Shown: one piece after another, positions 1 through 64,000 of the stretch
Layout: the number at the start of each line of letters is the position of its first letter
How positions within the stretch are numbered: position 1 is the stretch's first letter
Assembly (NCBI GenBank): GCA_038245195.1
Contig: JBBRSU010000001.1
Span: forward strand, 121-64,120
DNA: 64,000 nucleotides
Reading direction: 5' to 3'
Source: Candidatus Saccharimonadales bacterium
GTDB lineage: Bacteria; Patescibacteriota; Saccharimonadia; Saccharimonadales; UBA10212
The notes under the pieces: generated by a model
Database searches by the model: none
Seen by the model: only the letters and a program-made list of their open reading frames with translations
Told to the model about the DNA's origin: nothing
Translations under genes and position numbers: made by a program

Positions 1-585
1 TGATTCGGGCATAGTGCCGGTAAGTACTATCTGGGTAGCGGTACTGGCCGCCACCGTACCGGTATCAATTGCTGAGCCTGTAGTATCAGTTGAAGCGAAG
101 GTGGAAATTCGAACAAAGAAAGTGCAGTTAGGAGTAGTAGTGGCACAACTAGTGCCGTCGGGGTTAGTAACGCCTAGGAGTTGATAGCTGACCGCTTGAT
201 TGGGGCCGGTGCTGGCGGCCACACGAGTAATATATGGTGTACCATTTGTGGTACTTACAATGCTAAAGCCAGTAGCACCGGATTGGCTGCCCATAGTAGC
301 GGCCGTAGTGTCTAAACCGGTTGGCGTAGTACAAGTACCGGCAGCCAGTGTGCAATATTGAAATTGAATAGAGCCAACGTTAGCGGTGCTAGGGATAGTG
401 AAATTAAATTGATGATTAACCACACCACTAGGTTTAGAGCCACCGTCAGTTGCTCCAGCTTGAAGGGTCAGGCTGCGACTAGTAATTTGGGCAGCATCAG
501 CCGAGCCACTAAAGCTAGTAGCCAGTATTATGGCAAACAAAGCTAGGGCTCCGAAAAGTGCAATCTGCCGATTGAATTTATACAT
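1..585 (-). CDS. Secreted Thr/Ser/Gly/Ala-rich surface protein, N-terminal 195 aa (gene runs off the window edge)
   Basis: Absent from the ORF track because it is open at the edge. My reverse-complement translation from ATG 585-583 reads MYKFNRQIALFGALALFAIILATSFSGSADAAQITSRSLTLQAG..., with a signal-peptide-like start and no stop down to position 1. Confidence 0.6.
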   Translation of the reverse strand, partial: MYKFNRQIALFGALALFAIILATSFSGSADAAQITSRSLTLQAGATDGGSKPSGVVNHQFNFTIPSTANVGSIQFQYCTLAAGTCTTPTGLDTTAATMGSQSGATGFSIVSTTNGTPYITRVAASTGPNQAVSYQLLGVTNPDGTSCATTTPNCTFFVRISTFASTDTTGSAIDTGTVAASTATQIVLTGTMPES

Positions 586-627
586 TGTTAATTTTTATGA
601 CCTTTTTGTTTTTGTGAACTTAAGCCG

Positions 628-657
628 AATATAGCATAAACGTTATCGGGGTGTCAA
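628..657 (-). promoter_or_regulatory. Sigma70-type promoter: TTGACA, 18 nt spacer, TGcTATATT
   Basis: Minus strand reads gtgTTGACAccccgataacgtttaTGcTATATTcgg, about 40 nt upstream of the ATG at 585. Confidence 0.55.
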
Positions 658-685
658 CACCGTTATGTAGAAGCTGAGGATAACT

Positions 686-1417
686 CTAGTAAGTGCCTGT
701 GCACAGTAGCGTCTGGCCACCGGTATAGTCGCCACCAGGTGTTAGGGCGTTAACATTGATTATGTAACTAATGGTGTAATTGGTGGTACCAGAGCTCTTA
801 GGCCCAAGCGCAATGGTGTCACCACTGATGTATTTATAAGAATTAGCAGTGTTATAGCCGGTAGCGGCTTGGCCAAAACCAAAGCTACCGTTGTCGGGGT
901 TAGCACCCAATGATACCGGTGAGGTATTAGCCACCACATTGATGCCGAACTGCTCGCTACCACTAACCGATGGCCCAGCCGAACTCATGGCTGAAATGGT
1001 GTGACTACCATAGCTTGGCGGATTCCCAATTATCTGTACGATGTAGCCGTAACTGGTGTAGTCTAACACCGAGAATGTGGCGGTTGCTGTCGAGGCCGTA
1101 CCGGCCGAAAAGTTACCAAAAACGACGTTAGCGGAACTAACAATGAATGTCAGTGACGGATCGCCGGTAGTGATGTTACCAGCGTTAATCTGGATATTAG
1201 TTGAAGCTGAGGTATTTAAACCTAATATACCTATAGCCGAATCGGACTTATAATTAGCTGATTGCGAGCCGACCAGCCCACTGGCACCCAAGGATTGCTC
1301 AGTAAACTGATAGTTGGTTGATTTAAGTGAATCGGCCAAGACCACCGACGATAAATAACCACAGACCAGCAAAGCTGGAATAACAATTAGTAGGAAAATT
1401 TGTTTAATCAATCTCAT
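686..1417 (-). CDS. Secreted hypothetical protein (signal peptide, Ser/Thr/Gly/Asn-rich, probably beta-rich)
   Basis: 243 aa ORF with N-terminal hydrophobic signal MRLIKQIFLLIVIPALLVCGYL. Repeated S-x-N-Y motifs. No family recognised. Confidence 0.6.
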   Translation of the reverse strand: MRLIKQIFLLIVIPALLVCGYLSSVVLADSLKSTNYQFTEQSLGASGLVGSQSANYKSDSAIGILGLNTSASTNIQINAGNITTGDPSLTFIVSSANVVFGNFSAGTASTATATFSVLDYTSYGYIVQIIGNPPSYGSHTISAMSSAGPSVSGSEQFGINVVANTSPVSLGANPDNGSFGFGQAATGYNTANSYKYISGDTIALGPKSSGTTNYTISYIINVNALTPGGDYTGGQTLLCTGTY

Positions 1418-1574
1418 TCAAACAACCAAATACCGGACTTCGAAAAGTGCTAATACTTATAAATTATAGTCTATTGGCCAGCCAATGCCGGCAATCGATT
1501 GATTAATAGATAGCTTAAGGGGTATAATTGGCCTTAAGAACTCTTAAATAAAGATAAAAGAATTTTAGAAAAAA

Positions 1575-2597
1575 ATGGAAAACCAGCCTGCTCCGGCCAG
1601 TTCTAGTCCAACCGAAGCCCCTACCCCGGAGGTCTTAAAACCACGGGCTGTTGTTGGCTCAGTTCCGGTGCCATCAACTCCAAAACCAGGTTCCAAACTC
1701 GGTAATAAACCAACACACAGAAGCTATCGGCCCAGCCACCGAGCGACATTTATCGGACTAGCGGCAGTGATGGCGATTTTGGCGATTAACGCTCTGGTAA
1801 TTGGCTTTGTGCTAAAAAGCCATAATAAAAGCACCGGTCTGGCAAGTAAAGGCCAGGTTAGCCTTAGCGCTAGTGATCTTAATAAATTGGGAATTAACCG
1901 TAGTACGCTAGGTTCAACCAATTCCCTGTTAACTGTCGCACCCGACGCCCAGTTTAAAGGAAAGTTAGCGGTTGAGGGTAATACCGCCATTGGCGGCACT
2001 GTGATAATCAATGGCAAGCTATCTGGCACGGATGCCAGCTTGACCCAACTAGAGGCCGGCAACGTGTCTGTAGCCCAGCTGAATGTTAACGGCAATGGCA
2101 CATTAAATACCTTAAACCTCCGGAAAGATCTGGCAGTTAGTGGCGTTACTCAACTCCAAGGAGCCCTGACGCTTAACAATAGTGCCGCGATTTCCGGCAA
2201 CTTAACTATTGGCGGTACCCTATCTGTTAATACTTTCAGTGCCCGCAGCTTAACATCGGTAAGTAACTTTACAGTTGGTGGCCACATTATTACAGGCGGG
2301 CCAACCCCCGGGGTTAGCCGTGGCGGGGCAACTGGCTCGAACGGTTCAGTTAGTATTTCAGGTAACGATGCCTCCGGGGCTTTATCGATTAATATCGGGG
2401 TTGGGGCGATATCAGGTACTTTGATTAATGTATCTTTTGTTACGGCCTATGGCAGTATTCCGCAGGTGGTAATTACGCCGGTTGGAGTGGGGGCTAACTT
2501 TTATTTATCAAATCTGACGGCTAATGGTTTTAGCGTTGCCGTTACCAGTGGCTTACCACCTGGCGGCTTTGTAATGAACTACATTGTGATGCAATAG
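1575..2597 (+). CDS. Membrane-anchored surface protein with beta-helix-like repeats
   Basis: 340 aa. Pro-rich N-terminus, one TM helix (FIGLAAVMAILAINALVIGFVL), then degenerate G/N/L/V/T repeats (LAVEGNTAIGGTVIINGKLSG...). The C-terminal approx 90 aa form a distinct domain. Confidence 0.6.
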   Translation: MENQPAPASSSPTEAPTPEVLKPRAVVGSVPVPSTPKPGSKLGNKPTHRSYRPSHRATFIGLAAVMAILAINALVIGFVLKSHNKSTGLASKGQVSLSASDLNKLGINRSTLGSTNSLLTVAPDAQFKGKLAVEGNTAIGGTVIINGKLSGTDASLTQLEAGNVSVAQLNVNGNGTLNTLNLRKDLAVSGVTQLQGALTLNNSAAISGNLTIGGTLSVNTFSARSLTSVSNFTVGGHIITGGPTPGVSRGGATGSNGSVSISGNDASGALSINIGVGAISGTLINVSFVTAYGSIPQVVITPVGVGANFYLSNLTANGFSVAVTSGLPPGGFVMNYIVMQ

Positions 2598-2600
2598 TCG

Positions 2601-2867
2601 CTAGATATTTAAAAACAACAGAACGCTGTTATCCCTAACCCCAATGATTCCGTTGCTAATTGGAATGCTAACCGGTTCGGCGTCTGTCTCAATCACCACT
2701 TCCCCGGGGGTCATAAGCGAGAAAAAGTCAGCGTGGCCCGGCAATATATCGAACTTTCCGACCCCGTTAGTTGCCGAAACTAATTTGGCTTGGCCTTCAT
2801 AATAAACCTCGAACGGAGCCCGGGCGATGACCTTTAGATTAGTGCTATCGGGTGATTGATGTTCCAT
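2601..2867 (-). CDS. atpC: F-type ATPase epsilon subunit, short form (beta-sandwich domain only)
   Basis: 88 aa, last gene after atpD. Contains the GKFDILPGHADFFSLMTPGEV motif typical of the epsilon N-domain. No C-terminal helical hairpin. Confidence 0.75.
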   Translation of the reverse strand: MEHQSPDSTNLKVIARAPFEVYYEGQAKLVSATNGVGKFDILPGHADFFSLMTPGEVVIETDAEPVSIPISNGIIGVRDNSVLLFLNI

Positions 2868-2868
2868 G

Positions 2869-4290
2869 TTATTTAGCCGCCGGAGGAGTTGGTGTTGGTG
2901 CAGAAGCGACTGGGGCTGGGCTAGCCGGTGGCTGGTTGGCCACGGCTGGCTGGTCGGTCGATTTACCTATAATTGCCTCGATACCGTCTAAGGTTTGCTC
3001 GCGGCTGAAATACTGGCCCGGTTTACCGGTCATGTGCTCGGCCACCGCGAAATCCTGCGAAAAAAATTCAATTAGTGTTTTAGCGTTTCGATAGTCAACT
3101 AAATCTTGTGGGGACAGCTCGTTTTCACCAACAATTGCGATGATGTTTTTTAGTGATTCGTGCTTTTGCATGATGGCTTGGACGCGACCAGCCAGCTCAT
3201 AGTGGCGATCGCCGACAACTCTCGGCGTTAATAGCGATGATGTAGTTTTAAGTAGATCGACGGCCGGCCGAATGCCGGTTTCGGCTACAGCACGTGATAG
3301 AACTAGGACTGAATCTAGTTGCTGCTGAATGGCCTGGACTGCCGGGTCGCTAAGGTCGTCGGCCGGTATATATACTGCTTGTACCGAAGTAATCGAACCT
3401 TTACTGGTTGAACTTAACCGATCTTCCAACCGTCTAAGTTCTGAGAAGACCGTCGGGGCGTAACCGCCTTCGGAAGGGATTAATCCAAGGTTGGTTGATA
3501 ACTCGGTAAGGGCCTGAATGTGTCGATAAATGTTATCTACAAAAAATAATATGTCTTTACCCTCTTCGTCTCGGAAATATTCAGCAGCCGTAGCAGCGGC
3601 CGGTCCGACCATCGAACGGGTGGCTGGCGTAGCATCCATTTGTCCGAAAAACATAACTGTATTTTTTAGAACTTCAGTTTCTTTAAGAGTTTGATAAAGC
3701 TCGTTGCCTTCGCGAATACGCTCACCAACTCCGCAATATATCGACAAGCTCTTTTTATTACGGGTCACATTGTGAATCATTTCCATGGTCAAAACCGTCT
3801 TACCGACTCCGGCTCCACCGACAATGCCAATCTTACGGCCTTTAACAAACGGTGTTAGAAAATCAATAACTTTCAGGCCGGTTTCGAGTAGTTCGAGTTT
3901 CTCTTCACTGCGATAGCTCTTGGTACCGCTGGGCTGAGTAATAACCCGCCGGTTTTCGTTTAAAGCTGGTCCGTCATCAATCGGCTGTCCTAAGGGGTTA
4001 AATACTCGTCCTAAGGTTTGGGGGCCAACCGGAACTGTAACTTTTTGCTCGGTACGATAAATTAGCTGGCCACAACGTAGTTCCGGGCTATTAGTTAAGT
4101 TGACGCAGACCGCTACGTTGGCCCTAAAGAAACCAACCTCAATCATAATCTCCGGCAATCCCTCAACCGTTAAAATTTCCTTAACAGTTGGCTTGGCCCC
4201 CACAATCTCAACCTCTACCATCAAGCCACGCAGTGATAGAATTGTGCCAACTTTGGCACTGGGCTTTAGAGTTATTTCAGCCGGTTTCAC
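2869..4290 (-). CDS. atpD: F-type ATPase beta subunit
   Basis: 473 aa with Walker A GGAGVGKT. Beta-like throughout. Ends in a Pro/Ala-rich tail (QPPASPAPVASAPTPTPPAAK). Confidence 0.97.
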   Translation of the reverse strand: MKPAEITLKPSAKVGTILSLRGLMVEVEIVGAKPTVKEILTVEGLPEIMIEVGFFRANVAVCVNLTNSPELRCGQLIYRTEQKVTVPVGPQTLGRVFNPLGQPIDDGPALNENRRVITQPSGTKSYRSEEKLELLETGLKVIDFLTPFVKGRKIGIVGGAGVGKTVLTMEMIHNVTRNKKSLSIYCGVGERIREGNELYQTLKETEVLKNTVMFFGQMDATPATRSMVGPAAATAAEYFRDEEGKDILFFVDNIYRHIQALTELSTNLGLIPSEGGYAPTVFSELRRLEDRLSSTSKGSITSVQAVYIPADDLSDPAVQAIQQQLDSVLVLSRAVAETGIRPAVDLLKTTSSLLTPRVVGDRHYELAGRVQAIMQKHESLKNIIAIVGENELSPQDLVDYRNAKTLIEFFSQDFAVAEHMTGKPGQYFSREQTLDGIEAIIGKSTDQPAVANQPPASPAPVASAPTPTPPAAK

Positions 4291-5153
4291 TGATGATCCT
4301 TAACTTTTCGTTTTTTCTTTAAAGCCACCACAATCTCGCGTGATCGGCGGTCGCCTTCACTCCGTTTAGCGCGGTGGTATTCCAGCTTATAGTACTGCAG
4401 GAGTTCATAGGCCCGTTTTTTGGCGACCGCCATGGCATTAAACCGGCTGGCATTCTGAGCTAAGTTGGATTCCAAAATTGCTTGGCTAAACGCCAGGGTC
4501 ATCATAGTACGCTCGATTAAATCGGCAATTTCATCAAGTGATGGCTCAAAAATAGTGTCTTTAGCAGTAATATAATCAGCCGCGTCAGCATTATCAACTT
4601 CCTGGCTCATCTCTTGGATGCTAGAAATTAAGTTTAAGCTTTTAATGCCCTGCACGCCCAGCGATACATACTCTTCGTAATACAAGGTTACTTGTGAATA
4701 AGAACTAATCGCGTCAATCACTGGGCTAACATCAATGTAGCTGTCGCTTTCCGGCACTTGAAAGTAGCGCACAAACGGAACCCCTCGTTGTTCGAGTTGG
4801 TTAGCCCCATGGGCACCAACCACAATGATATCGGTGTTGGCTTTATCGTAATTTTCTAACATGGTTTCAATCAAACGAGTATCGATATCACCACTAAGAC
4901 CGGCCTGGGCCGCAATAATTACTACGGCTTTCCTGGCATTAGGGTCATCGTTTCGATCGGTAATCCGCGAACCCGGCTCCACCCGCAGTGCCGTGTAAAG
5001 CCGCCACAAAAGTTGGAAAAATTCTTTAGATAACTCCACTTTGTCTTTGGTTCTGGCCACCTGGGTACTGCTAATACTCTCGAAAACCCCCGTCAAATCC
5101 TCAACTGTGCCAATCTGCTGGCTTTCCTGCTGAATTACATTAGCTTTACGCAT
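4287..5153 (-). CDS. atpG: F-type ATPase gamma subunit
   Basis: Lies between atpA and atpD. Contains VVIIAAQAGLSGDID and a C-terminal NASRFNAMAVAKKRA helix. Start trimmed to ATG 5153 (MRKANVIQ...), 6 nt after the atpA stop; the ORF-track start at 5222 overlaps atpA. Confidence 0.85.
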   Translation of the reverse strand: MRKANVIQQESQQIGTVEDLTGVFESISSTQVARTKDKVELSKEFFQLLWRLYTALRVEPGSRITDRNDDPNARKAVVIIAAQAGLSGDIDTRLIETMLENYDKANTDIIVVGAHGANQLEQRGVPFVRYFQVPESDSYIDVSPVIDAISSYSQVTLYYEEYVSLGVQGIKSLNLISSIQEMSQEVDNADAADYITAKDTIFEPSLDEIADLIERTMMTLAFSQAILESNLAQNASRFNAMAVAKKRAYELLQYYKLEYHRAKRSEGDRRSREIVVALKKKRKVKDHQ

Positions 5154-6645
5154 TGGCTGGCTCCTCAGTTTTGGCGGCCGGCACTGGCGTTGGAGGGGTC
5201 TTTTTAGCGACGGCCTCTTCAACCGTCTTAATCGGCGATGAATGTTTCTTTAAAAGTTCAACTTCCTGTTTATCAAAGTCAGTCTCGTCTTTAACTTTTG
5301 GCGCAACTTCGGTGGCCGAGTGTTTCAGGCCTTTGACGTCTATTTCTAACTTGCCTTCGCCCTTCAGGATAGTCTCTAGCACCAGCTGTTGTTCGATAAG
5401 CGAATGGCGCTCTTCAGGGGGCTGTTGCAGAGCTTCGTAGATTTGTTTGCCTAGCAAGAAATCAACCGCCGCTTCATTAGATAAGCTGGACCCGAAGTGC
5501 GAAAACTCTTCGGCTTGTTGGTATTTGGCCAAGCTTTTGAATAGGGTGCCCGATAAACGTTTTTGGCGTTTAGTTTGGGCTTGACCGCCAACTCGCGATA
5601 CCGACAGTCCGGCGTTAACCGCCGGACGAATACCTTTTCTAAAGTTCGATAAATCAAAGATAATTTGGCCGTCAGTAATCGACATAATGTTAGTCGAAAG
5701 ATAAGCTGTAATATCGTCGTTGGGTGTTATCACCACCGGTAGGGAGGTTAATGTTTTATTATTCACTGCTAGCTTGCCGGCTCTCTCTAACAGAGACGAG
5801 TGGGCATAGAACATATCACCAGGGTAAGAATCACGACCCGGATCAACTTCTTGGAGTAGTGACAACTGACGATAGGCTTCGGCGTGGCTACTTAAGTCAT
5901 CGTAAATAATAATTGTGTCCTGGCCAGCATTCCACAAAAATTCGGCCATGGAACAGGCCGCGTATGGGGCTACGTAAGACTGAGTCAGTGAATCAAAAAT
6001 GTCGGCTAGCACTACGATGGTATGCTCCATAGCACCGGAGCTCCTAAGACCGTTTAGCAAAGTTTCGATATCGACTTTGCGTTTACCTATTAGAACAAAA
6101 ACCACGACTCGGTCTGAACCAGCCTGGCTGGCACTGAGCTGGCTTAGATAAGTACTTTTGCCCGACTTAGTATCACCCAAGATGGCAATCCTCTGCCCCA
6201 AAACAACTGGGAAAAACATATCCACGGCCGCAACACCAGTAACTAGCTGTTCGTTCAACATGGTGCGAGCCATAATGCCCGGCGCGGCATTAAAAATGCC
6301 GGAGCGTTGCTTGGTAATAATCGGGCCTTTGCCATCTAGTGGCTCGCCCATAGGCGAAACAACTCTGCCGACCAACTCCCGTCCCACCGGCACCTGTAGT
6401 AAATCGTTAGCCACCACCGCCAAAGTACCCGGCTCCATGTGTTCACTATCTAAATTAAATAAAATTACTTTGTCGCCGTAGGCCTCACGTACTATGCCCC
6501 GCTGGCCATCTTCGAATAATATCTCGGAGCCCAAACGAACTCCTTCTAAGCCCTTCACTTCCACGATAAAGCTGTTGTTGGCCACAACTTCGCCGGTTAA
6601 TTGATTAGCTTCAACTAATTTCTGAAAAGTCTGATTATCAAACAT
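5146..6645 (-). CDS. atpA: F-type ATPase alpha subunit
   Basis: Walker A is GDTKSGKST; alpha-like throughout. Start trimmed to ATG 6645 (MFDNQTFQKL...), overlapping the atpH stop as ATGTTTGA. C-terminal Lys/Glu/Pro-rich tail. Confidence 0.95.
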   Translation of the reverse strand: MFDNQTFQKLVEANQLTGEVVANNSFIVEVKGLEGVRLGSEILFEDGQRGIVREAYGDKVILFNLDSEHMEPGTLAVVANDLLQVPVGRELVGRVVSPMGEPLDGKGPIITKQRSGIFNAAPGIMARTMLNEQLVTGVAAVDMFFPVVLGQRIAILGDTKSGKSTYLSQLSASQAGSDRVVVFVLIGKRKVDIETLLNGLRSSGAMEHTIVVLADIFDSLTQSYVAPYAACSMAEFLWNAGQDTIIIYDDLSSHAEAYRQLSLLQEVDPGRDSYPGDMFYAHSSLLERAGKLAVNNKTLTSLPVVITPNDDITAYLSTNIMSITDGQIIFDLSNFRKGIRPAVNAGLSVSRVGGQAQTKRQKRLSGTLFKSLAKYQQAEEFSHFGSSLSNEAAVDFLLGKQIYEALQQPPEERHSLIEQQLVLETILKGEGKLEIDVKGLKHSATEVAPKVKDETDFDKQEVELLKKHSSPIKTVEEAVAKKTPPTPVPAAKTEEPANA

Positions 6646-7123
6646 TTCGAAGCACTCCCGGGAATTTGGCTCGGTTGGCCAAAATTTGACGTTTAAACGA
6701 CCAGTCAAAAACGTGGCTACCACAGCGCACAACCATTCCGCCAAGCATGGTAGCGTTAAAGCTAAAATCAACCAGCAAATCGGTCCTTACGTTCTTTCTA
6801 AACCAGGCCACCATCTCCTGTTTTAGGCTATTAGGTGGCGGGGCGGCCAAGGTTATGTTCACATAAGTGGCTTTGGCTGCAAAATCGTTCAGCTCAGCCA
6901 CCAGCTCATCCAAACTTTTTTGAGTAATGGCCTGGCCATTGTGCCACTGGCTCGTTAAATCCTGCGCGGCTTGCGAAAGGCTCGGGCTAGCCGGGGCTTC
7001 ACTTCCAATCACCTGTTTCTTGATAGTGGCTTGAGACAACCATTTAGCTTGGCTCTTTAGCTCGGCAATTGCCGCCTTAAGATCTTGGCGAGTCACTATC
7101 TCAGGTGGCAGTTTCAACCGCAT
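6638..7123 (-). CDS. atpH: F-type ATPase delta (OSCP) subunit
   Basis: 161 aa, positioned between b and alpha. C-terminal LGGMVVRCGSHVFDWSFKRQL resembles the delta C-terminus. Confidence 0.7.
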   Translation of the reverse strand: MRLKLPPEIVTRQDLKAAIAELKSQAKWLSQATIKKQVIGSEAPASPSLSQAAQDLTSQWHNGQAITQKSLDELVAELNDFAAKATYVNITLAAPPPNSLKQEMVAWFRKNVRTDLLVDFSFNATMLGGMVVRCGSHVFDWSFKRQILANRAKFPGVLRNV

Positions 7124-7733
7124 CTGTTCCCACCTCTCTTATAAAATCGGCCTTGTGTTCCTCTAGCATGGCCATCAAATACTGGCTCTGGTTACCCAAA
7201 TCAACATTGTGCTGTAAAGTTTCGCTCAAAAATGAGGCCATAGCGTCGGCCAGTTTGGTATCTATTTGCTGAACCAGTTGCTGTTTTTCGGCTTCTAGTT
7301 CTTTGTCTATCCTGGCTTGAACTTCGGTTTGGTGTTTGGCAACATCTTCTCGAATACCGGCCATTTTGCTATTAGCATCCTTGTGTAAATCACCCAGCTG
7401 GACGCGATATTTTTCCATTTCGCCAGATACAATATCGGTCGCCAGCCGTTTAACAAGCCGATTTATTTCTATGGCTTCGGTTTCTAAATCAGTATTGAGT
7501 TTTGATGAGGTATTATTTAAGGCCGCTGACATTTTTATCTCGGCTTCCTCGATTAAGCGCCGTTTTAGCTCAGGCGATAGGATATTCTCGGGGGGTTGGG
7601 CCCCGCCCAACTGGATGGTTTGGTTACTAGACCGAAAATGGCGGCGGTAATAGGCATAGCCATAGCTAGCTAGCGCACCAAGAATGAAAACTTGGAAGAA
7701 AAGTAGAAATTGTAATAAAGTACTTTCACTCAT
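7101..7733 (-). CDS. atpF: F-type ATPase b subunit (peripheral stalk)
   Basis: 210 aa with a single N-terminal TM helix followed by a long charged coiled coil. Position is upstream of atpH. Confidence 0.65.
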   Translation of the reverse strand: MSESTLLQFLLFFQVFILGALASYGYAYYRRHFRSSNQTIQLGGAQPPENILSPELKRRLIEEAEIKMSAALNNTSSKLNTDLETEAIEINRLVKRLATDIVSGEMEKYRVQLGDLHKDANSKMAGIREDVAKHQTEVQARIDKELEAEKQQLVQQIDTKLADAMASFLSETLQHNVDLGNQSQYLMAMLEEHKADFIREVGTDAVETAT

Positions 7734-7736
7734 AAA

Positions 7737-8576
7737 TTAAAATTTAGTTAACACCATATAGATTGAACCCACACTGACCCCTAAAATAATAATCACCAGC
7801 CCGGACAGTTGAATAACATTTCGATACACCGCGGCTTGGGCCATCGGGTTACGGCCAACCGAGATGATACTGCTTCGTATCAAAGAATAAACAATACTAA
7901 CCACCACAACTAATGTTACTAGGAATATGACAATGCTAATAATTATTGGCAAGGCGTTAACTTTCTTGCCGGCCAATGAATTAGCCAGGTTCTGCAGAGC
8001 TTGGGGGATGATGGTTCTATCGGGGGTTTTATAAAAATACGAGACACTAACCAAGAGTGGCACTGTACCAACCGTAACATTCTCTTTCTCGCCTTTAACT
8101 CCAGTGGTTGTCAGTTTTCGAGCCGTGCTATTGGGAAAATTGTCTTGGGCAACGCCAATAATTTTAGCGTTGTCGGTGGCCTTCATACCGATACCATCGA
8201 TAGGCGAGGCCGTGATTGAATCGCCCGAGGTAATTTTGCCATTTATATCCGAAACCAACACTTGCTCCAGCCCGCTTTGGGCCACATTAACTTGGTTGCT
8301 GCCGCCTGAAGAAATTGATAACTGCGACCCGTTTTCGCTAACCGACACTCCGAAAATATCAGCCGAATTGGAGATATTAGAGCCAGTAACTCGGTCTGAG
8401 TAGCCTTTTTGCAGGCTAACAATCGAGCCGTCCGGTAAACTACTATCAGAGGCAAAGGATTGCGAAACTAGGGTTGTGGCACTAACCAAAACCGGCACCA
8501 TAAAGCTGGCGATGCCCAGTCCAACCGCTAGGCGGTATCGGGGATTAATTAGACGGCGATTGGCTATTTTTATCAT
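7737..8576 (-). CDS. Exported protein with a C-terminal two-helix hairpin resembling a degenerate ATPase c subunit; first gene of the atp operon
   Basis: Stop codon is 3 nt from the atpF ATG. Signal peptide MIKIANRRLINPRYRLAVGLGIASFMVPVLVSA, an approx 170 aa Ser/Gly/Val-rich ectodomain, then ...IVYSLIRSSIISVGRNPMAQAAVYRNVIQLSGLVIIILGVSVGSIYMVLTKF. Start moved from 8612 to 8576 because a TGcTATACT -10 box lies at 8592-8600, inside the longer ORF. Confidence 0.6.
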   Translation of the reverse strand: MIKIANRRLINPRYRLAVGLGIASFMVPVLVSATTLVSQSFASDSSLPDGSIVSLQKGYSDRVTGSNISNSADIFGVSVSENGSQLSISSGGSNQVNVAQSGLEQVLVSDINGKITSGDSITASPIDGIGMKATDNAKIIGVAQDNFPNSTARKLTTTGVKGEKENVTVGTVPLLVSVSYFYKTPDRTIIPQALQNLANSLAGKKVNALPIIISIVIFLVTLVVVVSIVYSLIRSSIISVGRNPMAQAAVYRNVIQLSGLVIIILGVSVGSIYMVLTKF

Positions 8577-8591
8577 TAGTATTTTGAGTAA

Positions 8592-8600
8592 AGTATAGCA
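8592..8600 (-). promoter_or_regulatory. Extended -10 box (TGcTATACT) for the atp operon
   Basis: Minus strand reads aaaaaTGCTATACTttactcaaaatactaATG. Same motif as at 15624, 24042 and 628. Confidence 0.5.
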
Positions 8601-8681
8601 TTTTTTCACCATAAAACCCCTATAGCTTAGCCCTGCTTTAATATTGACGCGGGGCTTACAATACTCTTATGATTAGTTTAG

Positions 8682-8816
8682 ATGAGAAATATTTTGGCAA
8701 ACCAAAGACCACATAAACCGACCGGTCACAATCAAGCCGGCTATACCGTGTTAGAAGCTTTGGTGGTGGGCATAATAATTATTGTTCTACTTGCCCTACT
8801 GGCTTGGCATAAGTAA
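8682..8816 (+). CDS. 44-aa prepilin-like mini-ORF (class III signal peptide plus alpha1-N helix only), possibly a pilin remnant
   Basis: Hand translation: MRNILANQRPHKPTGHNQAG/YTVLEALVVGIIIIVLLALLAWHK*. Gly at -1 and Glu at +5 as in type IV pilins. Below the ORF-track size cutoff, and no clear RBS. Confidence 0.3.
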   Translation: MRNILANQRPHKPTGHNQAGYTVLEALVVGIIIIVLLALLAWHK

Positions 8817-8824
8817 TAAGGCTT

Positions 8825-8859
8825 TTTAAAAATACTTGACTTGTTAAGTATTTTTAAAA
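8825..8859. repeat. AT-rich inverted repeat containing copy A of the conserved 22-nt near-palindrome; probable bidirectional terminator
   Basis: ttttaaaAATACTTGACTTGTTAAGTATTtttaaaa, lying between the convergent mini-ORF and the 8854 gene. Confidence 0.6.
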
Positions 8860-9981
8860 ATGAACGTACTGGTGAGTTGGTTTTTGTGCCCGCAGGCTTT
8901 TGATGTTGCCCGAAATGTCATTTAGGTTAAAAACAATGTGCTCGGCGGTAAGATTATCTCCAGAAATGCCGGTTAGTTTAACGATTTGAAAGCTTGGGCC
9001 CTGGTTGGCTAAAACTGGGCTAGCCAGGATTATGTCAGACAGCTGGTTTAGCTTCATATCGTACAAAGCATTAACTACACTGGGTGGTAAATTGGGATTG
9101 GTTTTGGTAATTGAAAACCCGTAATCACCCCCGTTAGTTTTGGCCGATGGATCATCGGATACCTGCTTAGCAATAGTTGCAAAATCGGCCCCCGCTTTAA
9201 GCTGTGCCAACGCGTCGTTAGCTTTTTGATTGGCTGTGGTATCTAGTTTGGCAACTACTTTCTCTGTCAGTATTTCCTGTTTCAAGCTACGTTTAAAATC
9301 GTTTATCGACCAGCCCCAATAGCTCCGCAAAACGTCTTCGAATACTTTATTATTACCGCCCAGGCGGTTTTGATTACGGACTTCCGCTAATCGGTCATTA
9401 ACGTCTTTATTGCTCACGCCTACTCGGTTTTGGCTAGCCAGTTGTTTTACATAAGCATCATTTATAACGTTATCTAGGGCTTGTTTACGGAAAGCTACCA
9501 ACTGTTGGTGGTCAGCGCCAGCAAAGTTTCGCTGCTGCTGCGATTCATAGTAATGCACATAGTGGCGAAGTTCGAAAAAATAGTTTTCGTAGGACACATA
9601 GTGGCCGCCGGCTTTGGCAATCGGAAAAGGGACTACCTGAGTTACTCGATATAGGAAGGTATTGTACTGATAATATCGATATAGCCCCAAGAAGCAATAG
9701 ACAAACAAAGCGATAACTGCGGCCACCATGACGCTGGCGGTGATAGTAATAATTCGACGTTTGGAATGAGCCAATGGGTATATATATTTTCGGGCACCTT
9801 TAAGGACCTGTTCGCGATGTTCACCGATGTTCTCGGTGGTAATTTTTGGGACGTTATCTAAGCTAGGGCTATCATCTGTCTTATTAAGCGGATTTAAGCT
9901 GGCGGCCCGCTCGGCGACTACCTCTGGCATGATCTCTTTGGCTTTTTTTAGCCGGGGGTGTAGTTTGGGTCTTTTGACCAT
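8854..9981 (-). CDS. Membrane-anchored PpiC/parvulin-type peptidyl-prolyl isomerase (PrsA/SurA-like)
   Basis: 375 aa with an N-terminal TM helix and a SurA-N-like helical region. Parvulin signature DFATIAKQVSDDPSAKTNGGDYGF. Confidence 0.8.
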   Translation of the reverse strand: MVKRPKLHPRLKKAKEIMPEVVAERAASLNPLNKTDDSPSLDNVPKITTENIGEHREQVLKGARKYIYPLAHSKRRIITITASVMVAAVIALFVYCFLGLYRYYQYNTFLYRVTQVVPFPIAKAGGHYVSYENYFFELRHYVHYYESQQQRNFAGADHQQLVAFRKQALDNVINDAYVKQLASQNRVGVSNKDVNDRLAEVRNQNRLGGNNKVFEDVLRSYWGWSINDFKRSLKQEILTEKVVAKLDTTANQKANDALAQLKAGADFATIAKQVSDDPSAKTNGGDYGFSITKTNPNLPPSVVNALYDMKLNQLSDIILASPVLANQGPSFQIVKLTGISGDNLTAEHIVFNLNDISGNIKSLRAQKPTHQYVHF

Positions 9982-9984
9982 CGT

Positions 9985-10566
9985 TTAAGTGTTCATCTCC
10001 TCATGTTGGGGCGTTCTAGCACTATGGTGAATGCCTAAATCGCGTAAAATATGCACCATCTTGGTTTGGATTTTCTCCGGATGGTGCACCTGTTTTATCA
10101 CCAAGTCGCCCACGTAAGTTTGCACTACTATTGTACCAAAGTGCAGCACTGTTTCTTCCAAGCCGGTAATCTGGTAGTTAATCATTTGGATTTGATCCAA
10201 CCCAATATCAACCACATTGACTTGCAGTAGTGAGCGATTCTGTTGGATGAATCGTTTGTTAGTCATAATATAAACGCTAAAGTACCAGCGCACCCACCAA
10301 GGAAAAATTAAAATCATCGCTAGCAAAAAACTGGCCACCATACTTTCAAAAAAGAAAGCGATAGTTGGCGGATTGGTTTTATCAACGTAGGTCAGAATCA
10401 AGGTGTAAAGTGGCCCAACCAAGGTACCGAAGGCCGCCAAGATTAGACCTTTACGCATAATTATTGGGTGTTTTCTAAAAACTAATAAGGTTTCTTCGTC
10501 TTCGAATTGTTCTTTAAAATGTTTAGCTTTAGTTTCGGGCTTGGCTTTGGCCGGCTTTTCGCTCAT
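9985..10566 (-). CDS. Membrane protein with a bacterial PH-like (YdbT/DUF304-type) domain
   Basis: 193 aa with two or three TM helices, then YIMTNKRFIQQNR...FGTIVVQT, typical of bPH_2 domains. TACAAT lies 6 nt upstream of the ATG. Confidence 0.6.
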   Translation of the reverse strand: MSEKPAKAKPETKAKHFKEQFEDEETLLVFRKHPIIMRKGLILAAFGTLVGPLYTLILTYVDKTNPPTIAFFFESMVASFLLAMILIFPWWVRWYFSVYIMTNKRFIQQNRSLLQVNVVDIGLDQIQMINYQITGLEETVLHFGTIVVQTYVGDLVIKQVHHPEKIQTKMVHILRDLGIHHSARTPQHEEMNT

Positions 10567-10614
10567 GGATATATTGTAACTAAAAATGGTCTAAAGAGTT
10601 AGAATGGATTGGAC

Positions 10615-10689
10615 GCCCCTGTAGTTCAATGGATAAAACAACTCCGTCCTAAGGAGAAGCTAGAGGTTCGAATCCTCTCGGGGGCACCA
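10615..10689 (+). tRNA. tRNA-Arg (anticodon CCT)
   Basis: Hand-folded cloverleaf. Acceptor GCCCCTG/CGGGGGC, T arm AGAGG-TTCGAAT-CCTCT, anticodon loop GTCCTAA, encoded CCA. Confidence 0.85.
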
Positions 10690-10697
10690 TAAATTTT

Positions 10698-11192
10698 TTA
10701 CTGAGTTAGATGTTGATGGGCAGTTTTGTAGACGTGAAGCTCTTCTTTGGTGAACCAATGGTCAATTTCTTGCTTGGCTTCTTTAGGGTCGGCTGAGGCA
10801 TGGATAAGGTTTGGTAGGCCACCGCCCTTTTCATTAGCGTGGTCAATGGTCATGTGGGCGTAGTCACCCCTAATAGTGCCGGGTTGGGCTTTGTGGGGTT
10901 CGGTTTCGCCAACCATCTTTCGGACAGTCGGCACGGCCTGAACACCCTCTAAAACAGCCGCAATCACCGGGCCACTCTCCATAAAATCAGCGTTACGGCG
11001 ATAGACTTCTTCGCCACGCCGACTAATCAGTTGCCCAATATTTTCATAATGATGGTGATAATGTGCTTCATCGGGGCTGACCATTTTAAGACCAACAATC
11101 TTCAAACCAGCCCGCTCGAATCGGCTTAATATTTCGCCAGCGATGCCCCGGGCAACGGCATCGGGCTTAAGTACAATCAAAGTTTTTTCCAT
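10698..11192 (-). CDS. ndk: Nucleoside diphosphate kinase
   Basis: MEKTLIVLKPDAVARGIAGEILSRFERAGLKIVGLKM... and the NLIHASAD active-site His motif. Confidence 0.95.
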   Translation of the reverse strand: MEKTLIVLKPDAVARGIAGEILSRFERAGLKIVGLKMVSPDEAHYHHHYENIGQLISRRGEEVYRRNADFMESGPVIAAVLEGVQAVPTVRKMVGETEPHKAQPGTIRGDYAHMTIDHANEKGGGLPNLIHASADPKEAKQEIDHWFTKEELHVYKTAHQHLTQ

Positions 11193-11253
11193 TAACTACA
11201 ACTTTAACAGATATAAAATCGATAGTAAATCTGGCGAACTACCAAGGGCGCTC

Positions 11254-11262
11254 TGTTAGAAT
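11254..11262 (+). promoter_or_regulatory. Extended -10 (TGtTAGAAT) exactly 6 nt upstream of the recombinase ATG; implies a leaderless mRNA
   Basis: cTGtTAGAATaagcatATG. Confidence 0.5.
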
Positions 11263-11268
11263 AAGCAT

Positions 11269-12180
11269 ATGGATTACGAGCAGGCCGTCGCCGAATTTCT
11301 GGAATACCTCGAGCTAGAACAGAACCGCTCAATGAAAACCATCCAAAACTATAGCCACTACCTTACGCGCCTGAGTGATTTTGCCGGTGAGATTAAGCTA
11401 AACGAAATCGACGATGAGTTAATTCGAAAGTGGCGGATGTGGCTCAACCGTTTGCCGACTAGCAATGCCGACGAGCTATCCAAGACTACTCAGAATTATC
11501 ACCTAATTGCCTTGCGGTCTTTTTTGCGGTTTTGTGCCAAGCGTAACTGGGCCACATTACAACCCGATAAAATTGAGCTAGCCCGGACCAAACGCCCCCA
11601 AGTAACGTTTTTAAACACCGAGGAGTTGGCTCGGCTAACTCAACAACCCGATATCACCAAACTAAACGGCTTACGCGACCGAGCCATTTTAGAGCTTCTA
11701 TTCTCAAGTGGCTTGCGCGTTAGTGAGTTGGTGGGGCTAGACCGAGACCATATTAATCTTAAAAGACGGGAATTTATGGTGCGAGGCAAAGGCCAAAAAG
11801 ACCGACCCATTTTTATCAGTCCCGATGCCGCTGATTGGATCCAAAAATATTTAGACCTTAGGGCAGACAATACTAAACCTTTGTTTATCAGATATAGCGG
11901 ATCTCGGAAAGTGGATAACAGCGGTAACTTTAGCCGCTTAACCGCCCGTAGCATTCAGCGGATGGTGGCCCGTTATGCCCTGCTGGCTGGAATTACTAAG
12001 CACGTGTCGCCTCATACGCTACGCCACAGCTTCGCTACTGACTTATTGATGAACGGGGCCGACTTACGTAGCGTACAAGCCATGTTGGGCCATAGTAATA
12101 TAGCCACAACCCAAATCTACACCCATGTTACCGACCCGCACCTAAAAGCGGTCCACGAAAAATTCCACGCCAAAAAATAG
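11269..12180 (+). CDS. Tyrosine site-specific recombinase, XerC/XerD family
   Basis: 303 aa with an SAM-like N-domain. Catalytic region HTLRHSFATDLL...LGHSNIATTQIYTHV. Confidence 0.9.
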   Translation: MDYEQAVAEFLEYLELEQNRSMKTIQNYSHYLTRLSDFAGEIKLNEIDDELIRKWRMWLNRLPTSNADELSKTTQNYHLIALRSFLRFCAKRNWATLQPDKIELARTKRPQVTFLNTEELARLTQQPDITKLNGLRDRAILELLFSSGLRVSELVGLDRDHINLKRREFMVRGKGQKDRPIFISPDAADWIQKYLDLRADNTKPLFIRYSGSRKVDNSGNFSRLTARSIQRMVARYALLAGITKHVSPHTLRHSFATDLLMNGADLRSVQAMLGHSNIATTQIYTHVTDPHLKAVHEKFHAKK

Positions 12181-12189
12181 GGAGTCAGG

Positions 12190-13578
12190 TCAGCAAGCAC
12201 CCCATTTATAGGTACCGTCACTATACAAACAACCATTACCTGGTGTGCCCCCATCGGCCCTACAGAACCCTGCCGCCTCGTTTGGAATAAATGTCCCATC
12301 TAGCAAGCAACCAAAGACCGTTCTAACTGGAGTAGCACAACTATCTCCACCGCAAGTGGGTGGGCAACCCGGCGGAGTTATACAGCCACCACCGCCTCCA
12401 CCACCGCCTCCGCCTCCGCAGGCATCGCCGCCGCAGGTAGCCGGGCAGCCAGGAGGTGAAATGCAGGCAATGATTGGGCCAGTCACAGGGCCGGCTTGTG
12501 ATGGTGTTGCATCCTGGCAGGTGCTATCTCCACTTGGGTCATTACCAGTATCTACTTGCGGTGTATCAAAATTACCTCGAGCACTTACAGGTACCCTGAA
12601 AAGCTTGCAAATAGTGTTCATAGACCACACCGCATTTATGGGGCTGTTGTATTGGTTAGAGTTATCGAGAATTGCCCTTACTCTTTGTGATATATCGTTT
12701 CCGGTGCCAGTTATATCTAAAACGCTTTGGTTCCCTGTGAGTTGCAGTACTCTGCCCCCAGGATTTGTTGCGACTATAACCCCAGATAACGGTGTGTACA
12801 TAGCGGTTATACGTACGTAATATAAATTACCGGCTGATTGCAGTCCGTTAACTGACGAGACGCAAAACTGGTGTGGTGAGCTGGCATTCGGTAAGGCTAC
12901 GCCACCCGACTGGCAGTTACCGGATACAAATCCTCCATTCGACCCATAGTTCACGGTGTTCGACCCACCACTCGAAGGATACAGAAAGTAATTACGGGAC
13001 TTGCCGGTCAGCGTACTATTATCTGTCGCTGGTGGGGGAACAGGATATATCGCGGTTCGCAGGACTCCTGTGGCGTTCGGGGAAATAGCATCTTCTTTTG
13101 GCAAGAACCCTAAACCCCCTAGGGTTGATGTGTTAGAAGAGTTTTGCCAGCCAAAGTATAAACTATCTAAAGCAGGCTCGGTAATCTGATAAACTCGTGA
13201 TTCGCCGGCCTTTAGTTTAAATAAAATCTGCTTGGGGGCGGTGTCGATTATCACACAAGAGTATCGAACTAGATTATCACCGCTAATATTGCCTCCGGCT
13301 ACAAAGTTATTATTTGTCGGCGGGTCGCAGTTTGGATTTGCACCTCCCCCGGAATTTAGGTATGCTCTAGCATCATTGATACCCGACTCGGCTGCATAGT
13401 ATGCGACCGCCGAGAGCTGGCGATCCAGTGCTCTTTTGACCTCTCGGTTCATCAGGCGCGAAAAGCCCACGCTGACTAAGGCTAAGACTGTCATTAGAAT
13501 CATTACGACCAAAATCGATGCTACACCATTTTGGTCTGATTTGGTTTTCTGCCCGTTCATGTTGCTTATATTTAACAT
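12190..13578 (-). CDS. PilX-N-type pilus-associated protein with a Cys-rich C-terminal module (putative tip protein or adhesin)
   Basis: Last gene of the pilin cluster. N-terminus GVASILVVMILMTVLALVSVGFSRLMNREVKRALDRQLSAVAYYAAESGINDA is PilX_N-like. Start trimmed to ATG 13578, 4 nt after the upstream stop. C-terminus carries a duplicated C-I-S/T-P-P-G-C-P-x-T-C-G-G-D-x-C motif around an 11-Gly run. Confidence 0.65.
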   Translation of the reverse strand: MLNISNMNGQKTKSDQNGVASILVVMILMTVLALVSVGFSRLMNREVKRALDRQLSAVAYYAAESGINDARAYLNSGGGANPNCDPPTNNNFVAGGNISGDNLVRYSCVIIDTAPKQILFKLKAGESRVYQITEPALDSLYFGWQNSSNTSTLGGLGFLPKEDAISPNATGVLRTAIYPVPPPATDNSTLTGKSRNYFLYPSSGGSNTVNYGSNGGFVSGNCQSGGVALPNASSPHQFCVSSVNGLQSAGNLYYVRITAMYTPLSGVIVATNPGGRVLQLTGNQSVLDITGTGNDISQRVRAILDNSNQYNSPINAVWSMNTICKLFRVPVSARGNFDTPQVDTGNDPSGDSTCQDATPSQAGPVTGPIIACISPPGCPATCGGDACGGGGGGGGGGGCITPPGCPPTCGGDSCATPVRTVFGCLLDGTFIPNEAAGFCRADGGTPGNGCLYSDGTYKWGAC

Positions 13579-13582
13579 CTCT

Positions 13583-14176
13583 CTAGAAGGTTTGTAAAAT
13601 CGTTGCACTATAGTCAGCCGTAGCACAATACTGTGTACTATTGTCTGGACCGCTACATTGAGCATTAGGGTCCTGGGCATTTGGGGTCAAGACCGATGGA
13701 TCAGATCCATAAAAAACAATGTGCATGCTAATTGTGCACTGGCCGAACTGACAATTATTAAATTGAATGTTGTTAAGCTGCATGCCAGGATCTAATAATT
13801 CCGCGGCTGTGGATATGTTAGGGGCACCTGGGCCACAAGCATTTACATTTTCTTTCATAATTCCGATATCAGTGCTACTGCCCGGCGTGTACTGGGTACC
13901 CACTTTGTATGTATAACGGTGTTTGCCTATGCAGAAATAGCTTTGTGCTGGGAAGAATTGCGGCGAATTGCCATAAAATTGAATATCATTGGCTATATTC
14001 TGCACAGCATTTCTAGCGGTTTCCTGGGTGTTAGATAAATTTATACCTTTATAGAATAGTTGACTAATTCTGAGGAATGAAGAAACAAAAACTAGTAGCA
14101 CAACGGAAAAAACCGCTGTAGCTATCAATAGTTCTATTACCGTGAAGCCTGCATAGTTTCTTGATTTTTTAGCCAT
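13583..14176 (-). CDS. Minor type IV pilin/pseudopilin
   Basis: MAKKSRNYAG/FTVIELLIATAVFSVVLLVF prepilin signal. Start trimmed to ATG 14176. Confidence 0.75.
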   Translation of the reverse strand: MAKKSRNYAGFTVIELLIATAVFSVVLLVFVSSFLRISQLFYKGINLSNTQETARNAVQNIANDIQFYGNSPQFFPAQSYFCIGKHRYTYKVGTQYTPGSSTDIGIMKENVNACGPGAPNISTAAELLDPGMQLNNIQFNNCQFGQCTISMHIVFYGSDPSVLTPNAQDPNAQCSGPDNSTQYCATADYSATILQTF

Positions 14177-14177
14177 T

Positions 14178-14780
14178 TTAGAACCTATAATATACTTCCG
14201 CTTTTTGGTTCGAACCACCGCCCACCGGAGCCCAACGCACCGCAACTTTATATGCAGTCCGGTTTGGCAGACCCGATGTAGATGACGTTACTTGTGCAGC
14301 AATATCTACATAATAGTCGGTTGTCAAATGTCGCACACATGTATTGCCCCCGTTATCATTGTAGGGAGGAACAGTTAGGGCCTCGGCTTGAGCTTCGTTG
14401 GCAATCCCCGGATTAATCTGCGGCAACCAGGTTGCATCATCCAGCGGGTTTGTGGCACTGTCGAGTAAGCAGAAGTGTAGCTTAGCATTTGGATATGGTG
14501 CAAGTACTGTTCCATTACTATCCGCCAAGAAGTTCGCATCCCATTTAGCTTTATTGTTGTAATAGGTAAACTTGTAGCGACCTTTAAGGTCTGCTACCTG
14601 ATTTTGAATGATATTGAGTGCCTCATTGCGCTCCCGGGCATTAATAGCATTTTCAAGGCTTTTGTTGGCAATGGAATAGGAGGTTCCGATTGCAAAAGAT
14701 GCGATTGCTATAGATACCAGTACTTCAACAAGCGTGTCGCCGACTTTATTGGATTTAAGTTGTATAAATTTTGCAGCCAT
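14178..14780 (-). CDS. Minor pilin-like protein with an atypical +1 residue (G/DTLVEVLVS)
   Basis: MAAKFIQLKSNKVG/DTLVEVLVSIAIASFAIG. The TAATG overlap with the upstream gene favours a start at 14780. Confidence 0.6.
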   Translation of the reverse strand: MAAKFIQLKSNKVGDTLVEVLVSIAIASFAIGTSYSIANKSLENAINARERNEALNIIQNQVADLKGRYKFTYYNNKAKWDANFLADSNGTVLAPYPNAKLHFCLLDSATNPLDDATWLPQINPGIANEAQAEALTVPPYNDNGGNTCVRHLTTDYYVDIAAQVTSSTSGLPNRTAYKVAVRWAPVGGGSNQKAEVYYRF

Positions 14781-15616
14781 TAACAAACCTTGAATTCCAG
14801 CTTCGTGGAGGGGTTAAAGCCACCACCACTTAAAATTGTAAATAACGCCGTTTCTGAATTACTGTCATTCTGAAAACAGATTTCCCAATCGCTGAGTGCA
14901 GGAGGCTCTACTAAGCCGAAGCCAAATGTGCAAGGAGCTTTATTTTCAATACAATTAACTGTTGTAGTTGTTATCCCGCCCGCATCATTGCCTAGATTAT
15001 ATTGGTAGGCTTTTAAATTAGTTTCGCCGTTCTGACCGATTGCCGTGTCAGTGTTTAAACTCAAGTAAAAGCCGGCCAGGTGGCTATTATTTCCGGCAAT
15101 TCCGCTAGATTTTACAATGCTCCTAACTGTGGTGCCGGGTCCTAGGCTATATTTTTCTGTTAACTCCGCATTGCCAGTATCTCCGCCTGATGAGCCTGCA
15201 GCTGGGACGCTACCGCTGTCTTTGATGTTGGAGACTAGGTCTCCCGAACCCAGGGTTCTTTTTCCAAAGACGGAATAAGCGTAGACATTGGTAGCCGGGC
15301 TATCGACAAATTGGATCGCTTTACCCAGAAAAATACAGTTAGGTGCAGCCCCTGCTGATCTTGCACCATTCATAATCTGCACGGCCGAGCCACCTAAATC
15401 ACAATGGTTATTTGTTATGGTGCCATATGGAAAACCATTAGAAACGTCATCAAACCAACTTTGCATTTTTGACTGTAAGTCGTGCATGTTCTGGGTGAAA
15501 CGTTGCTTGCCATCTTGGCCGGATAAAAAAGTCATCGATACCCCAACTAAGATAATTGATATCGCCATGACGATCATTACTTCAATTATCGTGAAGCCCT
15601 CCGTCACGCGCTGCAT
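14780..15616 (-). CDS. Minor type IV pilin/pseudopilin
   Basis: MQRVTEG/FTIIEVMIVMAISIILVG prepilin signal; 278 aa. Confidence 0.75.
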   Translation of the reverse strand: MQRVTEGFTIIEVMIVMAISIILVGVSMTFLSGQDGKQRFTQNMHDLQSKMQSWFDDVSNGFPYGTITNNHCDLGGSAVQIMNGARSAGAAPNCIFLGKAIQFVDSPATNVYAYSVFGKRTLGSGDLVSNIKDSGSVPAAGSSGGDTGNAELTEKYSLGPGTTVRSIVKSSGIAGNNSHLAGFYLSLNTDTAIGQNGETNLKAYQYNLGNDAGGITTTTVNCIENKAPCTFGFGLVEPPALSDWEICFQNDSNSETALFTILSGGGFNPSTKLEFKVC

Positions 15617-15623
15617 AGGTCTC

Positions 15624-15632
15624 AGTATAGCA
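15624..15632 (-). promoter_or_regulatory. Internal extended -10 (TGcTATACT) 7 nt upstream of the minor-pilin ATG
   Basis: Minus strand reads aagcttaTGCTATACTgagacctATG, in the 49-nt pilD to minor-pilin gap. Confidence 0.5.
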
Positions 15633-15665
15633 TAAGCTTTACCGACAAAACACTATAATAACAGA

Positions 15666-16487
15666 TTAGGTAATCAGGTTTTTGTACCAGTTCAGAAGCG
15701 AGTCACCAAAAACTACTAGTACCCCGGTAGCAATGATTAGGAAAGGTCCATAAGGCAGCTTGCTGGTCATCTTCTTATCGCCCCTGGTTAAAGCCGGAAC
15801 AATTACAGCAGTTCCGATCAATGAAGCCAGGAAAAGCATCGCCATACTTTTCGCAGGATCGGCTAAGAGCGTTCCGGTTATAAGACCCAGACGCACGTCA
15901 CCGAAACCTATCCATTTACCCTTTGATACTGTAAATAAAAGAAAAAAGATGCCACTAGAGATGGCTACTGAAAATATCCAAAGCAGAAGTAGATGCCAAG
16001 GCCTCGTCCCAAACACAATAATAAAGACCAACCGCCCGACGAAAGCCACTAAAAATGTGGGGTAGATTATCTTATTAGGTAGTAGCATCCAGTGCAGATC
16101 ATAAACAGCCAGAGCCAATAAACCCACTGAGCAAGTTAGCCATGTAGCCAATAAGAGCCATTGTCCGCCTGTATGGACAGTTACCGGCCAAAATAAGTAA
16201 CTTCCCACAAATACAAACCCAGCAACTAGTTCAACGATTGGATATTGGAGCGATATTGGCTTTTTGCAATATCGGCACTTCCCCCTCAGAATCAGCCAGC
16301 TAAATATAGGCACCAAATCATACCAAGCCAGTTCGTGCTTACATTGAGTACACATAGAGCGTCCATTTATGATAGAAGGCTTAAAGTTCTTCTTCTTATT
16401 CTGTTCATGAAGTCGCCAAACAAGGGCGTTTACGAAACTGCCTGCACATATGCCTAGGAATAAAATATATAAGGCTACGAGAATCAT
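15666..16487 (-). CDS. pilD: Prepilin peptidase/N-methyltransferase (A24 family)
   Basis: 273 aa polytopic membrane protein. Cys pairs CTQCKHEL...CRYCKKPI in the cytoplasmic loop. GFGDVRLG Asp motif. Confidence 0.9.
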   Translation of the reverse strand: MILVALYILFLGICAGSFVNALVWRLHEQNKKKNFKPSIINGRSMCTQCKHELAWYDLVPIFSWLILRGKCRYCKKPISLQYPIVELVAGFVFVGSYLFWPVTVHTGGQWLLLATWLTCSVGLLALAVYDLHWMLLPNKIIYPTFLVAFVGRLVFIIVFGTRPWHLLLLWIFSVAISSGIFFLLFTVSKGKWIGFGDVRLGLITGTLLADPAKSMAMLFLASLIGTAVIVPALTRGDKKMTSKLPYGPFLIIATGVLVVFGDSLLNWYKNLIT

Positions 16488-16520
16488 TAGCCTTATCCTA
16501 GCAGAAATTGCCTTTCAATA

Positions 16521-16552
16521 GAAAAAGACCGTTTTGTTAAACGGTCTTTTTC
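16521..16552 (-). terminator. Rho-independent terminator/attenuator downstream of pilA
   Basis: Perfect 12-bp stem aaaagaccgttt/aaacggtctttt with a 4-nt loop, flanked by T runs, 17 nt after the pilA stop. Confidence 0.6.
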
Positions 16553-16568
16553 TCTTATTATTACGATT

Positions 16569-17021
16569 CTATGAATCGACGCAACGTGGCTGAATTGCTC
16601 CAGTTGTCTCAATGTTGAAAGTAACTGCAAAACCACGGGCTGTAGGAGTTCCTCCATAACCTGTCCCCGCAGCATTACAGGCTTTATTAAATTGCCAATA
16701 TGCTGAAACTGTGTCAGCTGGAGTCCCGGAAGTATAGCTGACTGTTGCTAGCTGACCGAGGCGAGTAGTATCGAGATCAACGTTTCCTACTCCAATTGAT
16801 GAACAGGTTCCTGTCACACCGTTGTGATTGGCTAAGCAGGTGTTTACGGCCGCCGCAATCTGGGCTGCATCATTGTTGCGCTGGGTATTACGGCTGTTTC
16901 TTTGTAGTGCCGGTACCGCCAAAAGCACGATAAGCAGAATGACAGCAGCTATGGCCAATACAATCATCACTTCGATGATCGTGAAGCCCTGTTCTCGCTT
17001 TTGTTTATATAGATTTTTCAT
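16569..17021 (-). CDS. pilA: Major type IV pilin
   Basis: MKNLYKQKREQG/FTIIEVMIVLAIAAVILLIVLLAVPALQRN; 150 aa. Has its own promoter, an SD (aaggggg) and a terminator. Start trimmed to ATG 17021. Confidence 0.85.
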   Translation of the reverse strand: MKNLYKQKREQGFTIIEVMIVLAIAAVILLIVLLAVPALQRNSRNTQRNNDAAQIAAAVNTCLANHNGVTGTCSSIGVGNVDLDTTRLGQLATVSYTSGTPADTVSAYWQFNKACNAAGTGYGGTPTARGFAVTFNIETTGAIQPRCVDS

Positions 17022-17050
17022 AGTGTTAAGCAAATGCCCCCTTTGCAATG

Positions 17051-17078
17051 ATTTTATTATGGTTGTGCTTATGTGCAA
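17051..17078 (-). promoter_or_regulatory. Candidate pilA promoter (TTGCAC, 16 nt spacer, TAAAAT)
   Basis: Minus strand reads TTGCACataagcacaaccataaTAAAAT, about 30 nt upstream of the pilA ATG. Confidence 0.45.
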
Positions 17079-17114
17079 ATAATAGGCTGTTAGATGCTAA
17101 AAAGCAATAGTTTT

Positions 17115-18329
17115 TTAACGGACATTCAGCTTGTTTGACAATCCGTATATTGGTAACAGTACGGCCGCTACTATAATTAGTGCCATAATTCCCAGTAAAA
17201 TCATCAATACCGGCTCGATTATCGTTGATATCGCTCGAATCTCATTATCAACCTCCCTCTCATAATAGTCGGCAGTCTTCCCTAGCATGCTTTCAAGCGA
17301 ACCGGACTGCTCGCCTATCCTTATCATATTAGGAACCAATGAAAGGAAATTTGGATCGCCGTCAATCGCTTCAGACAAAGCCTTGCCTCCCTTAACCTTT
17401 TCGGAAGCCGCCTCTATAGAATGGCTTAACTGGACATTATTAACCGCCTCAGAGACTATACTCATCACTTGTAAAAGTGGTACGCCACTAGAGACCAGGG
17501 TTTCGGCTGTCCGGGCAAACCTAGCCATATATACCTTCATGAATAAGCGCCCGATCGGCCAGGCTCGCATCTTGAACTTATCAACCACTTCTTTACCCGG
17601 CCCGGTCCTAGCCCAGCGAGTCGTGAAAAATATCCCTACACCAAACAGAAGGAGGATTAACCACCAAAAATGACTAATTATTTTTGAAACAAATAATAGA
17701 GCGATAGTTAAAAACGGAAGTTTGGCCCCTGGTATATCCCTATATATGTCCTGCACGTGGGGTAGGACAATAACAATCATAAATGTTACAACCGCAATCA
17801 TAACCACAATGACTAACAGTGGGTAGATCAAAGCCCCTCGCACCTTAGATATAATTTCGGCGTCTTTCTCTTGCTGATTAGCTAATCTTTCTAAGGATTT
17901 ATCAAGCGTACCGGAGGCTTCGCCGGCCTCGACCATACTCGTATAGACCGTGTTAAAGACTTTTGGATATCGACCCAGAGCCTCAGAAAAAGCCGAGCCG
18001 GCTTCCACATCCGCTATAACCTTCTGAATGACCACCTTTAATGCTTTACTGGAAGTCTGCGACTCAACGTTTCTAAGTGCCTGAACTAATGGCAGTCCGG
18101 CATTAATAAGGGTCGACATTTGCCTGGAGAAAATAACCTTATCTTTGGTTTTTACTCGGTTTGAAAAATTACCAAACATACCTGCTTCATCAGCCAGTGT
18201 TATCTCCAAAGGTGCATAGCCTTGCTCCTTAATGGCTTTGGCTGCTGATTTTTCATTCTCGGCCTGCACCTGCGAAGTTATTCTTTGGCCACTGGCTGGA
18301 TCACGAGCCACAAATTTGTAAGTGAGCAT
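17115..18329 (-). CDS. pilC: Type IV pilus platform protein (GspF/PilC family)
   Basis: 404 aa with two T2SF repeats and three TM segments. Confidence 0.9.
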   Translation of the reverse strand: MLTYKFVARDPASGQRITSQVQAENEKSAAKAIKEQGYAPLEITLADEAGMFGNFSNRVKTKDKVIFSRQMSTLINAGLPLVQALRNVESQTSSKALKVVIQKVIADVEAGSAFSEALGRYPKVFNTVYTSMVEAGEASGTLDKSLERLANQQEKDAEIISKVRGALIYPLLVIVVMIAVVTFMIVIVLPHVQDIYRDIPGAKLPFLTIALLFVSKIISHFWWLILLLFGVGIFFTTRWARTGPGKEVVDKFKMRAWPIGRLFMKVYMARFARTAETLVSSGVPLLQVMSIVSEAVNNVQLSHSIEAASEKVKGGKALSEAIDGDPNFLSLVPNMIRIGEQSGSLESMLGKTADYYEREVDNEIRAISTIIEPVLMILLGIMALIIVAAVLLPIYGLSNKLNVR

Positions 18330-18333
18330 TCTT

Positions 18334-19434
18334 CTAGCCTCTCATCAAACGATCTAGTTCATCTAAGTCAACTGCGTAGTTTCGGGCTTCGTCGTAGCTG
18401 ATAACGCCCGTATGTATAAGGTTAACCAGGGTACGATCCATGCTTTGCATGCCATATTCCGCACCGGTTTGAATAACAGCCTCCAGCTGATAACTCTTAC
18501 CTTCTCGAATAATGTTTCTGACTGCCGGGGTTGCCACTAGAATTTCCGCAGCTGCTAATCGGCCGCCGCCAAGTGCTGGTATTAATCGCTGTGACACAAT
18601 TGCCTGAAGCATATTGCCCAGCTGGGCCCTGACCTGGGGCTGTTGATGCGGTGGGAAAACGTCTATCATGCGGTCTACAGTCTGTGATGCACTATTGGTG
18701 TGCAGTGTAGCCAAAACCAAATGTCCGGTTTCGGCAATGGTAATGGCAGCCGAAATAGTTTCTAAATCGCGCATTTCGCCTATAAGCACCACATCGGGGT
18801 CTTCACGCAAAGCAGAACGGAGAGCTGACGAAAAACTGAAAGTATCGTAATGAACTTCGCGTTGGACTACTAAAGAGCGTTTTGATTTGTGGGTATATTC
18901 AATTGGATCTTCAACTGTAATAATATGGCTGGCCCGCTCACTGTTAATCTTATCGACCATAGCAGCCAGGCTCGTGGACTTACCAGAACCGGTCGGCCCT
19001 GTGACCAAAACTAGCCCACGTGGATATTCAGTGAACTTGTTAACCACCTGTGGTAGCCCTAAGTCCTCAATAGTTCTAATTTTATTAGGGATTAAGCGTA
19101 AGGCAGCCGCTAGATTACCCCGCTCATGGAAGGCATTTACCCTAAACCGGCCTAAATCACCGAAAGCAAAGCTAAAGTCGAATTCTTTATCTCTAAGTAG
19201 AATCTGCTTTTGATCGTCGTCCAACAAGCTAAAGATTAATTCCTCGACCCCTTTTTCATCCAGCGGTGTTTGACCATGGGGAGTGAGTGCTCCATCCAAA
19301 CGCAACATTGGAGGCATACCGACTTGTAAGTGCAGGTCAGATGCGTCCTTTTTAACGACTTCTTCTAATAAAAGCTCTACCTTTGGCGATTGGCCAGCTT
19401 GTGGTTGTGGTGTTGGATTTTGTTGCGGTTGCAC
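18334..19434 (-). CDS. pilT: Type IV pilus retraction ATPase
   Basis: 366 aa. Walker A GPTGSGKST, IITVEDPIEY, GHLVLATLHTNSA. PilT-sized, with no N-terminal GspE_N domain. Confidence 0.9.
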   Translation of the reverse strand: MQPQQNPTPQPQAGQSPKVELLLEEVVKKDASDLHLQVGMPPMLRLDGALTPHGQTPLDEKGVEELIFSLLDDDQKQILLRDKEFDFSFAFGDLGRFRVNAFHERGNLAAALRLIPNKIRTIEDLGLPQVVNKFTEYPRGLVLVTGPTGSGKSTSLAAMVDKINSERASHIITVEDPIEYTHKSKRSLVVQREVHYDTFSFSSALRSALREDPDVVLIGEMRDLETISAAITIAETGHLVLATLHTNSASQTVDRMIDVFPPHQQPQVRAQLGNMLQAIVSQRLIPALGGGRLAAAEILVATPAVRNIIREGKSYQLEAVIQTGAEYGMQSMDRTLVNLIHTGVISYDEARNYAVDLDELDRLMRG

Positions 19435-19464
19435 TTTATATACCCCTTATTCGGTGCCCTTATT

Positions 19465-21279
19465 TTATGCGTCCGAGCTAGCTACGCGGTCCACTTCCAG
19501 TAAAGTTGTTTGACCAGCCAGTGCCTTCAGATAACCGTCTTGGCGCATAATTACCATGCCCTGCTCTTGGGCCTTCCTTTGAATTATGGAACTAGTAGAG
19601 CGTTTGATGACCAGGTCCTGGATAGCCTCGGTAACTTCAAAAACTTCATACAATCCCATACGCCCAGAATACCCAGAAGGATTATCGGGGGTAACTTTAC
19701 CCTTAAGCAAAGTATAAGCGTTTTGGGTGGCCAGAGGCAAGGATTTATAACCCAAGTCGTTCGCTACTTTAGTAACTTCTTCGTGTGTCTTGGGGAGAAG
19801 ATTGCTGACAATGTGCTTTATAGCAGCAGTTTCGACCGAATTAGATTTATATGATTCACCATCCGGCACGTTTCTTCTAACTAAACGCTGACCAATCACG
19901 GTGTGAACTGTAGATGCAATCAAAAAAGGCTCGATATCCATATCTAGCAAACGCGGCAGAATCCCGGCAGCTGAATTAGTGTGAAGCGTGCTAAAGACTA
20001 AGTGACCTGTCAAAGCCGCTTGTACAGCTAAATTGGCTGTTTCCTTATCACGAATCTCGCCAACCATAATCACATCAGGATCCTGGCGGAGAATAGACCT
20101 CAGACCACTAGCAAAAGTTAGCCCTACCGCAGGATTAACTTGGATTTGGTTTACTCCATCTATTTTATATTCAACCGGATCCTCTAGGGTAACTATATTT
20201 ATGGAATCATCCTTTATTTCCTGAATCATGGCGTACATACTGGTACTCTTCCCAGACCCGGTTGGCCCAGAAGTTAATATCATGCCATAGGGGTTTTTAA
20301 GACCCTGGCGAATAGCCCTGAGTGCCCGTCCGGTGTAACCCATGGATTCAAGATTAAGACTAGTACCGGTTTTGTCTAGTAGCCGAATAATGACTTGTTC
20401 GCCCCACACCGTTGGGCTAATTGCAATACGAAGATCAATCACCATATCCTCAACCTTGATGCTAAATTGCCCGTCCTGCGGAATACGATGTTCATCAATT
20501 TTTAGATTTGATAAGATTTTTACACGACTAATCAGGGCCGGCTCGGTACTTTTTGGAAGTCTCATTATTTCACGAAGTACACCGTCAATCCGTGTTCTAA
20601 TTCGTAGTTCTTTTTCTAATGGTTCGATATGTATGTCGCTGGCCCGATTTTTAGCGGCATATTCCATAATGGCTGATAAGGCCTTGCTGATCGGTGAATC
20701 CTCGACAATAACTTGGATTTTTTTGGTTTCTTTTGGATTAACTTCACCCTTGAGTTGTATATCCTCTTTTGACTCAGTTGTAGCCAGCTCTTCAAGGCCA
20801 GCTAGCATTGAGCTGACACCTTTTTGAATATTTCGCTCGTACTGCTTTAACATCCGCCTAATACCGGACTCACTGGCCGCATAAACCTGGAGTGGCCGGC
20901 CGACCTTATTGCTTAGAAAGTCAACAGCCTGCAGGTTACTGGCGTCAAGCATTGCAACAACCAGCTTCTCTCTCATGGTGCCTAGTGGAACAGCCATATA
21001 GAAGTTAGCCGTGTCCTTACTAATCAGCTCGAGTACCTTTTGTGATATCGGTGGGGCTTCGGTTAGGTTTACATATGGAATTTTATTTACTATCGCACTA
21101 GCCCGAGTGAATTGCTCATCATTCATCTCCTTCTCTTCGATTAGCATACTGAAGAGGGGTTTGTGTTCTTTTTGAGCCTTCGCTTTATACAGTTCTAGTT
21201 TGTCTTCAGTAACTACTCCATCTTTGAGTAGCTGCTCCTCAATTTGGTGCTGGGTCGTTTCAGATAACAATACACTCAT
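19465..21279 (-). CDS. pilB: Type IV pilus assembly ATPase (GspE/PilB family)
   Basis: 604 aa. N-terminal T2SSE_N-like domain, Walker A GPTGSGKST, GHLVFSTLHTNSAA. Confidence 0.9.
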   Translation of the reverse strand: MSVLLSETTQHQIEEQLLKDGVVTEDKLELYKAKAQKEHKPLFSMLIEEKEMNDEQFTRASAIVNKIPYVNLTEAPPISQKVLELISKDTANFYMAVPLGTMREKLVVAMLDASNLQAVDFLSNKVGRPLQVYAASESGIRRMLKQYERNIQKGVSSMLAGLEELATTESKEDIQLKGEVNPKETKKIQVIVEDSPISKALSAIMEYAAKNRASDIHIEPLEKELRIRTRIDGVLREIMRLPKSTEPALISRVKILSNLKIDEHRIPQDGQFSIKVEDMVIDLRIAISPTVWGEQVIIRLLDKTGTSLNLESMGYTGRALRAIRQGLKNPYGMILTSGPTGSGKSTSMYAMIQEIKDDSINIVTLEDPVEYKIDGVNQIQVNPAVGLTFASGLRSILRQDPDVIMVGEIRDKETANLAVQAALTGHLVFSTLHTNSAAGILPRLLDMDIEPFLIASTVHTVIGQRLVRRNVPDGESYKSNSVETAAIKHIVSNLLPKTHEEVTKVANDLGYKSLPLATQNAYTLLKGKVTPDNPSGYSGRMGLYEVFEVTEAIQDLVIKRSTSSIIQRKAQEQGMVIMRQDGYLKALAGQTTLLEVDRVASSDA

Positions 21280-21293
21280 TTAGCCTTCAGATC

Positions 21294-21560
21294 TTATTGA
21301 GTACTACCCTGAAAAGGCTGGTTATTATCGCTGCCTCCAATTTGGATTAATTGTGTAGGGTTAAGGGCTTTATTATTAAAAATCCCTGAGTAGTCAGTAT
21401 CATTTTGGACATCTGGGAAGGTTGAGCTTATTTTATTGACAACTGGTACTTTGATAGGATTTTTCTTAGGAGTCCCAAATATTATTCCAGAAAGTATAAA
21501 TGATAATATAGCCGCTACACACGCCGATAGCCCAATCAGTAGCAGATCTTTTCGTTTCAT
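21294..21560 (-). CDS. Small membrane-anchored pilus-operon protein (occupies the PilP position)
   Basis: 88 aa with one TM helix. Start overlaps the upstream stop. Confidence 0.5.
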   Translation of the reverse strand: MKRKDLLLIGLSACVAAILSFILSGIIFGTPKKNPIKVPVVNKISSTFPDVQNDTDYSGIFNNKALNPTQLIQIGGSDNNQPFQGSTQ

Positions 21561-22237
21561 TACTTCACCTCCTTAGTAGCCTTTAAGTCTAGGCTCTTCG
21601 CAGGCTGATAGTATGTGGTCATACCTACTGTAAGTTTGAGTTTATTATCACTTCCACTAATTTCTAGAGTATTAAGATCAAATGGCCGAATTGACCGCTC
21701 AAAATCTTGGAAAAGTTTGGAGGCATCATTAAAATTAGTTGAGCCTTCAAACGAAAAGGTCATAGACTTATAGCTTGGTTGGCTCTGAGGTGCATCCGAA
21801 TTAGCGGAAGGATCGTCGTTCACCGTTAAAGAATTGATAGTTACCCCACGCTCAGTAAGAACTTTCTCAGTACTGGTTGCAAGAGCTGGGGCGTCATATT
21901 TACTTGGCAACGCATCGAGTACAATCACAGCGTTTTGGCCGTCTAAATTCGTTTTCCCGTTTACAGACCCACCCAATATATTTGGATTTTGATTAGCGAA
22001 TACGTTCTTATATTGGCTAACTAAAGTTTTAGCAGAGTCATAATTTGTTTTTAAAGTTGCCGCTACTTCTTTGCGAGCGTGCAATGCTCTTCTTTGATAC
22101 AGACCCTTAGTGACCATAGATTTGGTGGCAAATAGACTGAATACTACGACTACAACCGTTATGACTATTACAGCCATCATGCTCGACTGGTTTTTATCTA
22201 TTTGCAAGTGCTTGGCCGAAACCTTTTTCTGTGCCAT
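21560..22237 (-). CDS. PilO-like pilus alignment protein
   Basis: 225 aa. Has an N-terminal TM helix (MMAVIVITVVVVVFSLF) and follows pilN with an overlapping start and stop. Confidence 0.55.
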   Translation of the reverse strand: MAQKKVSAKHLQIDKNQSSMMAVIVITVVVVVFSLFATKSMVTKGLYQRRALHARKEVAATLKTNYDSAKTLVSQYKNVFANQNPNILGGSVNGKTNLDGQNAVIVLDALPSKYDAPALATSTEKVLTERGVTINSLTVNDDPSANSDAPQSQPSYKSMTFSFEGSTNFNDASKLFQDFERSIRPFDLNTLEISGSDNKLKLTVGMTTYYQPAKSLDLKATKEVK

Positions 22238-22959
22238 TACTGCCCTCCTTGCTGTTGCTGAGATTGAGTTTTTGTCTGGCCGTTGAATAGAGGACTAGCA
22301 CTTGGCGCATTTAAAACAGATCTGGTGGTTGTTTCTTGTGGCACATTCAATTTCACACTGTTAGATCCAGTCAATAGTGCAGGGTCTAAATTACAATCAA
22401 TAACGTAGGATGCGACCTTATCATCCCTGTCAATCTTAGTCAAAACCACACCGCTAAAGGCATTCTTTTGATTCTGTGCATTACTAGAGTCAGACGAACT
22501 AGAAGTATAGGTAGTGAATTTAAGAGTGTCGATAAACTTGTTAACGCTTTCAACTTTATCGGCAGTACCACTAAACTCGATGATGCCTGTAGTTGTATCT
22601 AGGCTCAGTTTACCGACGTTAACGCTTGTAGGTGTAATCTGAGGCAGGTAAGAGAACAGCCGCGAGCCATATCGCTTTTGCCCGTGAAGACTCGGTAAAG
22701 AACTAAGTTGATTTTGGATTGTTAAGATTTTATCCAAATCCGGAATATTATTAAGTTTTTTACTGTAGCTATTTATTTCATTCTTAGCACTGTCTAGCAG
22801 TCCTTTTTGTAGTACATTAACTACCAAGAAGCTGACGACGAAAATAGCTATCGCAACACCAGAAGCCAAGAAAGACAATGTATAAACTAATCGTTTGACA
22901 TGTTGCTGATTGTCAAACGCCAGTTTTACATCCGGAAGTAGGTTAAACTGGACAGCCAT
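22237..22959 (-). CDS. pilN: PilN-like pilus alignment protein
   Basis: Begins MAVQFNLLPD (the conserved xNLLP motif), then a TM helix. Follows pilM. Confidence 0.7.
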   Translation of the reverse strand: MAVQFNLLPDVKLAFDNQQHVKRLVYTLSFLASGVAIAIFVVSFLVVNVLQKGLLDSAKNEINSYSKKLNNIPDLDKILTIQNQLSSLPSLHGQKRYGSRLFSYLPQITPTSVNVGKLSLDTTTGIIEFSGTADKVESVNKFIDTLKFTTYTSSSSDSSNAQNQKNAFSGVVLTKIDRDDKVASYVIDCNLDPALLTGSNSVKLNVPQETTTRSVLNAPSASPLFNGQTKTQSQQQQGGQ

Positions 22960-22960
22960 T

Positions 22961-24001
22961 TTATACTTTCCTCTCCGCTAATCCACAAGCCACAGAAAAA
23001 TGGTTAGAGATACTTAGTAGCTCGTTCTGACGGCTTGATGGAAATGATACATTGCGCCAAGCGTTGCCGATTTCTACATTGATTCCAAATTTATTAGCAA
23101 TATATAAGGGGAACTCTGGTAGCGTAGATGCTCCTCCTGTTACAATAATCCTCTCTAGTTTCTGGTTTGTGTAACGGCTTTGGAAAAATTTAATTGATTT
23201 TTCAACTTCAGCTACTAGATTATCTACAGTGTTGATGATAGCGTTATACACCCTACCCTCAAGCTTGTCCTTACTGACACCAAACTTATAAACAAACTGA
23301 GTGGCTTGGGCAGCATCAACTCCCAGGCCAGCAATTGCTGAACGGATTATGGCTTCAGAACCAATTGGAATTGAACGAGTTAAGCGCGGGGCGCCGCTAA
23401 TAACTATGATCAAATCGGTCGAACGGGCTCCCACGTCTAATACCATCTGTGGTTGAGTGGCATCTGGTGCCACAATTGAACGCATAACCGCGAAAGTATC
23501 GGGTTCGAACGCAATTACATTAAAGCCAGCGTTCTCAAGAGTATCCAGTCGCTCCTCTATGTACGCATTGGATACACTGGAAAGTAAAACTTCGGCCTTG
23601 GTCGAATCTTTTGGCGAGTCCCCCAAAAGAGCCCAGTCAATTTTAGATTCTGCCAAGGGCGTAGGGATAAATGAATCAGCTTGATATCTGATAGTTTTAG
23701 CTAACTCCGCGGAAGAAAGTTTCTCGATATCGACAACCGTCGTGAAGACACGTGTTGATGGAACACCAACTGCTACGTTCTTAGTAGTTATCCCGGCCTG
23801 TTTACAAAGCTGAACTACAGCTTGAGCCAGTTTTTGCTGGTCGGCTTTAGCGTCGCTAACTGCAAGAGTACCGGCAACAGGAGCTGAACCATAACGATCC
23901 AACGTCTTCACTGGTGGTGCACCACGCAACTGAACGACCCTAATCGAGGATGTGCCGATATCCAGTCCAAAAAATTCTGATACCCCACTCAGTATGTCCA
24001 T
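22961..24001 (-). CDS. pilM: PilM, actin-like ATPase of the pilus alignment complex
   Basis: 346 aa. FGLDIGTSSIRVVQL and IIVTGGAS motifs of the FtsA/PilM fold. Confidence 0.85.
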   Translation of the reverse strand: MDILSGVSEFFGLDIGTSSIRVVQLRGAPPVKTLDRYGSAPVAGTLAVSDAKADQQKLAQAVVQLCKQAGITTKNVAVGVPSTRVFTTVVDIEKLSSAELAKTIRYQADSFIPTPLAESKIDWALLGDSPKDSTKAEVLLSSVSNAYIEERLDTLENAGFNVIAFEPDTFAVMRSIVAPDATQPQMVLDVGARSTDLIIVISGAPRLTRSIPIGSEAIIRSAIAGLGVDAAQATQFVYKFGVSKDKLEGRVYNAIINTVDNLVAEVEKSIKFFQSRYTNQKLERIIVTGGASTLPEFPLYIANKFGINVEIGNAWRNVSFPSSRQNELLSISNHFSVACGLAERKV

Positions 24002-24041
24002 ATATTTGTTTACTCTTTACCTAATCTTCTCAATTTCCTTG

Positions 24042-24050
24042 ATTATAGCA
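24042..24050 (-). promoter_or_regulatory. Extended -10 (TGcTATAAT) upstream of pilM
   Basis: Minus strand reads aaaaaagcttaTGCTATAATcaagg, giving a 40-nt leader to the pilM ATG. Confidence 0.5.
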
Positions 24051-24081
24051 TAAGCTTTTTTAGGCTATACATCTAGTGGTT

Positions 24082-27000
24082 TTAGAAAACTGGGGGTAAG
24101 CTATACAGTGCTTGGATATTACTATAATTAGGAGAAAAATATGGCTGGCCAATTATCATTGCAGGTATATAGTTGAACACCTCCGCCGGTTCTGTGGTAA
24201 TTCCGTTTAAGTCGTTCCCGAGCGGACCCATAGTGCCGTGTTCCCGGTTGAGCCTAACAGTCTGGGCTAGTATCGCCCCGTTTACTGTAAGTTTGTTATT
24301 CGGGCAAAAACCATCACAGGTTGAGAAAATTCCATTTGTAGCGTCAAGTGGCTGGGCAACATATAAGCCATCTATTTGATTAACGTTGTAATTAACGGTG
24401 ATATTCCCCTGAACAATTAATGAGAAGTAAGGCACATTACTGCGAGTGGATGCGCGGTAGGTCGGTGCGTAGCAAATATTATTAGCAATGGTAACATTAC
24501 CGCTTACGTAAAGTGTGAATTGTTCACCTTCTTGAATATCACCCCCTGGGCGGCTACTACTGCAATCACTGCCAGTAAGAGAAGTTAGCGTAACGTTCCC
24601 AGTAGCAGTGTACTGGGTCTGGGTACTAAGGCTATCGACATTTATTGTTGGGTTAGATCCCAGATCAGTTTGGCCAGGAAGCCTAGTCTTTAAGAAGAAA
24701 TCGTTCACGCAATGCCAATCGGTTTCAGCACTTTGGTTAAGTAGACCGCCCATTTCTCCCACTACGCCTGGGGCGGCAAATATTTCGTTGTTTTTACTAT
24801 AAAATCCAACATTGTTGCCAGATACGTTATATCCAAGTGCCAAGACACCGAAATCGCCGCTCGAGCCAGTTCCAGCACCCTGGTTGGCGTAAGCTCTCAA
24901 GCCCGCATTGTATGGGTTGGTGTTGATGGGGCTTATATAGCTTAAGGTCCCTGCCGTACACTTTCCGGTCGCATCACCAAAACCGCCCCCAACATCTACA
25001 TCACCCTGGGTAGCTTGGAAGTAAGGTCTAGTTTGAGGGGTACCGCTCCCAGAACAACCGACCGAGGGAGTGCCTGGAGGACCCTGCAGAGTAACTGTGA
25101 AATCACCAGTCCAATCCTCTCTTATCGAAACCGTGACTGTAACATCAGTATCAACCGGATTTCCCGACGAACCTCCGTTCCAGGCGTTAAATCCACTGCT
25201 CGTATTCTGAGGGTTCGGGCTTAATACTACGAAACCTGGGTTGGCTGTGGCGGCAAAAGTATAACCGCCGTCCGACCCGTTTAATGGCCAACCGCTACTT
25301 CTGCCTGCATCGTTAGTGAAATGAACGGTGACGTTGCCTTTCCCATTTTGTCCAGGCTCCGCATCGGTGGCGTATCCGCCGGCATTGCAGCCGACCTGAA
25401 GACAAGAGCTTATAGTGTCCGTGGCACCGGACTGTGCAACTCCGTCCACAATAAGTTGGAAGTTATACGAATTACTGGGCCACATCCCGGGGATCCACAT
25501 ATCGAAGGTCTTAACGGTTTTTTGGCCTATGTGCGTGGTCGGATCTAGCGCTACGGTTGTGCTATAGGTATGATTATCCCCCGCGTTGCCGGCATTCGTT
25601 ATTACGACCGAAACCGGCACAGGGTTAGCGCTTGGGGTTGGGTCATTAACAGTTAATCTGGTTTCTTCGCAGCTGGCGTCAATGCTCGATGTGCCAGGTG
25701 GCGGCCCGGTCTTCAAGATGAGCGTACATTTAGTACCAAAAGCTGGCTGAGTACTTTGCAGCATTTGGAATGTAATAGTTTTTGTAGTGTTAGGTGTGCT
25801 CGGAGCCGTAAAGGTAAAGTTACCTGTCGAATAATAAGACCCGGATCTAGTAAGGGTATTTACACTATTTGGCGAGTTTGGTGGATTACCATCAACGCTA
25901 GTCGACCATTGATAGGGTGGGCTCTGTGATGGATCCCATGTCGCTGAGCCCGTGTTTTTAAACGCCACACCAAACTGAACCGTGGCGTTGGGTGCCAACT
26001 GAGAATAAGTCTTGGAGCTTTGGGCAGTACCGGCATTTAATGAACAAGCTGCGTCATTCTTATTGTTACAGGCGTTGCCCGTGCTCCCTAAAGCATCGAA
26101 CTGGTCGAAAGGTAATCTAACTTGAACCAGGTTTCTATAAGATAAGTCCTTGAAGTCCAGTAGGTATCTATGAGAATTATCGTAATTGAATCTGAGCGGA
26201 AGCGAGTTCTCAAGATTTTGATTTGCAACCGGATTCCAGTCAGGGCCCACCAGTTTGGGAGCGGGGCCTCCCGCCGCACCCCAGCCAAAATTTGGATCAG
26301 TCCGGCCGTCTTGAAGCACTTCGGCCGTCAAGTCTGTATCCTGCTGGACATAGTCAGGATATAACGTGCCTGCGTTGGGGCGAGTTGAATAAACCTTGTA
26401 ATCGATATCGTAGATGCCTATTTGAACTGGGCTCGGTATGAGACTAGGATCCTCGTCGCAGAAAGGTGCGAATTGCACGCCATAATCCCAGTTGTACGAG
26501 CCGCTTTGGGCACCAGAACCATAAATCCCGACCGTGGTTTTGCCGTTTGTTCCTGCCCCTTGATTAACATTCCTCGATAATCCAACGTATGGCTGATAAG
26601 CCGAAGGGCCTGTCAACGTGACACTTAGCTTCCAGGCTTTAATTGTGTTACATGTATTTGGGTCGCCGCACGGGTTTGTCATAGTAGCTGTAAAGTAATA
26701 AACGATGTAGTTTGTATGACCAGGATGCGACGAACTATCGGCGGCGGTCCGAGCAGGAATATTAATTATTACGTTATGGCAGTTGGTATTGCCGTCCGCA
26801 GTATTACTGGTCGGAGTATTAAACCACCAAGCATTGTCGGAATTATTGGTTTCATCAGGATCTGTATTGGTCAACTGATAACCAACCTGTGGCGGCCCGC
26901 TATTGGTTGCGATGTCTAGCGGACAATTTTCACCTCCCCCATTCACGATTGTCAATTTAGCACCTACCCCTACCGGCACATAAACTTTTGCATTCGAGTT

Positions 27001-27228
27001 AGTCCCGTCATATTCACCCCTACCCACTACAAACCATGGCTGATAACCTGACGAGCTGCCGTGTACATTTGCTGAGTTTTGCGTGGGTGACGATGCTTGT
27101 ATTGGTGTGGTCGTGCTGTAAGCCAGGGCTTTCTTTTGGAATATAACTGACCCGACTAAAAAAGATACTAGGGCTATAAATAGTAGTCCCGTGAATTTTA
27201 AGATATTTTTTGGCATTATACTTCTCAT
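24082..27228 (-). CDS. Large (1048 aa) secreted protein encoded at the head of the pilus operon; function unknown
   Basis: N-terminal signal/anchor KFTGLLFIALVSFLVGSVIF. Asn/Gly/Thr/Ser/Pro-rich with many Cys. The C-terminal third looks beta-helical (VSGNVTIANNICY...LIVQGNITVNYNV). ATGA overlap with the upstream gene. Confidence 0.7.
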   Translation of the reverse strand: MRSIMPKNILKFTGLLFIALVSFLVGSVIFQKKALAYSTTTPIQASSPTQNSANVHGSSSGYQPWFVVGRGEYDGTNSNAKVYVPVGVGAKLTIVNGGGENCPLDIATNSGPPQVGYQLTNTDPDETNNSDNAWWFNTPTSNTADGNTNCHNVIINIPARTAADSSSHPGHTNYIVYYFTATMTNPCGDPNTCNTIKAWKLSVTLTGPSAYQPYVGLSRNVNQGAGTNGKTTVGIYGSGAQSGSYNWDYGVQFAPFCDEDPSLIPSPVQIGIYDIDYKVYSTRPNAGTLYPDYVQQDTDLTAEVLQDGRTDPNFGWGAAGGPAPKLVGPDWNPVANQNLENSLPLRFNYDNSHRYLLDFKDLSYRNLVQVRLPFDQFDALGSTGNACNNKNDAACSLNAGTAQSSKTYSQLAPNATVQFGVAFKNTGSATWDPSQSPPYQWSTSVDGNPPNSPNSVNTLTRSGSYYSTGNFTFTAPSTPNTTKTITFQMLQSTQPAFGTKCTLILKTGPPPGTSSIDASCEETRLTVNDPTPSANPVPVSVVITNAGNAGDNHTYSTTVALDPTTHIGQKTVKTFDMWIPGMWPSNSYNFQLIVDGVAQSGATDTISSCLQVGCNAGGYATDAEPGQNGKGNVTVHFTNDAGRSSGWPLNGSDGGYTFAATANPGFVVLSPNPQNTSSGFNAWNGGSSGNPVDTDVTVTVSIREDWTGDFTVTLQGPPGTPSVGCSGSGTPQTRPYFQATQGDVDVGGGFGDATGKCTAGTLSYISPINTNPYNAGLRAYANQGAGTGSSGDFGVLALGYNVSGNNVGFYSKNNEIFAAPGVVGEMGGLLNQSAETDWHCVNDFFLKTRLPGQTDLGSNPTINVDSLSTQTQYTATGNVTLTSLTGSDCSSSRPGGDIQEGEQFTLYVSGNVTIANNICYAPTYRASTRSNVPYFSLIVQGNITVNYNVNQIDGLYVAQPLDATNGIFSTCDGFCPNNKLTVNGAILAQTVRLNREHGTMGPLGNDLNGITTEPAEVFNYIPAMIIGQPYFSPNYSNIQALYSLPPVF

Positions 27229-27749
27229 TTTATGCTGTCCAGCGTAGATTTAATACCCTCAGCTGCCTGAGTATTGCCCTCGGCAATATATTTCTTTTCA
27301 AGAAGGCTAAGATAATTTTTATACTGCTGGGTATTCCCGTCCTCTTGCTGGAGATTAGCCATTTCGCTATAAGCCATGGTTGTAACTTTATCCGCAGGCA
27401 CAGAATCAAAAACTTCGCTCATAACTCTTATGGCGTTTTTGTAGTCGTTTGCCGCATCGTATTTAGCAGCTAAAGAAATCTGGCTATCAATATAAGATTC
27501 GTAGTTCTTGTTTTGCAAAAATATATTAGTTGAATCTTTGCCTGCTTTCTCGAATTGGACCGGTTTGGAAACTCCTATCTTGGAAAGTTTCTTTTCTTCG
27601 CTATGAGTGAGCTTCCGATAAACAAATATGCCGGCAAACACCAGTAAAGCAATAACTATTATAAGAATAATAATTCTTAAGAATTCTTTTAATCCCAAAG
27701 TTTTCTTAGTTTTTAGATTATCACCAAAAGCAGCCACACTGAGCTTCAT
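27225..27749 (-). CDS. Membrane-anchored helical (TPR-like) protein, first gene of the pilus operon
   Basis: 174 aa. TM helix IIILIIVIALLVFAGIFVY, then a helical-repeat-like region. TATAAT lies 8 nt upstream of the ATG. Confidence 0.55.
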   Translation of the reverse strand: MKLSVAAFGDNLKTKKTLGLKEFLRIIILIIVIALLVFAGIFVYRKLTHSEEKKLSKIGVSKPVQFEKAGKDSTNIFLQNKNYESYIDSQISLAAKYDAANDYKNAIRVMSEVFDSVPADKVTTMAYSEMANLQQEDGNTQQYKNYLSLLEKKYIAEGNTQAAEGIKSTLDSIK

Positions 27750-27837
27750 GCTTAAGCATTATAGATAGGTTGTAATAAACAGGCAATAAGCGATTATGGT
27801 TTTACCCGCAGCCCCTTATCAGAGCTGCGGGGTTAAG

Positions 27838-28314
27838 CTACTGCTGCGGCGGTTTGATGAAGTACAGATTTGCGAACAGCTGGTCCGACAGAACACTGTT
27901 GTATGCCTGGACGTTCATCCTGACGTAGTTGCTCTTGGTTCCCGGCCAGACACCGTCCGGGAATTGTTTGCTGGTAAAAATGAACGTCACCTTGAACTTC
28001 ACCGTCTTGCCCGGCCTGAGCAATTTGATGTGGAATTTGCAGCTTCCACCAAACTCCGCGCTCTTGACGCAGCCAGCCGGCGTGCCGTAGATGAATTTCC
28101 TGGAGCTTATCTGTGCCCAGCCGTTACGCATGGCGATGTTTGTGCCGTTGTGCACCACCAGCATCTCGCTGGCCGGCTGGTCCAGCACGAACTGGTTGGG
28201 TCCATAGTCCAGCAGGACCGAGATGTCACCTCGGTACGCGCCGGCACTCAGCGGAATAACCAGCATAACTACAAGTGCCGCTAGCAGCGACACCCAAGTG
28301 ATGATGTTTCTCAT
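27838..28314 (-). CDS. Secreted hypothetical protein in GC-rich islet A
   Basis: MRNIITWVSLLAALVVMLVIPLSAGAYRG signal peptide and a GGGAGGG SD 5 nt upstream. Start trimmed from 28428. The antisense ORF 27796-28284 was judged spurious. Confidence 0.5.
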   Translation of the reverse strand: MRNIITWVSLLAALVVMLVIPLSAGAYRGDISVLLDYGPNQFVLDQPASEMLVVHNGTNIAMRNGWAQISSRKFIYGTPAGCVKSAEFGGSCKFHIKLLRPGKTVKFKVTFIFTSKQFPDGVWPGTKSNYVRMNVQAYNSVLSDQLFANLYFIKPPQQ

Positions 28315-28498
28315 TCTACCCTCCCGGGTGTCGTCGTCGAGCAGTAGGCTCGAAGAGTAATGTGCGGCCCCAAGACGGAGCCGCCTTGAAGATACTTTAG
28401 TCATACCACCAACAGAGATAAAAAGCAATTGCTAGTGCTTAGAAACTATTTCTTAGTATGTGAGCGCCGGTACCCGAACCGACGCTCAACAAATACAA

Positions 28499-28849
28499 TT
28501 AGGCCTTTATTGTTTCGGGTTCCGGTTGGGCATTTAAACTGGCTTGGAACTCATTTTGGGCGGCATTTAGATCCCAGCCCGCCGATTCTCCCAGCTCCCC
28601 CTCAACGTAGTGCTTTAACTGAGCCCACTGCACCGGGCTGAACAACCGCAGTTTTTGGCTGTAAGTTTCATTGTCGGTATTTGGCTTGGGCCCGAACTTA
28701 GAAAATTCTATGTATTCCCGGCCCTCACCGGTTTTACCATGACGGGCATAAAATTTATTAGCTGATTTTTTGTGCAGCGGAATCTCTAAATAGACTTCCT
28801 CGCCCCATGGCAGAACTTTAACAGCTTGAACATGTGTAACTTTACTCAT
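28499..28849 (-). CDS. Hypothetical protein (weak resemblance to PC4/YdbC-type ssDNA-binding proteins)
   Basis: 116 aa with an AAGGAG SD upstream. ...EYIEFSKFG...LRLFSPVQWAQLKHYVEGEL is reminiscent of PC4-like motifs, but this rests on memory only. Confidence 0.5.
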   Translation of the reverse strand: MSKVTHVQAVKVLPWGEEVYLEIPLHKKSANKFYARHGKTGEGREYIEFSKFGPKPNTDNETYSQKLRLFSPVQWAQLKHYVEGELGESAGWDLNAAQNEFQASLNAQPEPETIKA

Positions 28850-28877
28850 TTTTGAGCTCCTTATTAATTACGATTTA

Positions 28878-28907
28878 GAAAAACAAAAACCAACCGCATG
28901 GGTTGGT
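28878..28907 (-). terminator. Rho-independent terminator, 177 nt downstream of the guaB-family gene
   Basis: Minus strand reads ACCAACC-catgc-GGTTGGT followed by TTTTTGTTTTT. Confidence 0.7.
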
Positions 28908-29083
28908 CTAAAATACTGCTAATTTCACTAAATCCTCCTTCTCGCAGCTGATTTAGGTGACAGACGTGCCGCGAATTAACTTACATTTTCGACTTTACGC
29001 TCACATATTTAACAATGCAAGCACCCATAACGCTAAAGCTTATCTCTAAAGATATCTACATTGTGAATTTTACTAATACAAAG

Positions 29084-30520
29084 CTAATTCCAGTTGGTTT
29101 GAATGGCCTTGCCCTCTTGATAGCCACTGGCCGACTGGACACCCACCACGGCTCTGTCTTGAAACTCTAAAATATTTCTAGCGCCGGCATAGCTCATCGA
29201 ACTACGTAAGCCGGCACAAATTTGGTCGATTAAATCCTCTACTCCCGGACGATCCGTATCAATGTATATCCGGCTAGTACTAGTCCCCTCCTCAAAAAGT
29301 TCACGTTTGGCCAAATCAAAGGCTGCTGCCTGTTTGTTACGGTTTTGGACTGCCCGTTTGCTGGCCATGCCGTAATTTTCTTTATAAAGCCGGCCGTTAC
29401 CGTCGTGCATAACATCGCCAGCACTTTCGTGAGTACCAGCAAACCAGGTACCAATAAAGCCACTGCTTGCACCGGCCGCTAGTGCCAATGCCAGGTCGCG
29501 TGGGTGCTTAATGCCGCCATCAGCCCAAACATTTTTACCAAGCTCTTGGGCGGCCGTGGAACACTCTAAAACGGCACTAAACTGAGGTCGGCCCACGCCT
29601 GTCATCATCCGAGTGGTACACATCGCCCCCGGTCCAACTCCAACTTTAATAATATCGGCCCCGGCTTCAATCAAATCCCGGGTAGCTTGAGCCGTAACCA
29701 CATTACCAGCCACCAAGGGCACTGTTTTATTAACCGATTTAACTGCTTTTATGGCCGATAGCATTTTCTTTTGATGGCCATGAGCGGTATCCAGCACAAT
29801 AATATCGGCCCCCATCTTTAAAACCTTGGCGGTCTTGCCAGCCACATCGCCGTTTATACCAATAGCCACCGCCACTTTTAGCCGACCGCGTTTATCAGTT
29901 AGTGGCTGATAAATACTCGAGCGCAAGGCGCCCTTCCTGGTTACAATTCCTACACATTTGCCTTTTTCAATCACCGGTGCGCTATCTATTAATTTCTTAT
30001 GAAGATAATCGAAAGTTTTTTGCGGAGAGTAGCCCGCTGGCACAGTAATTGGTTCATGGCTCATAACCTGTGATAACGGCGTAAAGCGATCATATCCCAC
30101 GGCATCGGCTTCTTTAAAAATTCCGACCGGCTGATTCTTATCGTCGATAATTACCACGGTGTTATGAGACCTTTTATGAATAATATTAAGTGCATCAGCA
30201 ACCGTATGACTTGGCTCTAAGCTTAAGGCCGTTTCGTAAAACAAATGTCGTGATTTAACGTACTTAATCATTGTGGCCAGTACTTCAAATGGAATATCTT
30301 GGGGGAAGACCGCCAAACCACCCCTTCGGGCGATAGTTTCGGCCATCCGCTTGCCAGCCACGGCGTTCATATTAGCTACAACTACCGGAATATGAGCACC
30401 GACAGCATCAGGTGCCGTTATATCCGTATCAAACCGCGATTCCAGCTCGCTGTAACCGGGGACTAAAAAAACATCATTATAGGTAAAATCTGCACTATCT
30501 AGATTATGCAAAAAAAGCAT
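29084..30520 (-). CDS. guaB: IMP dehydrogenase/GMP reductase family enzyme with a CBS pair (GuaB1-like)
   Basis: 478 aa. Catalytic loop [34 protein letters not shown], and an inserted CBS domain pair. Confidence 0.88.
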
Positions 30521-30533
30521 ATTTTTGGGCGGT

Positions 30534-30950
30534 TTAAGCCTTGACGGCTTTCAATGTAGCCGTACAGAATTTACAGCGGGTAGCCGCTTTCGGAATTTCA
30601 CTTAGACACTCCGGGCACTTTCGTTCGCTTGGTTCAGCCGGTGCGTTCTTTCTGTTTGCCATAGCCTGTAATCTATTCAATGGTTGGACGACAAAGAAAA
30701 ACACCACAGCCGCAATCGACAAAAAGGCGATTAATGCGTTTAGGAAATCTCCATACAAAAACTGACTGCCGTTTAGACTAAACTTCATTCGCGAGAAATC
30801 CGGTTGGCCGCCAATAGCCGCAATCAACGGTGTTACAAAATCCTTAACTAAGGCGGTTACTACCGCCCCAAAAGCCGCCCCAATTACAACCGCCACCGCT
30901 AGATCCACAACATTGCCACGCATAATGAACTTCTTGAATTCACCAAACAT
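30534..30950 (-). CDS. mscL: Large-conductance mechanosensitive channel with a C-terminal zinc-ribbon extension
   Basis: MFGEFKKFIMRGNVVDLAVAVVIGAAFG... is a canonical MscL N-terminus. Start trimmed to ATG 30950. C-terminus reads CPECLSEIPKAATRCKFC. Confidence 0.85.
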   Translation of the reverse strand: MFGEFKKFIMRGNVVDLAVAVVIGAAFGAVVTALVKDFVTPLIAAIGGQPDFSRMKFSLNGSQFLYGDFLNALIAFLSIAAVVFFFVVQPLNRLQAMANRKNAPAEPSERKCPECLSEIPKAATRCKFCTATLKAVKA

Positions 30951-31085
30951 AATATATCTCCTTAATAGCCTTATTAAACCAGTTAAATGCCGGCAAATAA
31001 AGCCATCCAGCAAATACTGTTAGATAAATCACAGGCAAAGAATAGTCCGCTTTGTTATTATCGGAGGTATTAATAGGAGGATACT

Positions 31086-31448
31086 ATGCCCAGAGAAGTA
31101 GTTAGAGAAAGAGTTATCGACACACCCGACGAAGCTGCAGTCGCACCGGTAAACGAGCATCCACAAAATGTCGCCACCAGGGTAATCTGGTACATAGCTG
31201 GTGTACTTCTGGTACTACTAGCCTTTAGGTTCATACTATCGTTGCTTGGAGCCAACACCACTAATGGTTTCGCCAATTTCATATACTCGGTCTCGCACCC
31301 ATTCGTGGCACCCTTCTTCAGCCTGTTTAGTTACAATAATATCCACTACGGAGTTTCGAGGTTTGAGGTTTACACCCTGGTCGCCATGGCGGTCTATGCT
31401 GTGATTGCTTGGGGCATAAGTGCGCTAGTTAATATCAGCCGTCGCTAG
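31086..31448 (+). CDS. YggT-family membrane protein
   Basis: 120 aa. ...LLVLLAFRFILSLLGANTTNGFANFIYSVSHPFVAPF... matches the YGGT repeat pattern. AGGAGG SD. Confidence 0.65.
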   Translation: MPREVVRERVIDTPDEAAVAPVNEHPQNVATRVIWYIAGVLLVLLAFRFILSLLGANTTNGFANFIYSVSHPFVAPFFSLFSYNNIHYGVSRFEVYTLVAMAVYAVIAWGISALVNISRR

Positions 31449-32530
31449 CTAAATTTTTTTGCGGCAGGTCTGGGTTTATCAGCCTCGAGTTTCGATGTTG
31501 GCTGAGTTTCGATTTGCACCGGCCTGGTACGTCGCCTGAAGACTTCGCCAGTAACAATACTGCCGGCTCCTAACACCGTATAGAGCCCGCCAAAGTACCA
31601 GTAGTTCTTATCGATTTGCTGAAATATATCAGTCGCTAAATTCCTCATATCTTGCTGTAAAATTGCATTATTATTCTGAACTTTTGGTACAACTTTAGTG
31701 CTCACTACCCGGTTTAGCACATAAGAAAATATTAACAATATTAAACCAATCGCCACCAAGTTAATCCCAACATGGCGTAAGCCTTTTTGCCAAGTATTAC
31801 TCAGAAAAACTATACTCAGGCCAGTCAGAATAGTAAGCATCGATAAGATAAAGGGCGTTTTTTTGGCTAGCTGGTATTGTTTTGGCACATTCTTGACCTT
31901 CGATTGCTCAAAAACCGGCTGGTTGTTCTGGCCTTTAATGCTACTGGCACTCAGGTCCAGTTTGTCCAAAAAACCACTAGACTCTAGGCTGGCTTTGACA
32001 CTATCCGCAGCACTTTCAGCGCTGACGCCTTTTGGCAAACAACTAATAGTGTTTACGTTTAGCTGGCCACTCTGAAGTATTTGTAGACTTTGTGAGTTCG
32101 TACAAGCCGGCAACCCGGCCAACCGTTGCCCAACGCTCGCCGAAAGACTTTCAGCAAATGTGTTTCTTGGGGTTGTTAAGTCAAACTTGAATGTGGGTTG
32201 GGCCACCTGCCCATCCAGCCACTGGTAAATGTTATCAATGGCAATCTCGGCGTTCTGTTGTATGTATTGTGGGCTGACGGCTTGGTTGGCGGCCTTCTCA
32301 ATTGCCGGATCGCTGGTCGAAAAGTTACCTACCGGAGTGTCAATCGATTTGGTTTGCTGTAAAAGATTGGGGATCAAACTATTGTAGATACCACTCTCGG
32401 ATATCAAATGTTTAACGGTGGCTGGATGAGTCGCCGTACGAACAAAACCAATATCAAATGCCGTAGCAAACAAAAGTGTAATAAACAGCGGACTCAGGAT
32501 AAATAAACCTATCCTCCGCAAGATATCCAT
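31445..32530 (-). CDS. Hypothetical integral membrane protein
   Basis: 361 aa. N-terminal TM helix, a large extracytoplasmic segment, three or four C-terminal TM helices and a basic tail. Confidence 0.6.
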   Translation of the reverse strand: MDILRRIGLFILSPLFITLLFATAFDIGFVRTATHPATVKHLISESGIYNSLIPNLLQQTKSIDTPVGNFSTSDPAIEKAANQAVSPQYIQQNAEIAIDNIYQWLDGQVAQPTFKFDLTTPRNTFAESLSASVGQRLAGLPACTNSQSLQILQSGQLNVNTISCLPKGVSAESAADSVKASLESSGFLDKLDLSASSIKGQNNQPVFEQSKVKNVPKQYQLAKKTPFILSMLTILTGLSIVFLSNTWQKGLRHVGINLVAIGLILLIFSYVLNRVVSTKVVPKVQNNNAILQQDMRNLATDIFQQIDKNYWYFGGLYTVLGAGSIVTGEVFRRRTRPVQIETQPTSKLEADKPRPAAKKFS

Positions 32531-32590
32531 AAGCAGTATTCTAGCAGAATCCCCAACAATGGCTTGATGAGCTATAATTACCTCTGTCGT

Positions 32591-32680
32591 GGAGAGGTGG
32601 CCGAGCGGTTGAAGGCGCTGCTCTCGAAAAGCAGTATACCCGCAAGGGTATCGAGGGTTCGAATCCCTCCCTCTCCGCCA
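32591..32680 (+). tRNA. tRNA-Ser (anticodon CGA)
   Basis: Acceptor GGAGAGG/CCTCTCC, anticodon stem-loop CTGCT-CTCGAAA-AGCAG, long variable arm, T arm GAGGG-TTCGAAT-CCCTC, encoded CCA. Confidence 0.9.
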
Positions 32681-32688
32681 TGATAATC

Positions 32689-33309
32689 ATGAAACTATCG
32701 CTCAAAAATTTAAACTATAAATATTTGAACTACGGTTTGATTGGTTTGATATTAGTTATAAATTGTTACCTAGTGGTTAGCCCATTTTTGCCCCAACTAG
32801 ATTTATGGAAGCGCAAACATAACACGGCAACCGTAGCCGGTCTCCCCTATAAAACTAAACTTGATAAAAAATCCACAGCTAGTGCCAAACGGGTTGATAC
32901 CCCCACCGATAACCGCTTAGTAATACCCAGCTTGGCGCTGAATCAGCACATCTACACCGGATCCGGTGCCTACTTAGTTAATCTAGGGGTTTGGGCCAGG
33001 CCGAGCACTTCTACTCCGCCAAACGGCAGCAACACGGTTATGATAGCCCATCGTTTCACGTACAATGGGCCTTCGACTTTTTACAGCTTGGATAAAATAA
33101 TAGCCGGAGATAAGGTAGTGGTTTATTGGCAAGCCAAAGAGTACGATTACACTGTTTCAGACACAAAAACCGTCGATGCTACAGATTTGGCGGTCGAAGA
33201 CCCCACGCCCAACCCGATCTTAACTTTATACACTTGTACCCCACTCTGGACTGCCGAGCCCAAATATCGGATAGTTGTAACAGCTACTCTGGATAGCCAA
33301 GCCCAATGA
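32689..33309 (+). CDS. Sortase-family transpeptidase
   Basis: N-terminal TM anchor, His motif MIAHRF, catalytic Cys motif LTLYTCTP, downstream Arg (YRIVV). Start placed at ATG 32689 because the track start 32680 overlaps the tRNA CCA end. Confidence 0.8.
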   Translation: MKLSLKNLNYKYLNYGLIGLILVINCYLVVSPFLPQLDLWKRKHNTATVAGLPYKTKLDKKSTASAKRVDTPTDNRLVIPSLALNQHIYTGSGAYLVNLGVWARPSTSTPPNGSNTVMIAHRFTYNGPSTFYSLDKIIAGDKVVVYWQAKEYDYTVSDTKTVDATDLAVEDPTPNPILTLYTCTPLWTAEPKYRIVVTATLDSQAQ

Positions 33310-33425
33310 GCGACAAGAAAAAGACCTTAATATTACTTCTCTTATTAGCCCTAAGCATTGGCCTGCTAATCTACGCCAAAACCCATGTTGGGCCCGGCTT
33401 TGTTAAACAGCTTTCAGCTAACTAG
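33306..33425 (+). CDS. 39-aa single-TM peptide translationally coupled to the sortase gene
   Basis: ATGA overlap with the sortase stop. MSDKKKTLILLLLLALSIGLLIYAKTHVGPGFVKQLSAN*. Below the track cutoff. Confidence 0.35.
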   Translation: MSDKKKTLILLLLLALSIGLLIYAKTHVGPGFVKQLSAN

Positions 33426-34192
33426 CTTTGTTTTCGGGCCAAGCGACCGCTAAAGGCAACGCCTAAAGTAACTGCCACTAATCCACCAGCAATTAAGCTA
33501 ACAGTTGTACCACTGCCAGTATTAACCAAAGTTGGAGATACAGTTGTAGATGCGCCCAAGACTAACGGCTTGGCACTAGGATCAATCCAGGCATCATTAC
33601 TGTTATTACTAGAATCGGCGTCGTTATATACACAACCACCGTCGCAGTGACCATTATCAAATTTAGAAAGCGTAGCAGTGTTCTGGAACAAACCAGTTGC
33701 TGTAGAGGTTGTGGTTAGAGTCAAGGTAGCTGGGAGCGTAGTTGCACTGCTTCCGTCGAGCAGCGGAAGAACCCAGTTGTTGGCAAAGAAACCAGTAGTT
33801 TGATAATTCCCTGCCGTAGCTGAACTGCTAACATAACTAACGCCGGCGGCTGGCAGAACATCGCTAACATAAACCGTACCAGTCGGCGTAAGGCCCTCAC
33901 TGCTCATATTAGTTACAATGATCTTCCAAGTTACTGTATCCCCGACATGGGCCTGTGCTGCATCAGCACTAGTATCTGCTTCCGTATAAGCACCGCCATT
34001 TATACTCACCTGTTTATCAACACTCAAATCGCATCCTTCAGATGTCACGAATGAAGGCTCCCCATTAAATCCAGAGCAGCTCACAGACACTTGAGGAGCT
34101 TGTTGGGCGTGAGCTATGCCCGCCATACCAAAAGGTGCCAATAGCGTACCGATATAAGCAACCGTAACTAATAGTTTTTTAAACTTTTTCAT
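33422..34192 (-). CDS. Cell-wall-sorted surface protein (DUF11-type repeat) with an LVNTG sorting signal
   Basis: Signal peptide. DUF11-like VSDVLPAAGVSYVSSSATAGNY. C-terminus is LVNTGSG, then hydrophobic TTVSLIAGGLVAVTLGVAFSG, then RLARKQS. Convergent with the sortase gene. Confidence 0.75.
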   Translation of the reverse strand: MKKFKKLLVTVAYIGTLLAPFGMAGIAHAQQAPQVSVSCSGFNGEPSFVTSEGCDLSVDKQVSINGGAYTEADTSADAAQAHVGDTVTWKIIVTNMSSEGLTPTGTVYVSDVLPAAGVSYVSSSATAGNYQTTGFFANNWVLPLLDGSSATTLPATLTLTTTSTATGLFQNTATLSKFDNGHCDGGCVYNDADSSNNSNDAWIDPSAKPLVLGASTTVSPTLVNTGSGTTVSLIAGGLVAVTLGVAFSGRLARKQS

Positions 34193-34290
34193 TTCCCTGG
34201 ACTCCTTTACCTAATTAAGTGAATAATACTACATTTTTAATAAATTTCAACTAGGTCCAACAAACCTACTTAATCTGATAACATAACTTT

Positions 34291-34464
34291 ATGAGTCCAT
34301 TTTTAGTCAGTCTTTTCTTTACAGCCGGGGCCTCTACCTGGATTTACACCAGATTCCAGCGAACTAGTGGTAATAACACTAAACAATCGGCTACCGCCGC
34401 CGGAGTGGCCGGTTTATTCATCTTCATTGTTTTCTTTTACATCACACACTCACTCCTAAAATAA
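34291..34464 (+). CDS. 57-aa two-TM membrane peptide
   Basis: MSPFLVSLFFTAGASTWIYTRFQRTSGNNTKQSATAAGVAGLFIFIVFFYITHSLLK*. TGaTAACAT box 6 nt upstream. TAATG coupling to the HIT gene. Confidence 0.4.
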   Translation: MSPFLVSLFFTAGASTWIYTRFQRTSGNNTKQSATAAGVAGLFIFIVFFYITHSLLK

Positions 34465-34856
34465 TGGCCAATAGTATCTTCACCCAAATCATAAATGGCG
34501 AAATCCCCTGCTATAAAATTTACGAGGATGAGAAAACCTTTGCCTTTTTAGACATAAATCCCACACAGCCCGGGCACACTTTGGTTATACCCAAAAATCA
34601 GATTGAATTTTTATGGGACTTATCCGACCCCGATTACCGCGCCTTGATGGATACTTGCAAAAAGATTTCCCGACATATCAGGGATACTCTAGAAGTAAAA
34701 TATGTTGGAGTTAAAGTTATAGGCGAAGAAGTTCCCCACGCTCATGTTCACTTAATCCCCCTAAACAGTGCCTCCGATTTTTTCGAGTTACGCCCAGAAG
34801 CTTCTCGGCCCGATCCGGATGAGTTGAGCAAAATGGCCCAGAAACTGCGTCTTTAA
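34464..34856 (+). CDS. HIT-family nucleotide hydrolase/transferase
   Basis: 130 aa with the histidine triad HAHVHLIP. Confidence 0.9.
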   Translation: MANSIFTQIINGEIPCYKIYEDEKTFAFLDINPTQPGHTLVIPKNQIEFLWDLSDPDYRALMDTCKKISRHIRDTLEVKYVGVKVIGEEVPHAHVHLIPLNSASDFFELRPEASRPDPDELSKMAQKLRL

Positions 34857-34954
34857 CATGATATACCTAGCCTTACGATACTAATTCCTAGTTCCTAATT
34901 CCTAGTTTCTGGTATTATTAGGCTATATGAGGTGGAGTTTTAGGCGGTGTTACT

Positions 34955-35806
34955 GTGGATGAGAAAACCTTAGGCAAAAGATTACAGCTGGCCCGTAAAC
35001 GAGCCCGTTTAACCCAACAAGAGTTGTGCCAAAAGGCCGGATTAAGCTATTCTACTTTGGCAAAAATTGAGCGGGGGGCTATCCGCACTCCGTCGGTATT
35101 TACGGTCGCTAGCATTGCGGCGGTTACCGGGGCTAGTTTAGAAGAATTACTGGATATGAAAAGTCGGAGTTTGGGCCTTATGCCAACCGACACCAAACAA
35201 CGTTCCAAAAATGGGGTTAGGTTTGTTTATTTCGATGTAAACGGCACCATCGTTAGGTATTTCGAACGAGCCTACACCGAAATCTCTCAGCAAGCTAACA
35301 CCCCTGTTGAAATCGTCGAAACCATGTTTTTACATTATGACGGCGCTGCTTGCCGCGGCAGTATGAGCAATGAAGAAGTAGAGAAGATTTTCGCGGCTCA
35401 GCTGGGCTTAGAAAACTTCAGTTGGGAAAGTTATTACATGGAAAACGCCCAAACCACCCCCGGTCTGCCCGAGCTTCTAGGCTGGGTGGCCCAAAACTAC
35501 CAAGTTGGTTTGCTCACCAATAACTGGTTGGGGTATACCGATGAACTAATGCGACGCGGCACTATCCCCAAAGTAGATTACAGGTCCATTATTGAATCCG
35601 CCAAAGTGGGCTGTCTTAAGCCCGAAGCCAAAATTTATGAACTCGCCCAACAGCTCAGCGGAGTCGAGCCCAACGAAATTTTACTCGTCGATGATAAGCA
35701 GGCCTATTTATCCGGGGCTGAAAACGCTGGTTGGCACAGCCTGTGGTTCGACGAAACCCAGCCCGAGCATAGCATAGAACAAATCAAGCAAGCCCTAGCT
35801 TTTTAG
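34955..35806 (+). CDS. Fusion of an XRE-type HTH domain and a HAD-superfamily hydrolase domain
   Basis: N-terminus LGKRLQLARKRARLTQQELCQKAGLSYSTLAKIERG (HTH_3). C-terminus has HAD motifs YFDVNGTIV, LLTNN, KPEAKIY, LLVDDK. GTG start. Confidence 0.75.
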   Translation: MDEKTLGKRLQLARKRARLTQQELCQKAGLSYSTLAKIERGAIRTPSVFTVASIAAVTGASLEELLDMKSRSLGLMPTDTKQRSKNGVRFVYFDVNGTIVRYFERAYTEISQQANTPVEIVETMFLHYDGAACRGSMSNEEVEKIFAAQLGLENFSWESYYMENAQTTPGLPELLGWVAQNYQVGLLTNNWLGYTDELMRRGTIPKVDYRSIIESAKVGCLKPEAKIYELAQQLSGVEPNEILLVDDKQAYLSGAENAGWHSLWFDETQPEHSIEQIKQALAF

Positions 35807-38404
35807 TGCTTGGCTGAATGATTCTAGCTCAGTTTCTAAAGCAGAAAGCAGGGCTTTTTCACTATCCAAACTAGCCTTTGTATCGTTAATTAACTCCTTA
35901 GGAGCTTTTAGGATATAGTTTTTATTAGATAGTCTTGCCTCTAGATTTTTTATGACCGATTGGTGCTGTAGTTTTTGTTGTTTGAGCTTATCTGAGTAGC
36001 TTTTGGCGGTTTTTTTATCAACATTCAGCCAAGCATCGGCCTTCACACCAACCAGCTTCAAACCGCCGGCTTTAGCTTCAGTCATTTCGGACACTCCACC
36101 AAGCCGGGCTAGTCTTTCGATTAAAGCCGCATTCTCATCAACCAATGCTGATTTTTCATAATACAACTTCGGTTTCTGAGCTCCGGTGGCTGCAATTAAA
36201 TGCCGAGCTTGGCTAATTATTTCTTTGATAGCTTCAAATTTGCCAGCTTCGGCTATATTAACCGTAGTTGGCTTGGGCAGTGGCCGAGCCGCCAGCAATT
36301 CTTGGTGTTCAGTTTCCTGCCATATAGCTTCGGTGATAAACGGTGCCAGCGGATGCAATAAAACCAAAGTCGATTCCAAGACCTGGTTCAAAACTCCAGA
36401 ATTAGGCTCGACTTTGCTAGCTTCGATATACCAATCGGCCAGCTCATCCCACACGAAATGATATAGACTTTGGTAGGCTTCACTAAATCTAAATTTAGTT
36501 AAATCCTTATCAACCGCCACTGTTAAAATACTTAACTTGTCAAGTATCCAGTGGTCGGCCGAGCTTCTCGGTTCAACTATTTTACTATCGCCGCCCACGC
36601 TTTCAATGTAGCGGGCAACGTTCCATAGCTTGTTGCAAAAGTTACGGTTATCTGCAATTTTAGACCGTCCCAATCGCTGGTCTTGGCCGGCATTTACACC
36701 CGAAACCAAGGCCAACCGCAACGCGTCAGTGCCAAATTCTGGAATGACCTCCATTGGGTCGATGATACTATCTGGGTCACTCTTGCTCATTTTGCGGCCG
36801 TCCTCAGCCCGCACTAACCCATGTAGATAAACCTGCTTAAATGGCACCTGCCCTATGGTGTATGTCGTCGATAGAATCATCCTGGCCACCCAGAAAAATA
36901 AAATGTCCCAACCAGTTTCCATAACGGTAGTGGGATGATAAGCCCCAAAATCAGGGCTACGAGCCAAAAGCTCTTCCAGACTCAAGCTAAAATCGTCGGC
37001 TAGCTCGGGGTTAATTAGCGTACTCCAGGTCCACAACGAGCTACTAAACCATGTATCCAGCGTATCGGGGTCTTGGGCCCAGCCCTGCCCTTCTGGTGCC
37101 CGCAAGCCAGCATAGACTTCATCGCCTTTGTACCAAACCGGTATCTGGTGGCCCCACCAAATCTGCCGGCTAATGCACCAATCACGCAAGTTATCTATCC
37201 AGTGGTAATAAATTTTATCGAACCGTTTAGGCGTTAGCTTGACATCGCCGTCTTCTATAACCGCCCGCATAACCTCTTTCAGTGGACGTAGTTGGCCTTT
37301 CCACTCCACCACCGGTCGGTTCACATCAATAAACCACTGCAATTTGATTTGAGGCTCAATTAAGCCCTTACCACGCTCATTGATGGCTAGGTTATGCTGA
37401 TAGTTCTTATCTTCCTTAACCAATAGCCTTTTGGCTTTGAGTTTTTCGACAATCTTTGGTCTGGCCTCCACAATCCCCTGCCCTGCAAACTCGTCGGCTA
37501 TCGGCAGTAGTTTACCGTCAAAACCGATAATTTGAGTTTTCTCTAGGCCGTGGCGTTCGGCAATCTCAAAATCGGTATGGTCGTGCCACGGGGTAATGGT
37601 CATCACCCCCGTTCCAAACTTTGGATCAACTGCTTGATCTTTAATAACCGTGGCTGTAACCGGCCCATTTATCCACTCAGCCACAAAGCTGTCGCCGTGT
37701 TTGTACTGTTTATACCGCTCGTCATCGGGGTGCATAACCACGTATTTATCACCAAACTTAGTCTCTGGACGGGCGGTCCCAATCTGAAATGGGCCATATT
37801 GCAAAGTATAGAAAGTCCCCTGCTCTTCCTTATGAACTACCTCATCATCCGACACTGTAGTTTCCAGGTTTGGATCCCAGTTTATAATTCTATGACCCCT
37901 GTAAATCAGCCCGTTGTTATACATTTTTACAAATACTTCGTTGACCGTTCGATTAAGCATCGGGTCTAGGGTGTAACGAGCTCGGCTCCAATCGACGCTG
38001 GCGCCCATTGCTCGAATTTGGAAATTTATGGTGTTGCGGCTAGCATCGACAAATTCTTTAACCGTGCTCACAAAGACTTCCCTACCCACCTGGTGTTTAT
38101 CGGTTCCTTGTTCTGCCAGTCGTTTTTCAATAATGGCATTGGTAGCCAGCGCGGCGTGATCGGTGCCCGGCAGCCACAGCACATCTTTCCCTTGTTGGCG
38201 GGCATGACGAGCCATAATATCTTGGAGAGTTAAGAATACAGCATGGCCAACATGGAGGGTGCCGGTTTCGTTGGGTGGCGGCATGGCTATCGAAAAATGT
38301 GGTTTGTTACTCCTTGGGTTAGCCACAAATAGCCGACTTTTGTCCCATATATCATAGATGTCGGCTTCGTATTTTCCGGGTTCGTAAGTCTTTGGCAGTC
38401 CCAT
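35795..38404 (-). CDS. valS: Valyl-tRNA synthetase
   Basis: 869 aa with HIGH-type motif LHVGH, KMSKS, and a C-terminal coiled coil. Confidence 0.97.
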   Translation of the reverse strand: MGLPKTYEPGKYEADIYDIWDKSRLFVANPRSNKPHFSIAMPPPNETGTLHVGHAVFLTLQDIMARHARQQGKDVLWLPGTDHAALATNAIIEKRLAEQGTDKHQVGREVFVSTVKEFVDASRNTINFQIRAMGASVDWSRARYTLDPMLNRTVNEVFVKMYNNGLIYRGHRIINWDPNLETTVSDDEVVHKEEQGTFYTLQYGPFQIGTARPETKFGDKYVVMHPDDERYKQYKHGDSFVAEWINGPVTATVIKDQAVDPKFGTGVMTITPWHDHTDFEIAERHGLEKTQIIGFDGKLLPIADEFAGQGIVEARPKIVEKLKAKRLLVKEDKNYQHNLAINERGKGLIEPQIKLQWFIDVNRPVVEWKGQLRPLKEVMRAVIEDGDVKLTPKRFDKIYYHWIDNLRDWCISRQIWWGHQIPVWYKGDEVYAGLRAPEGQGWAQDPDTLDTWFSSSLWTWSTLINPELADDFSLSLEELLARSPDFGAYHPTTVMETGWDILFFWVARMILSTTYTIGQVPFKQVYLHGLVRAEDGRKMSKSDPDSIIDPMEVIPEFGTDALRLALVSGVNAGQDQRLGRSKIADNRNFCNKLWNVARYIESVGGDSKIVEPRSSADHWILDKLSILTVAVDKDLTKFRFSEAYQSLYHFVWDELADWYIEASKVEPNSGVLNQVLESTLVLLHPLAPFITEAIWQETEHQELLAARPLPKPTTVNIAEAGKFEAIKEIISQARHLIAATGAQKPKLYYEKSALVDENAALIERLARLGGVSEMTEAKAGGLKLVGVKADAWLNVDKKTAKSYSDKLKQQKLQHQSVIKNLEARLSNKNYILKAPKELINDTKASLDSEKALLSALETELESFSQALKS
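36527..36548 (-). repeat. Copy E of the conserved near-palindrome, inside valS in the sense orientation
   Basis: Minus strand reads gATACTTGACaaGTTAAGTATT, encoding I-L-D-K-L-S-I. Confidence 0.6.
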
Positions 38405-38415
38405 AATCAGTCTTT

Positions 38416-38424
38416 AGTATATCA
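38416..38424 (-). promoter_or_regulatory. Extended -10 (TGaTATACT) 11 nt upstream of the valS ATG
   Basis: Minus strand reads gcTGATATACTaaagactgattATG. Confidence 0.45.
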
Positions 38425-38659
38425 GCGATGCCACAGAGGTAATAAATGGCCAGCAGAATCTGGGTACCCCGTCTTTTTTTAACAACGGCCGAAACTGCCG
38501 AAAGGTGTTTCACATGAAATCAGGCATTACCCATCAAGACCTCTCATGACAACGGTTGCATAAAAAGCCTGATAAATAACGCCTGATTGGTTGAGTTCGC
38601 ACCTGTTTGTTTTCAAATTTAGCATAACAAGTAAGCCTAGGGCAGGCAATAGCCAGCTT

Positions 38660-39715
38660 TTAGAGGTTGGGGATAACTTCTAATTTATGGGGGTCAGCGT
38701 AGACTTTGGGCTGGTAATAAGCGGCCGCTGCAATCATGGCGGCATTGTCGGTACAGAGTTTAATGTCTGGGCAGAGCAGGGGAGTGTTTAGTCGAATCTT
38801 AAGTTCTTGCCGAAGAGCCGTATTGGCGGCCACACCGCCCGCCAACAACACTACTTTAGGGGTAAATTCGGCTTCGGCTTTAGCAACCGTGCTACACAAA
38901 GTTATAACGGCAGTATGCTGGAAACTTGCCGCCAAGTTTGCCTTCTGAGTATCCGTTAATAGCTCGCTAAGTTCGAACGAAGGCAGGGTATAATCTCTGC
39001 CGGCCATTTCTTGACCGGCTCGTAAAACGGCAGTCTTTAAACCCGAGAAACTGAAGTCATAGGGATTTTCAAGTTTAGCAATCGGCAATTTAACCGAGTT
39101 CGGGTCACCGGTTTTAGCTATCTTATCCAGCGATGGGCCACCGGGGTAGGGGAGTCCTAAGATTTTAGCTACTTTGTCGTAAGCTTCGCCCACCGCATCA
39201 TCTCTGGTCTGGCCCAGAATGTTGTAATTTTTATGACTATTATATAGCATTAGTTGGGTATGGCCACCAGAGACAATTAAGGTTAGGAAAGGGAACTCAA
39301 TTTTAGTACTTGCTAGTTGGTAGGTGGTGGATAATTCGGGAGTAGTTTCGGTTATAAAATTGGCATAGCTGTGGGCCAGCACATGATTTATAGGGATGAG
39401 TGGCTTATTTTTAGCTATAGCTAAGCTTCTAGCGGTCATCATCCCAACCAACAAACTGCCAATAAGCCCCGGTCCTTGGGTAACAGCAATCGCAGCAATC
39501 GCATCCCAACTACACTTAGCCTCTGATACAGCTTGTTCGATAACTGGAATTATCACCTCAATATGACTCCGAGCCGCAATTTCCGGTACCACCCCACCGT
39601 AGGCCGTGTGTAAATCAACACTACTAGCTACCACATTGCTGAGCATCTTTTTTCCATCTTCAATAACCGCCGCTGCGGTTTCATCACAAGAAGTCTCGAT
39701 TCCCAGAATTTTCAT
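38660..39715 (-). CDS. tsaD: tRNA N6-adenosine threonylcarbamoyltransferase
   Basis: MKILGIETSCDETAAAVIEDGKK..., a canonical TsaD/Kae1 N-terminus. Start trimmed from 39937 to ATG 39715. Confidence 0.92.
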   Translation of the reverse strand: MKILGIETSCDETAAAVIEDGKKMLSNVVASSVDLHTAYGGVVPEIAARSHIEVIIPVIEQAVSEAKCSWDAIAAIAVTQGPGLIGSLLVGMMTARSLAIAKNKPLIPINHVLAHSYANFITETTPELSTTYQLASTKIEFPFLTLIVSGGHTQLMLYNSHKNYNILGQTRDDAVGEAYDKVAKILGLPYPGGPSLDKIAKTGDPNSVKLPIAKLENPYDFSFSGLKTAVLRAGQEMAGRDYTLPSFELSELLTDTQKANLAASFQHTAVITLCSTVAKAEAEFTPKVVLLAGGVAANTALRQELKIRLNTPLLCPDIKLCTDNAAMIAAAAYYQPKVYADPHKLEVIPNL

Positions 39716-39724
39716 CTGTTGTAC

Positions 39725-39732
39725 AGTATACT
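39725..39732. promoter_or_regulatory. Palindromic AGTATACT giving overlapping TATACT -10 boxes for divergent tsaD and murE
   Basis: The whole tsaD-murE intergenic region is 25 nt (ctgttgtacAGTATACTcaaaagtg). TATACT lies 8 nt from the murE ATG and 9 nt from the tsaD ATG. Confidence 0.5.
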
Positions 39733-39740
39733 CAAAAGTG

Positions 39741-41027
39741 ATGAATGCCAGGAAAATTGTTAAAAAACTAATTCCACGCAGTCTTTTTGCAAAGATAGAA
39801 CCACTCGGACATTTGGCCGAGGCAGTGATTTTTAACCTGTTATACGGCTTTCCGGCCCGTGGCTTTAAGGTTATCGGCATCACTGGTACTAACGGCAAAA
39901 CCACTACGGCGTTTTTAGTGCATCGGATGCTACACACGGCTGGCTACAAGGTTGGCCTAATGACCACCGTTGCCTATGGGGCCGGTGATAATATCAAACC
40001 TCAGGTCTACCATATGACTAATGTGCCGGTGCCAGTGATGATGAAACGTCTTAAGTATCTTAAATCTCAGGGGGTTGAGTGGCTAGTTATGGAATCTACT
40101 AGTATGGCTCTGGCCCAAAACCGGGTGTGGGGCGTGCCATTTCAGCTGGCGGTTATGACTAATATTAGCCAAGACCATCTGGACTATCACAAAACCATGG
40201 CCAACTATATTAAGGCTAAGCTTAAGCTGTTCCGCTTAACAAATAACAACAAAAAGGGCCTGCAAACAGGGGTAATTAACGCCGACGATGCCACCGCTGG
40301 GCAGTTTAGCTCGGCCATTTTGCATTCTAAGACTTATGGGATAAATAGTGGAGACTTGCGAGCCAAAGACATTAAATTATCGGCCTTGGGTGTGAGCTAC
40401 ACGGCCAAATCAACGAGCACAGAATATAAAATATCCAGCCATTTACCAGGCCAGTTTAACATCTATAACAGCTTGGCGGCGGTGAGTGTTGGCGAAGTGT
40501 TGGGGCTAAGCAAAGACCAAATCCAGCAGGGAATTGCCGCACTTGGGGGAGTGCCAGGCCGAATGACGGCCATAGACGCCGGACAAAGCTTTAGTGTAAT
40601 TGTAGACTTCGCACACTCGCCAGATGCCCTACAAAACGTTCTAACAGCTTGCAGGGGGCTCACAAAGGGCAAGGTAATACTAGTGTTTGGGGCTACAGGC
40701 GACCGCGATAAGTCTAAACGGCCGATTATGGGTGAAGTAGCGGTTAAACAAGCCGATTTAATTTATTTAACGGATGATGAAACCTACACCGAAAACCCAC
40801 AAGCAATCATCGAAGAAGTTTATAAGGGTATCGAAACCGCTGGTGGCCAAGCCAAAACCACCATAATTGGTGACCGACTTAAAGCTATCAAAGCCGCTTT
40901 TGCAACCGCTAAAGCCGGCGACACGGTGTTATTAACTGGTATCGGTCACGAAACTACCCGCAATATGGGCGGTAAAGAAGAACCTTGGAACGAAATCGAA
41001 CTAGCCCAAAAACTCCTTAAGAAATAG
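39741..41027 (+). CDS. murE: UDP-N-acetylmuramoyl-tripeptide synthetase (Mur ligase, MurE-like)
   Basis: GITGTNGKTTT P-loop. Mur ligase middle and C-terminal domains (GATGDRDKSKRP). Start trimmed from 39606 to ATG 39741. Confidence 0.85.
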   Translation: MNARKIVKKLIPRSLFAKIEPLGHLAEAVIFNLLYGFPARGFKVIGITGTNGKTTTAFLVHRMLHTAGYKVGLMTTVAYGAGDNIKPQVYHMTNVPVPVMMKRLKYLKSQGVEWLVMESTSMALAQNRVWGVPFQLAVMTNISQDHLDYHKTMANYIKAKLKLFRLTNNNKKGLQTGVINADDATAGQFSSAILHSKTYGINSGDLRAKDIKLSALGVSYTAKSTSTEYKISSHLPGQFNIYNSLAAVSVGEVLGLSKDQIQQGIAALGGVPGRMTAIDAGQSFSVIVDFAHSPDALQNVLTACRGLTKGKVILVFGATGDRDKSKRPIMGEVAVKQADLIYLTDDETYTENPQAIIEEVYKGIETAGGQAKTTIIGDRLKAIKAAFATAKAGDTVLLTGIGHETTRNMGGKEEPWNEIELAQKLLKK

Positions 41028-41090
41028 AACGGCCGTGCACCCGGGAGAGGGCAGCACGGCTAAGATAGTTCAGAACCAGTATGAGTCTTT

Positions 41091-41125
41091 GCGGGGAGGC
41101 CTGGATTAGGCCCTGGCCTCCCCGC
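41091..41125. terminator. GC-rich perfect hairpin at the left edge of islet B (bidirectional terminator candidate)
   Basis: GCGGGGAGGCC-13 nt-GGCCTCCCCGC. A second hairpin GCCGTGC...GCACGGC lies just after the murE stop. Confidence 0.6.
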
Positions 41126-41130
41126 TCGAT

Positions 41131-41562
41131 TCAGGCGAACCGTTGTTTCCGTTGGCAGTACCGACGACCCTTGTAACGCTCCTTTCGACGCTGAACTTTC
41201 AGCGTCTGGTTACGCTCAAGGCGCAGGGCCTTCTCGGCACGTTTGACAGTTCGAGGCACAAGGCTCTCGAGAAACCATGTCTTGGCCTTTCGCACGAGTG
41301 CGAGAGCTTGCGTGGGTAGTACGCCGATGAAGACAATCTTGGCAAAGGCTTGTTGGCGTTGCTTGAGCTTGTGTGGTACATGCTCACTCACCTCCACCAG
41401 TTGCTTGTTGGGCAGTCGGCTCGACATGTAGTCGCAGAGCTCCTGCCGGAGTTCCCTGGGGAAATCCAAACGGGGATTCTCGGCAAGATACACCGTGGTC
41501 GTAGTGCCGTTGGTTGGTCCCAGACGCTCAAGTACAGCGTGTGGCGACGATACGGTTCGCAC
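41131..41562 (-). CDS. Hypothetical basic protein in GC-rich islet B
   Basis: At 143 aa this is the longest ORF in the region, with a very Arg/Lys-rich C-terminus. No family recognised. Several alternative-frame ORFs exist, so the frame call is weak. Confidence 0.4.
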   Translation of the reverse strand: MRTVSSPHAVLERLGPTNGTTTTVYLAENPRLDFPRELRQELCDYMSSRLPNKQLVEVSEHVPHKLKQRQQAFAKIVFIGVLPTQALALVRKAKTWFLESLVPRTVKRAEKALRLERNQTLKVQRRKERYKGRRYCQRKQRFA

Positions 41563-41771
41563 ATGTCCTCCTGGGGTAGACAGCGATCTGAACTAGTCGG
41601 AGTATAGCGTTATGAGTTTATATTGGTCAATATTTTATTGCTTTTGCAAGCATAAGCTTGACAAGTGAAAGAATAGTGGTAATATTGTTTCATTCGATTA
41701 GGTCCTCCGAAAAGGGCTTGCAAGTAGCACATATCCGTTCTCTCCCCAGACTCGAGAAAGGAATCATAGGC

Positions 41772-42107
41772 ATGTGTGTCGATCAGGAACTGAGCGAACG
41801 CCACGAGCGCCGCCTACAGCAGAAGAACCGGTCACGCACCTCCAGAACGATAAATCGAATGAAGGTAGCCGTGCGTCACAAGCGCGGGCACATCAGCGTC
41901 CCTCTGGTCCTGGCGGCCATCGACGAGGACGTCATCGACGCTCTCGGCCCTGTCAAGATCCTGGGCAATCGTCTGCCGCAAGTGGTTGAGCCCGTGCCGT
42001 CCCTCGAGGAGGCGCGGGCACCCATCTATCACAGGCGTCACGAGGACGAACAAGTACGCATGCGATGGCTCGCAGAGAATCCCTTCCCGGGTCTTTCCGC
42101 CGCCTAA
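41772..42107 (+). CDS. Hypothetical protein in GC-rich islet B, divergent from 41131-41562
   Basis: ATG 41772 is preceded by gaaaggaa and by TTGACA-N16/17-TAATAT at 41658-41686. 111 aa with a basic N-terminus. No family recognised. Confidence 0.4.
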   Translation: MCVDQELSERHERRLQQKNRSRTSRTINRMKVAVRHKRGHISVPLVLAAIDEDVIDALGPVKILGNRLPQVVEPVPSLEEARAPIYHRRHEDEQVRMRWLAENPFPGLSAA

Positions 42108-42143
42108 CAAGCATCTCCACATGGATCTAATCGAATGAATCAA

Positions 42144-42178
42144 GATGGGCGGAAGGCCTAAAAAACCTTCCGCCCATC
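42144..42178. terminator. GC-rich perfect hairpin at the right edge of islet B
   Basis: GATGGGCGGAAGG-cctaaaaaa-CCTTCCGCCCATC, lying between convergent 41772-42107 and the GIY-YIG gene. Confidence 0.65.
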
Positions 42179-42203
42179 ACTCGCACACCGCCGATAGGCG
42201 GTT

Positions 42204-42470
42204 TTATTTTATGCTTGACCCTGTGGAATCAGATTTGAGTCGTTTCTTTAAATACATATGCCCATAAAAGGTTTTTAGATATTTTTCACGTTTCATGGCA
42301 TCGGTCTGTGAACGACAGGCCTCGAAATAAATTAGTTCAAACGGACGACGATATGAGGTTGAATGGACTTCACCGTTTTGATGTTGCTCAAATCTGGCTT
42401 CAAGATTGTGGGTATAACCAGTATAGTGCTTACCGTCTTTTAAGCTTCTTAGGACGTACGTATAGTACAT
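42204..42470 (-). CDS. GIY-YIG (URI) domain nuclease-family protein
   Basis: MYYTYVLRSLKDGKHYTGYTHNLEARFEQHQNG...KREKYLK. Start trimmed to ATG 42470. Confidence 0.8.
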   Translation of the reverse strand: MYYTYVLRSLKDGKHYTGYTHNLEARFEQHQNGEVHSTSYRRPFELIYFEACRSQTDAMKREKYLKTFYGHMYLKKRLKSDSTGSSIK

Positions 42471-42506
42471 TAAGGTACATAATACACCTTGAAGCATTCC
42501 ACAGGG

Positions 42507-42536
42507 TTGACACTGTATTTGGCACTCGGGTATTAT
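42507..42536 (+). promoter_or_regulatory. groESL promoter (TTGACA, 18 nt spacer, TATTAT)
   Basis: TTGACA at 42507-42512 and TATTAT at 42531-42536, overlapping the CIRCE element. Confidence 0.65.
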
Positions 42537-42545
42537 GAGTGCTAG
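42519..42545 (+). promoter_or_regulatory. CIRCE operator (HrcA binding site)
   Basis: TTGGCACTC-N9-GAGTGCTAG compared with the consensus TTAGCACTC-N9-GAGTGCTAA. Lies 52 nt upstream of groES. Confidence 0.8.
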
Positions 42546-42596
42546 CGTCCGCTGGTTGAGCGGAGATTTTCTAGGAAATAACTAAGGAGGAATTAT

Positions 42597-42860
42597 ATGG
42601 CTGGATTAAATCCATTGGCCGACTGGGTGGTCGCCGAGCAAGAAGAGGCTGTTACTAAAACAGCTAGTGGTTTGTACTTGCCTGACAAAGCCACCGAGAA
42701 ACCTAAGATTGCCAAGGTTTCAAAAGTTGGTAAAAATGTTAAGGAAATCAAAGTTGGGGATAGGATAGTTTATAAATCTTATAGTACTACCGAAGTTAAA
42801 GTGAATAATAAAGAGTATATCCTGGTCAAAGAAGAGGATATCCTAGCGACCGTTAAATAG
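42597..42860 (+). CDS. groES: Co-chaperonin GroES
   Basis: 87 aa with an AAGGAGG SD. ...LYLPDKATEKPKIAKV...GDRIVYKSY... Confidence 0.95.
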   Translation: MAGLNPLADWVVAEQEEAVTKTASGLYLPDKATEKPKIAKVSKVGKNVKEIKVGDRIVYKSYSTTEVKVNNKEYILVKEEDILATVK

Positions 42861-42870
42861 GAGGATTTAG

Positions 42871-44514
42871 ATGGCTAAAAAAGTATTTTACGATGACGAT
42901 GCCCGCCGGCGTGTGTTGGGCGGAGCCCAAATTTTATATGATGCCGTAAAGACCACTATGGGTCCCAAAGGCCGCAATGTGATAATTAGTAAAAGCTACG
43001 GCAACCCAACTGTTACCCATGACGGCGTAACCGTGGCTAAAGGTGTGGAAATCGACGATGTCGATGATGAAACCCTAGGCTACAAAGTCGGGGCTGAGCT
43101 TATCAAACAAGCCGCCAGCAAGATGAATGATGTGGCTGGTGACGGCACCACTACAGTTACTGTTTTGACTTATCACATCCTGAGTGAGGCCAATAAATTG
43201 ATTGCTGCCGGGCACAACCCCATGCAACTTCGCAAAGGCTTAGAAAAAGCTGCCGCCGATGTTATCAAACAAATTGGTGCTCAAAGTGAAAATATTGCCG
43301 GTAAGAAAAACCGAGTGGCCGAAGTCGCTACCATTTCAGCTGGCGATGAACAAATTGGTGCCCTAATTGCTGATGTTATGGAAAAGGTCGGCAAGGACGG
43401 CGTAGTTACCGTGGAAGAAGGCCAGGGCCTGACTATGGAGAGTGAAGTAGTTGAAGGTTTCACCATGGACCGCGGTTACGTTAGCCCCTACATGGTAACT
43501 GATACGGCCCGTATGGAAGCGGTTTACGACAAGCCCGCCATTTTAGTTACCGATCAGAAAATTAGCTCGATTCAAGAATTCCTGCCAATGCTGGAAAAAC
43601 TGGCCCAAAGTGGCAAGAAAGATTTAGTATTGATAGCCGAAGATGTTGAAGGCGAAGCCTTAGGTACTTTAATTCTAAACCGCCTAAAAGGCGTGTTTAA
43701 CACCGTAGCTGTTAAAGCTCCGGCCTTCGGCGACCGCCGAAAAGAAATCCTGGAAGATATCGCCATCTTAACCGGTGGTGAAGTAATATGCGAAGATACT
43801 GGCACGACCTTTGAAAATGCCGAATTGTCGGTAGTCGGTACGGCCCGGAAAGTTATCGTTAATAAAGACGAAACTACTTTAATCGAGGGTTCTGGAACAG
43901 CTGCTGCCATCAAGGCCCGGATTGACCAAATCAATCGCCAAATCGAGGCCGCTACCAGCGAGTATGACAAAGAAAACCTAGAAAAGCGCCGTGCTGCCTT
44001 ATCGGGCAAAGTCGCTGTCATTAAAGTTGGCGGTGCCACCGAAACTGAGATTGAAGAAAAGAAATTCCGAGTTGATGATGCAGTCAATGCCGTAAAGGCC
44101 GCTTTAGAAGAGGGAATTGTCCCAGGTGGCGGTGTAACTTTGGTAAATATTGCCCAAGTTATCAAGGCTGAGGGTGCTGATTCTGAAACTGCTGGGGCTG
44201 GACTTCTAAAAAACGCCCTGGACCAACCTTTCCGAATCCTACTTACCAATTCCGGGCTCAACCCCGATGAGTGGTTGCCACAAGTCAAAAAAGGCAAGAG
44301 CGGTATGGGCGTGGACGTTAATAGCCCAACCAAACTAGCCGACTTAAAGGCCGCCGGTATTGTTGACCCCACTCGGGTCACCAAAGAAGCGGTTCAAAAT
44401 GCCGCTAGTATTGCCGGCACAGCCATGACTATGGGTGCACTCGTAGTTGAAGTCCCCGAGAAAAACCCACCTGCTATGCCTGACATGGGCGGCGGTATGG
44501 GCGGAATGATGTAA
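42871..44514 (+). CDS. groEL: Chaperonin GroEL
   Basis: 547 aa. AKKVFYDDDARRRVLGGAQ..., GDGTTT, and a C-terminal GGMGGMM tail. Confidence 0.98.
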   Translation: MAKKVFYDDDARRRVLGGAQILYDAVKTTMGPKGRNVIISKSYGNPTVTHDGVTVAKGVEIDDVDDETLGYKVGAELIKQAASKMNDVAGDGTTTVTVLTYHILSEANKLIAAGHNPMQLRKGLEKAAADVIKQIGAQSENIAGKKNRVAEVATISAGDEQIGALIADVMEKVGKDGVVTVEEGQGLTMESEVVEGFTMDRGYVSPYMVTDTARMEAVYDKPAILVTDQKISSIQEFLPMLEKLAQSGKKDLVLIAEDVEGEALGTLILNRLKGVFNTVAVKAPAFGDRRKEILEDIAILTGGEVICEDTGTTFENAELSVVGTARKVIVNKDETTLIEGSGTAAAIKARIDQINRQIEAATSEYDKENLEKRRAALSGKVAVIKVGGATETEIEEKKFRVDDAVNAVKAALEEGIVPGGGVTLVNIAQVIKAEGADSETAGAGLLKNALDQPFRILLTNSGLNPDEWLPQVKKGKSGMGVDVNSPTKLADLKAAGIVDPTRVTKEAVQNAASIAGTAMTMGALVVEVPEKNPPAMPDMGGGMGGMM

Positions 44515-44632
44515 AACCATTCGACACCCTTCGGGGTTTCTTATCTTGCCGAAAAAACGGAATACATTCTCTCGGGCTATCTTTCCGAAACATTGAAGTA
44601 CTCGAGTAGTAATGATAGGTGTTGTATGCTAG

Positions 44633-44664
44633 AAAATCCCGCTATCATAAGCGGGATTTTTGTT
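44633..44664 (+). terminator. Rho-independent terminator downstream of groEL
   Basis: AAAATCCCGCT-atcata-AGCGGGATTTT followed by TGTT. Confidence 0.7.
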
Positions 44665-44723
44665 ATACCTTTTAGCCGGTCAGTAAAATATATGATATAA
44701 TTAACGGATACAAAGGGGAGACA

Positions 44724-45191
44724 ATGGAACCTAACCAAACTGAAACCAATCAAACTTTAATGCCAGCGCCAGAAGCGAGGTACCGACCACTTACAACCAC
44801 CAAAAACCAGCACGGGCTGGCTTGGGTGAGGTTAGTTTTGACAATCTTTGCAGCCATAGTGCTAATTGTCTTAATCGTTATGTTAGCCCGCTGGATTTAT
44901 CACAAAACTCACCACAAAACCGTCACAGTTCCAACTACTAGCCAAACTGCCCCCGTTAAATCAACCTCTACGCCGACCACCAGCGCCCCAACTTCTAACA
45001 CTAACAGCTCTGCCAGCCAGCCAACTAACACCTCCACTACTCCAACCACAAGTACTACTCCCGTCAATAGTACTCAAATTACCAACACTGGCCCGGGCAA
45101 TGTTGCAGGCCTTTTCGTTGGCGCTAGTTTAGCCGCCGCTGGTCTTCATTACATAATTAGCCTTCGTCGCTTAAATAAAACCGAATCTTAG
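44724..45191 (+). CDS. Thr/Ser/Pro-rich surface protein with a C-terminal ITNTG sorting signal
   Basis: 155 aa. N-terminal TM anchor, a TSTPTTSAPTSNTNSS stalk, then ITNTGPG, hydrophobic NVAGLFVGASLAAAGLHYIISL, then RRLNK. Confidence 0.6.
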   Translation: MEPNQTETNQTLMPAPEARYRPLTTTKNQHGLAWVRLVLTIFAAIVLIVLIVMLARWIYHKTHHKTVTVPTTSQTAPVKSTSTPTTSAPTSNTNSSASQPTNTSTTPTTSTTPVNSTQITNTGPGNVAGLFVGASLAAAGLHYIISLRRLNKTES

Positions 45192-45239
45192 AATCTAGCA
45201 TTAAATCATTTACAATAATGTAAGTGAGTAGGGAAGCCA

Positions 45240-46265
45240 ATGTTAGATGATTTAAAATACATCCACCAACGCGATGGGCAGGATGCTCTAGGCATTGCCG
45301 AAAGACAATCTAGACAGTTAGAACACGGTTTTGAAGTGCCAAAGATTGAGGGTGATTTTGCCAATATTGTGTTTGCCGGGATGGGCGGTTCGGCATTGCC
45401 TGCCCTAATTAGTGCCAGCTGGCCAGGCTATAAGATTCCATTCGAGATATGCCGGCAATACGACATCCCAGCCTACGTATCAGATAAAACTTTATTCATT
45501 GCTGCCAGTTACTCCGGAAACACCGAAGAAACCTTATCGGCGTTGGCCGAAGCCGAAGCCAAAAACGCCACGATTGCGGTGTTTGCCGCTGGGGGTAAAC
45601 TAGAGGAGATTGCCAGCCAAAAAGGCTACCCCTTCGTTAAAATCCCCAAAGCCGAACAGCCTCGTTACGCCGTGTTTTACATGTTATTGGCACTGCTAAC
45701 TATATTAAAAGCCGCCGGCTTGCAAGACGATGTTTCCGACCAGCTTAACCAAGGTGCCAAGTACTTAGCCGAAGCCGTCAAAGACTGGGTAGCTACAGTA
45801 CCAACCGCTAAAAACCCAGCCAAACAATTGGCCAACGAATTAGCTGGCAAATCTGGCGTAGTTTATGCCGGGCCACTACTAGCACCGGCGGCTTATAAAT
45901 GGAAAATTGGCTTTAACGAAAACGCCAAAAACGTGGCTTGGTGGGGCCAATACCCAGAATTTAACCACAACGAATTCATTGGTTGGAGTAGCCACCCGGT
46001 TCAAAAAGCTTACGCTGTAGTTGATTTACGTTCTAATCTAGAACACCCACGTGTTCAAAAAAGATTCGTGCTATCCGACCGCTTATTATCCGGCAAACGA
46101 CCGGCGGCCAATGTCGTCCAAGCCCAAGGTAAAAACTTACTCGAACAACTGTTGTGGACCATCGCATTTGGCGATTTTGTAACAATTTATCTGGCTTTAC
46201 TCAACGGAGTAAACCCAGCCCCAGTCGACCTTGTCGAAAAATTCAAAACCGAACTTGATAAGTAA
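45240..46265 (+). CDS. Bifunctional phosphoglucose/phosphomannose isomerase (SIS domain)
   Basis: 341 aa. FAGMGGSALPA, ...WKIGFNENAK..., EFNHNEFIGW motifs of the PGI/PMI family. Confidence 0.8.
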   Translation: MLDDLKYIHQRDGQDALGIAERQSRQLEHGFEVPKIEGDFANIVFAGMGGSALPALISASWPGYKIPFEICRQYDIPAYVSDKTLFIAASYSGNTEETLSALAEAEAKNATIAVFAAGGKLEEIASQKGYPFVKIPKAEQPRYAVFYMLLALLTILKAAGLQDDVSDQLNQGAKYLAEAVKDWVATVPTAKNPAKQLANELAGKSGVVYAGPLLAPAAYKWKIGFNENAKNVAWWGQYPEFNHNEFIGWSSHPVQKAYAVVDLRSNLEHPRVQKRFVLSDRLLSGKRPAANVVQAQGKNLLEQLLWTIAFGDFVTIYLALLNGVNPAPVDLVEKFKTELDK

Positions 46266-46276
46266 AAATACTTAAC

Positions 46277-47500
46277 TTATTCACCTCTTAAAGCCGCGAT
46301 CGGGTCTTTGCGAGCAGCTTTTAGGGCAGGGATGGTGCTGAAAATAATTCCAGTGGCAACAGATACCCCAACCGCCAGCAATATGACGGGTACTGAGATT
46401 ACCGGCTTCCAGCCACTATAGATTCTAAGCAACTGATTGATGAGTAGCGAAGCTATCACGCCAATTATGCCGGCGCCAATCGTCAGCACAAGGCCTTCGG
46501 TTAAAAACTGTTTCATAATTTGACGATTGGTGGCTCCGATAGCCTTCCTAATGCCGATTTCACGGGTCCGTTCGCTAACGCTCACCAACATGATGTTCAT
46601 TATGCCAATACCGCCAACCAGCAGGGAAATAGCGGCGATTGCCGAAACGAAGCTAGTAATTGTGTCGAGCACCTGGCTACTAACCCCAAGTAGCTGATCC
46701 TGCTTTAAGACTGTAAAATCACCATTACCACCATGATTTTTGGCTACCTCAGTGTTAATTGCACTGACTGCTTTATCAATATTGATATTTTTCTTTATGC
46801 TCACCAGGATCTGAAGAATATTAGTATGATTTTGGGTAAGTTGATCGGCGGCCGGAATTTGCATGAAAATCGCCGAGTTGTAATCGGACTGCGAAGTCGA
46901 TAAGAAACCGCCCTGAGTCGGTGCCATTACTCCGTGTACCGTAAAGTCTTGGCCCATCACAGTTACCGTTTCGCCGACCGGATTTAACTCGCCAAACAGC
47001 TTGGATGCGATGTTACTACCAATTATCACTGCCGTACTATTTCGCTCGTCATCAGAGAAAAAAGCCCCATAATTAATTTTTTGATGAACTGTATCGCTAA
47101 AGTTAGCGGTTGTTGCCGCTACAAAGATATCGTCGAACTGGCCCTTGGGGCCTGTGGCTGAATTAGTTACAAATTCGATGGGGGTTACACTGTTCGCTGC
47201 TGGCAATGCTTTGATAGAGTCGGTATCGCGGCTGGTTAGGGTACTGGGGGCTAAAAAGGCATACAGATTTAAACTGCTAGTATCGCCATTTTTAGTTAGT
47301 AGCTTGCCGGGTCTCACGGTAATCACATTACTGCCTAGCTGATTAATTTGGCCGACAATTTGATGTTTTAGACCATCGCCCAAGCTAACTACCGTAACCA
47401 CCGAAGTTATACCAATGATTATCCCCAGCATTGTGAAAATAGTCCGCCATTTGCTTTGGCGTAAACTCTGGGTAGCCGTTTTATAATCACCGCTCATCAT
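46277..47500 (-). CDS. ABC transporter permease, MacB/FtsX family
   Basis: 407 aa. N-terminal TM helix, a large periplasmic-type MacB_PCD domain, and C-terminal FtsX helices. Confidence 0.88.
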   Translation of the reverse strand: MMSGDYKTATQSLRQSKWRTIFTMLGIIIGITSVVTVVSLGDGLKHQIVGQINQLGSNVITVRPGKLLTKNGDTSSLNLYAFLAPSTLTSRDTDSIKALPAANSVTPIEFVTNSATGPKGQFDDIFVAATTANFSDTVHQKINYGAFFSDDERNSTAVIIGSNIASKLFGELNPVGETVTVMGQDFTVHGVMAPTQGGFLSTSQSDYNSAIFMQIPAADQLTQNHTNILQILVSIKKNINIDKAVSAINTEVAKNHGGNGDFTVLKQDQLLGVSSQVLDTITSFVSAIAAISLLVGGIGIMNIMLVSVSERTREIGIRKAIGATNRQIMKQFLTEGLVLTIGAGIIGVIASLLINQLLRIYSGWKPVISVPVILLAVGVSVATGIIFSTIPALKAARKDPIAALRGE

Positions 47501-48357
47501 TTGGACGGCCTTTTTTTGCGTTTTTTGCCTTTGGTTTTTTTGCGTTTGGTGGTGCCACTAATCTCTTGGCCAGGGATATCTTTGAGCATGGCCGAAACTC
47601 CAGCCTGAATGTCATCATCAGTAGTTTTTGGCTTTTTAAAGAAAACTCGGCGGGCTTGGTGAGCCATCTGGCCAATGGCTGTAGTTTCATCACCAACAAT
47701 TGTGCCGTCGTACATATAAATTACCCGGCTGGCGTAACGGGTTAGCTCAGGGTTGTGAGTGACCATTAAGATAGTGTTACCTTGGCGGTGTACCTCGGCT
47801 AATAACTCCATCACCACCCGGCTGTCGTGGCTGTCTAAGTTGCCGGTGGGCTCATCGGCAATGATAATATTTGGTCGATTTACCAAAGCCCTAGCAATCG
47901 ATGCTCGCTGGGCCTGCCCGCCCGACAACATATTGGGCATGTAATATTCACGGTCGCGCATACCAACCAATTCCAAAATATCACTGGCCCGTTTAGCTCG
48001 TCTAACAGGGGTCATGCCTTTGTAGGCTAGGGGCAAGGAAACATTATCCAAGACATTTAAATTGCCCAGTAAATTATACGATTGAAACACAAAACCAATT
48101 CGGTCACGACGAAATTTGGCTTGCCGGTTGGGCTTAAGACGAGACACCAACTCTCCACCAAGCAGGTAATCGCCGTGGGTTGGACTATCCAGCAACCCAA
48201 TGATGTTCATAAGTGTAGTTTTACCACTACCAGATGGGCCCATAACCGCCACAAATTCACCTTTCTCAACCAATAACGAAACCTCGTCGAGTGCCAAGGT
48301 GGTGGCATCGCCGAAGCCGTAGAGTTTAGATAGTTCTTGTAGCTCAATTAAAGCCAT
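47497..48357 (-). CDS. ABC transporter ATP-binding protein (MacB/LolD type) with a Lys-rich tail
   Basis: Walker A GPSGSGKTT, signature LSGGQAQR, Walker B IIIADEPT. C-terminal KRKKTKGKKRKKRPSK. ATGA overlap with the permease gene. Confidence 0.93.
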   Translation of the reverse strand: MALIELQELSKLYGFGDATTLALDEVSLLVEKGEFVAVMGPSGSGKTTLMNIIGLLDSPTHGDYLLGGELVSRLKPNRQAKFRRDRIGFVFQSYNLLGNLNVLDNVSLPLAYKGMTPVRRAKRASDILELVGMRDREYYMPNMLSGGQAQRASIARALVNRPNIIIADEPTGNLDSHDSRVVMELLAEVHRQGNTILMVTHNPELTRYASRVIYMYDGTIVGDETTAIGQMAHQARRVFFKKPKTTDDDIQAGVSAMLKDIPGQEISGTTKRKKTKGKKRKKRPSK

Positions 48358-48510
48358 GTTTTGCTAACAATGCTCCGTTGTTAATTAGTTTTGGTATAAA
48401 AAAGAGGCCCGCACCCCTCATGGCCCCACACACCAAGTCTCTATGTATTTAGTCTACGCTCTGGCTATATCTGTCGACAAATATAAAAGGTTGCGAAATC
48501 GGCTACAAAC

Positions 48511-48601
48511 TGGCGGAGAGGGAGGGATTCGAACCCTCGATAGAGTTGCCCCTATACCACCTTTCCAAGATGGCGCACTAGACCAACTATGCGACCTCTC
48601 C
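48511..48601 (-). tRNA. tRNA-Ser (anticodon GGA)
   Basis: Reverse complement reads GGAGAGGTCGCATAGTTGG...CCATC-TTGGAAA-GGTGG..., with a long variable arm, GAGGG-TTCGAAT-CCCTC and CCTCTCC-G-CCA. Confidence 0.9.
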
Positions 48602-48797
48602 TCGCAGAAGTATTTTAACAGATAGATAACTCTTTTAATTCAGCTTCCCTGCTGATGGTAAAATAGTAGTAGCGGCAAGTAAAACATAAACTACTAAAAT
48701 TTTCTTACCGCATTAAGTGACTTTTCTTAGCTAATTTTCAGCTTCGTCTGCCAAACTAGCTAGGCAACACCAAAAAAGTTAAACAAGGAGTACCAAC

Positions 48798-49244
48798 ATG
48801 ACTGACAGCTTGAGTGATAAAGAATTGATAAAAGAGATTGTAACTAGCGTTTCCCAACTACAGGATATGAAGCAGTGGGAGCGCCTGGAAGATTACTTTG
48901 TTAAGAAACCCTACGTTGATAACAAATCGATTAGTGGTGAAATGCCGGCTATGATCCCTAAGAAACGGCTAATTGATGGTTGGCGCCGAGAAATCGGCAG
49001 TTATTTCTACGCCACTAGGCATTTTATCCGCCGGCTGGCGGTTAGAATGGTTAGTAGCCGTCGAGCCAAGGTTAGCACCTCAGTTGAGCATGTTCATTAT
49101 GTGGCTGATAGAGGCGACCGTTACGTATGGACTGTCCGTGGCACCATCGATTACATCCTTGTTAAAACTAGCACCGGTACCTGGAAAATCAGCCAAATGA
49201 TATTTAAAATGACTGACCAAGCCGTTCGCCCCCTCGGTGCCTAA
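48798..49244 (+). CDS. NTF2-like (SnoaL-type) small protein
   Basis: 148 aa with an AAGGAG SD. Size and pattern (...WERLEDYF...GTWKISQM...) suggest an NTF2-like fold. Low specificity. Confidence 0.5.
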   Translation: MTDSLSDKELIKEIVTSVSQLQDMKQWERLEDYFVKKPYVDNKSISGEMPAMIPKKRLIDGWRREIGSYFYATRHFIRRLAVRMVSSRRAKVSTSVEHVHYVADRGDRYVWTVRGTIDYILVKTSTGTWKISQMIFKMTDQAVRPLGA

Positions 49245-49287
49245 TCAAAAGCATACCCTAAATTAGAAATTCGCTTACTGCTTAAGT

Positions 49288-49293
49288 TAGAAT
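49288..49293 (+). promoter_or_regulatory. -10 box TAGAAT 6 nt upstream of the ATG at 49300 (leaderless pattern)
   Basis: aagtTAGAATagagctATG. Confidence 0.45.
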
Positions 49294-49299
49294 AGAGCT

Positions 49300-49986
49300 A
49301 TGAGTGGGACTTCTTTGAACGTTTTAATAATCTATGCACATCATGAGCCGGGTAGTTTTACGGCGGCTATGAAGAATATAGCTATTCAATCATTGGAAGC
49401 TCAGGGTCACAATGTAACCGTTACCGACCTGTACGGCCAAGGATTCAGTGCCGTGGCCCAAAAATGGGATTTTGTGACCACAAGTGGCGGCCATTTTAAC
49501 TACATGCTCGAGCAAAAACACTCGGCGATTTTGCAAAACTCTTTCTCACCGGATATCGTCGGTGAAATTCAAAAGCTTCAAGCCGCCCATGTGGTGTTAT
49601 TTATCAGCCCAATTTGGTGGTTTAGTGTGCCGGCCATCCTTAAGGGCTGGTTCGACCGGGTGTTGGCCATGGGCGTGGCCTGGGATACCGCCAAGATTTA
49701 TGAAAATGGTTTAATGCGTGGCAAACAAGCCATGCTAGTTATGGCTGGTGGACACCCCAGTGAATACTATGAGTTAAAGGGCCGGCACGGTGTTAGCCCT
49801 AAGCAAATGTTGAACCACATCAACCACGGTACCCTAGCCTTTTGTGGTTTTAATGTTCAGGAGCCGTTTGTAGCCCTAAACGTCATGGGTTCTAGTGTTG
49901 ATGGCCGCGAAAAAGCCTTACAGGAGTTTGAGACTCGTATAAAAAGCTTGGTTGATAGTCCCTTGTGGCTAAGTTATTACGGCTGA
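49300..49986 (+). CDS. Flavodoxin-like NAD(P)H:quinone oxidoreductase (Flavodoxin_2/NQO-type)
   Basis: 228 aa. VLIIYAHHEPGSFTAAM...SPIWWFSVPAILKGWFDRV. Confidence 0.8.
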   Translation: MSGTSLNVLIIYAHHEPGSFTAAMKNIAIQSLEAQGHNVTVTDLYGQGFSAVAQKWDFVTTSGGHFNYMLEQKHSAILQNSFSPDIVGEIQKLQAAHVVLFISPIWWFSVPAILKGWFDRVLAMGVAWDTAKIYENGLMRGKQAMLVMAGGHPSEYYELKGRHGVSPKQMLNHINHGTLAFCGFNVQEPFVALNVMGSSVDGREKALQEFETRIKSLVDSPLWLSYYG

Positions 49987-50558
49987 ATTTTAGATTGAGC
50001 AAAAATTGTATAAAGCCTGACTAGGTTATCAAACATTTTCTTTAGATTTTCATTAGCGCCATTCTGGGCCGGTTGGCCTTGTTCGTTAAAGGCACCCCTG
50101 GCTATTCCCGGAAAATAGATGGCATTGGCCACTTGGATAAGTCCAAGTTCGTTAGTCACTTGGCGCAACTGCTCAACCGAGCCAGCACCGCCAGTAATGT
50201 TGCCATAGCTCACAAAAGCCACTGGCTTGTCGCCCCATTCTCGGCCCACCCAATCCAAGGCATTTTTTAAAATACCGGGGTAGCCGTGATTATACTCTGG
50301 CGTAACAATCAAAAAAGCTTCGGCTCGCCCAACCCGCTGAGCCCAAGCTTCGCCTTCGGAATGTGTATAAGCTACTCCGGTATCACGGATAGTGAACGGG
50401 CTCATTGGCTCATCAAACCACGGCAGGTTTAATTCCCTTAAATCAACGTAATCAAGCTCAATTCGGCCATCGGCTTCGGCGGCAGCCTTGACCCATTTAG
50501 CCACCACTTCACCACGCCGGCCTTGGCGGGTACTCCCCAAAATAATCATAAGTCTCAT
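49977..50558 (-). CDS. NADPH-dependent FMN reductase family protein
   Basis: MRLMIILGSTRQGRRG...LIVTPEYNHGYPGILKNALDW. Start trimmed to ATG 50558. Confidence 0.8.
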   Translation of the reverse strand: MRLMIILGSTRQGRRGEVVAKWVKAAAEADGRIELDYVDLRELNLPWFDEPMSPFTIRDTGVAYTHSEGEAWAQRVGRAEAFLIVTPEYNHGYPGILKNALDWVGREWGDKPVAFVSYGNITGGAGSVEQLRQVTNELGLIQVANAIYFPGIARGAFNEQGQPAQNGANENLKKMFDNLVRLYTIFAQSKIQP

Positions 50559-50612
50559 TGTCTTAACTTTACACCAGGCTACACGCTCAGTCACTACTCA
50601 TACAAATACGAT

Positions 50613-50780
50613 CGCGACCCACGCACTGGGGTACAGTGTGCGATTTATTGGCGAGGAGTGAAAGAGCCGTATTTAAATACGGTGAGTGAGCACCGGAGGC
50701 AAAAATCGTGCTCTGTGCCAAGAACAGCCTTAGAAGATGGGCTTCTGCTCAACTTATAAGGCTGCGATGCGTGAGTCGCG
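50613..50780 (+). ncRNA. Candidate structured RNA of unknown class (strand uncertain)
   Basis: Outer helix CGCGAC(50613-18)/GTCGCG(50775-80) plus ACGCA/TGCGT. Internal hairpins at 50622-50640, 50667-50682 (CCGTATTTAAATACGG), 50688-50713 (GAGCAC/GTGCTC) and 50725-50764 (CAGCCTTA/TAAGGCTG). No convincing ORF. Confidence 0.3.
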
Positions 50781-50785
50781 GAAAC

Positions 50786-50794
50786 TGTTATTAT
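50786..50794 (+). promoter_or_regulatory. Extended -10 (TGtTATTAT) 6 nt upstream of the argS ATG (leaderless pattern)
   Basis: aacTGtTATTATtgaatcATG. Confidence 0.5.
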
Positions 50795-50800
50795 TGAATC

Positions 50801-52459
50801 ATGCAATCGCAGGAGTTAATTCGGGCCATTCAGGTAGCAGCCCACAAGCTATATAATGCCAAGATTGAGCCAGAACTCAGCCGGCCGGATGAACAATTCG
50901 GCGATTATGCCACCAATGTAGCGTTGCAGTTAGCCAAAGCCACTGCCAAATCCCCCCAAGAAATCGCCCGAGCTTTGGTTAATGAGCTTAAAGACAGCCC
51001 AGGCATCGCTACCGTATCTATTGCAGGACCAGGCTTTATAAATTTCAAACTAACTGATAGTGCACTAGCCAAAACGGCACTAGTTGCAATCGATTTGCCA
51101 AAACCGCTGGCTGGCCAGGAAATTTTGGTTGAATTTGGCGACCCCAACCCCTTTAAAGAGATGCACATCGGCCATCTTTACAGCTACATTGTTGGCGACG
51201 CCATTAGCTCGCTCCTGGAAACTGCTGGTGCCCAAGTTCGTCGTTTAAGCTACCACGGCGATGTTGGTTTGCATGTGGCTAAAGCCATTTATGGGCTCCA
51301 AAATATGACCGACAGGACCGATTTGAAGGATGCTTCAGATGTCAGCGACAATGAGAATTATCTAGCCACGGCTTACGCCAGTGGTGCCAAAGCCTACGAA
51401 GATGATGAATTAGCCAGAAACGAAATCAACTCTATAAATACCCATATCTATGGTGGTAGTGACCCGGAAATTAACAAATTACATAAAAATGGCAGCCAAT
51501 TAAGTTTTGAGTATTTTGACAAAATACTTGAGCTGTTAAGTATTTCTACGGATAAGCGATACCTAGAAAGCCAAACAATTGAAGCCGGCAAGAAGCTGGT
51601 AGAAAAAAATGTCGGCCAGGTTTTTAGCCAAAGCCAGGGTGCCACAGTTTATGACGGCGAAAAAGTTGGGTTACATACCCGAGTTTTTATTACTTCTAAA
51701 AATTTGCCAACCTATGAGACCAAGGACCTGGGACTGTCTCAGCTGAAGAACAAAGACTACCCTGGGGCTACTCGCTCAATCATTATCACTGCCAACGAAC
51801 AGACTGAGTATTTTAAAGTTATGTTGGCCGCTCTAAAAGATATCGACCCAATACTGGCCGCTAAAACCACCCACTTGGCACACGGTTTCGTGAACCTTTC
51901 TAGCGGTAAAATGAGCAGCCGGACCGGTAATGTTTATCCAGCCATGAAGTTATTGCGATTGGTAAAAGACGCTGTGCACCAGCAATACCCCGAGTCTAAA
52001 GTCAGAAAAGAAGTGACTTTTGCAGCCGTTAAATACGCTTTTCTGAAACACCGTTTGGGTTCAGACATCACCTTGGACGTAGAAGAATCAATTAGCCTAG
52101 AAGGCAACAGTGGACCATACATCCAATATTCCCATGCCCGAGCCTGTAGCATATTGGCAAAATCCAAAATCCAAACTTCAAACATCGAAATTAAGGAATT
52201 TGATGATAGCGAGCGAAGTTTGGCCCGTAAGATTAGTCAGTACCCCGAGATAGTTGATAAAACCGTTGCCGAGTTAATGCCACACCATATCTGCACCTAC
52301 CTTTATGAGCTGGCTCAAACTTTTAACAGCTTTTATGAATCCAGCCGAATAATTGGCGATGAGCGCCAGCCCATCCGCCTAAAACTTGTAGGTGCCTACC
52401 AGCAAATCCTGGCCAATGGACTAGCAATATTAAATATTAAAGCTCCTGAAAGGATGTAA
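50801..52459 (+). CDS. argS: Arginyl-tRNA synthetase
   Basis: 552 aa. HIGH-type motif EMHIGHLYS. ArgRS N-terminal and DALR anticodon-binding features. Ends ...APERM. Confidence 0.96.
51523..51544 (+). repeat. Copy C of the conserved near-palindrome, inside argS in the sense orientation
   Basis: AATACTTGAGCTGTTAAGTATT, encoding I-L-E-L-L-S-I. Confidence 0.6.
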
Positions 52460-52460
52460 C

Positions 52461-52862
52461 ATGGTTAAGCAATTTACGGACGAAGAATTAAAGAAAAAAC
52501 TAACACCCGAGCAATATCATATCCTGCGAGAAAAGGGTACCGAGGCCCCATTTAGCGGTAAGTTTCTAGACAATAAGAGTGATGGCATGTATACCTGTGC
52601 CGCGTGCGGCCAACAACTATTTTCTAGTAATACCAAGTTTGAAAGTGGTAGTGGTTGGCCCAGTTTTTACGATGTGGCAAAGTCTGATGCGGTTAATTTA
52701 ATCGATGATGACTCATTAGGCATGCACCGGGTTGAAGTGGAGTGCACTAACTGCGGTAGCCACTTGGGCCATCTATTTAATGACGCCTTTGACCAACCCA
52801 CCGGCCAGCGGTTTTGTATAAATTCGGCGGCTTTAGGCTTCAATCCCAAAACCAAGAAATGA
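52461..52862 (+). CDS. msrB: Peptide-methionine (R)-S-oxide reductase
   Basis: 133 aa. CxxC pairs CAACGQ and [12 protein letters not shown], and FCINS. Confidence 0.95.
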
Positions 52863-53179
52863 CTCATAAAGAAGTTGGGGAATACCTACTAAGCATGCCG
52901 AGTGTCAGGCTGGATTACCCGTTCGGCGAGGATGTGGCAGTTTATAAAGTTAAAGATAAGATGTTTGCTTTGGTGCGAGAAAAAAACCTACCAATCCAAC
53001 TGAGTTTGAAATGCGACCCACTGTTAGCCGAAACTCTGCGGGCCAAGTACGACACCGTGATGGCTGGTTACCATTTGAACAAAAAACACTGGAACACAAT
53101 TTTACTTACCGGTCAGTTAAGCTGGGAGGAGATCCAAGATTTAATCCGCCTCAGCTATGACTTAGTAGCTAAGATTTAA
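52859..53179 (+). CDS. MmcQ/YjbR-family protein
   Basis: Start ATG 52859 (ATGA overlap with the msrB stop). ...[20 protein letters not shown]...[15 protein letters not shown]. Confidence 0.75.
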
Positions 53180-53771
53180 GTGGTGGATTAGCCAGTAAGG
53201 TGCCGGCTCCATCGTAAGCGTTTTTGAGAATGGTTTTACCTTTGGGACCGGCCAACTTAAAAGCAATCTGTAAATCGGCCTGATATTTAGTCAAGCTCTG
53301 CTGTAGATAGGTTTTGTAGGCTTGGTCCAAGTTGTTGTTTTGCGAGGCTGATAGCATCTGGGCATCAGTGGTTTTATCTAAGTCAGCTGCCAGCAATGCC
53401 GCACTTAGTTTGGTATGGTTATTAGCAAGATAGACCTTAAGCTGTTGTTGGTCGCTAGTTAATGAACTCAGGGTGGTTGCAGCTACGGCTTGAGTAGTGG
53501 GGTCTTGCAAGTTAAGTAGTTGGACGGCATGGGTTACCCGCAAAGTCTCTTGTCCCCGAGCCATAGCATTAATAATTGGCTGGGTGGCCCCTTTGTTACG
53601 TCCTGAGAGTGTTGAGCTAATGATTATAAGTATAAAAACCGCCAAAACTACGCCTAAAATAATTTTTACCGGCTTGGACATACCAGGCAAAGCCAACCGC
53701 CGTTTTGGCTTCTGGTTATCCTTGAGCATAAAATCAAACTTGGGGTCCGGGCTTTGCGGTTGCATAAGCAT
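53169..53771 (-). CDS. Hypothetical membrane-anchored protein
   Basis: 200 aa with one TM helix (VKIILGVVLAVFILIIISS) and a helical ectodomain. A TGcTATCAT box abuts the first ATG, so the true start may be ATG 53765. Confidence 0.55.
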   Translation of the reverse strand: MLMQPQSPDPKFDFMLKDNQKPKRRLALPGMSKPVKIILGVVLAVFILIIISSTLSGRNKGATQPIINAMARGQETLRVTHAVQLLNLQDPTTQAVAATTLSSLTSDQQQLKVYLANNHTKLSAALLAADLDKTTDAQMLSASQNNNLDQAYKTYLQQSLTKYQADLQIAFKLAGPKGKTILKNAYDGAGTLLANPPLKS

Positions 53772-53807
53772 TATGATAGCAGGGGAGGGGCTTTAGGGTA
53801 CAGAGCA

Positions 53808-53835
53808 CAGAATACTTGACTAGTTAAGTATTCTG
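53808..53835. promoter_or_regulatory. Copy B of the conserved near-palindrome, in a divergent promoter region (candidate operator)
   Basis: cagAATACTTGACTAGTTAAGTATTctg. It overlaps a TTGACT -35-like hexamer 19 nt upstream of TATAAT (53841-53846), and that -10 box lies 8 nt from the ATG at 53855. Confidence 0.5.
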
Positions 53836-53854
53836 TAAGCTATAATATTATGAT

Positions 53855-54415
53855 ATGGAGCTGACTGTAGTTAGGCATGGAGAGACTTTCGAAAATGCCA
53901 GCGACACAATAATGGGCCACCATGATGGGACATTAAACGAAAAGGGGCTTGAGCAAGCTGATAAAACCGCCGAAAAACTAAAAGACAAAAACTTTGATCA
54001 AGCGTGGTCTTCTGATTTGAAGCGTTGTGTCGATACCGCTAAACTTATTCTGCGATTTCATCCTTCCCTGAAGCTGGAAACTAATCGAGCCCTAAGAGAA
54101 GTTAATTATGGAAAATTCCAAGGCCGGCCGGGGACAGAAATAAGGGCATTTTTTGATAAAGAAGGCGGCTACACTAGAACCTCTCAAGTCCCAGGCGGAG
54201 AGACCCAACTTGATATGTCAACCCGCGTCCTTCACTTTGTAAACGATCTTTTTGATCAATACTCTAGCCAAAGAATCCTAGTCGTATCTCATAACGGGCC
54301 TATTGAAGCAATTAGAGCTGCTGTCGAGAGAACTCCATTTTTAGGCGATGCCAAAAATGCTAGCATTTTACAACTCCGGGTCACAAAGCCGCTTGAGCTT
54401 TACCCTATACTCTAA
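53855..54415 (+). CDS. Histidine phosphatase family protein (phosphoglycerate mutase-like)
   Basis: 186 aa with the catalytic RHGET motif (LTVVRHGETFEN) and a downstream SHNGPI. Confidence 0.85.
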   Translation: MELTVVRHGETFENASDTIMGHHDGTLNEKGLEQADKTAEKLKDKNFDQAWSSDLKRCVDTAKLILRFHPSLKLETNRALREVNYGKFQGRPGTEIRAFFDKEGGYTRTSQVPGGETQLDMSTRVLHFVNDLFDQYSSQRILVVSHNGPIEAIRAAVERTPFLGDAKNASILQLRVTKPLELYPIL

Positions 54416-54433
54416 ACCCTATACCCTATAAAT

Positions 54434-56179
54434 ATGGATGCGGTTGCGGAGGTTAAGTCTAGGTTAAGTATCGAGGATGTAATTAGCGAATACGTCCAGC
54501 TTAAGCGTACCGGTAGAAACTTTAAAGGTAATAGCCCCTGGACCAACGAAAAAACTCCAAGTTTTATAGTTAGCCCCGAAAAACAGATTTGGCATGATTT
54601 TTCATCGGGCAAGGGTGGCGACATGTTTAGCTTTGTGCAGGAAATGGAAGGCCTAGATTTTAGAGCCACACTAGAGCTGTTGGCCCGTAAAGCCGGGGTC
54701 GATTTAGACCAATTTAAAAACTCCAAGCCCGGCGTCAGCACTGAGCTTAAAAATCGGGCTTTGGAAGTGCTAGAACTATCCGCCAAGTTTTATCAAAAAC
54801 AACTCACTGTTAATAAAACAGCCTATGAATACCTGGCAAATCAGCGGGGTTTTAGCAAACCAACCATTTTAACTTGGCGGCTAGGCTATGCCCCCAACAC
54901 CGGCTTTGCACTGACCAATTTCTTGACCAAGCAGGGATTTACAACTGATGAGATGAAACGAGCTGGCGTGATTTTTCAGCGAGCCACACATAGTTCGGAT
55001 ATGTTTCGTGGCCGAATTATGATTCCGCTGGCCGACCAAGCTGGCCAAATTGTGGGCTTCACAGCCCGGTTATTAGCCGATGAGCCCGACTCGCCGAAAT
55101 ATATTAATACCCCGCAGACTGTTACATATGATAAAAGCCGCCAGGTTTACGGGCTGCATTTGGCCAAAGAAGCCATTAGAAAACAAGCTTTTGTGGTAGT
55201 GGCTGAAGGCAATTTAGATGTTATTGCCAGCCACCAAGCTGGCATAAGCAATGTGGTGGCCAGTGCCGGTACCGCCATGACCGAGCAGCACTTAAAAATA
55301 CTCAAGCGTTTTACGGGTGATATCCGCTTGAGTTTTGATGCCGATAATGCCGGCATTGCCGCCACCGAGCGAGTCATACCATTAGCTCAAAAAGCCGAAG
55401 TGTCTTTACGGATAATAAGCATCAAAGACGCCAAAGACCCCGATGAACTTATCCGTAAAGACATTAATTTTTGGCATAAAGCTATTGAAGACTCGCAATA
55501 CGCTCCGGATTGGCTGATTGACCGTTACAAATCCGAAGTTGACCTGAAGTCGGCTGCTGGTAAACGGATGTTTACTGATGCTTTGCTAACCACTATCCGC
55601 CAACTACGCGACCCGATTGAACAAGAACATTATCTTAAAAAAATCGCTGAACTCACTGATACTAGTTTGCATGCCGTCGAATCCAAATTCGCCACTCCAA
55701 CTGCTAAAACCGATTCGCTCAAAAAACCCAAAGCCGATTTGACCATCTTAGATAAAACTCAAGTGGAATACCAACGCCTGCAAGATCATCTTTTAGCCAT
55801 GTTTTTAATGCAGCCCAAAATAAGAGAACTTTTACAGGCTAGTAAGTCCGAATTTTTTACTGACGGACCTCAGCGCCAAGTGTTTAAATTCCTGCAGGAT
55901 AACCCTGACTTTAAAGGCGACCCAAAAGTGGCCGCCAAATTGCAACCAGTGGCTGATTATGTTAAAATTATAATGTTACAGTTTGAGGAATTATATCAAG
56001 ATTTGCCGCTCGACGATTTACGCGATTTGGCGGCTCAGCTCAAACACCGTCTTATAGACAGGTACGTCAAAATACAAAAACATACGCTTGCAGTTGCCAT
56101 GCAAGAGGCCAAGGGCGATAATGAGCTCAACTCACTAATGTCAAAGGCCGATAAACTGAACGAACTTATTAAGAGCTAG
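54434..56179 (+). CDS. dnaG: DNA primase
   Basis: 581 aa. Zinc-binding-region-like N-terminus, TOPRIM ([11 protein letters not shown]...FDADNAG). Upstream of rpoD as in the conserved operon. Confidence 0.93.
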
Positions 56180-56192
56180 GGGAGAGTTAATA

Positions 56193-57335
56193 ATGCCAAG
56201 AAAAAAGAAAACTGATGATATGGTCACCAAAGCCAGCAAATCTTTTGAAAAAGAAATGCTGCAGCTGGTGGAACGTGGTAAAAAAGCTGGGAAAATCGAA
56301 CAAAGTGAAATTTTCGAACTTATTCCTGATACTCCGGCTAACATCGATGTTTTAGAAGAACTTTATGTAGATTTAGCCGATGAAAGCGTTGATGTTATTC
56401 CGGTGACCGAGCCCCGGCCCGAGGATATTGCCGAAACCGACCAGTGGGCAGTTGAAGCCGAAGCTGACGAAGTTATTCCAGAGGATACCAGCTACTTAGA
56501 CGATATCGCCGATGATTCTGTTCGGCTTTATTTGCGTGAAATCGGCAAAATTCCGCTATTAACTTCTGAAGAGGAGTTGGCATTAGCCCAAAAGGTTGTG
56601 TCTGGCGATAAACTAGCCAAAGATCAGATGGCCGAGGCTAACATGCGCTTAGTGGTCTCTATCGCTAAACGCTACGTTGGCCGTGGGTTGGATTTACTAG
56701 ACCTAATCCAAGAAGGCAATACAGGTTTGTTGCGGGCAGTTGAGAAATTCGACCCCGACCGCGGTTTTAAATTCTCAACCTACGCCACTTGGTGGATTCG
56801 CCAAGCTATAACTCGGGCCATTGCCGACCAAGCCCGAACAATTCGCATCCCGGTGCACATGGTTGAGACAATTAATAAGCTGCTGCGCACCCAACGCCGT
56901 TTAACCCAAGAGCTTAACCGCGAACCAACCAACGAAGAAATCGCCGCTGCCATGGAGATGGAAGTCGACAAAGTAGAGCACATCATGAAAATTAAACAAG
57001 ATATTTCCAGCCTAGATGCTTCAGTTCGTGACGACGAAGAAGATTCCGTATTAGGAGATTTCATCGAGGATGAAGACGCCAAAACCCCTACCGAATCGGC
57101 CTCAGAACAGCTCTTAAAAGAGCAAGTTAAACAGATATTGGGTAGCCTTACCGAGCGTGAGCAAAAAATCTTAAAACTACGCTTTGGCCTGGAAGACGGC
57201 AAAAGCCACACCTTAGAGGAAGTCGGCCAAGAATTCAGTGTTACCCGCGAACGTATCCGCCAAATAGAAGCCAAAGCTTTGGCCAAGCTGCGTAAGCATA
57301 AAGATACCCGTCGCCTCCACGAATACCTCCAGTAA
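56193..57335 (+). CDS. rpoD: Primary RNA polymerase sigma factor
   Basis: 380 aa. Region 2 [37 protein letters not shown] and region 4 [24 protein letters not shown]. Confidence 0.96.
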
Positions 57336-57346
57336 ACTACTTAAAT

Positions 57347-57919
57347 ATGAAAATTATAGGCATTGGCGGTACAAATGGTTCCGGGAAGGATACACTAAGC
57401 CAGATTTTAGCCGATGATTACGGGTGGTTATTCGTGTCCGTATCTGGGGATTTAATTATTCCCGAATTAATAAAACGCGGTCTACCACTGGAGCGCGAGC
57501 AAATGGCGGCCCTGACTGCCGAATGGAACCGAAAGATCAGTAAGGGTGCCGTAATAGCTAAGGCTGTTGAAAAATTTAATGAGTCGAGCAAAACGAAAAA
57601 ATATAATGGGCTGGTTATTTCAAGTATTAGACACCCCTGGGAGGCCGATAGAATCCATAATTTAGGCGGCAAATTAGTTTGGGTAGATGCCGACCCCAAA
57701 CTGCGTTACAACCGCATATTTAACAGAGGCCAGGGTGACAAAGACAAAAAATCTTTCGCCCTTTTCCAAGTCGAAGAACAAACCGAGAAAGACCACGCCG
57801 GAGATGAAGCGACTCTGAGCTGGCAGGGAGTTAAAGACCATGCTGATTTTTTTATAAAAAATGACAGTAATGATTTCGAAGCCTTCAAACAAACCGTCCA
57901 AAAAGCCTTAAACCTCTAG
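57347..57919 (+). CDS. P-loop nucleotide/nucleoside kinase-like protein (CoaE/dNK-like)
   Basis: 190 aa with P-loop GIGGTNGSGKDT. Specific substrate not inferable. Confidence 0.55.
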   Translation: MKIIGIGGTNGSGKDTLSQILADDYGWLFVSVSGDLIIPELIKRGLPLEREQMAALTAEWNRKISKGAVIAKAVEKFNESSKTKKYNGLVISSIRHPWEADRIHNLGGKLVWVDADPKLRYNRIFNRGQGDKDKKSFALFQVEEQTEKDHAGDEATLSWQGVKDHADFFIKNDSNDFEAFKQTVQKALNL

Positions 57920-57992
57920 TGTTTACTTTTAAGTTGTTATCTGATATAATATGTGATTCGGCCGGCTTTTTTTGGCCGACGTTCCTACGAAT

Positions 57993-58072
57993 AAGGAGAT
58001 GATGAACTTGCCGACTTTGCACGGTAGTTTGAAAGGAGATGATGAACTTGCCGACTTTGCACGGTAGTTTGA
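57993..58072 (+). repeat. Perfect 40-bp tandem duplication of the RBS plus the first 11 codons of the downstream gene
   Basis: aaggagatgatgaacttgccgactttgcacggtagtttga occurs at 57993-58032 and again at 58033-58072. Confidence 0.95.
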
Positions 58073-58917
58073 TCGGTTTGGACCCCTACGAGTTGACTGG
58101 AGTCCGCAAACTGGCGGAGCTCACAGGTCTCGAGTTGGGTCTCAGGCCTTCCAAAGTTTCTATCCAGCGCGTCTTTGACGCCTGGGGGACCGAAACAGCG
58201 TTCGAACAGAACGCCCCAGCTGTCGCCCAGGCCCTAAAGCTGGACAGCGGGACAGTTCCTGATGACGAGGTTCTGGACCTTCTCGATCAGACAACCACAC
58301 TCGACAAGATCGACATTCGGTCGCTCGACAGCCATATCCAGCCAACTGGTAGCCTGGTCGCTATCGCGACCGGTGCAACCGTCCGCTGGATGGAATATCG
58401 CATAAGGCAGATGCAACAGCACGTCAACAACGGCTACAGCATCGACAAGGTCTACGCCGTCGCCAACCACAATCGTCCCTGCAGCTTGCCTACCGAGGTG
58501 AATCATCCGGTGATCGTAGCTCTCCAGGAGGACTTAGGCCAGCAGCCGATGGAGCACCACGCGATGGAAAGGCTTCTCACGGAGGCCCAGTTTCCGGCGG
58601 AATTCATCACCGGCCCGTCGCTTGAGGCGAACATCGGGACTCTGATGGACCGCCATCCGGAGCTCGCCCATGCTCGAACCTACGTGCCTGTCAACGGCAA
58701 CGCCACCTACATCGCGTTGGCCGTTCGGCGGTTCATCCGGCAGTCTCAACCCTCCTTCGACGGGGGGCTGGACCAGTTCTTCTTTAGCCAGCGGACAATA
58801 CCGCTAGCCCGAACGCCGGAGCAAGCGGTCGACACTCTGCATTATCAGCGTCCGCTGACTGTGTTCAGTGGCCTCGCTCGGCTGATGAACGAGCTCTATC
58901 TCCTCCCGAGGAGCTAG
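58039..58917 (+). CDS. Hypothetical protein in GC-rich islet C
   Basis: 292 aa ORF with clearly G/C-ending codons, unlike neighbouring genes. No family recognised. Confidence 0.55.
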   Translation: MMNLPTLHGSLIGLDPYELTGVRKLAELTGLELGLRPSKVSIQRVFDAWGTETAFEQNAPAVAQALKLDSGTVPDDEVLDLLDQTTTLDKIDIRSLDSHIQPTGSLVAIATGATVRWMEYRIRQMQQHVNNGYSIDKVYAVANHNRPCSLPTEVNHPVIVALQEDLGQQPMEHHAMERLLTEAQFPAEFITGPSLEANIGTLMDRHPELAHARTYVPVNGNATYIALAVRRFIRQSQPSFDGGLDQFFFSQRTIPLARTPEQAVDTLHYQRPLTVFSGLARLMNELYLLPRS

Positions 58918-58947
58918 GGAAGGCGAACTCTCCTTGTTCGTGTTTAA

Positions 58948-58990
58948 AAGCCCCGCGGCGTTCTTTACGCCCGGGGCTTCTTCCTTTATA
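58948..58990 (+). terminator. GC-rich hairpin plus T-rich tail downstream of the islet C ORF
   Basis: AAGCCCCG...CGGGGCTT with an inner GGCG/CGCC helix, followed by cttcctttat. Confidence 0.55.
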
Positions 58991-59027
58991 AAAACCATAA
59001 GCACTCCCTGTTTTAACAGATACGGCG

Positions 59028-59033
59028 TATAAT
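59028..59033 (+). promoter_or_regulatory. -10 box TATAAT 8 nt upstream of the polA GTG start
   Basis: gcgTATAATttaaggtaGTG. Confidence 0.4.
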
Positions 59034-59041
59034 TTAAGGTA

Positions 59042-61672
59042 GTGACTGAGAGGAAAAAACTAGCTGTTATAGACGGAAAATCGGTATTTTACAGGGGCTA
59101 TTACGCCATGCCCAATTTAAGCACCGGCGATGGTGTGCCTACCGGTGGCGTATTTGGTTTCACCACCATGGCATTGGAGCTCATCAAGAAACTTAAGCCT
59201 GATTACGTTTGCGTAGCATGGGATAAACCCAAAACTAATATCCGGAAACGTCTGGAAATGTACCCCGAATATAAAGCTGGTCGCAAACCGGCACCACCCG
59301 ATTTTTATACCCAAATCCCAATATTGCACGATGTGCTAAACGCTTTTGGCTGGCCACTTTATGAGCTAGACGATTACGAAGCCGACGATATAATGGGGAC
59401 TTTAGCCGTCGAGGCCGAAAAAGCCGGCCTTGAGACCCTATTAATTACCAGCGACTTGGATATGCTGCAGCTAGTTAATCGAAATGTGAAGGTTTACGCC
59501 CTAAAACGCGGCTTTTCTAATATTGAAGAGTTTCACCCCCAGAGTTTCGAGGCCAAGTACGGCATAAAGGCTACTCAATTCCTAGATTTAAAGGCCTTAA
59601 AAGGTGACAGCAGTGACAATATACCAGGCGTACCGGGTATCGGCGAAAAGGGCGCTTTGGATTTACTCAAAGAATACAAAACCCTAGACGGTGTTTATGA
59701 AAATCTACCGAAAGTTAAAGAGGGTGTCCGCAAAAAATTAGAGGCCGGCAAAGACTCTGCTTATCTTAGTAAAAAAATCGCCGCTATCTGGTGTGATGCC
59801 CCACTGCCGCTCAATTTAGACGAGATGGACGGTACCAAAATCGATACCGCTGCTTTACGAGCCTTATTAGAAAAACTAGAGTTCAGGAGTTTATTACGCA
59901 ACCTGCCAGATAATATGCGAGGTAGCGAGCCGGTTGTCGAAACAATCGGCGGCATCAAATTAGCTTTGGGCAAAAATCAGATTATCGAAAAAGCCCAGGA
60001 TTTACCCAAACTAGGCAATTCTAAGAATTTTTATATCCATAGCCGGGCTTCTGGCAAACACGGCGCTAAACCGGAAGTCTTGATAATCGGTTTGGATGAT
60101 AAACAAGTCTACACTTTGGATTTGCGTAAGCTAGACCACAAGTTGGTGACCAGCTACCTTAATGATGCAAGGCCGTTGATTGGCTACGATATTAAATCGA
60201 CACTAAAGATGCTACGTAGTATGGGCGTTAAAGACTTTCCAGAAGTTGGACACGACGTATTGGTTGGAGCTTTTTTAATAAACCCGCTCATCCGCAGTCA
60301 ATCATTAAACGAACTGGCTTACAGCCAGCTTAATTATGATGGTACATCATTAGACGATCTCGATTCAGACCAATTGATAGACCGAGCTCCCGAAGTAATG
60401 GCGGTAGTTAGGGAGCTTCATAAAAATCAGCTCAAAACCCTAGAAGATATGCCTAAAGTTGGCCAACTAGCCAAAGACATTGAGTGGCCCCTAATACCTG
60501 TGCTGGCCAACATGGAATATGAAGGTATCCAACTAGATACCGGTTATTTAAAGAAGTTCGCCAAGGAGTTGGAAGGCAGTATCAGCGATGTTGAGCAACA
60601 AATTTATGGTCATGCCGACCAAGAATTTAACATCGGCAGCCCTAGTCAGTTGGCCGACATTCTGTTCGTAAAACTGAACCTACCAACCCAAGGTATCAAA
60701 AAAGGTAAAACCGGTTTATCAACTGCCGCACCTGAATTAAGCAAGCTTCGAGGGGCCCATCCCATTATTGATTTAATCAGCCAATACCGTGAAGTGGTCA
60801 AACTTAAAAATACTTACGTTGATACTTTACCCGAACAAGTTGATAAGCATAGTCGAGTTCACACCACTTTTAGTCTAACAATCGCTCCAACCGGACGGCT
60901 ATCTAGTTCCGACCCAAATTTACAAAATATCCCCGTTAAAACTGATTTGGGTCGCCGGATTCGCACGGCGTTTGTGGCCGGTAAAGGCCAGGTGCTTATC
61001 AGTGCCGATTACAGCCAATTCGAACTACGCTTAGCTGCCGCACTGTCTGGTGATGAGGGAATGATAACTGCCTTTAATAAAGATGCCGATATCCATGTGG
61101 AAACCGCCGCCCAGGTTTACGGTATCGATGCTAAAGACGTTACTAAAGCCCAACGTTCATCTGTTAAAGAAGTTAATTTCGGGATTTTATATGGACTTGG
61201 TCCGCATGCCCTAAGCCAAAGTACTGGCATGAGCTTCGGCGAAGCTAAAGATTTTATTACCAAATATTTTGAAATCCGCCCCAAGCTCAAGCAATATATC
61301 GAAAAAACCCGCAAAATGGCCGAGCAGGCTGGTTACGTTGAAACTTTGCTAGGTCGGCGGCGGCCAACCCCAGACGTTCAATCGCCAAACTTCCAGGTTA
61401 GGGAAGGGGCTTATCGTGCAGCCGTTAACATGCCCTTGCAGGGCAGTGCCGCCGACATCATGAAAATCGCTATGAATAACATCGCCACCAAGCTTGATAA
61501 AGACTGCAAGCTGCTGCTACAAATACACGATAGTGTGATTTTAGAAGTGCCTAAAGCCAAAGCTGAGACCGTTAGCAAAATGGTCAAACAAACCATGGAG
61601 CAAGCCTACACCAAGCTGCCAATAAAACTTAAGGCCGACGTTTCCATCGGCCAAAACTGGGGCGAATTATGA
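59042..61672 (+). CDS. polA: DNA polymerase I
   Basis: 876 aa. 5'-3' exonuclease domain, a 3'-5' exo-like middle domain, and polymerase motifs (SADYSQFELR, QIHDSVILEV). Confidence 0.96.
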   Translation: MTERKKLAVIDGKSVFYRGYYAMPNLSTGDGVPTGGVFGFTTMALELIKKLKPDYVCVAWDKPKTNIRKRLEMYPEYKAGRKPAPPDFYTQIPILHDVLNAFGWPLYELDDYEADDIMGTLAVEAEKAGLETLLITSDLDMLQLVNRNVKVYALKRGFSNIEEFHPQSFEAKYGIKATQFLDLKALKGDSSDNIPGVPGIGEKGALDLLKEYKTLDGVYENLPKVKEGVRKKLEAGKDSAYLSKKIAAIWCDAPLPLNLDEMDGTKIDTAALRALLEKLEFRSLLRNLPDNMRGSEPVVETIGGIKLALGKNQIIEKAQDLPKLGNSKNFYIHSRASGKHGAKPEVLIIGLDDKQVYTLDLRKLDHKLVTSYLNDARPLIGYDIKSTLKMLRSMGVKDFPEVGHDVLVGAFLINPLIRSQSLNELAYSQLNYDGTSLDDLDSDQLIDRAPEVMAVVRELHKNQLKTLEDMPKVGQLAKDIEWPLIPVLANMEYEGIQLDTGYLKKFAKELEGSISDVEQQIYGHADQEFNIGSPSQLADILFVKLNLPTQGIKKGKTGLSTAAPELSKLRGAHPIIDLISQYREVVKLKNTYVDTLPEQVDKHSRVHTTFSLTIAPTGRLSSSDPNLQNIPVKTDLGRRIRTAFVAGKGQVLISADYSQFELRLAAALSGDEGMITAFNKDADIHVETAAQVYGIDAKDVTKAQRSSVKEVNFGILYGLGPHALSQSTGMSFGEAKDFITKYFEIRPKLKQYIEKTRKMAEQAGYVETLLGRRRPTPDVQSPNFQVREGAYRAAVNMPLQGSAADIMKIAMNNIATKLDKDCKLLLQIHDSVILEVPKAKAETVSKMVKQTMEQAYTKLPIKLKADVSIGQNWGEL

Positions 61673-62067
61673 AAACCCGAACATTTGAATTGAATAAGTT
61701 AGTTCGAGATAAAATCGTCGAAAGCACTGAGAACGAAGGCGGATCGGCAGAATACAGAGTTATTGAAGGTGAAGAGCTAACTCAAGCTGAAAAAGATAAA
61801 TTACTGGAGGAGCTAGGCGAGCTCATGGATGGACCGGAGCCCGACCTCGAAAAGTTGGCAGACATTAGAGAGGTCTTGGACGCGCTCGCGGTTCAGTTTG
61901 GGTATAGTAAAGTTGAGCTAGACGCCGCCCAATACGATAAACGCCGACGTATAGGCGGATTTACAGCGGGACATTTTGTAGAAATGGTTACTGTACCTGA
62001 AGATAGTGAGTTAGCGGAATACTATAGCTCGGATCCAACCCGTTTTCCAGAGGTTAAAAATGGCTAA
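61669..62067 (+). CDS. MazG-like all-alpha NTP pyrophosphohydrolase (PRA-PH-like)
   Basis: 132 aa. The N-terminal KLVRDKI motif and acidic helices (EELGELMD) are typical of this family. ATGA overlap with polA. Confidence 0.6.
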   Translation: MKTRTFELNKLVRDKIVESTENEGGSAEYRVIEGEELTQAEKDKLLEELGELMDGPEPDLEKLADIREVLDALAVQFGYSKVELDAAQYDKRRRIGGFTAGHFVEMVTVPEDSELAEYYSSDPTRFPEVKNG

Positions 62068-62491
62068 AGAGAAGTTATTTTTTATTGGTGTAAAAGCTTT
62101 AATAGAGGATAGTCAAGAAGAAATACTTTTGTTTAATTCACCCGGCTGGGCTCAACAGAAAGTTTCTCCGCACTGGGACATGCCTGGCGGTAGAATCAAT
62201 ATAGGCGAAGATCTACTGACGGCTTTGAGAAGGGAAATCTTTGAAGAAACAGGTATTAAAAAATATTCTTCCCCAGTGTTTTTTACGGCTACAATCTCAA
62301 ATCACATCACTGATCATAAAGAACATAACTTTAAAGTTGGCTTAGCGATATTCGTATACAAACTTCGAATACCAGAATTAAAACAACTGAAGATAAGCGA
62401 TGAACACACGGAATTTGAGTGGGTTGAAAAAAAAGAAGCAGCCAAGCGTTTGGCCAATAAATACCCGCCCGAATTCACCAATTTGCTATAA
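62060..62491 (+). CDS. NUDIX hydrolase
   Basis: Nudix box GGRINIGEDLLTALRREIFEETGI. Confidence 0.85.
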   Translation: MAKEKLFFIGVKALIEDSQEEILLFNSPGWAQQKVSPHWDMPGGRINIGEDLLTALRREIFEETGIKKYSSPVFFTATISNHITDHKEHNFKVGLAIFVYKLRIPELKQLKISDEHTEFEWVEKKEAAKRLANKYPPEFTNLL

Positions 62492-62514
62492 TTCGTCGAA
62501 ACGAGGAAAAGTAT

Positions 62515-62736
62515 ATGGAATTTGGTAAAAAATTTGAATTCCCGGGCGAGGATAGGGACGCCGTTTTTGTTTCACTCACCGGAGGTAATCTAGCTGATAG
62601 ACTTGAGACCACTCAAACAACCTGGAATTTATATACTGATGAATTAGCTGCATGGGCCACCCGCAGGACACATGATTATGGAGATTTTATTGAACCAAAA
62701 CAGTTATATAGAGTGGCTAAATGGGCAAGCTCATAG
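62515..62736 (+). CDS. Hypothetical protein (73 aa), possibly the 5' part of a frameshifted gene
   Basis: GAGGAAAAG SD upstream. Overlaps the next ORF by 65 nt, with that ORF in the +1 frame. Confidence 0.35.
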   Translation: MEFGKKFEFPGEDRDAVFVSLTGGNLADRLETTQTTWNLYTDELAAWATRRTHDYGDFIEPKQLYRVAKWASS

Positions 62737-63205
62737 AGTCGCTTGGGTAGACCACCTAGGTGTAAATAGACGAACAGGAAGTCCTTTTCATCTTCACCAT
62801 GTAGTCTGTGACTGTGCTTATTATGCCAATTCAAGTTTTCCAGAAGAAGATGAGCTGGCTGATTGTGAAATTTTACAGAATGCAGTTGTTGAACGGACTG
62901 ATTTAATCGCAAACCAGCATCGTGTTCGAGAAATGATTGAATCTTTCGGCAATATTCCTGCAACAGATTTCGATAGAAACAATGAGCTGAATGATATTCT
63001 AACGACAAGTATCGAATCTATCCTTCTGTTTGATCACCTACACCCCGAAGAATGGGCTGGGAATGTGGTTAGCGGAGAACATGATGTTAGCCTATTGAGT
63101 TTGATCGTTGACCAACCCCCGGATGCTATTCGTTTATGTGCAGACATCCTAGCCTTTCAAGGTAAAGTTGAAATAACCGGCGACACAGTAAGATTAGCAG
63201 CTTAG
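62672..63205 (+). CDS. Hypothetical protein (177 aa)
   Basis: Long ORF with no recognisable family. No RBS or promoter of its own is visible, and its start lies inside the upstream ORF. Confidence 0.4.
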   Translation: MIMEILLNQNSYIEWLNGQAHRVAWVDHLGVNRRTGSPFHLHHVVCDCAYYANSSFPEEDELADCEILQNAVVERTDLIANQHRVREMIESFGNIPATDFDRNNELNDILTTSIESILLFDHLHPEEWAGNVVSGEHDVSLLSLIVDQPPDAIRLCADILAFQGKVEITGDTVRLAA

Positions 63206-63246
63206 TATTGCTATTTTAGTTCTAAAATGGTATTATATGCCTTGAA

Positions 63247-63834
63247 ATGTATTTCGGTAGGCTATTAGCCGGTTTTGTAGGCATTATTATTCTCATCCTA
63301 ATCTTTGTGGTGCTGTTTGGTCATGGCGGTAAAAAAGCCCCCACTGGCCCCCAGCTTGACCCCTTGCCAGATTACGCCGGTACCAACGCCACTGTCAGTT
63401 TTACAACCGACGGCATCGTAAATGCCGATGAGCTTCATCGTTCTATTCGAATTACTGTATCTAACAGCCAAATGAGCTTAGATGTCTTACAAGGCTATAA
63501 TCCCCAAGTTATTCAAAGTAAAACTTTTTTGAACAACCAAGAAGCCTACAGCGTGTTTCTTAAAGCCATCAATAACTCTGGCTTCTTACTCAAACTAAAA
63601 AATTCCAAATCACCCGCCGATGAGCGCGGTCAGTGCCCACTGGGCTTCCGCTACATCCTAGACTTGAATCAGGATGGCAATGATTTATCACGGACTTGGG
63701 CTAGTTCATGCGGTTCCAAACTAGCAACCTCTGGTGCTACTTTAACCAGTATTCAGGCTCTGTTCCAAGACCAAATCCCCAATTACGAAAACCTAGTTGG
63801 CCAAGTCAATCTGTCGGCTACCTCTAGCCAATAG
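63247..63834 (+). CDS. Hypothetical membrane-anchored extracytoplasmic protein
   Basis: 195 aa with N-terminal TM helix LLAGFVGIIILILIFVVLF. Confidence 0.55.
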   Translation: MYFGRLLAGFVGIIILILIFVVLFGHGGKKAPTGPQLDPLPDYAGTNATVSFTTDGIVNADELHRSIRITVSNSQMSLDVLQGYNPQVIQSKTFLNNQEAYSVFLKAINNSGFLLKLKNSKSPADERGQCPLGFRYILDLNQDGNDLSRTWASSCGSKLATSGATLTSIQALFQDQIPNYENLVGQVNLSATSSQ

Positions 63835-63836
63835 CT

Positions 63837-63845
63837 TGCTATAGT
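63837..63845 (+). promoter_or_regulatory. Extended -10 (TGcTATAGT) 6 nt upstream of the ATG at 63852 (leaderless pattern)
   Basis: tTGcTATAGTtattagATG. Confidence 0.45.
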
Positions 63846-63851
63846 TATTAG

Positions 63852-64000
63852 ATGATAAAAGCTGTTATCTTTGATTTTTTCGGTGTGCTTTGCACTGATG
63901 AATTCTGGCAATTCGTAAAAGAAGATAAGAATCGCCCGGGGCATTTCAGTGACTTGGCCCAATCCGTTAATTCAGGCGAAATATCTTGGGATAATTTTCT
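63852..64000 (+). CDS. HAD-superfamily hydrolase-like protein, N-terminal fragment (runs off the window)
   Basis: MIKAVIFDFFGVLCTDEFWQF... has a HAD motif-I-like start. Open to the window end. Confidence 0.55.
   Translation, partial: MIKAVIFDFFGVLCTDEFWQFVKEDKNRPGHFSDLAQSVNSGEISWDNF

Follow-up and report, generated by a model that had tools for sequence, protein, structure and literature searches.

The closest described system is group C of GeneMarkS-2 (PMC6028130), which consists chiefly of Actinobacteria (Mycobacterium tuberculosis, Streptomyces and Corynebacterium) and Deinococcus-Thermus and in which a Pribnow box is located 6-8 nt from gene starts, an arrangement that was checked by dRNA-seq in species including Deinococcus deserti. 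The stretch of DNA analysed here (64,000 nt, referred to as the window) belongs to a genome of the Saccharibacteria (TM7, CPR) and resembles group C in that Pribnow boxes lie 6-8 nt from gene starts, probably those of first genes in operons, while Shine-Dalgarno (SD)-type ribosome-binding sites occur at a similar distance elsewhere. The -35 element is likewise weak or absent, ATG is the dominant start codon, and perhaps 40-45% of the transcription units of the window (a rough figure) are predicted to be leaderless, which matches the share of about 25-50% in group C. The lineage differs, however; Saccharibacteria are absent from the main text of PMC6028130, and they are set apart from group C by a prominent extended -10 element (TnTGn) and by the gene-by-gene conservation of the predicted initiation mode shown below. 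Leaderless transcription in Actinobacteria and Deinococcus is documented by dRNA-seq, whereas in Saccharibacteria it is predicted from sequence.

Two other groups invite comparison. In archaeal group D (Haloferax, Sulfolobus) mRNAs begin at the start codon, as is predicted for Saccharibacteria, the promoter is also at a fixed distance and SD-led internal genes coexist, but the promoter is a TATA box/BRE approximately 26 nt upstream (TBP/TFB), whereas in Saccharibacteria it is a sigma-70 -10 element at 6-9 nt and rpoD is present. Group B (Bacteroidota-type) similarly contains many genes without an SD sequence. Its non-SD motif stands before all genes, operon-internal ones included, and therefore cannot be a promoter; in contrast, the Saccharibacteria motif is promoter-like, is found at 0% of groES, groEL and rpoD orthologues, and coexists with a GGAGG/CCUCC system.

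No explicit description of leaderless mRNAs in Saccharibacteria or CPR was found in a full-text literature search, which for GeneMarkS-2 covered the main text; in the Saccharibacteria/CPR literature searched, the word 'leaderless' was confined to bibliographies, apart from one incidental comment on YchF. TM7x may already be present in a GeneMarkS-2 supplementary table as a member of group C. PMC12641261 used 188 RNA-seq-derived transcription start sites (TSSs) for TM7x and noted a variable distance from -10 to TSS, and a TM7x transcriptome preprint mentions neither TSSs nor promoters. Leaderless initiation itself is textbook knowledge, and what the present case contributes is the firm extension of the predicted phenomenon to a new major lineage, with no new mechanism.

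Start codon-proximal -10 hexamers in the window

The initial annotation had listed six genes with a -10-like hexamer exactly 6 nt upstream of the start codon and a further group with a spacing of 7-9 nt. All of the upstream strings that it quoted are present verbatim in the window (Table 1), and the 7-9 nt group was recovered in full, at 15616(-), 27749(-), 39741, 39715(-), 53855, 59042 (a GTG) and 53765(-). Additional sites with spacers of 6-9 nt were identified at 11192(-), 16487(-), 32530(-) and 54434, along with wider-spaced sites at 63247 (10 nt) and 38404(-) (11 nt); the 63247 transcript would begin with a short leader of about 3 nt. A TGn extension is carried by 11 of the approximately 20 window sites, and about 20 of roughly 66 window genes (approximately one third) are predicted to be of the leaderless type.

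Table 1. Upstream elements of genes in the window (positions refer to the window)
Gene or ORF	Positions	Strand	Start codon	Element	Spacer (nt)	Upstream string or remark
193-aa protein, no Pfam match	10564-10578	-	ATG 10566	TACAAT	6	TACAATatatccATG; base at -1 is C
ndk, nucleoside diphosphate kinase (Pfam), 10698-11192	11190-11209	-	ATG 11192	TGtTAAAGT	8	
XerC/D-type tyrosine recombinase, 11269-12180	11254-11271	+	ATG 11269	TGtTAGAAT (extended -10)	6 (aagcat)	TGtTAGAATaagcatATG
Pilin-like protein, weak N_methyl match	15614-15632	-	ATG 15616	TGcTATACT	7	
Prepilin peptidase (Peptidase_A24)	16485-16503	-	ATG 16487	TGcTAGGAT	7	
174-aa protein	27747-27763	-	ATG 27749	TATAAT	8	
YGGT-family protein	31075-31088	+	ATG 31086	AGGAGG	5	
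361-aa protein	32528-32546	-	ATG 32530	TGcTAGAAT	7	
57-aa small ORF, 34291-34464	34276-34293	+	ATG 34291	TGaTAACAT	6	TGaTAACATaactttATG
tsaD / Mur-ligase gene, 25-bp intergenic region	39713-39743	both	ATG 39715 (-) / ATG 39741 (+)	TATACT on each strand	9 / 8	AGTATACT
groES, leadered start	42507-42599	+	ATG 42597	AGGAGG (42585-42590)	6	
SnoaL-like protein	48786-48800	+	ATG 48798	AGGAG	7	
Flavodoxin-like-fold protein	49288-49302	+	ATG 49300	TAGAAT	6	TAGAATagagctATG
argS, arginyl-tRNA synthetase	50786-50803	+	ATG 50801	TGtTATTAT	6	TGtTATTATtgaatcATG
198-aa protein	53763-53781	-	ATG 53765	TGcTATCAT	7	
Histidine-phosphatase family protein	53841-53857	+	ATG 53855	TATAAT	8	
dnaG, DNA primase (Pfam DnaG domains)	54422-54436	+	ATG 54434	TACCCT	6	
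rpoD, primary sigma-70 (Pfam)	56193-57335	+		GGAG	8	second gene after dnaG
polA, DNA polymerase I	59028-59044	+	GTG 59042	TATAAT	8	
Gene starting at 63247	63228-63249	+	ATG 63247	TGgTATTAT	10	
ORF running off the window	63837-63854	+	ATG 63852	TGcTATAGT	6	TGcTATAGTtattagATG

It was observed that TAnnnT occurs at a spacer of 6-9 nt at 16 of the 69 ORF starts of the window, compared to 6.0 expected from other offsets and 6.9 from dinucleotide shuffles (binomial P = 2.5e-4), and that TGnTAnnnT occurs at 6 compared to 0.3-0.6 expected (P = 4.5e-5). Internal in-frame ATGs, which served as a control, gave no peak of TAnnnT. Single sites could be due to chance, namely 54434 (TACCCT), 57347, 7733 and 50558, with orthologues that are mostly SD-led.

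The recombinase start at 11269 is the first start of its ORF, and the Pfam matches of the predicted protein are to Phage_int_SAM_1, starting at residue 8, and to Phage_integrase, over residues 114-289. This gene and ndk are divergent partners with one common intergenic region of 76 bp. The arrangement cTGyTAGAAT-6nt-ATG is kept at three orthologous loci of the recombinase and TACACT-7nt-ATG is found at a fourth, the spacers having otherwise diverged, and ndk orthologues carry TGtTAAtAT or TGtTAAAAT at identical spacing. The 57-aa ORF has 37 homologues, mostly of 57 aa, with tTGnTATNAT-6nt-ATG kept at four orthologous loci; its stop codon overlaps the ATG of a HIT-family gene (TAATG, 34462-34466), and the same 1-nt stop/start overlap is present at loci L214-L218. 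Flavodoxin_2 begins at residue 7 of the 49300 protein, orthologues of which have a -10 hexamer at 5-10 nt in 6 of 9 cases, and His_Phos_1 begins at residue 4 of the 53855 protein (Pfam). Among orthologues of the 198-aa protein, a -10 was found in 10/16 (8 of them extended) and an SD in 0/16. The dnaG hexamer is weak in the window, and relatives keep the arrangement, typically with TATACT. When the polA product is read from the GTG, its 5'-3' exonuclease domain starts at residue 6 (Pfam), and the closest orthologues have ATG at the aligned start position. The N-terminus of the 63852 ORF (MIKAVIFDFFGVL) was read as that of a candidate HAD-like protein from its N-terminal motif.

A divergent arrangement is also formed by tsaD and a murE-like gene, with Pfam matches to TsaD and Mur_ligase on either side, where the palindrome AGTATACT (39725-39732) forms a TATACT -10 hexamer on both strands. 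The agTATACT arrangement of this gene pair is also present at two other loci, and for either gene all four orthologues (4/4) carry a -10 at 5-10 nt and none (0/4) an SD. Bidirectional promoters reportedly arise from symmetric -10 elements. The tsaD/murE-like element is similar in that its palindrome provides one -10 hexamer per strand, but differs in that both transcripts of this putative promoter are predicted to be leaderless, from start codons 25 bp apart.

Classical SD sequences had also been noted, and those of groES, 31086 and 48798 were confirmed (Table 1). The same claim for pilA did not clearly hold, as the only comparable sequence at the clearest pilin gene (ATG 17021) is AAGGGGG, approximately 17 nt upstream, and the use of SDs by genes in GC-rich islets has as its basis two or three genes (41562, 58039/58042), too few for statistics. 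The groES promoter consists of TTGACA (42507-42512), 18 nt and TATTAT (42531-42536), and is overlapped by a CIRCE-like repeat (42519-42545) with 2 mismatches, for which 0.02 chance matches are expected. Orthologues of the SnoaL-like gene have an SD core in 11/13 cases and a proximal -10 in 0/13. The RpoD protein matches Sigma70_r1_1, r1_2, r2, r3 and r4 (Pfam), and the sigma-70 factor which it represents would be the reader of the extended -10 promoters.

No rRNA was found in the window or in the argS loci used for comparison (see below). The anti-SD was consequently examined in 83 TM7-type 16S genes from contigs other than those of this genome, which were recovered from metagenome contigs through a TM7-specific 16S probe site; CCUCC is intact in these genes, the listed 3' ends being ACCTCCTT and most of them GGATTACCTCCTTTCT.

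Conservation of the predicted initiation mode among Saccharibacteria

The window was compared with 1.36 Mb of sequence from the argS loci of 80 other Saccharibacteria species. A strong enrichment of -10 boxes at -12 to -7 from start codons, which the initial annotation had put forward as a check, was found in both the window and the 80 species. TAnnnT at a spacer of 6-9 nt was present at 460 of 1628 ORFs in the 80 loci, compared to 164-181 expected, with a maximum at spacer 6, and TGnTAnnnT at 154 compared to 9-16 expected, a more than 10-fold excess. The 205 ORFs adjoining TM7 rRNA operons gave a weaker replicate of the peak. The ORF sets were obtained with the third selection scheme used (the first schemes lost overlapping real genes or let in shadow ORFs), and because this selection is still crude the enrichment estimates are conservative.

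Two types of start coexist, as had been suggested, with GGAGG (5-9 nt spacer) and -10-proximal starts conserved at different gene families. Among 620 divergent first genes, a proximal -10 was found in 201 and an SD core in 122, and both together in 5. ORFs with an upstream gap of up to 25 nt had TAnnnT at 6-9 nt in approximately 21% of cases, compared to a background of approximately 11%, under crude ORF and start calls; this implies either promoters inside upstream genes or that some starts and gaps were miscalled.

For argS, a first analysis gave TAnnnT at 5-9 nt in 67 of 79 orthologous loci, mostly as cTGtTAtAnT, and a second gave a -10 in 71/78 (91%), 58 of them extended, and an SD core in 5/78 (6%). 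A -10 at 5-10 nt was found in 36 of 44 dnaG orthologues (82%; SD core 11%) and a -10 in 8 of 10 polA orthologues (80%; SD 0%), SD cores ranging over 0-11% in the -10-bearing families. In contrast, proximal -10 hexamers were found in 0% of orthologues in operon-internal or SD-led families such as rpoD (after dnaG) and groEL (after groES): the SD core was present in 34/34 groES orthologues (100%), 81% of groEL orthologues and 28/32 rpoD orthologues (88%), with a proximal -10 in none of the three. This conservation spans ArgS identities of 44-70%, and individual genes keep their predicted initiation mode across the lineage.

Promoter identity and alternative explanations

The hexamer had been anchored on T1, A2 and T6 only. 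Its positions 3-5 were found to be T (54%), A (68%) and A (54%) or C (28%), and upstream of it G-14 (51%), T-15 (41%) and T-17 (46%) were observed; these free positions are those of the sigma-70 extended -10 consensus (T-17 n TG n TATAAT/TATACT). An unbiased search for enriched 6-mers in the 20 nt before starts returned only words of the SD and TATAAT families, with TATAAT enriched 10.8-fold and AGGAGG, AAGGAG and GGAGGT enriched 13- to 19-fold at spacers of 5-8 nt. At proximal sites the position of the SD is occupied by the -10 hexamer. Where the spacer is 6 nt, the ATG is preceded by T in 61%, C in 28%, A in 9% and G in 2% of cases (pyrimidine 89%), which fits a Y-1/R+1 transcription start on the A of the ATG. 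For spacers of 8 and 9 nt there is an excess of A at -1 and at -3, positions at or near the seventh base after the hexamer. Longest-ORF starts with a proximal extended -10 are ATG in 131 of 142 cases (8 GTG, 3 TTG), compared to 64% ATG among other ORFs.

A -35 hexamer scored no better than shifted controls (best score 2.70 vs 2.64 and 2.85 vs 2.71), and a two-hexamer scan of 48-64 kb for classical -35/-10 pairs gave 25 sites compared to 24.0 in shuffles, so that such pairs were rejected. What carries the signal is the -10 or extended -10, together with how far it stands from the start codon; the leadered groES promoter, with its TTGACA, is an exception.

The sites are, with high confidence, best explained as sigma-70 extended -10 promoters set so that transcription would start on or near the A of the start codon, giving leaderless mRNAs; this reading, already proposed in the initial annotation, is supported in silico. 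The motif, its spacing and enrichment, its conservation at orthologues, the anti-SD and the presence of rpoD are observations. The extended -10, with no conserved -35, would direct initiation to the A of the start codon or 1-3 nt before it, and the resulting mRNAs would have neither a 5' leader nor an SD. Ribosomes with initiator tRNA would then bind the 5'-terminal AUG, by analogy with leaderless mRNAs that have been studied experimentally; both the TSS position and this mode of translation are inferred. A second set of genes (operon-internal genes, groES/EL and rpoD) would be transcribed with leaders in which GGAGG pairs with CCUCC, and at some downstream genes the start codon overlaps the preceding stop codon (TAATG, GTGA), by which these genes are apparently coupled.

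An alternative would be that TAnnnT/TATAAT is an AU-rich non-SD translation signal of the group B (Bacteroidota) type, such as an S1-binding or unstructured-region enhancer, situated in a longer 5' UTR with the promoter further upstream. The element does sit where a ribosome-binding site would be, and CPR ribosomes are unusual, with a bS1 of 3-4 domains only and several ribosomal proteins missing (PMC9297842). An enhancer would, however, have no need of the promoter-specific TG at -15/-14, the T-17 or the strict T-12, A-11 and T-7, nor of a pyrimidine before the ATG exactly 7 nt from the hexamer, and gene families with mainly operon-internal or SD-led members carry GGAGG and lack the TAnnnT word. 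Furthermore, the palindrome AGTATACT would serve two divergent genes, and the 25-bp gap between these leaves no space for upstream promoters outside coding sequence. A translation signal is accordingly regarded as very unlikely, and a slightly lower probability still is given to the possibility that the -10 is genuine but the adjacent ATG is not the real start, such that leadered mRNAs are translated from a downstream start and the spacing results from picking the most upstream ATG. Starts were indeed assigned mechanically (first ATG of the ORF), and gene callers differ at some homologues, one of which (P0119) was called at 332 aa from an upstream TTG. Nevertheless, the called proteins match Pfam domains from residues 2-8 onwards, the -10-proximal starts are the first in their ORFs and homologue lengths match; N-termini align from positions 1-5 across orthologues at a fixed distance from the -10, the next in-frame starts are 20-40 codons downstream and have no SD, and a random relation between promoter and ATG would not yield a sharp 6-nt peak or the pyrimidine bias at -1.

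The least probable account, to which almost no weight is given, is that a degenerate hexamer is matched by chance where intergenic DNA is AT-rich, or that in-frame TAA/TAG stops before the first ATG have left their trace. TAnnnT does occur at approximately 3% of upstream positions, and a minor peak at spacer 0 consists of TAA/TAG stop codons in 58 of 75 cases. The hexamers at spacers of 6-9 nt, however, begin mostly with TAT or TAC rather than a stop codon, and with a spacer of 7 or 8 nt the hexamer is out of frame. Shuffles and other offsets gave 2.5- to 3-fold fewer matches (at least 10-fold fewer for the extended form), and the arrangement is kept at orthologues; chance is refuted for the class as a whole by these results and the internal ATGs, and may account for single weak sites only.

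Significance for Saccharibacteria

Saccharibacteria and other CPR are known almost wholly from metagenome-assembled genomes, and gene-start software is tuned to SD-led genes. If at least a third of transcription units are leaderless, start-codon annotation and the discovery of small ORFs, such as the 57-aa ORF at 34291, would be improved. The compact extended -10 would also supply the new genetic systems of Saccharibacteria with a minimal cassette of promoter and start codon, and the pattern would point to the genes whose translation is probably weak or different, namely housekeeping enzymes, in contrast to chaperones and the sigma factor.

The balance tilts slightly towards leaderless initiation from extended -10 promoters without a -35 being of ancient origin in Saccharibacteria, common to the lineage and specific to certain genes, such that argS, polA, dnaG, tsaD, murE-like, xerD-like and ndk would have remained leaderless, and groESL and rpoD SD-led, through class-level divergence. 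Genomes rich in leaderless genes typically belong to Actinobacteria and Deinococcus-Thermus, and the trait, if true, would provide an extra character for the debate on the placement of CPR; should other CPR lineages share it, CPR would be linked to those Terrabacteria that are rich in leaderless genes (Actinobacteria, Deinococcus). If the lineage-wide reading is true, TGnTAnnnT followed by 6-9 nt and ATG would be a simple rule for the correction of gene starts and the recognition of small ORFs in CPR genomes, and a style of translation initiation would be common to the Saccharibacteria epibionts and their actinobacterial hosts.

−10-like hexamers upstream of start codons

Open reading frames were called mechanically with the first ATG taken as the start, a crude procedure for both ORFs and starts, by which upstream sequence had no influence on the choice of starts. 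TAnnnT hexamers were tabulated according to the number of nucleotides separating them from the start codon (spacer). Counts in the window at spacers 6, 7 and 8 were 6, 5 and 6, compared to approximately 1.7 per position elsewhere. Hexamers at spacers 6-9 were found in 16 of 69 ORFs, against 6.0 expected from other offsets and 6.9 from dinucleotide shuffles (P =2.5e-4), and the extended form TGnTAnnnT occurred 6 times against 0.3-0.6 expected (P =4.5e-5). Internal in-frame ATGs, used as a control, gave no TAnnnT peak.

The same tabulation was performed on 80 related loci in GTDB species representatives, found with the window ArgS protein (44-70% identity) and nearly all labelled Saccharibacteria, Saccharimonadales or Saccharimonadia; this sample (1.36 Mb, 1628 ORFs) covers, among CPR, Saccharibacteria only. 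At spacers 6, 7, 8 and 9, TAnnnT was counted 168, 127, 113 and 80 times (background about 48) and the extended form 55, 42, 27 and 30 times (background about 4), giving in total 460 TAnnnT matches (164-181 expected) and 154 extended matches (9-16 expected). A minor peak at spacer 0 was rejected as an artefact composed of TAA/TAG stop codons. The hexamers at spacers 6-9 mostly began with TAT or TAC, and the peak was again at spacer 6 in an independent smaller set of 205 ORFs adjoining TM7 rRNA operons. The recurrence of −10-like boxes at starts proposed in the initial annotation was thus borne out by the distances in the window and in the related loci, and the upstream strings it cited for individual genes were all found verbatim.

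Alignment of 478 cases, anchored on T1, A2 and T6 only, gave T, A and A/C at the unanchored hexamer positions (TATAAT or TATACT), together with G-14 (51%), T-15 (41%), T-17 (46%) and A-6 (47%). Judged from sequence, the motif corresponds to the sigma-70 extended −10 promoter consensus, and the window encodes the primary sigma factor (56193-57335), in which Pfam identifies regions 1.1 to 4. No −35 signal was detected upstream of the motif, nor did a two-hexamer promoter scan give enrichment over shuffles. Unbiased 6-mer enrichment in the 20 nt before starts returned only two word families, one of AAGGAGG type and one of TATAAT/GTTATA/GGTATA/TCTGTT type.

Predicted transcription starts and start-codon assignment

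The base preceding ATG in the 6-nt-spacer class was T in 61% of cases, C in 28%, A in 9% and G in 2%; G accounted for 14-16% in SD-led and unclassified genes. These biases next to the start are not imposed by the search pattern. Bacterial transcription start sites prefer a pyrimidine at −1 and a purine at +1, and the bias matches this preference exactly at a predicted start on the seventh base past the hexamer, the A of ATG. A was enriched at −1 in the 8-nt-spacer class and at −3 in the 9-nt-spacer class, which suggests leaders of 1-3 nt for these genes. In the 80 related loci, the base directly after ATG was A in 44-57% and T in 6-9% of −10-proximal genes, compared with 32-35% A and 16-19% T in SD-led and other genes; the bias could stem from the initially transcribed sequence or from leaderless translation.

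For four products (the recombinase, the flavodoxin-like protein, the histidine phosphatase, and PolA counted from a GTG start), the assigned start is the first of its ORF and the Pfam match sets in at residues 2-8. Another in-frame start comes 20-40 codons further on in each ORF, where no SD precedes it, and homologue lengths are consistent with the assigned starts.

In the proposed mechanism, sigma-70 holoenzyme would recognise TnTGnTATAAT without a −35 element, transcription would begin at the A of AUG or up to 1-3 nt before it, and translation would initiate directly at the 5'-terminal AUG. Recognition of the motif has sequence evidence in its favour. The last two steps would follow from the geometry and from Actinobacteria and Deinococcus, in which they are established (PMC6028130).

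Initiation modes across gene families

When window gene starts were aligned to their orthologs, the predicted initiation mode was family-specific (see table). For argS, TAnnnT was present at 5-9 nt in 67 of 79 orthologous loci, mostly as cTGtTAtAnT. GGAGG-type sites were strongly enriched 5-9 nt upstream of starts (6-mer enrichment) and precede groES, groEL, rpoD and others, so that the two coexisting modes of the initial annotation are both present. They are neighbours in the dnaG-rpoD pair, where rpoD lies 13 nt downstream in one operon.

Start sites and regulatory regions in the window, with upstream signals in orthologs
Feature	Position	Strand	−10 at 5-10 nt in orthologs	SD core in orthologs	Remark
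ndk	11192	-			Not in initial annotation; 76 bp from divergent recombinase gene
ndk/xerD-like intergenic region	11193-11268
Prepilin peptidase	16487	-			−10-proximal; not in initial annotation
Pilin gene	16569-17021	-
21560 gene	21560				SD-led
22237 gene	22237				SD-led
31086 gene	31086				SD-led
−10-proximal start	32530	-			Not in initial annotation
Start with spacer 11	38404	-			Not in initial annotation
tsaD/Mur-ligase region	39713-39743
tsaD	39715	-	100% (n=4)	0%
murE-like (Mur ligase)	39741	+	100% (n=4)	0%
groES promoter	42507-42545
groES			0%	100%	SD-led
groEL			0%	81%	SD-led
48798 gene	48798		0%	85%	SD-led
50558 gene	50558		7%	78%
argS			91%	6%
53765 gene	53765		62%	0%
dnaG	54434	+	82%	11%	−10-proximal; not in initial annotation
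dnaG-rpoD pair	54434-57335
rpoD			0%	88%	SD-led
polA			80%	0%
Start with spacer 10	63247	+			Not in initial annotation

The sequence TGtTAGAAT-aagcat-ATG was read at 11254-11271, where ATG 11269 is the earliest possible start of a 303-aa ORF encoding a XerC/D-type tyrosine recombinase (Pfam; SAM-like domain from residue 8, catalytic domain at residues 114-289). The protein is 100% identical to a recorded database protein (P0001); on the 4.5-kb Logan contig that was read for P0001, the 110 nt compared upstream of the gene match the window without a difference. In diverged intergenic regions of orthologs, cTGyTAGAAT-6nt-ATG was found in 3 of 4 and TACACT at 7 nt in the fourth; for the divergent ndk, TGtTAAnnT at 8 nt was kept in the 3 orthologous regions with a readable ndk start. 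The intergenic region carries two back-to-back extended −10 elements, 6-8 nt from their respective start codons. Relatives keep both elements, whereas elsewhere the spacer has diverged or differs in length, measuring about 68-103 bp in the closer ones and much more in the related locus L089.

Only 25 bp separate tsaD from the Mur-ligase gene, and this region looks like a putative minimal bidirectional promoter of two leaderless genes. The palindrome AGTATACT (39725-39732) supplies a TATACT −10 for each strand, an arrangement also seen in related loci L019 and L026.

The groES gene has a leadered architecture of TTGACA, 18 nt, TATTAT, a leader of ~55 nt, AGGAGG and ATG. An inverted repeat resembling CIRCE, TTGGCACTC-N9-GAGTGCTAG, overlaps its promoter, with 2 mismatches to the consensus (0.02 chance matches expected), and GAGTGCTAA-like strings also lie upstream of groES in related loci L001, L025, L029 and L053. 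Such elements suggest that Saccharibacteria have heat-shock control of the HrcA/CIRCE kind.

The window contains 3 tRNA genes, and a search of it for an rRNA gene found none. TM7-type 16S 3' ends on 83 metagenome contigs, other than the window's genome, read ACCTCCTT, in most cases as GGATTACCTCCTTTCT. TM7-type 16S genes thus retain an intact anti-SD, which agrees with the reported limitation of anti-SD loss within CPR to a Parcubacteria subgroup (PMC9297842).

A classical SD at pilA and SD use by genes in GC-rich islets, both also proposed initially, were not established. For the clearest type IV pilin gene, whose product carries an N_methyl motif at residues 8-33, no proximal −10 and no well-spaced SD precede the start; the ATG has only AAGGGGG ~17 nt and TAAAAT ~29 nt upstream. 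The stretch 58201-58800 (59% GC vs about 46%) lies within the 58039-58917 gene, and milder stretches are at 40801-42000 (53%) and 12001-12600 (54%).

Coupled starts and comparison with known architectures

The 57-aa ORF at 34291 has 37 homologues, mostly of 57 aa, and is by this measure a real conserved gene, predicted to be leaderless; tTGnTATNAT-6nt-ATG is kept in four loci. Its product has the appearance of a two-helix membrane protein, and in related loci L214 and L216 a tRNA gene ends immediately before its promoter. The ORF ends in TAATG (34291-34466), its stop overlapping the ATG of a downstream HIT-family gene for which no SD was found. This overlap is conserved (L214-L218, positions 301-474 and 474-774), which suggests termination-reinitiation coupling behind the small ORF. 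Operon-internal genes at 4287-4290, 14780, 47497-47500 and 61669 likewise lack an SD, and their starts overlap the stop of the preceding gene, with gaps of -1 to -8 and junctions of GTGA or ATGA type. These starts point to translational coupling as a putative third initiation route in the window's genome.

In GeneMarkS-2 group C, a Pribnow box lies 6-8 nt before the starts of operon-first genes and 25-50% of transcripts are leaderless, a pattern typical of Actinobacteria and Deinococcus-Thermus (PMC6028130). The −10-proximal architecture of the window and of Saccharibacteria, as predicted from sequence, is the same. In searches of full texts, covering the main text of PMC6028130, no statement of this architecture for Saccharibacteria or CPR was found; on that basis, Saccharibacteria would be a new case of a leaderless architecture that is itself already known.

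Follow-up and report, generated by a model that had tools for sequence, protein, structure and literature searches.

Duplicated four-cysteine loops and a polyglycine run in the C-terminal extension of a putative pilus-tip minor pilin from Saccharimonadales

Tip pilins and the type IV pilus operon

Saccharibacteria and other CPR bacteria live attached to host bacteria, a way of life for which their type IV pili are important or even essential (PMC11623550, PMC9894109, PMC10633639). In Nanosynbacter lyticus TM7x, locus one contains PilC1, B1, T, M1, N1, O1, PilD and five pilins, and its largest minor pilin, PilX1, has been proposed as the tip protein (PMC11623550). Host recognition is at present ascribed tentatively to the large PilX-type minor pilins, whose variable ends are undescribed. 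Modular pilins are represented by Streptococcus sanguinis PilB (vWA) and PilC (lectin), ETEC CofB, and Vibrio cholerae TcpB, and the GspI-J-K heterotrimer is cited in the same work (PMC8179133).

The pilin studied here (the target pilin) is encoded on the minus strand of the window, which is the whole 64-kb stretch of DNA that was analysed and to which all positions refer. It is surrounded by a complete type IV pilus operon. The pilus machinery block (17115-24001, minus strand) was recognised by Pfam matches and consists of PilM (22961-24001), PilN (22237-22959), a 225-aa ORF in the PilO position (21560-22237), PilB (19465-21279), a PilT-like ATPase (18334-19434), and PilC (17115-18329). On the same strand, a candidate major pilin (16569-17021; N_methyl E 2.2e-8, QG|FTIIEVM) and the prepilin peptidase PilD (15666-16487; A24_N_bact E 1e-30, Peptidase_A24) follow, so that PilD, PilC, PilT, PilB, PilN, and PilM are all present alongside the target. 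The four-gene minor-pilin set comes next, likewise on the minus strand. Minor pilin 1 is GspH-like (14780-15616; GspH E 3.5e-6, EG|FTIIE), minor pilin 2 is GspI-like according to its ORF and family matches (14178-14786), and minor pilin 3 (13583-14179; N_methyl E 4.5e-6, cleavage site AG|FTVIE) has weak NCBIfam matches to ComGE, GspI, and GspJ. The target is the last and largest gene of the set. A reading of the sequence without database searches (the sequence-only reading) had placed it last after three minor pilins, and the ORF order and family matches, with pilD and the major pilin upstream, bear this out. Among 50 ORFs of the window scanned with Pfam, including nearly all of those of at least 200 aa, no disulfide oxidoreductase was found.

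The target gene, identified as a GspK/PilX-class (PilX1-type) minor-pilin gene from its ORF, translation, and homologues, occupies 12190-13578 on the minus strand. It encodes 462 aa from the ATG at 13578, or 456 aa from the ATG at 13560, as called in the Logan assembly; residues are numbered here with the Met at 13560 as residue 1. The homologues P0004, P0012, P0013, P0014, P0019, and P0021 share a conserved MLNIS-x-M peptide located directly upstream of the called start. The protein ends in SDGTYKWGAC, and the stop codon (12190-12192) is 9 nt from that of a convergent gene on the plus strand (11269-12180), which encodes a XerC/D-type tyrosine recombinase (Phage_integrase E 1.6e-42). This recombinase serves as a synteny marker common to the window and to all the related contigs described below (L001-L006 and L011). 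An antisense polyproline ORF at 12245-12820 was rejected as a real gene, as it mirrors the glycine run of the target and the homologues support the minus strand.

Class and globular core of the target pilin

The N-terminus of the target is of the prepilin type (13354-13530, minus strand; residues 11-69) and consists of Gly12 and a hydrophobic alpha-1 helix, which AlphaFold2 models at residues 11-69 with pLDDT of about 96. Gly12 (codon 13525-13527) is invariant across 74 aligned homologues and was taken as position -1 of the PilD cleavage site, so that the leader reads MNGQKTKSDQNG|VASILVVMILMTVLALVSVGF, with QNG|VASIL at the predicted cleavage. A short leader ending in Gly and followed by a hydrophobic stretch, the mark of the type IV pilin superfamily, is thus present. 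The three upstream minor pilins match the N_methyl-type signature, unlike the target, in which the N_methyl / IV_pilin_GFxxxE signature has no match. Residues +1 to +5 are VASIL, without Phe1 and Glu5; the mature +5 residue is Leu17 rather than Glu, and Ile or Leu occupies this position in close homologues. Pilins of the GspK/PilX class lack Glu5, and the missing N_methyl match is therefore expected.

Family matches were weak and stayed below the curated cut-offs. Pfam PilX_N (PF14341) matched the target at E 9.8e-4, its 19.5 bits falling short of the 25.5-bit cut-off, and the match covers the N-terminal helix only. For NCBIfam GspK (E 0.002), the score was 17.8 bits where 130 is required, and no more than the N-terminal 60 residues were matched. 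The homologue search returned 196 proteins, many of which carry a precomputed PF14341 match, and all of those with a named source belong to Saccharibacteria / Saccharimonadales.

The helix is followed by a beta-rich globular core (residues 70-348; 12517-13353, minus strand), delimited by pLDDT and conserved Cys. The model has pLDDT above 90 over residues about 11-300. Six Cys are found in the core (C78, C102, C216, C233, C318, and C348), five of which are invariant and one conserved in at least 90%. A Foldseek search of the target against the PDB gave no significant relative, GspK included; lectin domains, subtilase-type proteases, and viral jelly-roll capsid proteins were among the non-significant matches. 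The beta-rich core does not have the globular domain of GspK, i.e., a beta-sheet with an inserted alpha-domain. As judged from its sequence features, the assignment of the target to the GspK/PilX class, which caps the tip complex, is supported.

The C-terminal extension: loops, glycine run, and cap

Beyond the core, the extension runs in the order connector, four-Cys loop, Gly11, four-Cys loop, and 48-aa four-Cys cap. The Pro/Gly-rich connector QDATPSQAGPVTGPIIA (residues 349-365; 12466-12516, minus strand) lies between the core and the first loop and has moderate to low pLDDT. On the same strand, loop copy 1, CISPPGCPATCGGDAC (residues 366-381; 12418-12465), and loop copy 2, CITPPGCPPTCGGDSC (residues 393-408; 12337-12384), flank the glycine run (residues 382-392; 12385-12417). 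Two 16-aa copies around Gly11 had been described previously from the letters alone, and their coordinates and sequences were all reproduced. Each loop has four Cys in 16 residues with the spacing C-x5-C-x3-C-x4-C, and the number of Cys is even in every unit of the protein, namely 6 in the core and then 4 + 4 + 4. The copies are identical at 13/16 residues; when the 112-aa C-terminal region was shuffled 2000 times with its composition preserved, the best 16-mer self-match did not exceed 10/16. Since 13/16 residues are shared but just 31/48 bases, the duplication is old and kept at the protein level, and it is neither a recent repeat nor an assembly duplication.

The loops had also been called "Cys-knot-like". 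A cystine knot requires six Cys, and two of its three disulfides make a ring through which the third passes. With four Cys per 16-residue unit instead of six, and with pLDDT below 50 over residues 362-406, which cover the loops and the glycine run, there are too few Cys and no confident fold, and neither a knottin nor a growth-factor family matched the extension in Pfam at E up to 10. A cystine knot was therefore rejected, and the description is not supported. The target has no LPXTG, and a reading of it as a sortase substrate was also rejected.

The same architecture was found in other samples. A second assembly (L006, Logan SRR19962014) carries the identical gene sequence (1371/1371 nt). Five other sequencing runs contain a sister species (L001-L005) with a 77%-identical protein that keeps both loops and the glycine run. 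A third lineage (L011) is syntenic: XerC and NDK genes lie downstream, and its XerC has 82% identity to that of the window. This lineage has Gly11 and, directly after it, a single loop, CTDPPGCPPTCGGDSC, followed by a cap ending in GALCD. Its loop is identical to the loops of the window at 13/16-14/16 residues. Loop copy 2 is the one with a counterpart after the glycine run in all three lineages. An Ala specific to copy 1, at position 9, is common to both the window and the sister species, and such shared copy-specific residues place the duplication before the species split.

Gly11 is the sole long homopolymeric amino-acid run in the reading frames of at least 150 aa in the 64-kb window. Its codons are mixed (GGA/GGC/GGT), and TRF describes it as an imperfect 12-nt repeat (period 12, 2.8 copies, 90% matches, plus-strand consensus CCACCACCGCCT), in agreement with the earlier statement that the run is not a nucleotide homopolymer. 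Among sister-species strains, L001, L004, and L005 have Gly11, whereas L002 and L003 have Gly8. The contigs L002 and L004 differ over 5032 nt by one 9-nt unit, GGTGGCGGT, and one SNP. The proposal that the tract could change in length by slippage is thus supported by Gly8/Gly11 alleles on near-identical backgrounds. Since these indels stay in frame, the length of the protein changes rather than its expression state; a phase-variable on/off switch was rejected, the units being 9 or 12 nt and the only change seen an in-frame 9-nt indel.

An origin of the duplicated module and glycine run in assembly or sequencing errors was considered because the region is repetitive and GC-rich (57% GC against about 45% around it) and because the two assemblies with identical sequence might share one sample. 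However, identity between the copies is only 65% at the nucleotide level, the frame is uninterrupted, and synonymous differences occur throughout between the lineages. The same architecture is present on six further contigs, from six other samples and two other lineages, and two independent runs show the Gly8 allele and three the Gly11 allele. Because the identical gene exists in a second assembly and the same architecture in five other runs, an assembly artefact was excluded, and errors of either kind are left with a negligible probability. The sequence-only reading had regarded the run as unlikely to be an artefact, and the identical gene and the 77%-identical sister protein confirm it.

Selection was compared between regions using the window protein and that of the 77%-identical sister species, at which distance synonymous sites are saturated (pS about 0.76). 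The pN was 0.118 for the core, 0.10 for the loops and glycine run together, 0 for Gly11, and 0.335 for the cap. The two loops together keep 27/32 residues and all eight Cys; loop copy 1 is identical at 14/16 residues (pN 0.056, pS 0.48), and 14/20 residues are identical over residues 346-365 around the connector. All 11 residues of Gly11 are kept, with pS 0.64. On these substitution rates, purifying selection on the loops and glycine run is as strong as that on the core, and the cap is the fastest-evolving part of the protein, at about three times the rate of the core. The run is conserved at 11 residues across all three lineages (the window, the sister species, and L011), so that it is not simply free to drift. 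Judging from these alleles and lineages, the tract slips between strains, yet about eleven glycines are retained.

These results bear on an alternative in which residues between core and cap are largely disordered, low-complexity filler that only keeps the two apart, its exact sequence would have no specific function, and both the duplication and the glycine run are products of slippage. Such a spacer fits the low confidence of residues 362-406, which fall below pLDDT 50 both in the full-length model and in that of the extension alone, as do the 8 versus 11 polymorphism of the tract, the polyproline or other low-complexity linkers of varied lengths at the same position in relatives, and the failure of any database family to match the loops, with all of which it is in keeping. 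Filler, however, would not be expected to hold its sequence and length in this manner: the loop residues and Cys are kept despite saturated synonymous sites, the glycine run shows synonymous change but no amino-acid replacement, residues specific to one loop copy are conserved between species, and L011 carries the same Gly11 and a loop identical at 13/16-14/16 residues. Pure filler is consequently disfavoured and was considered unlikely, although it stands as the foremost of the alternatives.

The 48-aa four-Cys cap (residues 409-456; 12193-12336, minus strand) was delimited by AlphaFold2 and homology. In the full-length model it has pLDDT 86-89 and consists of beta-hairpins and one short helix; the topology was unchanged, at lower confidence, when the C-terminus was folded alone. 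The related PilX-type proteins P0019 and P0020 end in caps homologous to this one (hhalign probability 92.5%, E 4.7e-7), and BLASTP likewise links them (E 9e-4). In related proteins, the loop position before the cap is occupied by a loop with two Cys, CNDPxAxNYGGxPPC. The last Cys of the four-Cys loop aligns with the last Cys of the two-Cys loop in P0019/P0020, but hhalign left the four-Cys loop and the CNDP-type loop otherwise unaligned, and their relationship is positional only. Linkers before the terminal modules of relatives are P6-P11, with G8 in one. Most of the homologues found (about 330-380 aa) have no extension at all, and others carry different modules there, including vWA (P0108), Ig/PKD-like, and HINT (P0052) modules. 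Residues 349-456 thus behave as the separable, variable C-terminal module of a modular pilin, with the cap modelled as a separate small domain.

Database searches of the extension were mostly negative. The 16-aa loop matched nothing in Pfam, NCBIfam, or the PDB, so that no characterised domain family accounts for the motif. Against Pfam (E up to 10) and NCBIfam (E up to 1), the whole extension gave only a meaningless SPRR2 match (E 7), and in the PDB only non-significant antibody hinge/linker sequences, the best being 1za6_B (E 0.05); no recognisable functional domain was detected in these three databases. Modelled alone, the extension had a mean pLDDT of 45.5, unusable for a fold search. Exhaustive HMMER searches with copy 2 and the cap against 1.84 billion representatives found their own cluster alone, and the reach of HMMER is limited for such short Cys-rich queries, since P0019, P0020, and the L011 fragment were also missed. 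Word-indexed protein searches with the C-terminal alignment and with the L011 fragment missed even the source proteins of the queries and were uninformative. Scans with the back-translated motif gave 3 matches in genome contigs, each out of frame and due to chance in a high-GC sequence from Actinobacteria or Chloroflexi, 2 in metagenome contigs, one by chance and one real, and 0 in viral contigs. The real match, L011, is the sole true-frame copy of the loop found by the genome, metagenome, and viral scans. The module had been described as unrecognised; this holds for the 16-aa loop in the databases but not for the cap, with its homologues in P0019/P0020, and the combination of Gly11 and loop recurs in L011.

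Two other readings concern the chemistry of the Cys. In the first, each loop is a Cys4 site for Zn, Cu, or a cluster, like a metallothionein or zinc knuckle, so that the tip would depend on metal for its fold or take part in metal sensing or scavenging. Four invariant Cys per 16 residues (a density of 25%) amid small Gly, Pro, Thr, and Asp residues are compatible with it, and no confident disulfide-based fold was predicted. Known zinc ribbons or knuckles have CxxC...CxxC spacing, from which the loops differ, and no metal-binding family was matched in Pfam (E up to 10) or NCBIfam (E up to 1). Moreover, the protein is predicted to be extracellular, the six conserved Cys of its core are typical of structural disulfides, and the positional counterpart in relatives has two Cys, too few alone for a metal. 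A metal site is therefore regarded as improbable.

In the second, the CP-x-TC cores of the loops resemble antibody hinges and form interchain disulfides with other pilin copies, the tip, or a host protein, so that a tip oligomer would be covalently locked or the tip joined to a partner by thiol-disulfide exchange. CPPC-type hinge cores make interchain disulfides in antibodies, and the best PDB sequence match noted above, 1za6_B, is an engineered IgG hinge with a Gly/Ser linker, but that match is not significant and reflects composition. Pilins of the GspK class probably occur as a single copy in each tip complex, in the GspI-J-K heterotrimer, which speaks against a cross-linked oligomer of the target; the even number of Cys per unit fits closed intraloop pairs, and a single loop suffices in L011. 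On the other side, the tip pilins CofB and TcpB are trimers (PMC8179133). Cross-linking of this kind was given slightly less credence still than a metal site.

Proposed role and comparison with known systems

The reading that we favour, by a modest degree over even chances, is that the feature serves a modular tip pilin as its stalk and hinge and is not a catalytic or knotted domain. After processing by PilD, the target pilin would sit atop the minor-pilin tip complex, with its extension projecting from the pilus tip. Two internal disulfides would close each 16-residue loop, the outer one probably joining C1 to C4 and the inner one C2 to C3, a pairing suggested by the two-Cys loop that relatives have in the same position before the cap. 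Closed in this way, the loops would form small, protease-resistant, Pro-rich beads, and Gly11 would be a flexible tether between them, its length held near eleven by selection despite slippage of the DNA. The cap, at the distal end, would be the part with the best chance of contacting the surface of the host cell. On this reading, polyglycine takes the place that polyproline has in the linkers of relatives. The role suggested from the sequence alone, a tip adhesin with a flexible hinge, is plausible, and it fits the published proposal of PilX at the tip (PMC11623550) and the modular-pilin concept (PMC8179133).

A further suggestion, which we consider doubtful, is that the loop/Gly11/loop cassette is a tunable mechanical tether for host-range adaptation at the type IV pilus tip. 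If so, recurrent in-frame Gly8-Gly11 slippage between strains and long-term swaps between flexible polyglycine and rigid polyproline among orthologous tip pilins would tune how far the cap reaches and how it responds to force, and with that the range of host bacteria to which the episymbiont can attach. Independently of this suggestion, the locus reveals a clade of environmental Saccharibacteria whose putative tip pilin has exchangeable C-terminal cassettes on homopolymeric linkers, and the target offers one clean case in which the length of a polyglycine tether is conserved in the long term while slipping between strains. The extension, of about 108 aa, is also a small construct for testing linker mechanics and disulfide-stapled spacers in tip function.

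Filamentous-phage g3p and the IgG hinge are comparable by analogy only, without homology to the target. In all three, small units that are disulfide-bonded, as is predicted for the target, lie at the end of an arm or filament and are joined by flexible Gly-rich tethers or Cys-Pro hinge cores. The linkers of g3p are (E)GGGS repeats instead of pure Gly and are encoded by imperfect nucleotide repeats, as is the linker of the target. The antibody hinge contains interchain disulfides, whereas those of the target loops are presumed to be intraloop.

The closest system is PilX1 of T4P-1 in Nanosynbacter lyticus TM7x, from the same phylum, where the operon has the same content as in the window: PilM/N/O, PilB, PilT, PilC, a major pilin, PilD, and minor pilins (PMC11623550). 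From the published gene content, the operon would correspond to TM7x locus one and the target to PilX1. Each is the largest pilin of its own locus, and both have a lollipop N-terminal helix and a beta-rich jelly-roll/lectin-like domain that standard domain searches miss. The extension of Cys loops, polyglycine, and cap is present in the target but is not described for PilX1 (PMC11623550). Compared to GspK (T2SS)/PilX (T4aP), which are the top subunits of the GspI-J-K / PilV-W-X tip complexes, the target is alike in its last-gene position, in its prepilin N-terminus without Glu5, in its weak N-terminal matches, and in being larger than its partner pilins. It is unlike GspK in its beta-rich globular part, where GspK has an alpha-domain insertion, and in its C-terminal extension, which GspK lacks. 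With the modular pilins (PMC8179133), the target shares an extra C-terminal module attached via a linker for presentation at the filament tip; the added element is tiny in comparison, and no part of it is in domain databases. The feature is real, under selection, and undescribed, yet it is a small local variation on the modular pilus-tip theme, and the general picture of modular pilins is unchanged by it.

The host pilin and its operon

The gene at 12190-13578 (-), whose product is called the window protein here, stands last in a complete type IV pilus operon. This operon opens with a gene for a 1048-aa secreted protein (24082-27228, -), directly upstream of pilM, and continues with PilM, PilN, an unassigned ORF in the PilO position, PilB, a PilT-like ATPase and PilC (17115-24001), a small major-pilin candidate (16569-17021), the prepilin peptidase PilD (15666-16487) and three minor pilins (13583-15616) with weak signatures of GspH, GspI and ComGE/GspI/GspJ. 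The sequence-only reading had placed the gene last, after three minor pilins, and this order is confirmed. The 1048-aa protein, with a signal-like hydrophobic N-terminal segment, abundant Ser, Thr, Asn and Gly, and no match at all in Pfam or NCBIfam, is possibly a surface protein associated with the pilus. A perfect 15-bp stem closed by a 4-nt loop (16520-16553, AGAAAAAGACCGTTT-TGTT-AAACGGTCTTTTTCT) sits between the major-pilin gene and pilD; it looks like an attenuating terminator that would keep major-pilin transcripts above downstream minor-pilin transcripts. The ends of the pilin gene and of a convergent XerC/D-type recombinase gene are separated by 9 nt (12180-12190), leaving no room for separate terminators, and the same spacing is seen in the sister species (L001 4829-4839). 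Elsewhere in the window, a sortase gene (32680-33309, +) adjoins a gene for a DUF11-repeat surface protein (33422-34192, -), and the pair suggests a second surface display system close to the pilus locus, this one dependent on sortase.

According to its position, N-terminal features and family, the window protein was assigned to the GspK/PilX1 class, with matches to PilX_N (E 9.8e-4) and GspK (E 0.002, N-terminal 60 residues only) that do not reach the curated thresholds. The Gly that ends the leader does not vary across an alignment of 74 homologues, and Leu instead of Glu occupies position 5 of the mature protein. With the same 74-homologue alignment, AlphaFold2 predicted a long N-terminal helix and a beta-rich core (pLDDT above 90), the core carrying six invariant or nearly invariant Cys. 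The globular fold is not GspK-like; Foldseek found no significant relative in the PDB, and its weak matches include lectin domains, subtilase-type proteases and viral jelly-roll capsid proteins. The homologue search returned 196 proteins, and all those with a source name are from Saccharibacteria. The start codon is ambiguous (13560-13680, -): the Logan gene call begins at ATG 13560, and the NCBI call (P0121, 491 aa) begins much further upstream, overlapping the preceding minor-pilin gene. Conservation of the peptide MLNIS-x-M among several homologues makes ATG 13578 the probable start; this codon lies 4 nt past the upstream gene's stop codon. Residue numbering is counted from the Met at 13560.

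Loops, glycine run and cap

Most homologues, at 330-380 aa, stop soon after the last conserved core Cys, C348 in the window protein. Beyond this residue, the window protein contains loop copy 1 (12418-12465, -; CISPPGCPATCGGDAC), a run of eleven Gly (12385-12417, -), loop copy 2 (12337-12384, -; CITPPGCPPTCGGDSC) and a 48-residue tail with four further Cys, the cap, which reaches the stop codon at 12190-12192 (-). The two 16-mers flanking the run are exactly as first described. They agree at 13 of 16 residues, compared with a best self-match of at most 10 when the 112-residue C-terminal region was shuffled 2000 times with its Cys/Gly/Pro-rich composition kept, and at only 31 of 48 nucleotides, so the duplication is old and was kept at the protein level. 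The Gly codons are a mix of GGA, GGC and GGT forming an imperfect 12-nt repeat (TRF, 2.8 copies, 90% matches), as had been read, without a nucleotide homopolymer. This is the sole long homopolymeric amino-acid run in window reading frames of at least 150 aa. An antisense ORF (12245-12820, +; 191 aa) includes a Pro11 run as the mirror image of the tract; it was rejected as a gene, homologues and codon-level conservation all being on the minus strand. A second assembly (L006) holds the identical gene, and the same protein is found in the NCBI record P0121 on a 287-kb contig; that the loops and Gly run are an artefact is considered exceedingly improbable.

Searches of the extension (residues 349-456) gave nothing in Pfam (E up to 10) or NCBIfam (E up to 1), and only non-significant matches among PDB sequences. 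In the best of these (1za6_B, E 0.05), a Gly/Ser linker comes after an engineered IgG hinge, an apt analogy and not homology; an antibody-hinge-like intermolecular cross-link by the loops is judged very unlikely. An exhaustive HMMER search with copy 2 and the cap together, run on 1.84 billion representative proteins, recovered only the window protein's own cluster, and the motif pattern was not matched in true frame in any of 185,579 species-representative genomes or in IMG/VR. The earlier impression of an unrecognised module therefore stands for the 16-mer in Pfam, NCBIfam and the PDB. The label 'Cys-knot-like' is not supported: each unit has four Cys, not six, and residues 362-406 have pLDDT below 50 in both full-length and isolated AlphaFold2 runs. 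Cys4 metal sites in the loops are judged rather unlikely. Only the full-length run gave a confident cap (pLDDT 86-89), with P0019 and P0020 in the alignment.

Origin and selection of the cassette

The order 'loop, Gly run, loop, cap' is confined to the window protein and a single cluster at 77% identity (P0002, P0122, P0123), the sister species. A back-translated motif scan of JGI metagenomes led to a third lineage, L011 (Ga0081539_10013697), whose gene is incomplete at the contig end and syntenic, with a XerC-like gene (82% identical) and an NDK gene downstream. In this stretch of L011 (360-3797), about 2.5 kb with three other ORFs is inserted between the pilin and recombinase genes. The order in L011 is beta-domain, Gly11, CTDPPGCPPTCGGDSC and a 44-residue two-Cys tail ending ...GALCD. 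Because of this layout, the conserved cassette is 'Gly11, four-Cys loop, cap', with copy 2 of the window protein as the counterpart. Copy 1 is an extra loop gained before the window and sister species split, since copy-specific residues (CP-A-TC versus CP-P-TC; Ser15 in copy 2) are common to both.

Among closer relatives (37-50% identity), a subclade is extended at the C-terminus by 100-440 residues of varied content, including Ig/PKD-like beta domains, Cys-rich tails and, in P0108 (554 aa), a vWA domain (PF00092). P0052 (784 aa) ends in a HINT/intein-like domain (precomputed matches PF07591 and PF13403), preceded by a Ser/Thr/Gly-rich region closing with Gly5 (...GGGGGCGCFVAGTKIL...VHNKIPCD); if this domain is self-processing, it would be an unusual part of a pilus-tip pilin. 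A homopolymeric linker very often precedes the extensions, P6-P11 in eleven of the sequences examined and G8 in P0007. Across extended family members the linkers before terminal modules are P6-P11 or G8-G11, with polyproline in P0004, P0005, P0008, P0010, P0017, P0019, P0024, P0025, P0030 and P0081. In P0004, P0019, P0020 and P0021, a short two-Cys loop, C-x-D-[PT]-x-A-x-N-[FY]-G-x(4)-C-x-Y, adjoins the linker and is not recognised by Pfam. The cap is no orphan: its alignment to the very C-terminal ends of P0019 and P0020 (hhalign probability 92.5%, E 4.7e-7, 49 columns; BLASTP E 9e-4) matches every one of the four Cys as well as the closing [W]GAC. In these two proteins a polyproline linker and the two-Cys loop CNDPxAxNYGGxPPC precede the cap, and the last Cys of this loop aligns with that of the window loop. 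From this alignment and the same place before the cap, the four-Cys loop may be viewed as a positional counterpart of the two-Cys loop, possibly its derivative.

In the comparison with the sister species, synonymous divergence has reached saturation (pS about 0.76). The pN of the two loops plus Gly run is 0.10 against 0.118 for the core, and Gly11 alone has pN 0 and pS 0.64; thus constraint on the loops and tether is as strong as on the folded core. This conservation speaks against the extension being a spacer without a sequence-specific role, which is held to be unlikely. The cap (pN 0.335) evolves fastest of all parts of the protein, with all Cys and the SDG-x-Y-x-WGAC end kept.

Length change by slippage had been suggested for the tract and was found in the sister species, with Gly11 in three contigs and Gly8 in two, every contig coming from a different sequencing run. 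The Gly11 tract of L004 and L005 is (GGTGGCGGT)x3 then GGCGGC, from which L001 differs by one T-to-C change; the Gly8 tract of L002 and L003 is (GGTGGCGGT)x2 then GGCGGC. L002 and L004 are separated by the 9-nt unit and a single SNP (5032 aligned bases), showing that the tract is unstable on short time scales. All tract changes are in frame, so protein length varies and expression state does not. Exactly eleven Gly in all three lineages, at saturated divergence, argues for stabilising selection on tether length.

Proposed role and known systems

Beyond the demonstrated architecture, conservation, polymorphism and pilin class, we lean slightly towards a composite reading. The window protein would be processed at Gly12 and cap the minor-pilin tip complex, its extension jutting out from the pilus tip. 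Two disulfides within each loop would close it into a small, Pro-rich bead, as suggested by the even Cys count per unit and the two-Cys loop at the same place in relatives. Gly11 would form a flexible tether in place of the stiff polyproline rods of relatives, and the fast-evolving cap a distal contact surface. The specific claim of adhesion is weaker and is offered tentatively.

The window operon has the gene content of 'locus one' of Nanosynbacter lyticus TM7x (PMC11623550), whose T4P-1 is essential and twitching-competent and whose PilX1 is its largest minor pilin and proposed tip protein (PMC11623550). Putative orthology with PilX1 is proposed from operon gene content, not from sequence, and the Foldseek outcome resembles that reported for PilX1 (PMC11623550). 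Modular tip minor pilins, in which a linker bears a variable C-terminal module, are of a known kind (PMC8179133), already anticipated for Saccharibacteria (PMC11623550). The cassette would be no surprise to a specialist. New is a small undescribed cassette in three related lineages, composed of a four-Cys 16-mer duplicated in two of the three, a conserved yet slippage-prone eleven-glycine tether and a shared mini-cap, which together provide a compact test case for linker mechanics at the pilus tip.

Follow-up and report, generated by a model that had tools for sequence, protein, structure and literature searches.

A GC-rich islet upstream of groES–groEL in a Saccharimonadales bacterium: probably two long-resident small protein genes with structured, end-protected mRNAs

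In this study, we asked how a GC-rich islet in the lower-GC genome of a Candidatus Saccharimonadales bacterium is to be explained. The window, meaning the whole analysed stretch of 64,000 nt on contig JBBRSU010000001.1 (GCA_038245195.1), has a G+C content of 45.9% compared with 55.7% in the islet, and 300-nt windows average 0.46 (sd 0.043) over the whole stretch versus 0.57–0.63 in the islet, where row 41881–41940 holds 41 G+C among its 60 nucleotides. By the default view such a patch would be imported DNA, and the original prediction, which we followed up here, had likened its two divergent genes to a toxin-antitoxin, regulator-effector or small defence module. The composition, hairpins, open reading frames, AT-rich core and promoter that it described were all found where it had placed them, and the two divergent genes each have their promoter within the AT-rich core (41563–41771, 41.6% GC) and end in a strong hairpin. 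Our analysis corrects the default view. We consider it reasonably probable that the islet represents two separate clade-specific small protein genes, long resident upstream of groES–groEL, with maintained GC-rich, end-protected mRNAs, and since both genes have long stood beside groES–groEL in a subgroup of soil Saccharimonadales (CPR/TM7), we take the islet neither for a fresh import nor for a toxin-antitoxin pair. The genes and their control elements are as follows.

41131–41562, minus strand: ORF143, 143 aa, pI 10.96, GTG start, called from codon periodicity
41567–41572, minus strand: Shine-Dalgarno sequence AGGAGG of ORF143, read from the sequence
41601–41630, minus strand: ORF143 promoter TTGACC-N18-TATACT, from the promoter scan
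41641–41651, minus strand: element GCTTGCAAAAG, about 10–12 nt upstream of the ORF143 −35 box and followed by an A-rich tract
41658–41686, plus strand: ORF111 promoter TTGACA-N16-(TG)TAATAT with TG extension, from the promoter scan
41772–42107, plus strand: ORF111, 111 aa, pI 9.83, called from codon periodicity

ORF143 and ORF111 are real genes, as seen from their periodicity, their conserved ribosome-binding sites and starts, and their dN/dS ratios. The frame calls, flagged as uncertain in the original prediction, proved right in the codon-periodicity check: GC at the three codon positions is 0.65/0.42/0.62 in ORF143 and 0.71/0.41/0.72 in ORF111, and the proposed frames are precisely those that show a strong three-base periodicity. 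Both genes show dN/dS of 0.12–0.30; ORF143 has homologues of 64–72% identity, while the ORF111 orthologue P0006 is 60% identical (dN/dS 0.19) and a more distant homologue lies at L008:10795-11178. The ribosome-binding segment CCCCAGGAGGA and the GTG start of ORF143 are kept in the window, L002, L003 and L007. For ORF111 the mechanical reading frame begins upstream at TTG 41658; the conserved start is ATG 41772, and the N-terminus MC(V/S) is common to three lineages. The region has four promoter-like sites versus 1.4 expected. Both hexamers of the ORF143 promoter are kept in L002 and L007, with an equivalent ATTGAC box in L088, L094, L095 and L096, and the ORF111 promoter is kept in L005/L006 (TTGACA..TAACAT) and L008 (TTGACA..TAGTAT).

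These data bear on the reading that the segment is non-genic, being either a structured non-coding RNA or, as had originally been allowed for, a decayed remnant whose frames are open only through GC-richness. In its favour, several frames are open, both islet arms fold far better than dinucleotide shuffles (z −5.2 and −4.6), and hairpins and end pairing are conserved. As a complete explanation this reading is refuted by dN/dS and periodicity, and we find it scarcely credible; full-length conservation extends across 19 ORF143-family sequences, both the Shine-Dalgarno sequences and the start codons have been kept, ORFs in alternative frames show no conservation, and Rfam covariance models gave only chance-level matches in 40900–42400 (E 0.2–8) and, in the whole window, nothing at gathering score except three tRNAs. 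A dual role as RNA and protein is possible. The idea that the GC-richness stems from an overlapping or antisense gene was rejected as well, no alternative frame being consistently open beyond the synonymous-shuffle expectation.

An exhaustive HMM search of 1.84 billion representative proteins yielded 16 full-length representatives of ORF143 (136–159 aa), with only 29–40% identity between distant lineages. They constitute an undescribed family of about 140 aa for which neither Pfam nor NCBIfam has a model. In soil Saccharimonadales, where, to our knowledge, hardly any lineage-specific genes have been characterised experimentally, this new family, with its 16 representative clusters, is invariably linked to the chaperonin operon. 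In agreement with the original prediction, neither protein could be recognised: ORF143, ORF111 and the family alignment had no match in Pfam, NCBIfam, PHROGs or PADLOC at E ≤ 0.01, a PADLOC-DB scan of the four candidate ORFs matched no family at E ≤ 1, and sequence and fold searches with ORF143 returned no significant relatives. In phage and plasmid collections tblastn gave no match, and metagenome and viral contigs, scanned with both family alignments, one of which was too divergent to use, showed no relatives. The AF2 model of ORF143 (pLDDT 76.7, confident in only one of five models) features an N-terminal alpha/beta domain and a C-terminal Arg/Lys-rich helix of about 40 residues, while that of ORF111 has low confidence. 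Both products are probably nucleic-acid-binding. MIF/tautomerase, the best PDB profile match of ORF143 (E = 0.17), was rejected in view of an hhalign probability of 0.4% and the lack of a proline after the initiator methionine.

The original prediction had placed the islet with murE on one side and the GIY-YIG gene on the other. It is groES–groEL that proved to be the constant partner of ORF143: the family lies divergently upstream of it in all nine lineages with upstream context, and pairwise identities of the family and of GroES correlate with r = 0.6. The GIY-YIG gene is a lineage-specific insertion. On the downstream side, the window contains the following features.

42204–42507, minus strand: GIY-YIG gene, 97 aa, Pfam GIY-YIG at E = 1e-15
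42507–42545, plus strand: groES promoter TTGACA-N18-TATTAT with CIRCE TTGGCACTC-N9-GAGTGCTAG (CIRCE at 42519–42545)

The GIY-YIG gene is bounded by a perfect 12-nt inverted repeat (42218–42229 / 42496–42507) and a repeated TTGAC, and it is missing in L005/L006, where the ORF112 terminator directly adjoins the groES promoter. It is a recent insertion outside the conserved unit, which would have arrived later than the ORF111 cassette. An exact look-up of its protein for signs of mobility returned the same locus only. The inverted repeat around this gene and the CIRCE element were absent from the original prediction.

Defined as the inverted repeat TTAGCACTC-N9-GAGTGCTAA in a promoter, CIRCE occurs as a single copy in the window (0.02 chance matches expected), where it overlaps the groES −10 box, and it was found in neither the ORF143 nor the ORF111 promoter. 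In the compact relatives L007, L088, L094, L095, L096 and L097, the groES promoter with CIRCE stands back to back with the ORF143-family promoter, and all seven intergenic regions that we read contain CIRCE together with a GCTTGCAAAAG-like element. In the window, L002, L007, L088, L095, L096 and L006, the latter stands at a constant spacing from the −35 box. Its exact match is single-copy in the window, and its function could be that of an operator or of an UP element. The arrangement resembles Gram-positive CIRCE/HrcA groESL operons in the canonical CIRCE at groES, with the ORF143 family as fixed divergent neighbour, and differs from them in the ORF143 promoter, which lacks CIRCE. We know of no divergent small basic gene in the described CIRCE regulon, and our literature search on a groESL-divergent small basic gene or on GC-rich genes in Saccharibacteria found nothing relevant.

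An invariant back-to-back arrangement with the groES promoter, a conserved element between the two −35 boxes and a very basic protein with a long helix would also suit a divergent transcription factor that regulates groESL and/or its own gene by binding the intergenic region (e.g. at GCTTGCAAAAG), with GC-richness and hairpins as incidental features; divergent regulator-target pairs are common in bacteria. We regard this as unlikely, because Pfam, NCBIfam and fold searches detected no helix-turn-helix or other DNA-binding domain in ORF143, groES already has its canonical CIRCE operator, and the conserved GC3 (GC at third codon positions) and 3′ hairpins would be left unexplained. Moreover, without loss of either gene, ORF143 and the groES promoter are separated by about 0.5–0.9 kb in the window and in L005-type loci, where ORF111 intervenes (in the window together with the GIY-YIG cassette).

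ORF111 is the rarer gene of the two. Its family is found in three lineages, its homologues diverge from another neighbour in L006 and L008, and it is absent from L007 and all distant loci. At least seven lineages (L001/L002, L007, L088-93, L094, L095, L096 and L097/98) have an ORF143-family gene but no ORF111. In L002, ORF111 is deleted between CCAATC repeats and ORF143 is kept. ORF111 would be a second, rarer and dispensable cassette with its own promoter and terminator, placed between ORF143 and the groES promoter.

These patterns bear on the proposal that the two genes, sharing a control region, form a pair of the toxin-antitoxin, regulator-effector or small anti-phage defence kind. Two small genes do diverge from an AT-rich core of about 200 nt with two good promoters, and both encode basic proteins without known family. 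The predicted closed, stable mRNAs further recall type I toxin genes such as hok, whose mRNAs undergo fold-back inhibition between 3′ fbi and 5′ tac elements and whose products are membrane peptides of about 50 aa; the likeness lies in a compact stable mRNA whose predicted 5′–3′ closure would withhold translation until processing or refolding. However, the genes are not co-inherited, as the simple deletion in L002 illustrates, neither of them has homology to a known toxin, antitoxin or regulator family in PADLOC, Pfam, NCBIfam or PHROGs, and adjacency to a housekeeping operon kept over deep divergence is atypical of defence islands. The products, with 111 and 143 aa, are hydrophilic rather than short hydrophobic peptides, no antisense RNA gene is evident, and the islet locus, unlike hok, is chromosomal, syntenic and beside groESL. 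Such a pair is already at odds with the distribution data, and we consider it very improbable.

The unusual composition is itself conserved. GC3 amounts to 0.62 in ORF143 and 0.72 in ORF111 versus 0.46 for the host, and it is 0.62–0.82 across nine lineages of the ORF143 family and 0.63–0.83 across three of the ORF111 family, compared with 0.34–0.58 in neighbouring genes. The dS values of the islet genes (0.75–2.0) are similar to those of groES/groEL (0.75–2.1). Since high GC3 is kept in every orthologue despite saturated synonymous divergence, we conclude that it is maintained and not the scar of an import. Relatives carrying the segment with native composition had been named at the outset as the finding that would speak against an anomalous islet; the relatives do carry the segment, with a composition that is equally non-native. 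An anomaly inherited across species with saturated synonymous sites is unusual, and it makes the islet a clean case, set up by nature in a reduced CPR genome, for testing whether selection acts on synonymous GC content or on mRNA structure. Codon usage of the islet genes is atypical too (CAI-like values of 0.70 and 0.665; host range 0.68–0.81), an observation that also fits a foreign origin.

A horizontal origin from a high-GC donor, e.g. an actinobacterial epibiont host or its phage, with partial amelioration in all descendants, would account for the composition and codon usage, and the islet shares with acquired islets and ORFan cassettes its high GC, odd codon usage, small unfamiliar proteins and variable gap. 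The murE–groES gap varies across Saccharimonadales, being empty (100–200 bp) in L010, L021 and L025 and containing 1–4 kb of other genes elsewhere, and it would have been entered in an ancestor; L008 has further ORFans with 65–70% GC in this gap, and a GIY-YIG cassette did insert next door. As 19 other Saccharimonadales murE loci lack the family, an ancient acquisition is conceivable. Furthermore, the distance ranks of ORF143 and GroES disagree slightly: relative to the window, ORF143 and GroES are 73% and 90% identical in L007, and 65% and 97% in L002. Against this origin, the searches revealed no donor: among the 1.84 billion representative proteins, relatives are limited to the 16 family members, and the phage, plasmid and viral-contig collections gave no match. 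Every family member with upstream context lies beside groES in Saccharimonadales-type synteny, with position and orientation kept across lineages at 29–40% protein identity, and neutral amelioration should have erased the GC3 excess at saturated dS values of 0.85–2.0. Of the marks of a genomic island, the deviating composition is present, whereas one or both genes occur at the site in each of the four close lineages for which there is sequence (L001/L002, L005/L006, L007 and L008), and there is no integrase or transposase ORF at the islet, no tRNA close by and no direct repeat at its borders. Gaps that are empty or filled otherwise are confined to more distant Saccharimonadales. Self-BLAST revealed no further copy in the window. 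We judge this origin to be rather improbable. An attC/integron cassette or a MITE was also rejected, given the lack of R-box motifs and repeats that are single-copy in the window.

The maintained GC-richness of the two genes, most marked at third codon positions, would act at the mRNA level. Each transcript is GC-rich and structured, with a strong perfect 3′ hairpin followed by a terminator. The elements concerned are listed below.

41032–41060, minus strand: outer terminator hairpin with 7-bp stem GCCGTGC/GCACGGC, between the murE stop (41027) and ORF143
41066–41074, minus strand: ORF143 3′-UTR segment UCUGAACUA, complementary to the leader at 41588–41596
41091–41125, minus strand: perfect GC hairpin without U-tract, 11-bp stem (14 bp with one mismatch), 6 nt past the ORF143 stop
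41588–41596, minus strand: ORF143 5′-leader segment UAGUUCAGA, partner of 41066–41074
41682–41705, plus strand: left arm of an inverted repeat, core TTCGATTAGGTC, at the 5′ end of the ORF111 transcript
42123–42146, plus strand: right arm of this repeat in the ORF111 3′ UTR, partner of 41682–41705
42144–42178, plus strand: perfect 13-bp GC hairpin without U-tract in the ORF111 3′ UTR
42187–42210, plus strand: intrinsic terminator of the ORF111 transcript, ACCGCC-GATA-GGCGGT (stem-loop 42187–42202) then TTTATTTTAT

The 64 kb contain nine perfect hairpins with stems of 9 bp or more, compared with a mean of 2.55 in shuffled sequence, and those at 41091–41125 and 42144–42178 are the only GC-rich ones. 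Taken originally as the bounds of the islet, they are present as described and represent 3′-end structures of the two mRNAs, conserved in orthologues. In the ORF143 family, a hairpin lies within about 15 nt of the stop in all eight lineages with 3′ sequence (window, L002, L003, L088, L094, L095, L096 and L097), with stems of 6–16 bp and differing sequences; at the equivalent place behind ORF111, L005 has a 12-bp hairpin TTGGTGGGGGCT/AGCCCCCACCAA unrelated in sequence to that of the window. A GC-rich stem-loop with U-tract, i.e. an intrinsic terminator, is formed by the outer elements only and by neither of the two perfect hairpins. On the minus strand, the outer hairpin is followed by CGTTCTATTTCTT, a T-rich tail of which L002 has a clearer version: there the orthologous hairpin GCCGCGC/GCGCGGC, differing by a compensatory C–G to T–A change, precedes CTCTTTCTTTTTT. 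The ORF111 terminator is kept in L005 (ACCGCC-ACTC-GGCGG and a T run) and is still present in L002, from which ORF111 is deleted. Beyond the ORF143-family stop, the frame stays open for 20–36 codons in several lineages; a SECIS or read-through function of the post-stop hairpin is unlikely, the extension peptides not being conserved and one member using TAG. The terminators outside the perfect hairpins and the imperfect inverted repeat around ORF111 were features absent from the original prediction.

The two arms of this repeat are 24 nt long and complementary at 21 of 24 positions. Its core TTCGATTAGGTC has four copies in the window versus 0.41 expected, the exact and the best copy being the two ORF111 arms, and it is kept in L005 and L008, while the extension past the invariant core varies by lineage. 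Predicted duplex energies are −29.4 (window), −27.8 (L005) and −30.3 kcal/mol (L008), compared with −14 to −18 ± 3.5 in shuffled controls, the best L005 shuffle (−30.2) surpassing the real duplex; in the MFE fold of the window transcript the arms do pair, closing a predicted panhandle. Since the core sequence is invariant, the repeat could also be a DNA or protein-binding site and not an RNA helix.

For ORF143, RNAduplex energies are uninformative because GC-rich shuffles pair equally well, and end pairing was judged by exact-helix counts instead. The segments 41066–41074 and 41588–41596 form a 9-bp perfect complement that appears in the MFE fold and is reached or exceeded by 1% of shuffles, and a second predicted 9-bp helix joins the start region with the stop region. 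The leader motif TTAGTTCAG is kept in L002, L003, L007 and L097, and L097 has a 10-bp leader/3′-UTR pair GTTCAGACCA/TGGTCTGAAC at equal relative positions. End-pairing equivalents of 7–11 bp are found in L002, L003, L088, L095, L096 and L097; the paired segments differ by lineage, pairing is weak or absent in L094, L097 has the leader/3′-UTR helix only, and two control genes also reach 9–10 bp in the same count. Complementarity between the 5′ and 3′ ends, as predicted here, is thus conserved in relatives, for ORF111 in three lineages and for ORF143 less uniformly and partially.

Folding of ORF143-family coding sequences, evaluated against synonymous-codon shuffles, gave z-scores of −1.0 to −4.3 (mean −2.1), compared with −0.15 to −0.8 for four control genes. 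In single-sequence folds, the Shine-Dalgarno sequence is paired in five to six of seven family members; its pairing probability (0.52) equals that of host controls and only the start codon is higher (0.83 versus 0.48), while RNAalifold found no consensus 5′-UTR structure across the family. A Shine-Dalgarno-occluding thermometer finds no quantitative support in these values.

We propose a model in which 5′–3′ end complementarity, in ORF111 and less uniformly in ORF143, would lead to a closed, nuclease-resistant mRNA. As the start-codon region of ORF143 is predicted to be sequestered, translation may need melting or processing. The structures may serve mRNA stabilisation or translational gating, and ORF143 would be a nucleic-acid-binding protein tied to a chaperonin/stress locus. 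A more far-reaching version, which we consider doubtful, sees the ORF143 family as an unrecognised partner in a groESL stress module of the CPR, with the physical state of its mRNA as the gate to expression: selection would keep the whole transcript GC-rich and closed, the 5′–3′ helices would include the start codon, the 3′ hairpin would mimic and mask the Shine-Dalgarno sequence, and the mRNA, kept in stable storage, would be open to translation only after melting by heat or processing. ORF111 would share the design. If this holds, gene-wide synonymous-site GC would be a selected regulatory trait. If the closed-mRNA reading alone is true, CPR examples join the few bacterial mRNAs controlled by 5′/3′ pairing; if it is false, two conserved hypothetical genes with ordinary terminators and a GIY-YIG insertion in the groES promoter are left.

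Two described mRNAs come close to the proposed closure. The Bacillus subtilis hbs mRNA, which encodes the nucleoid protein HBsu, contains a 14-bp helix between its 5′ and 3′ UTRs that modulates RNase cleavage and so mRNA stability (PMC5737220). Like the islet transcripts it encodes a small basic protein, with nucleic-acid binding known for hbs and probable here, and has an end helix, of 14 bp as opposed to the predicted 21/24 positions in ORF111 and 9 + 9 bp in ORF143. There is no protein homology, and the islet differs in its GC-rich coding sequences, in the extra perfect hairpin inside the terminator and in the ORF143 helix that covers the start codon. In the Staphylococcus aureus icaR mRNA, a 3′-UTR anti-Shine-Dalgarno motif, UCCCCUG, pairs with the 5′ UTR (PMC3868564). 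The islet resembles it in a C-rich 3′ element able to pair with its own ribosome-binding region, a CCUCCCC-type arm of the 3′ hairpin; in contrast to icaR, this arm is already paired in a perfect hairpin, and predicted Shine-Dalgarno pairing equals that of host controls. An 11-nt match links the Shine-Dalgarno region of L088 to the 3′ arm of the hairpin in this lineage.

The GC-rich islet between murE and the GIY-YIG gene (41030-42200) has a GC content of 55.7%, compared with 45.9% for the window, reaching 41 G+C of 60 in row 41881-41940, while its core (41563-41771) has 41.6% GC; it matches none of the families in Rfam. The composition, hairpins and promoter described in the original prediction were each found in place, and the signals of the locus are as follows.

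41091-41125, hairpin with an 11-bp perfect stem, or 14 bp with one mismatch
42144-42178, hairpin with a 13-bp perfect stem
41658-41685, plus strand, promoter TTGACA-N16-TAATAT
41630-41601, minus strand, promoter TTGACC-N18-TATACT
42204-42511, GIY-YIG cassette bounded by perfect inverted repeats of 12 nt, ACCCTGTGGAAT (42218-42229) and ATTCCACAGGGT (42496-42507)
42507-42545, groES promoter TTGACA-N18-TATTAT, its -10 box overlapped by a canonical CIRCE operator, TTGGCACTC-N9-GAGTGCTAG

Three-base periodicity is strong in both arms and sits exactly in the predicted frames, with GC at the first, second and third codon positions of 0.65/0.42/0.62 in ORF143 (41131-41562, minus strand) and 0.71/0.41/0.72 in ORF111 (41772-42107, plus strand), compared with 0.54/0.40/0.46 in host genes. 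ORF143 has full-length homologues of 64-72% identity and ORF111 has one, of 60%; ribosome-binding site and start are conserved in both (CCCCAGGAGGA-N4-GTG and GAAAGGAA-N8-ATG, reading MCVDQ), and dN/dS of the islet ORFs is 0.12-0.30, compared with 0.01-0.075 for GroES. Periodicity, homologues, conserved starts and dN/dS therefore exclude both a decayed remnant and an RNA-only element. The two divergent genes, described as unrecognised in the original prediction, are real: ORF143 represents an undescribed protein family and ORF111 is its rarer companion gene. In several lineages (the window at 41131; loci L002, L003, L094 and L095) the ORF143-family stop codon, mostly TGA but TAG in L094, is followed by another 20-36 codons of open frame; we judge this to be a by-product of the GC-rich hairpin, since the extension peptides lack conservation.

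When 1.84 billion representative proteins were searched exhaustively with a profile, only 16 relatives of ORF143 emerged, all of 136-159 aa and aligning end to end. In the Saccharimonadales (CPR/TM7), to which the source organism belongs, tsaD-murE...groES synteny is general, and upstream context was available for nine lineages (window/L004, L001/L002, L007, L088-L093, L094, L095, the contig of family protein P0016, L096 and L097/L098). The family gene lies divergently upstream of groES-groEL in each of the nine; in the seven intergenic regions read, CIRCE is present in the groES promoter (7/7) and a conserved GCTTGCAAAAG-type element lies 10-12 nt upstream of the family gene's -35 box. This CIRCE is the sole copy in the 64 kb, and every related locus examined keeps it. 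Two conserved protein genes are fixed upstream of groESL, and it is the invariant linkage of the ORF143 family to this operon, together with the conserved GC3 anomaly, that deserves attention. Identity across lineages is 29-73% for the family and 72-97% for GroES, the two sets of distances correlating with r = 0.6. In distant lineages an arginine-deiminase/DDAH-type gene (PF02274/PF19420), which the window lacks, directly follows the family gene before murE:

L088, 8465-9376
L096, 6673-7467
L097, 2772-3569

The ORF143 product is very basic (pI 10.96). Protein search and structure prediction, proposed along with the original prediction, gave a predicted fold but no kin: AF2 returned one confident model (pLDDT 76.7), a beta-beta-alpha-beta-beta-alpha domain followed by an Arg/Lys-rich helix of about 40 residues, and sequence and fold searches with ORF143 found no significant relative. 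A relationship to MIF was a weak lead and was rejected. The product would bind nucleic acid and have a functional tie to the chaperonin locus, and could act as an RNA- or ribosome-associated stress protein. Its basic character and its place opposite groES could also fit a local DNA-binding regulator, which we regard as rather unlikely.

GC3 lies at 0.62-0.82 in the ORF143 family (9/9 lineages measured) and 0.63-0.83 in the ORF111 family (three lineages), compared with 0.34-0.58 in the flanking groES, groEL, murE, tsaD and ADI genes. Orthologues have diverged at synonymous sites to saturation or close to it (dS 0.75-2.0), as far as groES/groEL have; neutral host mutation pressure should erode the excess, yet it persists, and we therefore infer that the GC3 excess of both genes is maintained and not imported. 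The implied foreign origin was not upheld: relatives carry the genes with likewise high GC3 (0.62-0.83) instead of native composition, no donor lineage was found, and searches of phage and plasmid collections gave no homologue. An ancient acquisition with parallel amelioration still under way would accommodate the raised GC3 of every lineage, but given near-saturated dS we consider it improbable. For the maintained excess, no overlapping reading frame accounting for the GC-richness was found. Three more GC-rich patches (57-62% GC in 300-nt windows) occur in the window:

58039-58917, plus strand, 292-aa ORFan between a kinase-like gene and polA
27838-28428, minus strand, 196-aa ORFan
12190-12650, Gly/Pro/Cys-rich C-terminus of a 496-aa ORF

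None of these contains a perfect hairpin of 9 bp or more or shows sequence likeness to the islet, and Pfam gave no match for the 292-aa and 196-aa ORFans.

The ORF111 cassette consists, in order, of promoter, conserved 5' motif, ORF, matching 3' motif, GC hairpin and canonical terminator. It is carried by window/L004, L005/L006 (60% identity) and, in a form about 25% identical, by L008, the relative nearest in murE (70% identity), where promoter layout and both motifs, 5' (ATTCGATTAGGTC) and 3' (CCTAATCGAT), are unchanged; ORF111 is absent from L007 and all distant loci. In L002 it has been deleted at CCAATC, a 6-bp repeat present in L005/L006-type sequence, with promoter, 5' motif and terminator retained. 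In L006 and L008 the divergent neighbour of the ORF111 homologue is not an ORF143-family gene. Since the two genes occur separately they form no obligate pair, which rules out the toxin-antitoxin, regulator-effector and defence readings, in agreement with empty PADLOC and Pfam searches for the islet proteins. Of the original prediction, the divergent genes thus stand, while the foreign paired module does not. In L005/L006 the ORF112 terminator leads directly into the groES promoter and the GIY-YIG cassette is absent, while in the window the cassette, with its GIY-YIG gene of 97 aa, stands between the ORF111 terminator and the -35 box of groES. TTGAC flanks the cassette on both sides (42215-42219 and 42507-42511) and the left inverted-repeat arm falls within the C-terminal codons of the gene, which is a newcomer at the locus. 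The murE-groES gap varies across the order, from 100-200 bp in L010, L021 and L025 to 1-4 kb of other genes elsewhere. In the part of L008 from murE to the contig end there are several ORFans of 65-70% GC (GC3 0.83-0.86; 7350-8550 and 9600-11210), separated by an AT-richer 336-aa ORFan; GC-rich ORFans may occur in this gap throughout the clade.

The hairpins that bracket the islet do not mark island borders. Nine perfect hairpins of 9 bp or longer occur in the 64 kb (shuffle mean 2.55), and these two alone are GC-rich. They follow the stop codon by a few to about 15 nt in the ORF143 family and by about 36 nt in ORF111; both lack a U-tract, and a canonical terminator comes next. Their position is kept in orthologues while the sequence differs, with stems of 6-16 bp in the ORF143 family (L002, L003, L088, L094, L095, L096 and L097) and TTGGTGGGGGCT/AGCCCCCACCAA at ORF111 of L005. 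Coding sequences of the family have more stable predicted folds than their synonymous-codon shuffles (z -2.6, -1.0, -4.3, -1.7, -2.0, -1.5 and -1.4), compared with z of -0.15 to -0.8 for four control genes. The ORF111 transcript is predicted to be closed by a 21/24 repeat (41682-41705 with 42123-42146), the core of which is invariant while the surrounding extensions vary by lineage. Equivalent predicted duplexes in L005 and L008 reach -28 to -30 kcal/mol, compared with -14 to -18 +/- 3.5 for shuffles, of which one for L005 (-30.2) was stronger than the real duplex. Two nested helices are predicted for the ORF143 transcript:

Helix 1, 9 bp, leader UAGUUCAGA (41596-41588) with the 3' UTR (41074-41066)
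Helix 2, 9 bp, codons 1-4 GCGAACCGU (41560-41552) with the last codons (41143-41135)

Helix 2 also occurs in L002 and L003, and helix 1 as 10 bp in L097, while in L088, L095 and L096 conserved VPS codons (CCGTCTC) instead pair with GAGACGG located at the stop codon or beyond it; in L088 the Shine-Dalgarno region additionally matches the hairpin's 3' arm over 11 nt. L094 has no such 5'-3' helices, two control genes also reached end helices of 9-10 bp, and RNAalifold gave no 5'-UTR consensus across the family. Pairing probability of the Shine-Dalgarno sequence equals that of host controls, with only the start codon higher (0.83 vs 0.48). The 3' hairpins and end complementarity of both genes are conserved, and for the ORF143 family the evidence for end pairing in the mRNA is suggestive but falls short of proof.

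We propose that both mRNAs are built closed and nuclease-resistant, and that in ORF143 the helix over the start codon would additionally mask translation initiation. The hok mRNA, which is inhibited by fold-back, offers a likeness in mechanism. A 14-bp interaction between 5' and 3' UTR is described for the B. subtilis hbs mRNA, which likewise encodes a small basic protein (PMC5737220), and in the S. aureus icaR mRNA the 3' UTR pairs with the 5' UTR (PMC3868564), comparable to the end pairing predicted for ORF143 and ORF111. These are resemblances in mRNA working, with no family membership claimed; the islet would draw on regulatory RNA designs of known kinds, in a form that is unusual and conspicuous in composition. 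Within the ORF111 coding sequence, at 41853-41863, the repeat core occurs a third time (AATCGAATGAA); this copy is perfectly complementary over 11 nt to the 5' arm (41689-41699), is not kept in L005, and may reflect chance or a lineage-specific alternative pairing. Two AT-rich perfect palindromes elsewhere in the window, at 8823-8860 (15-bp stem) and 53807-53836 (11-bp stem), share the core ATACTTGAC(T)NGTTAAGTAT and could represent a recurring motif of operator or terminator type.
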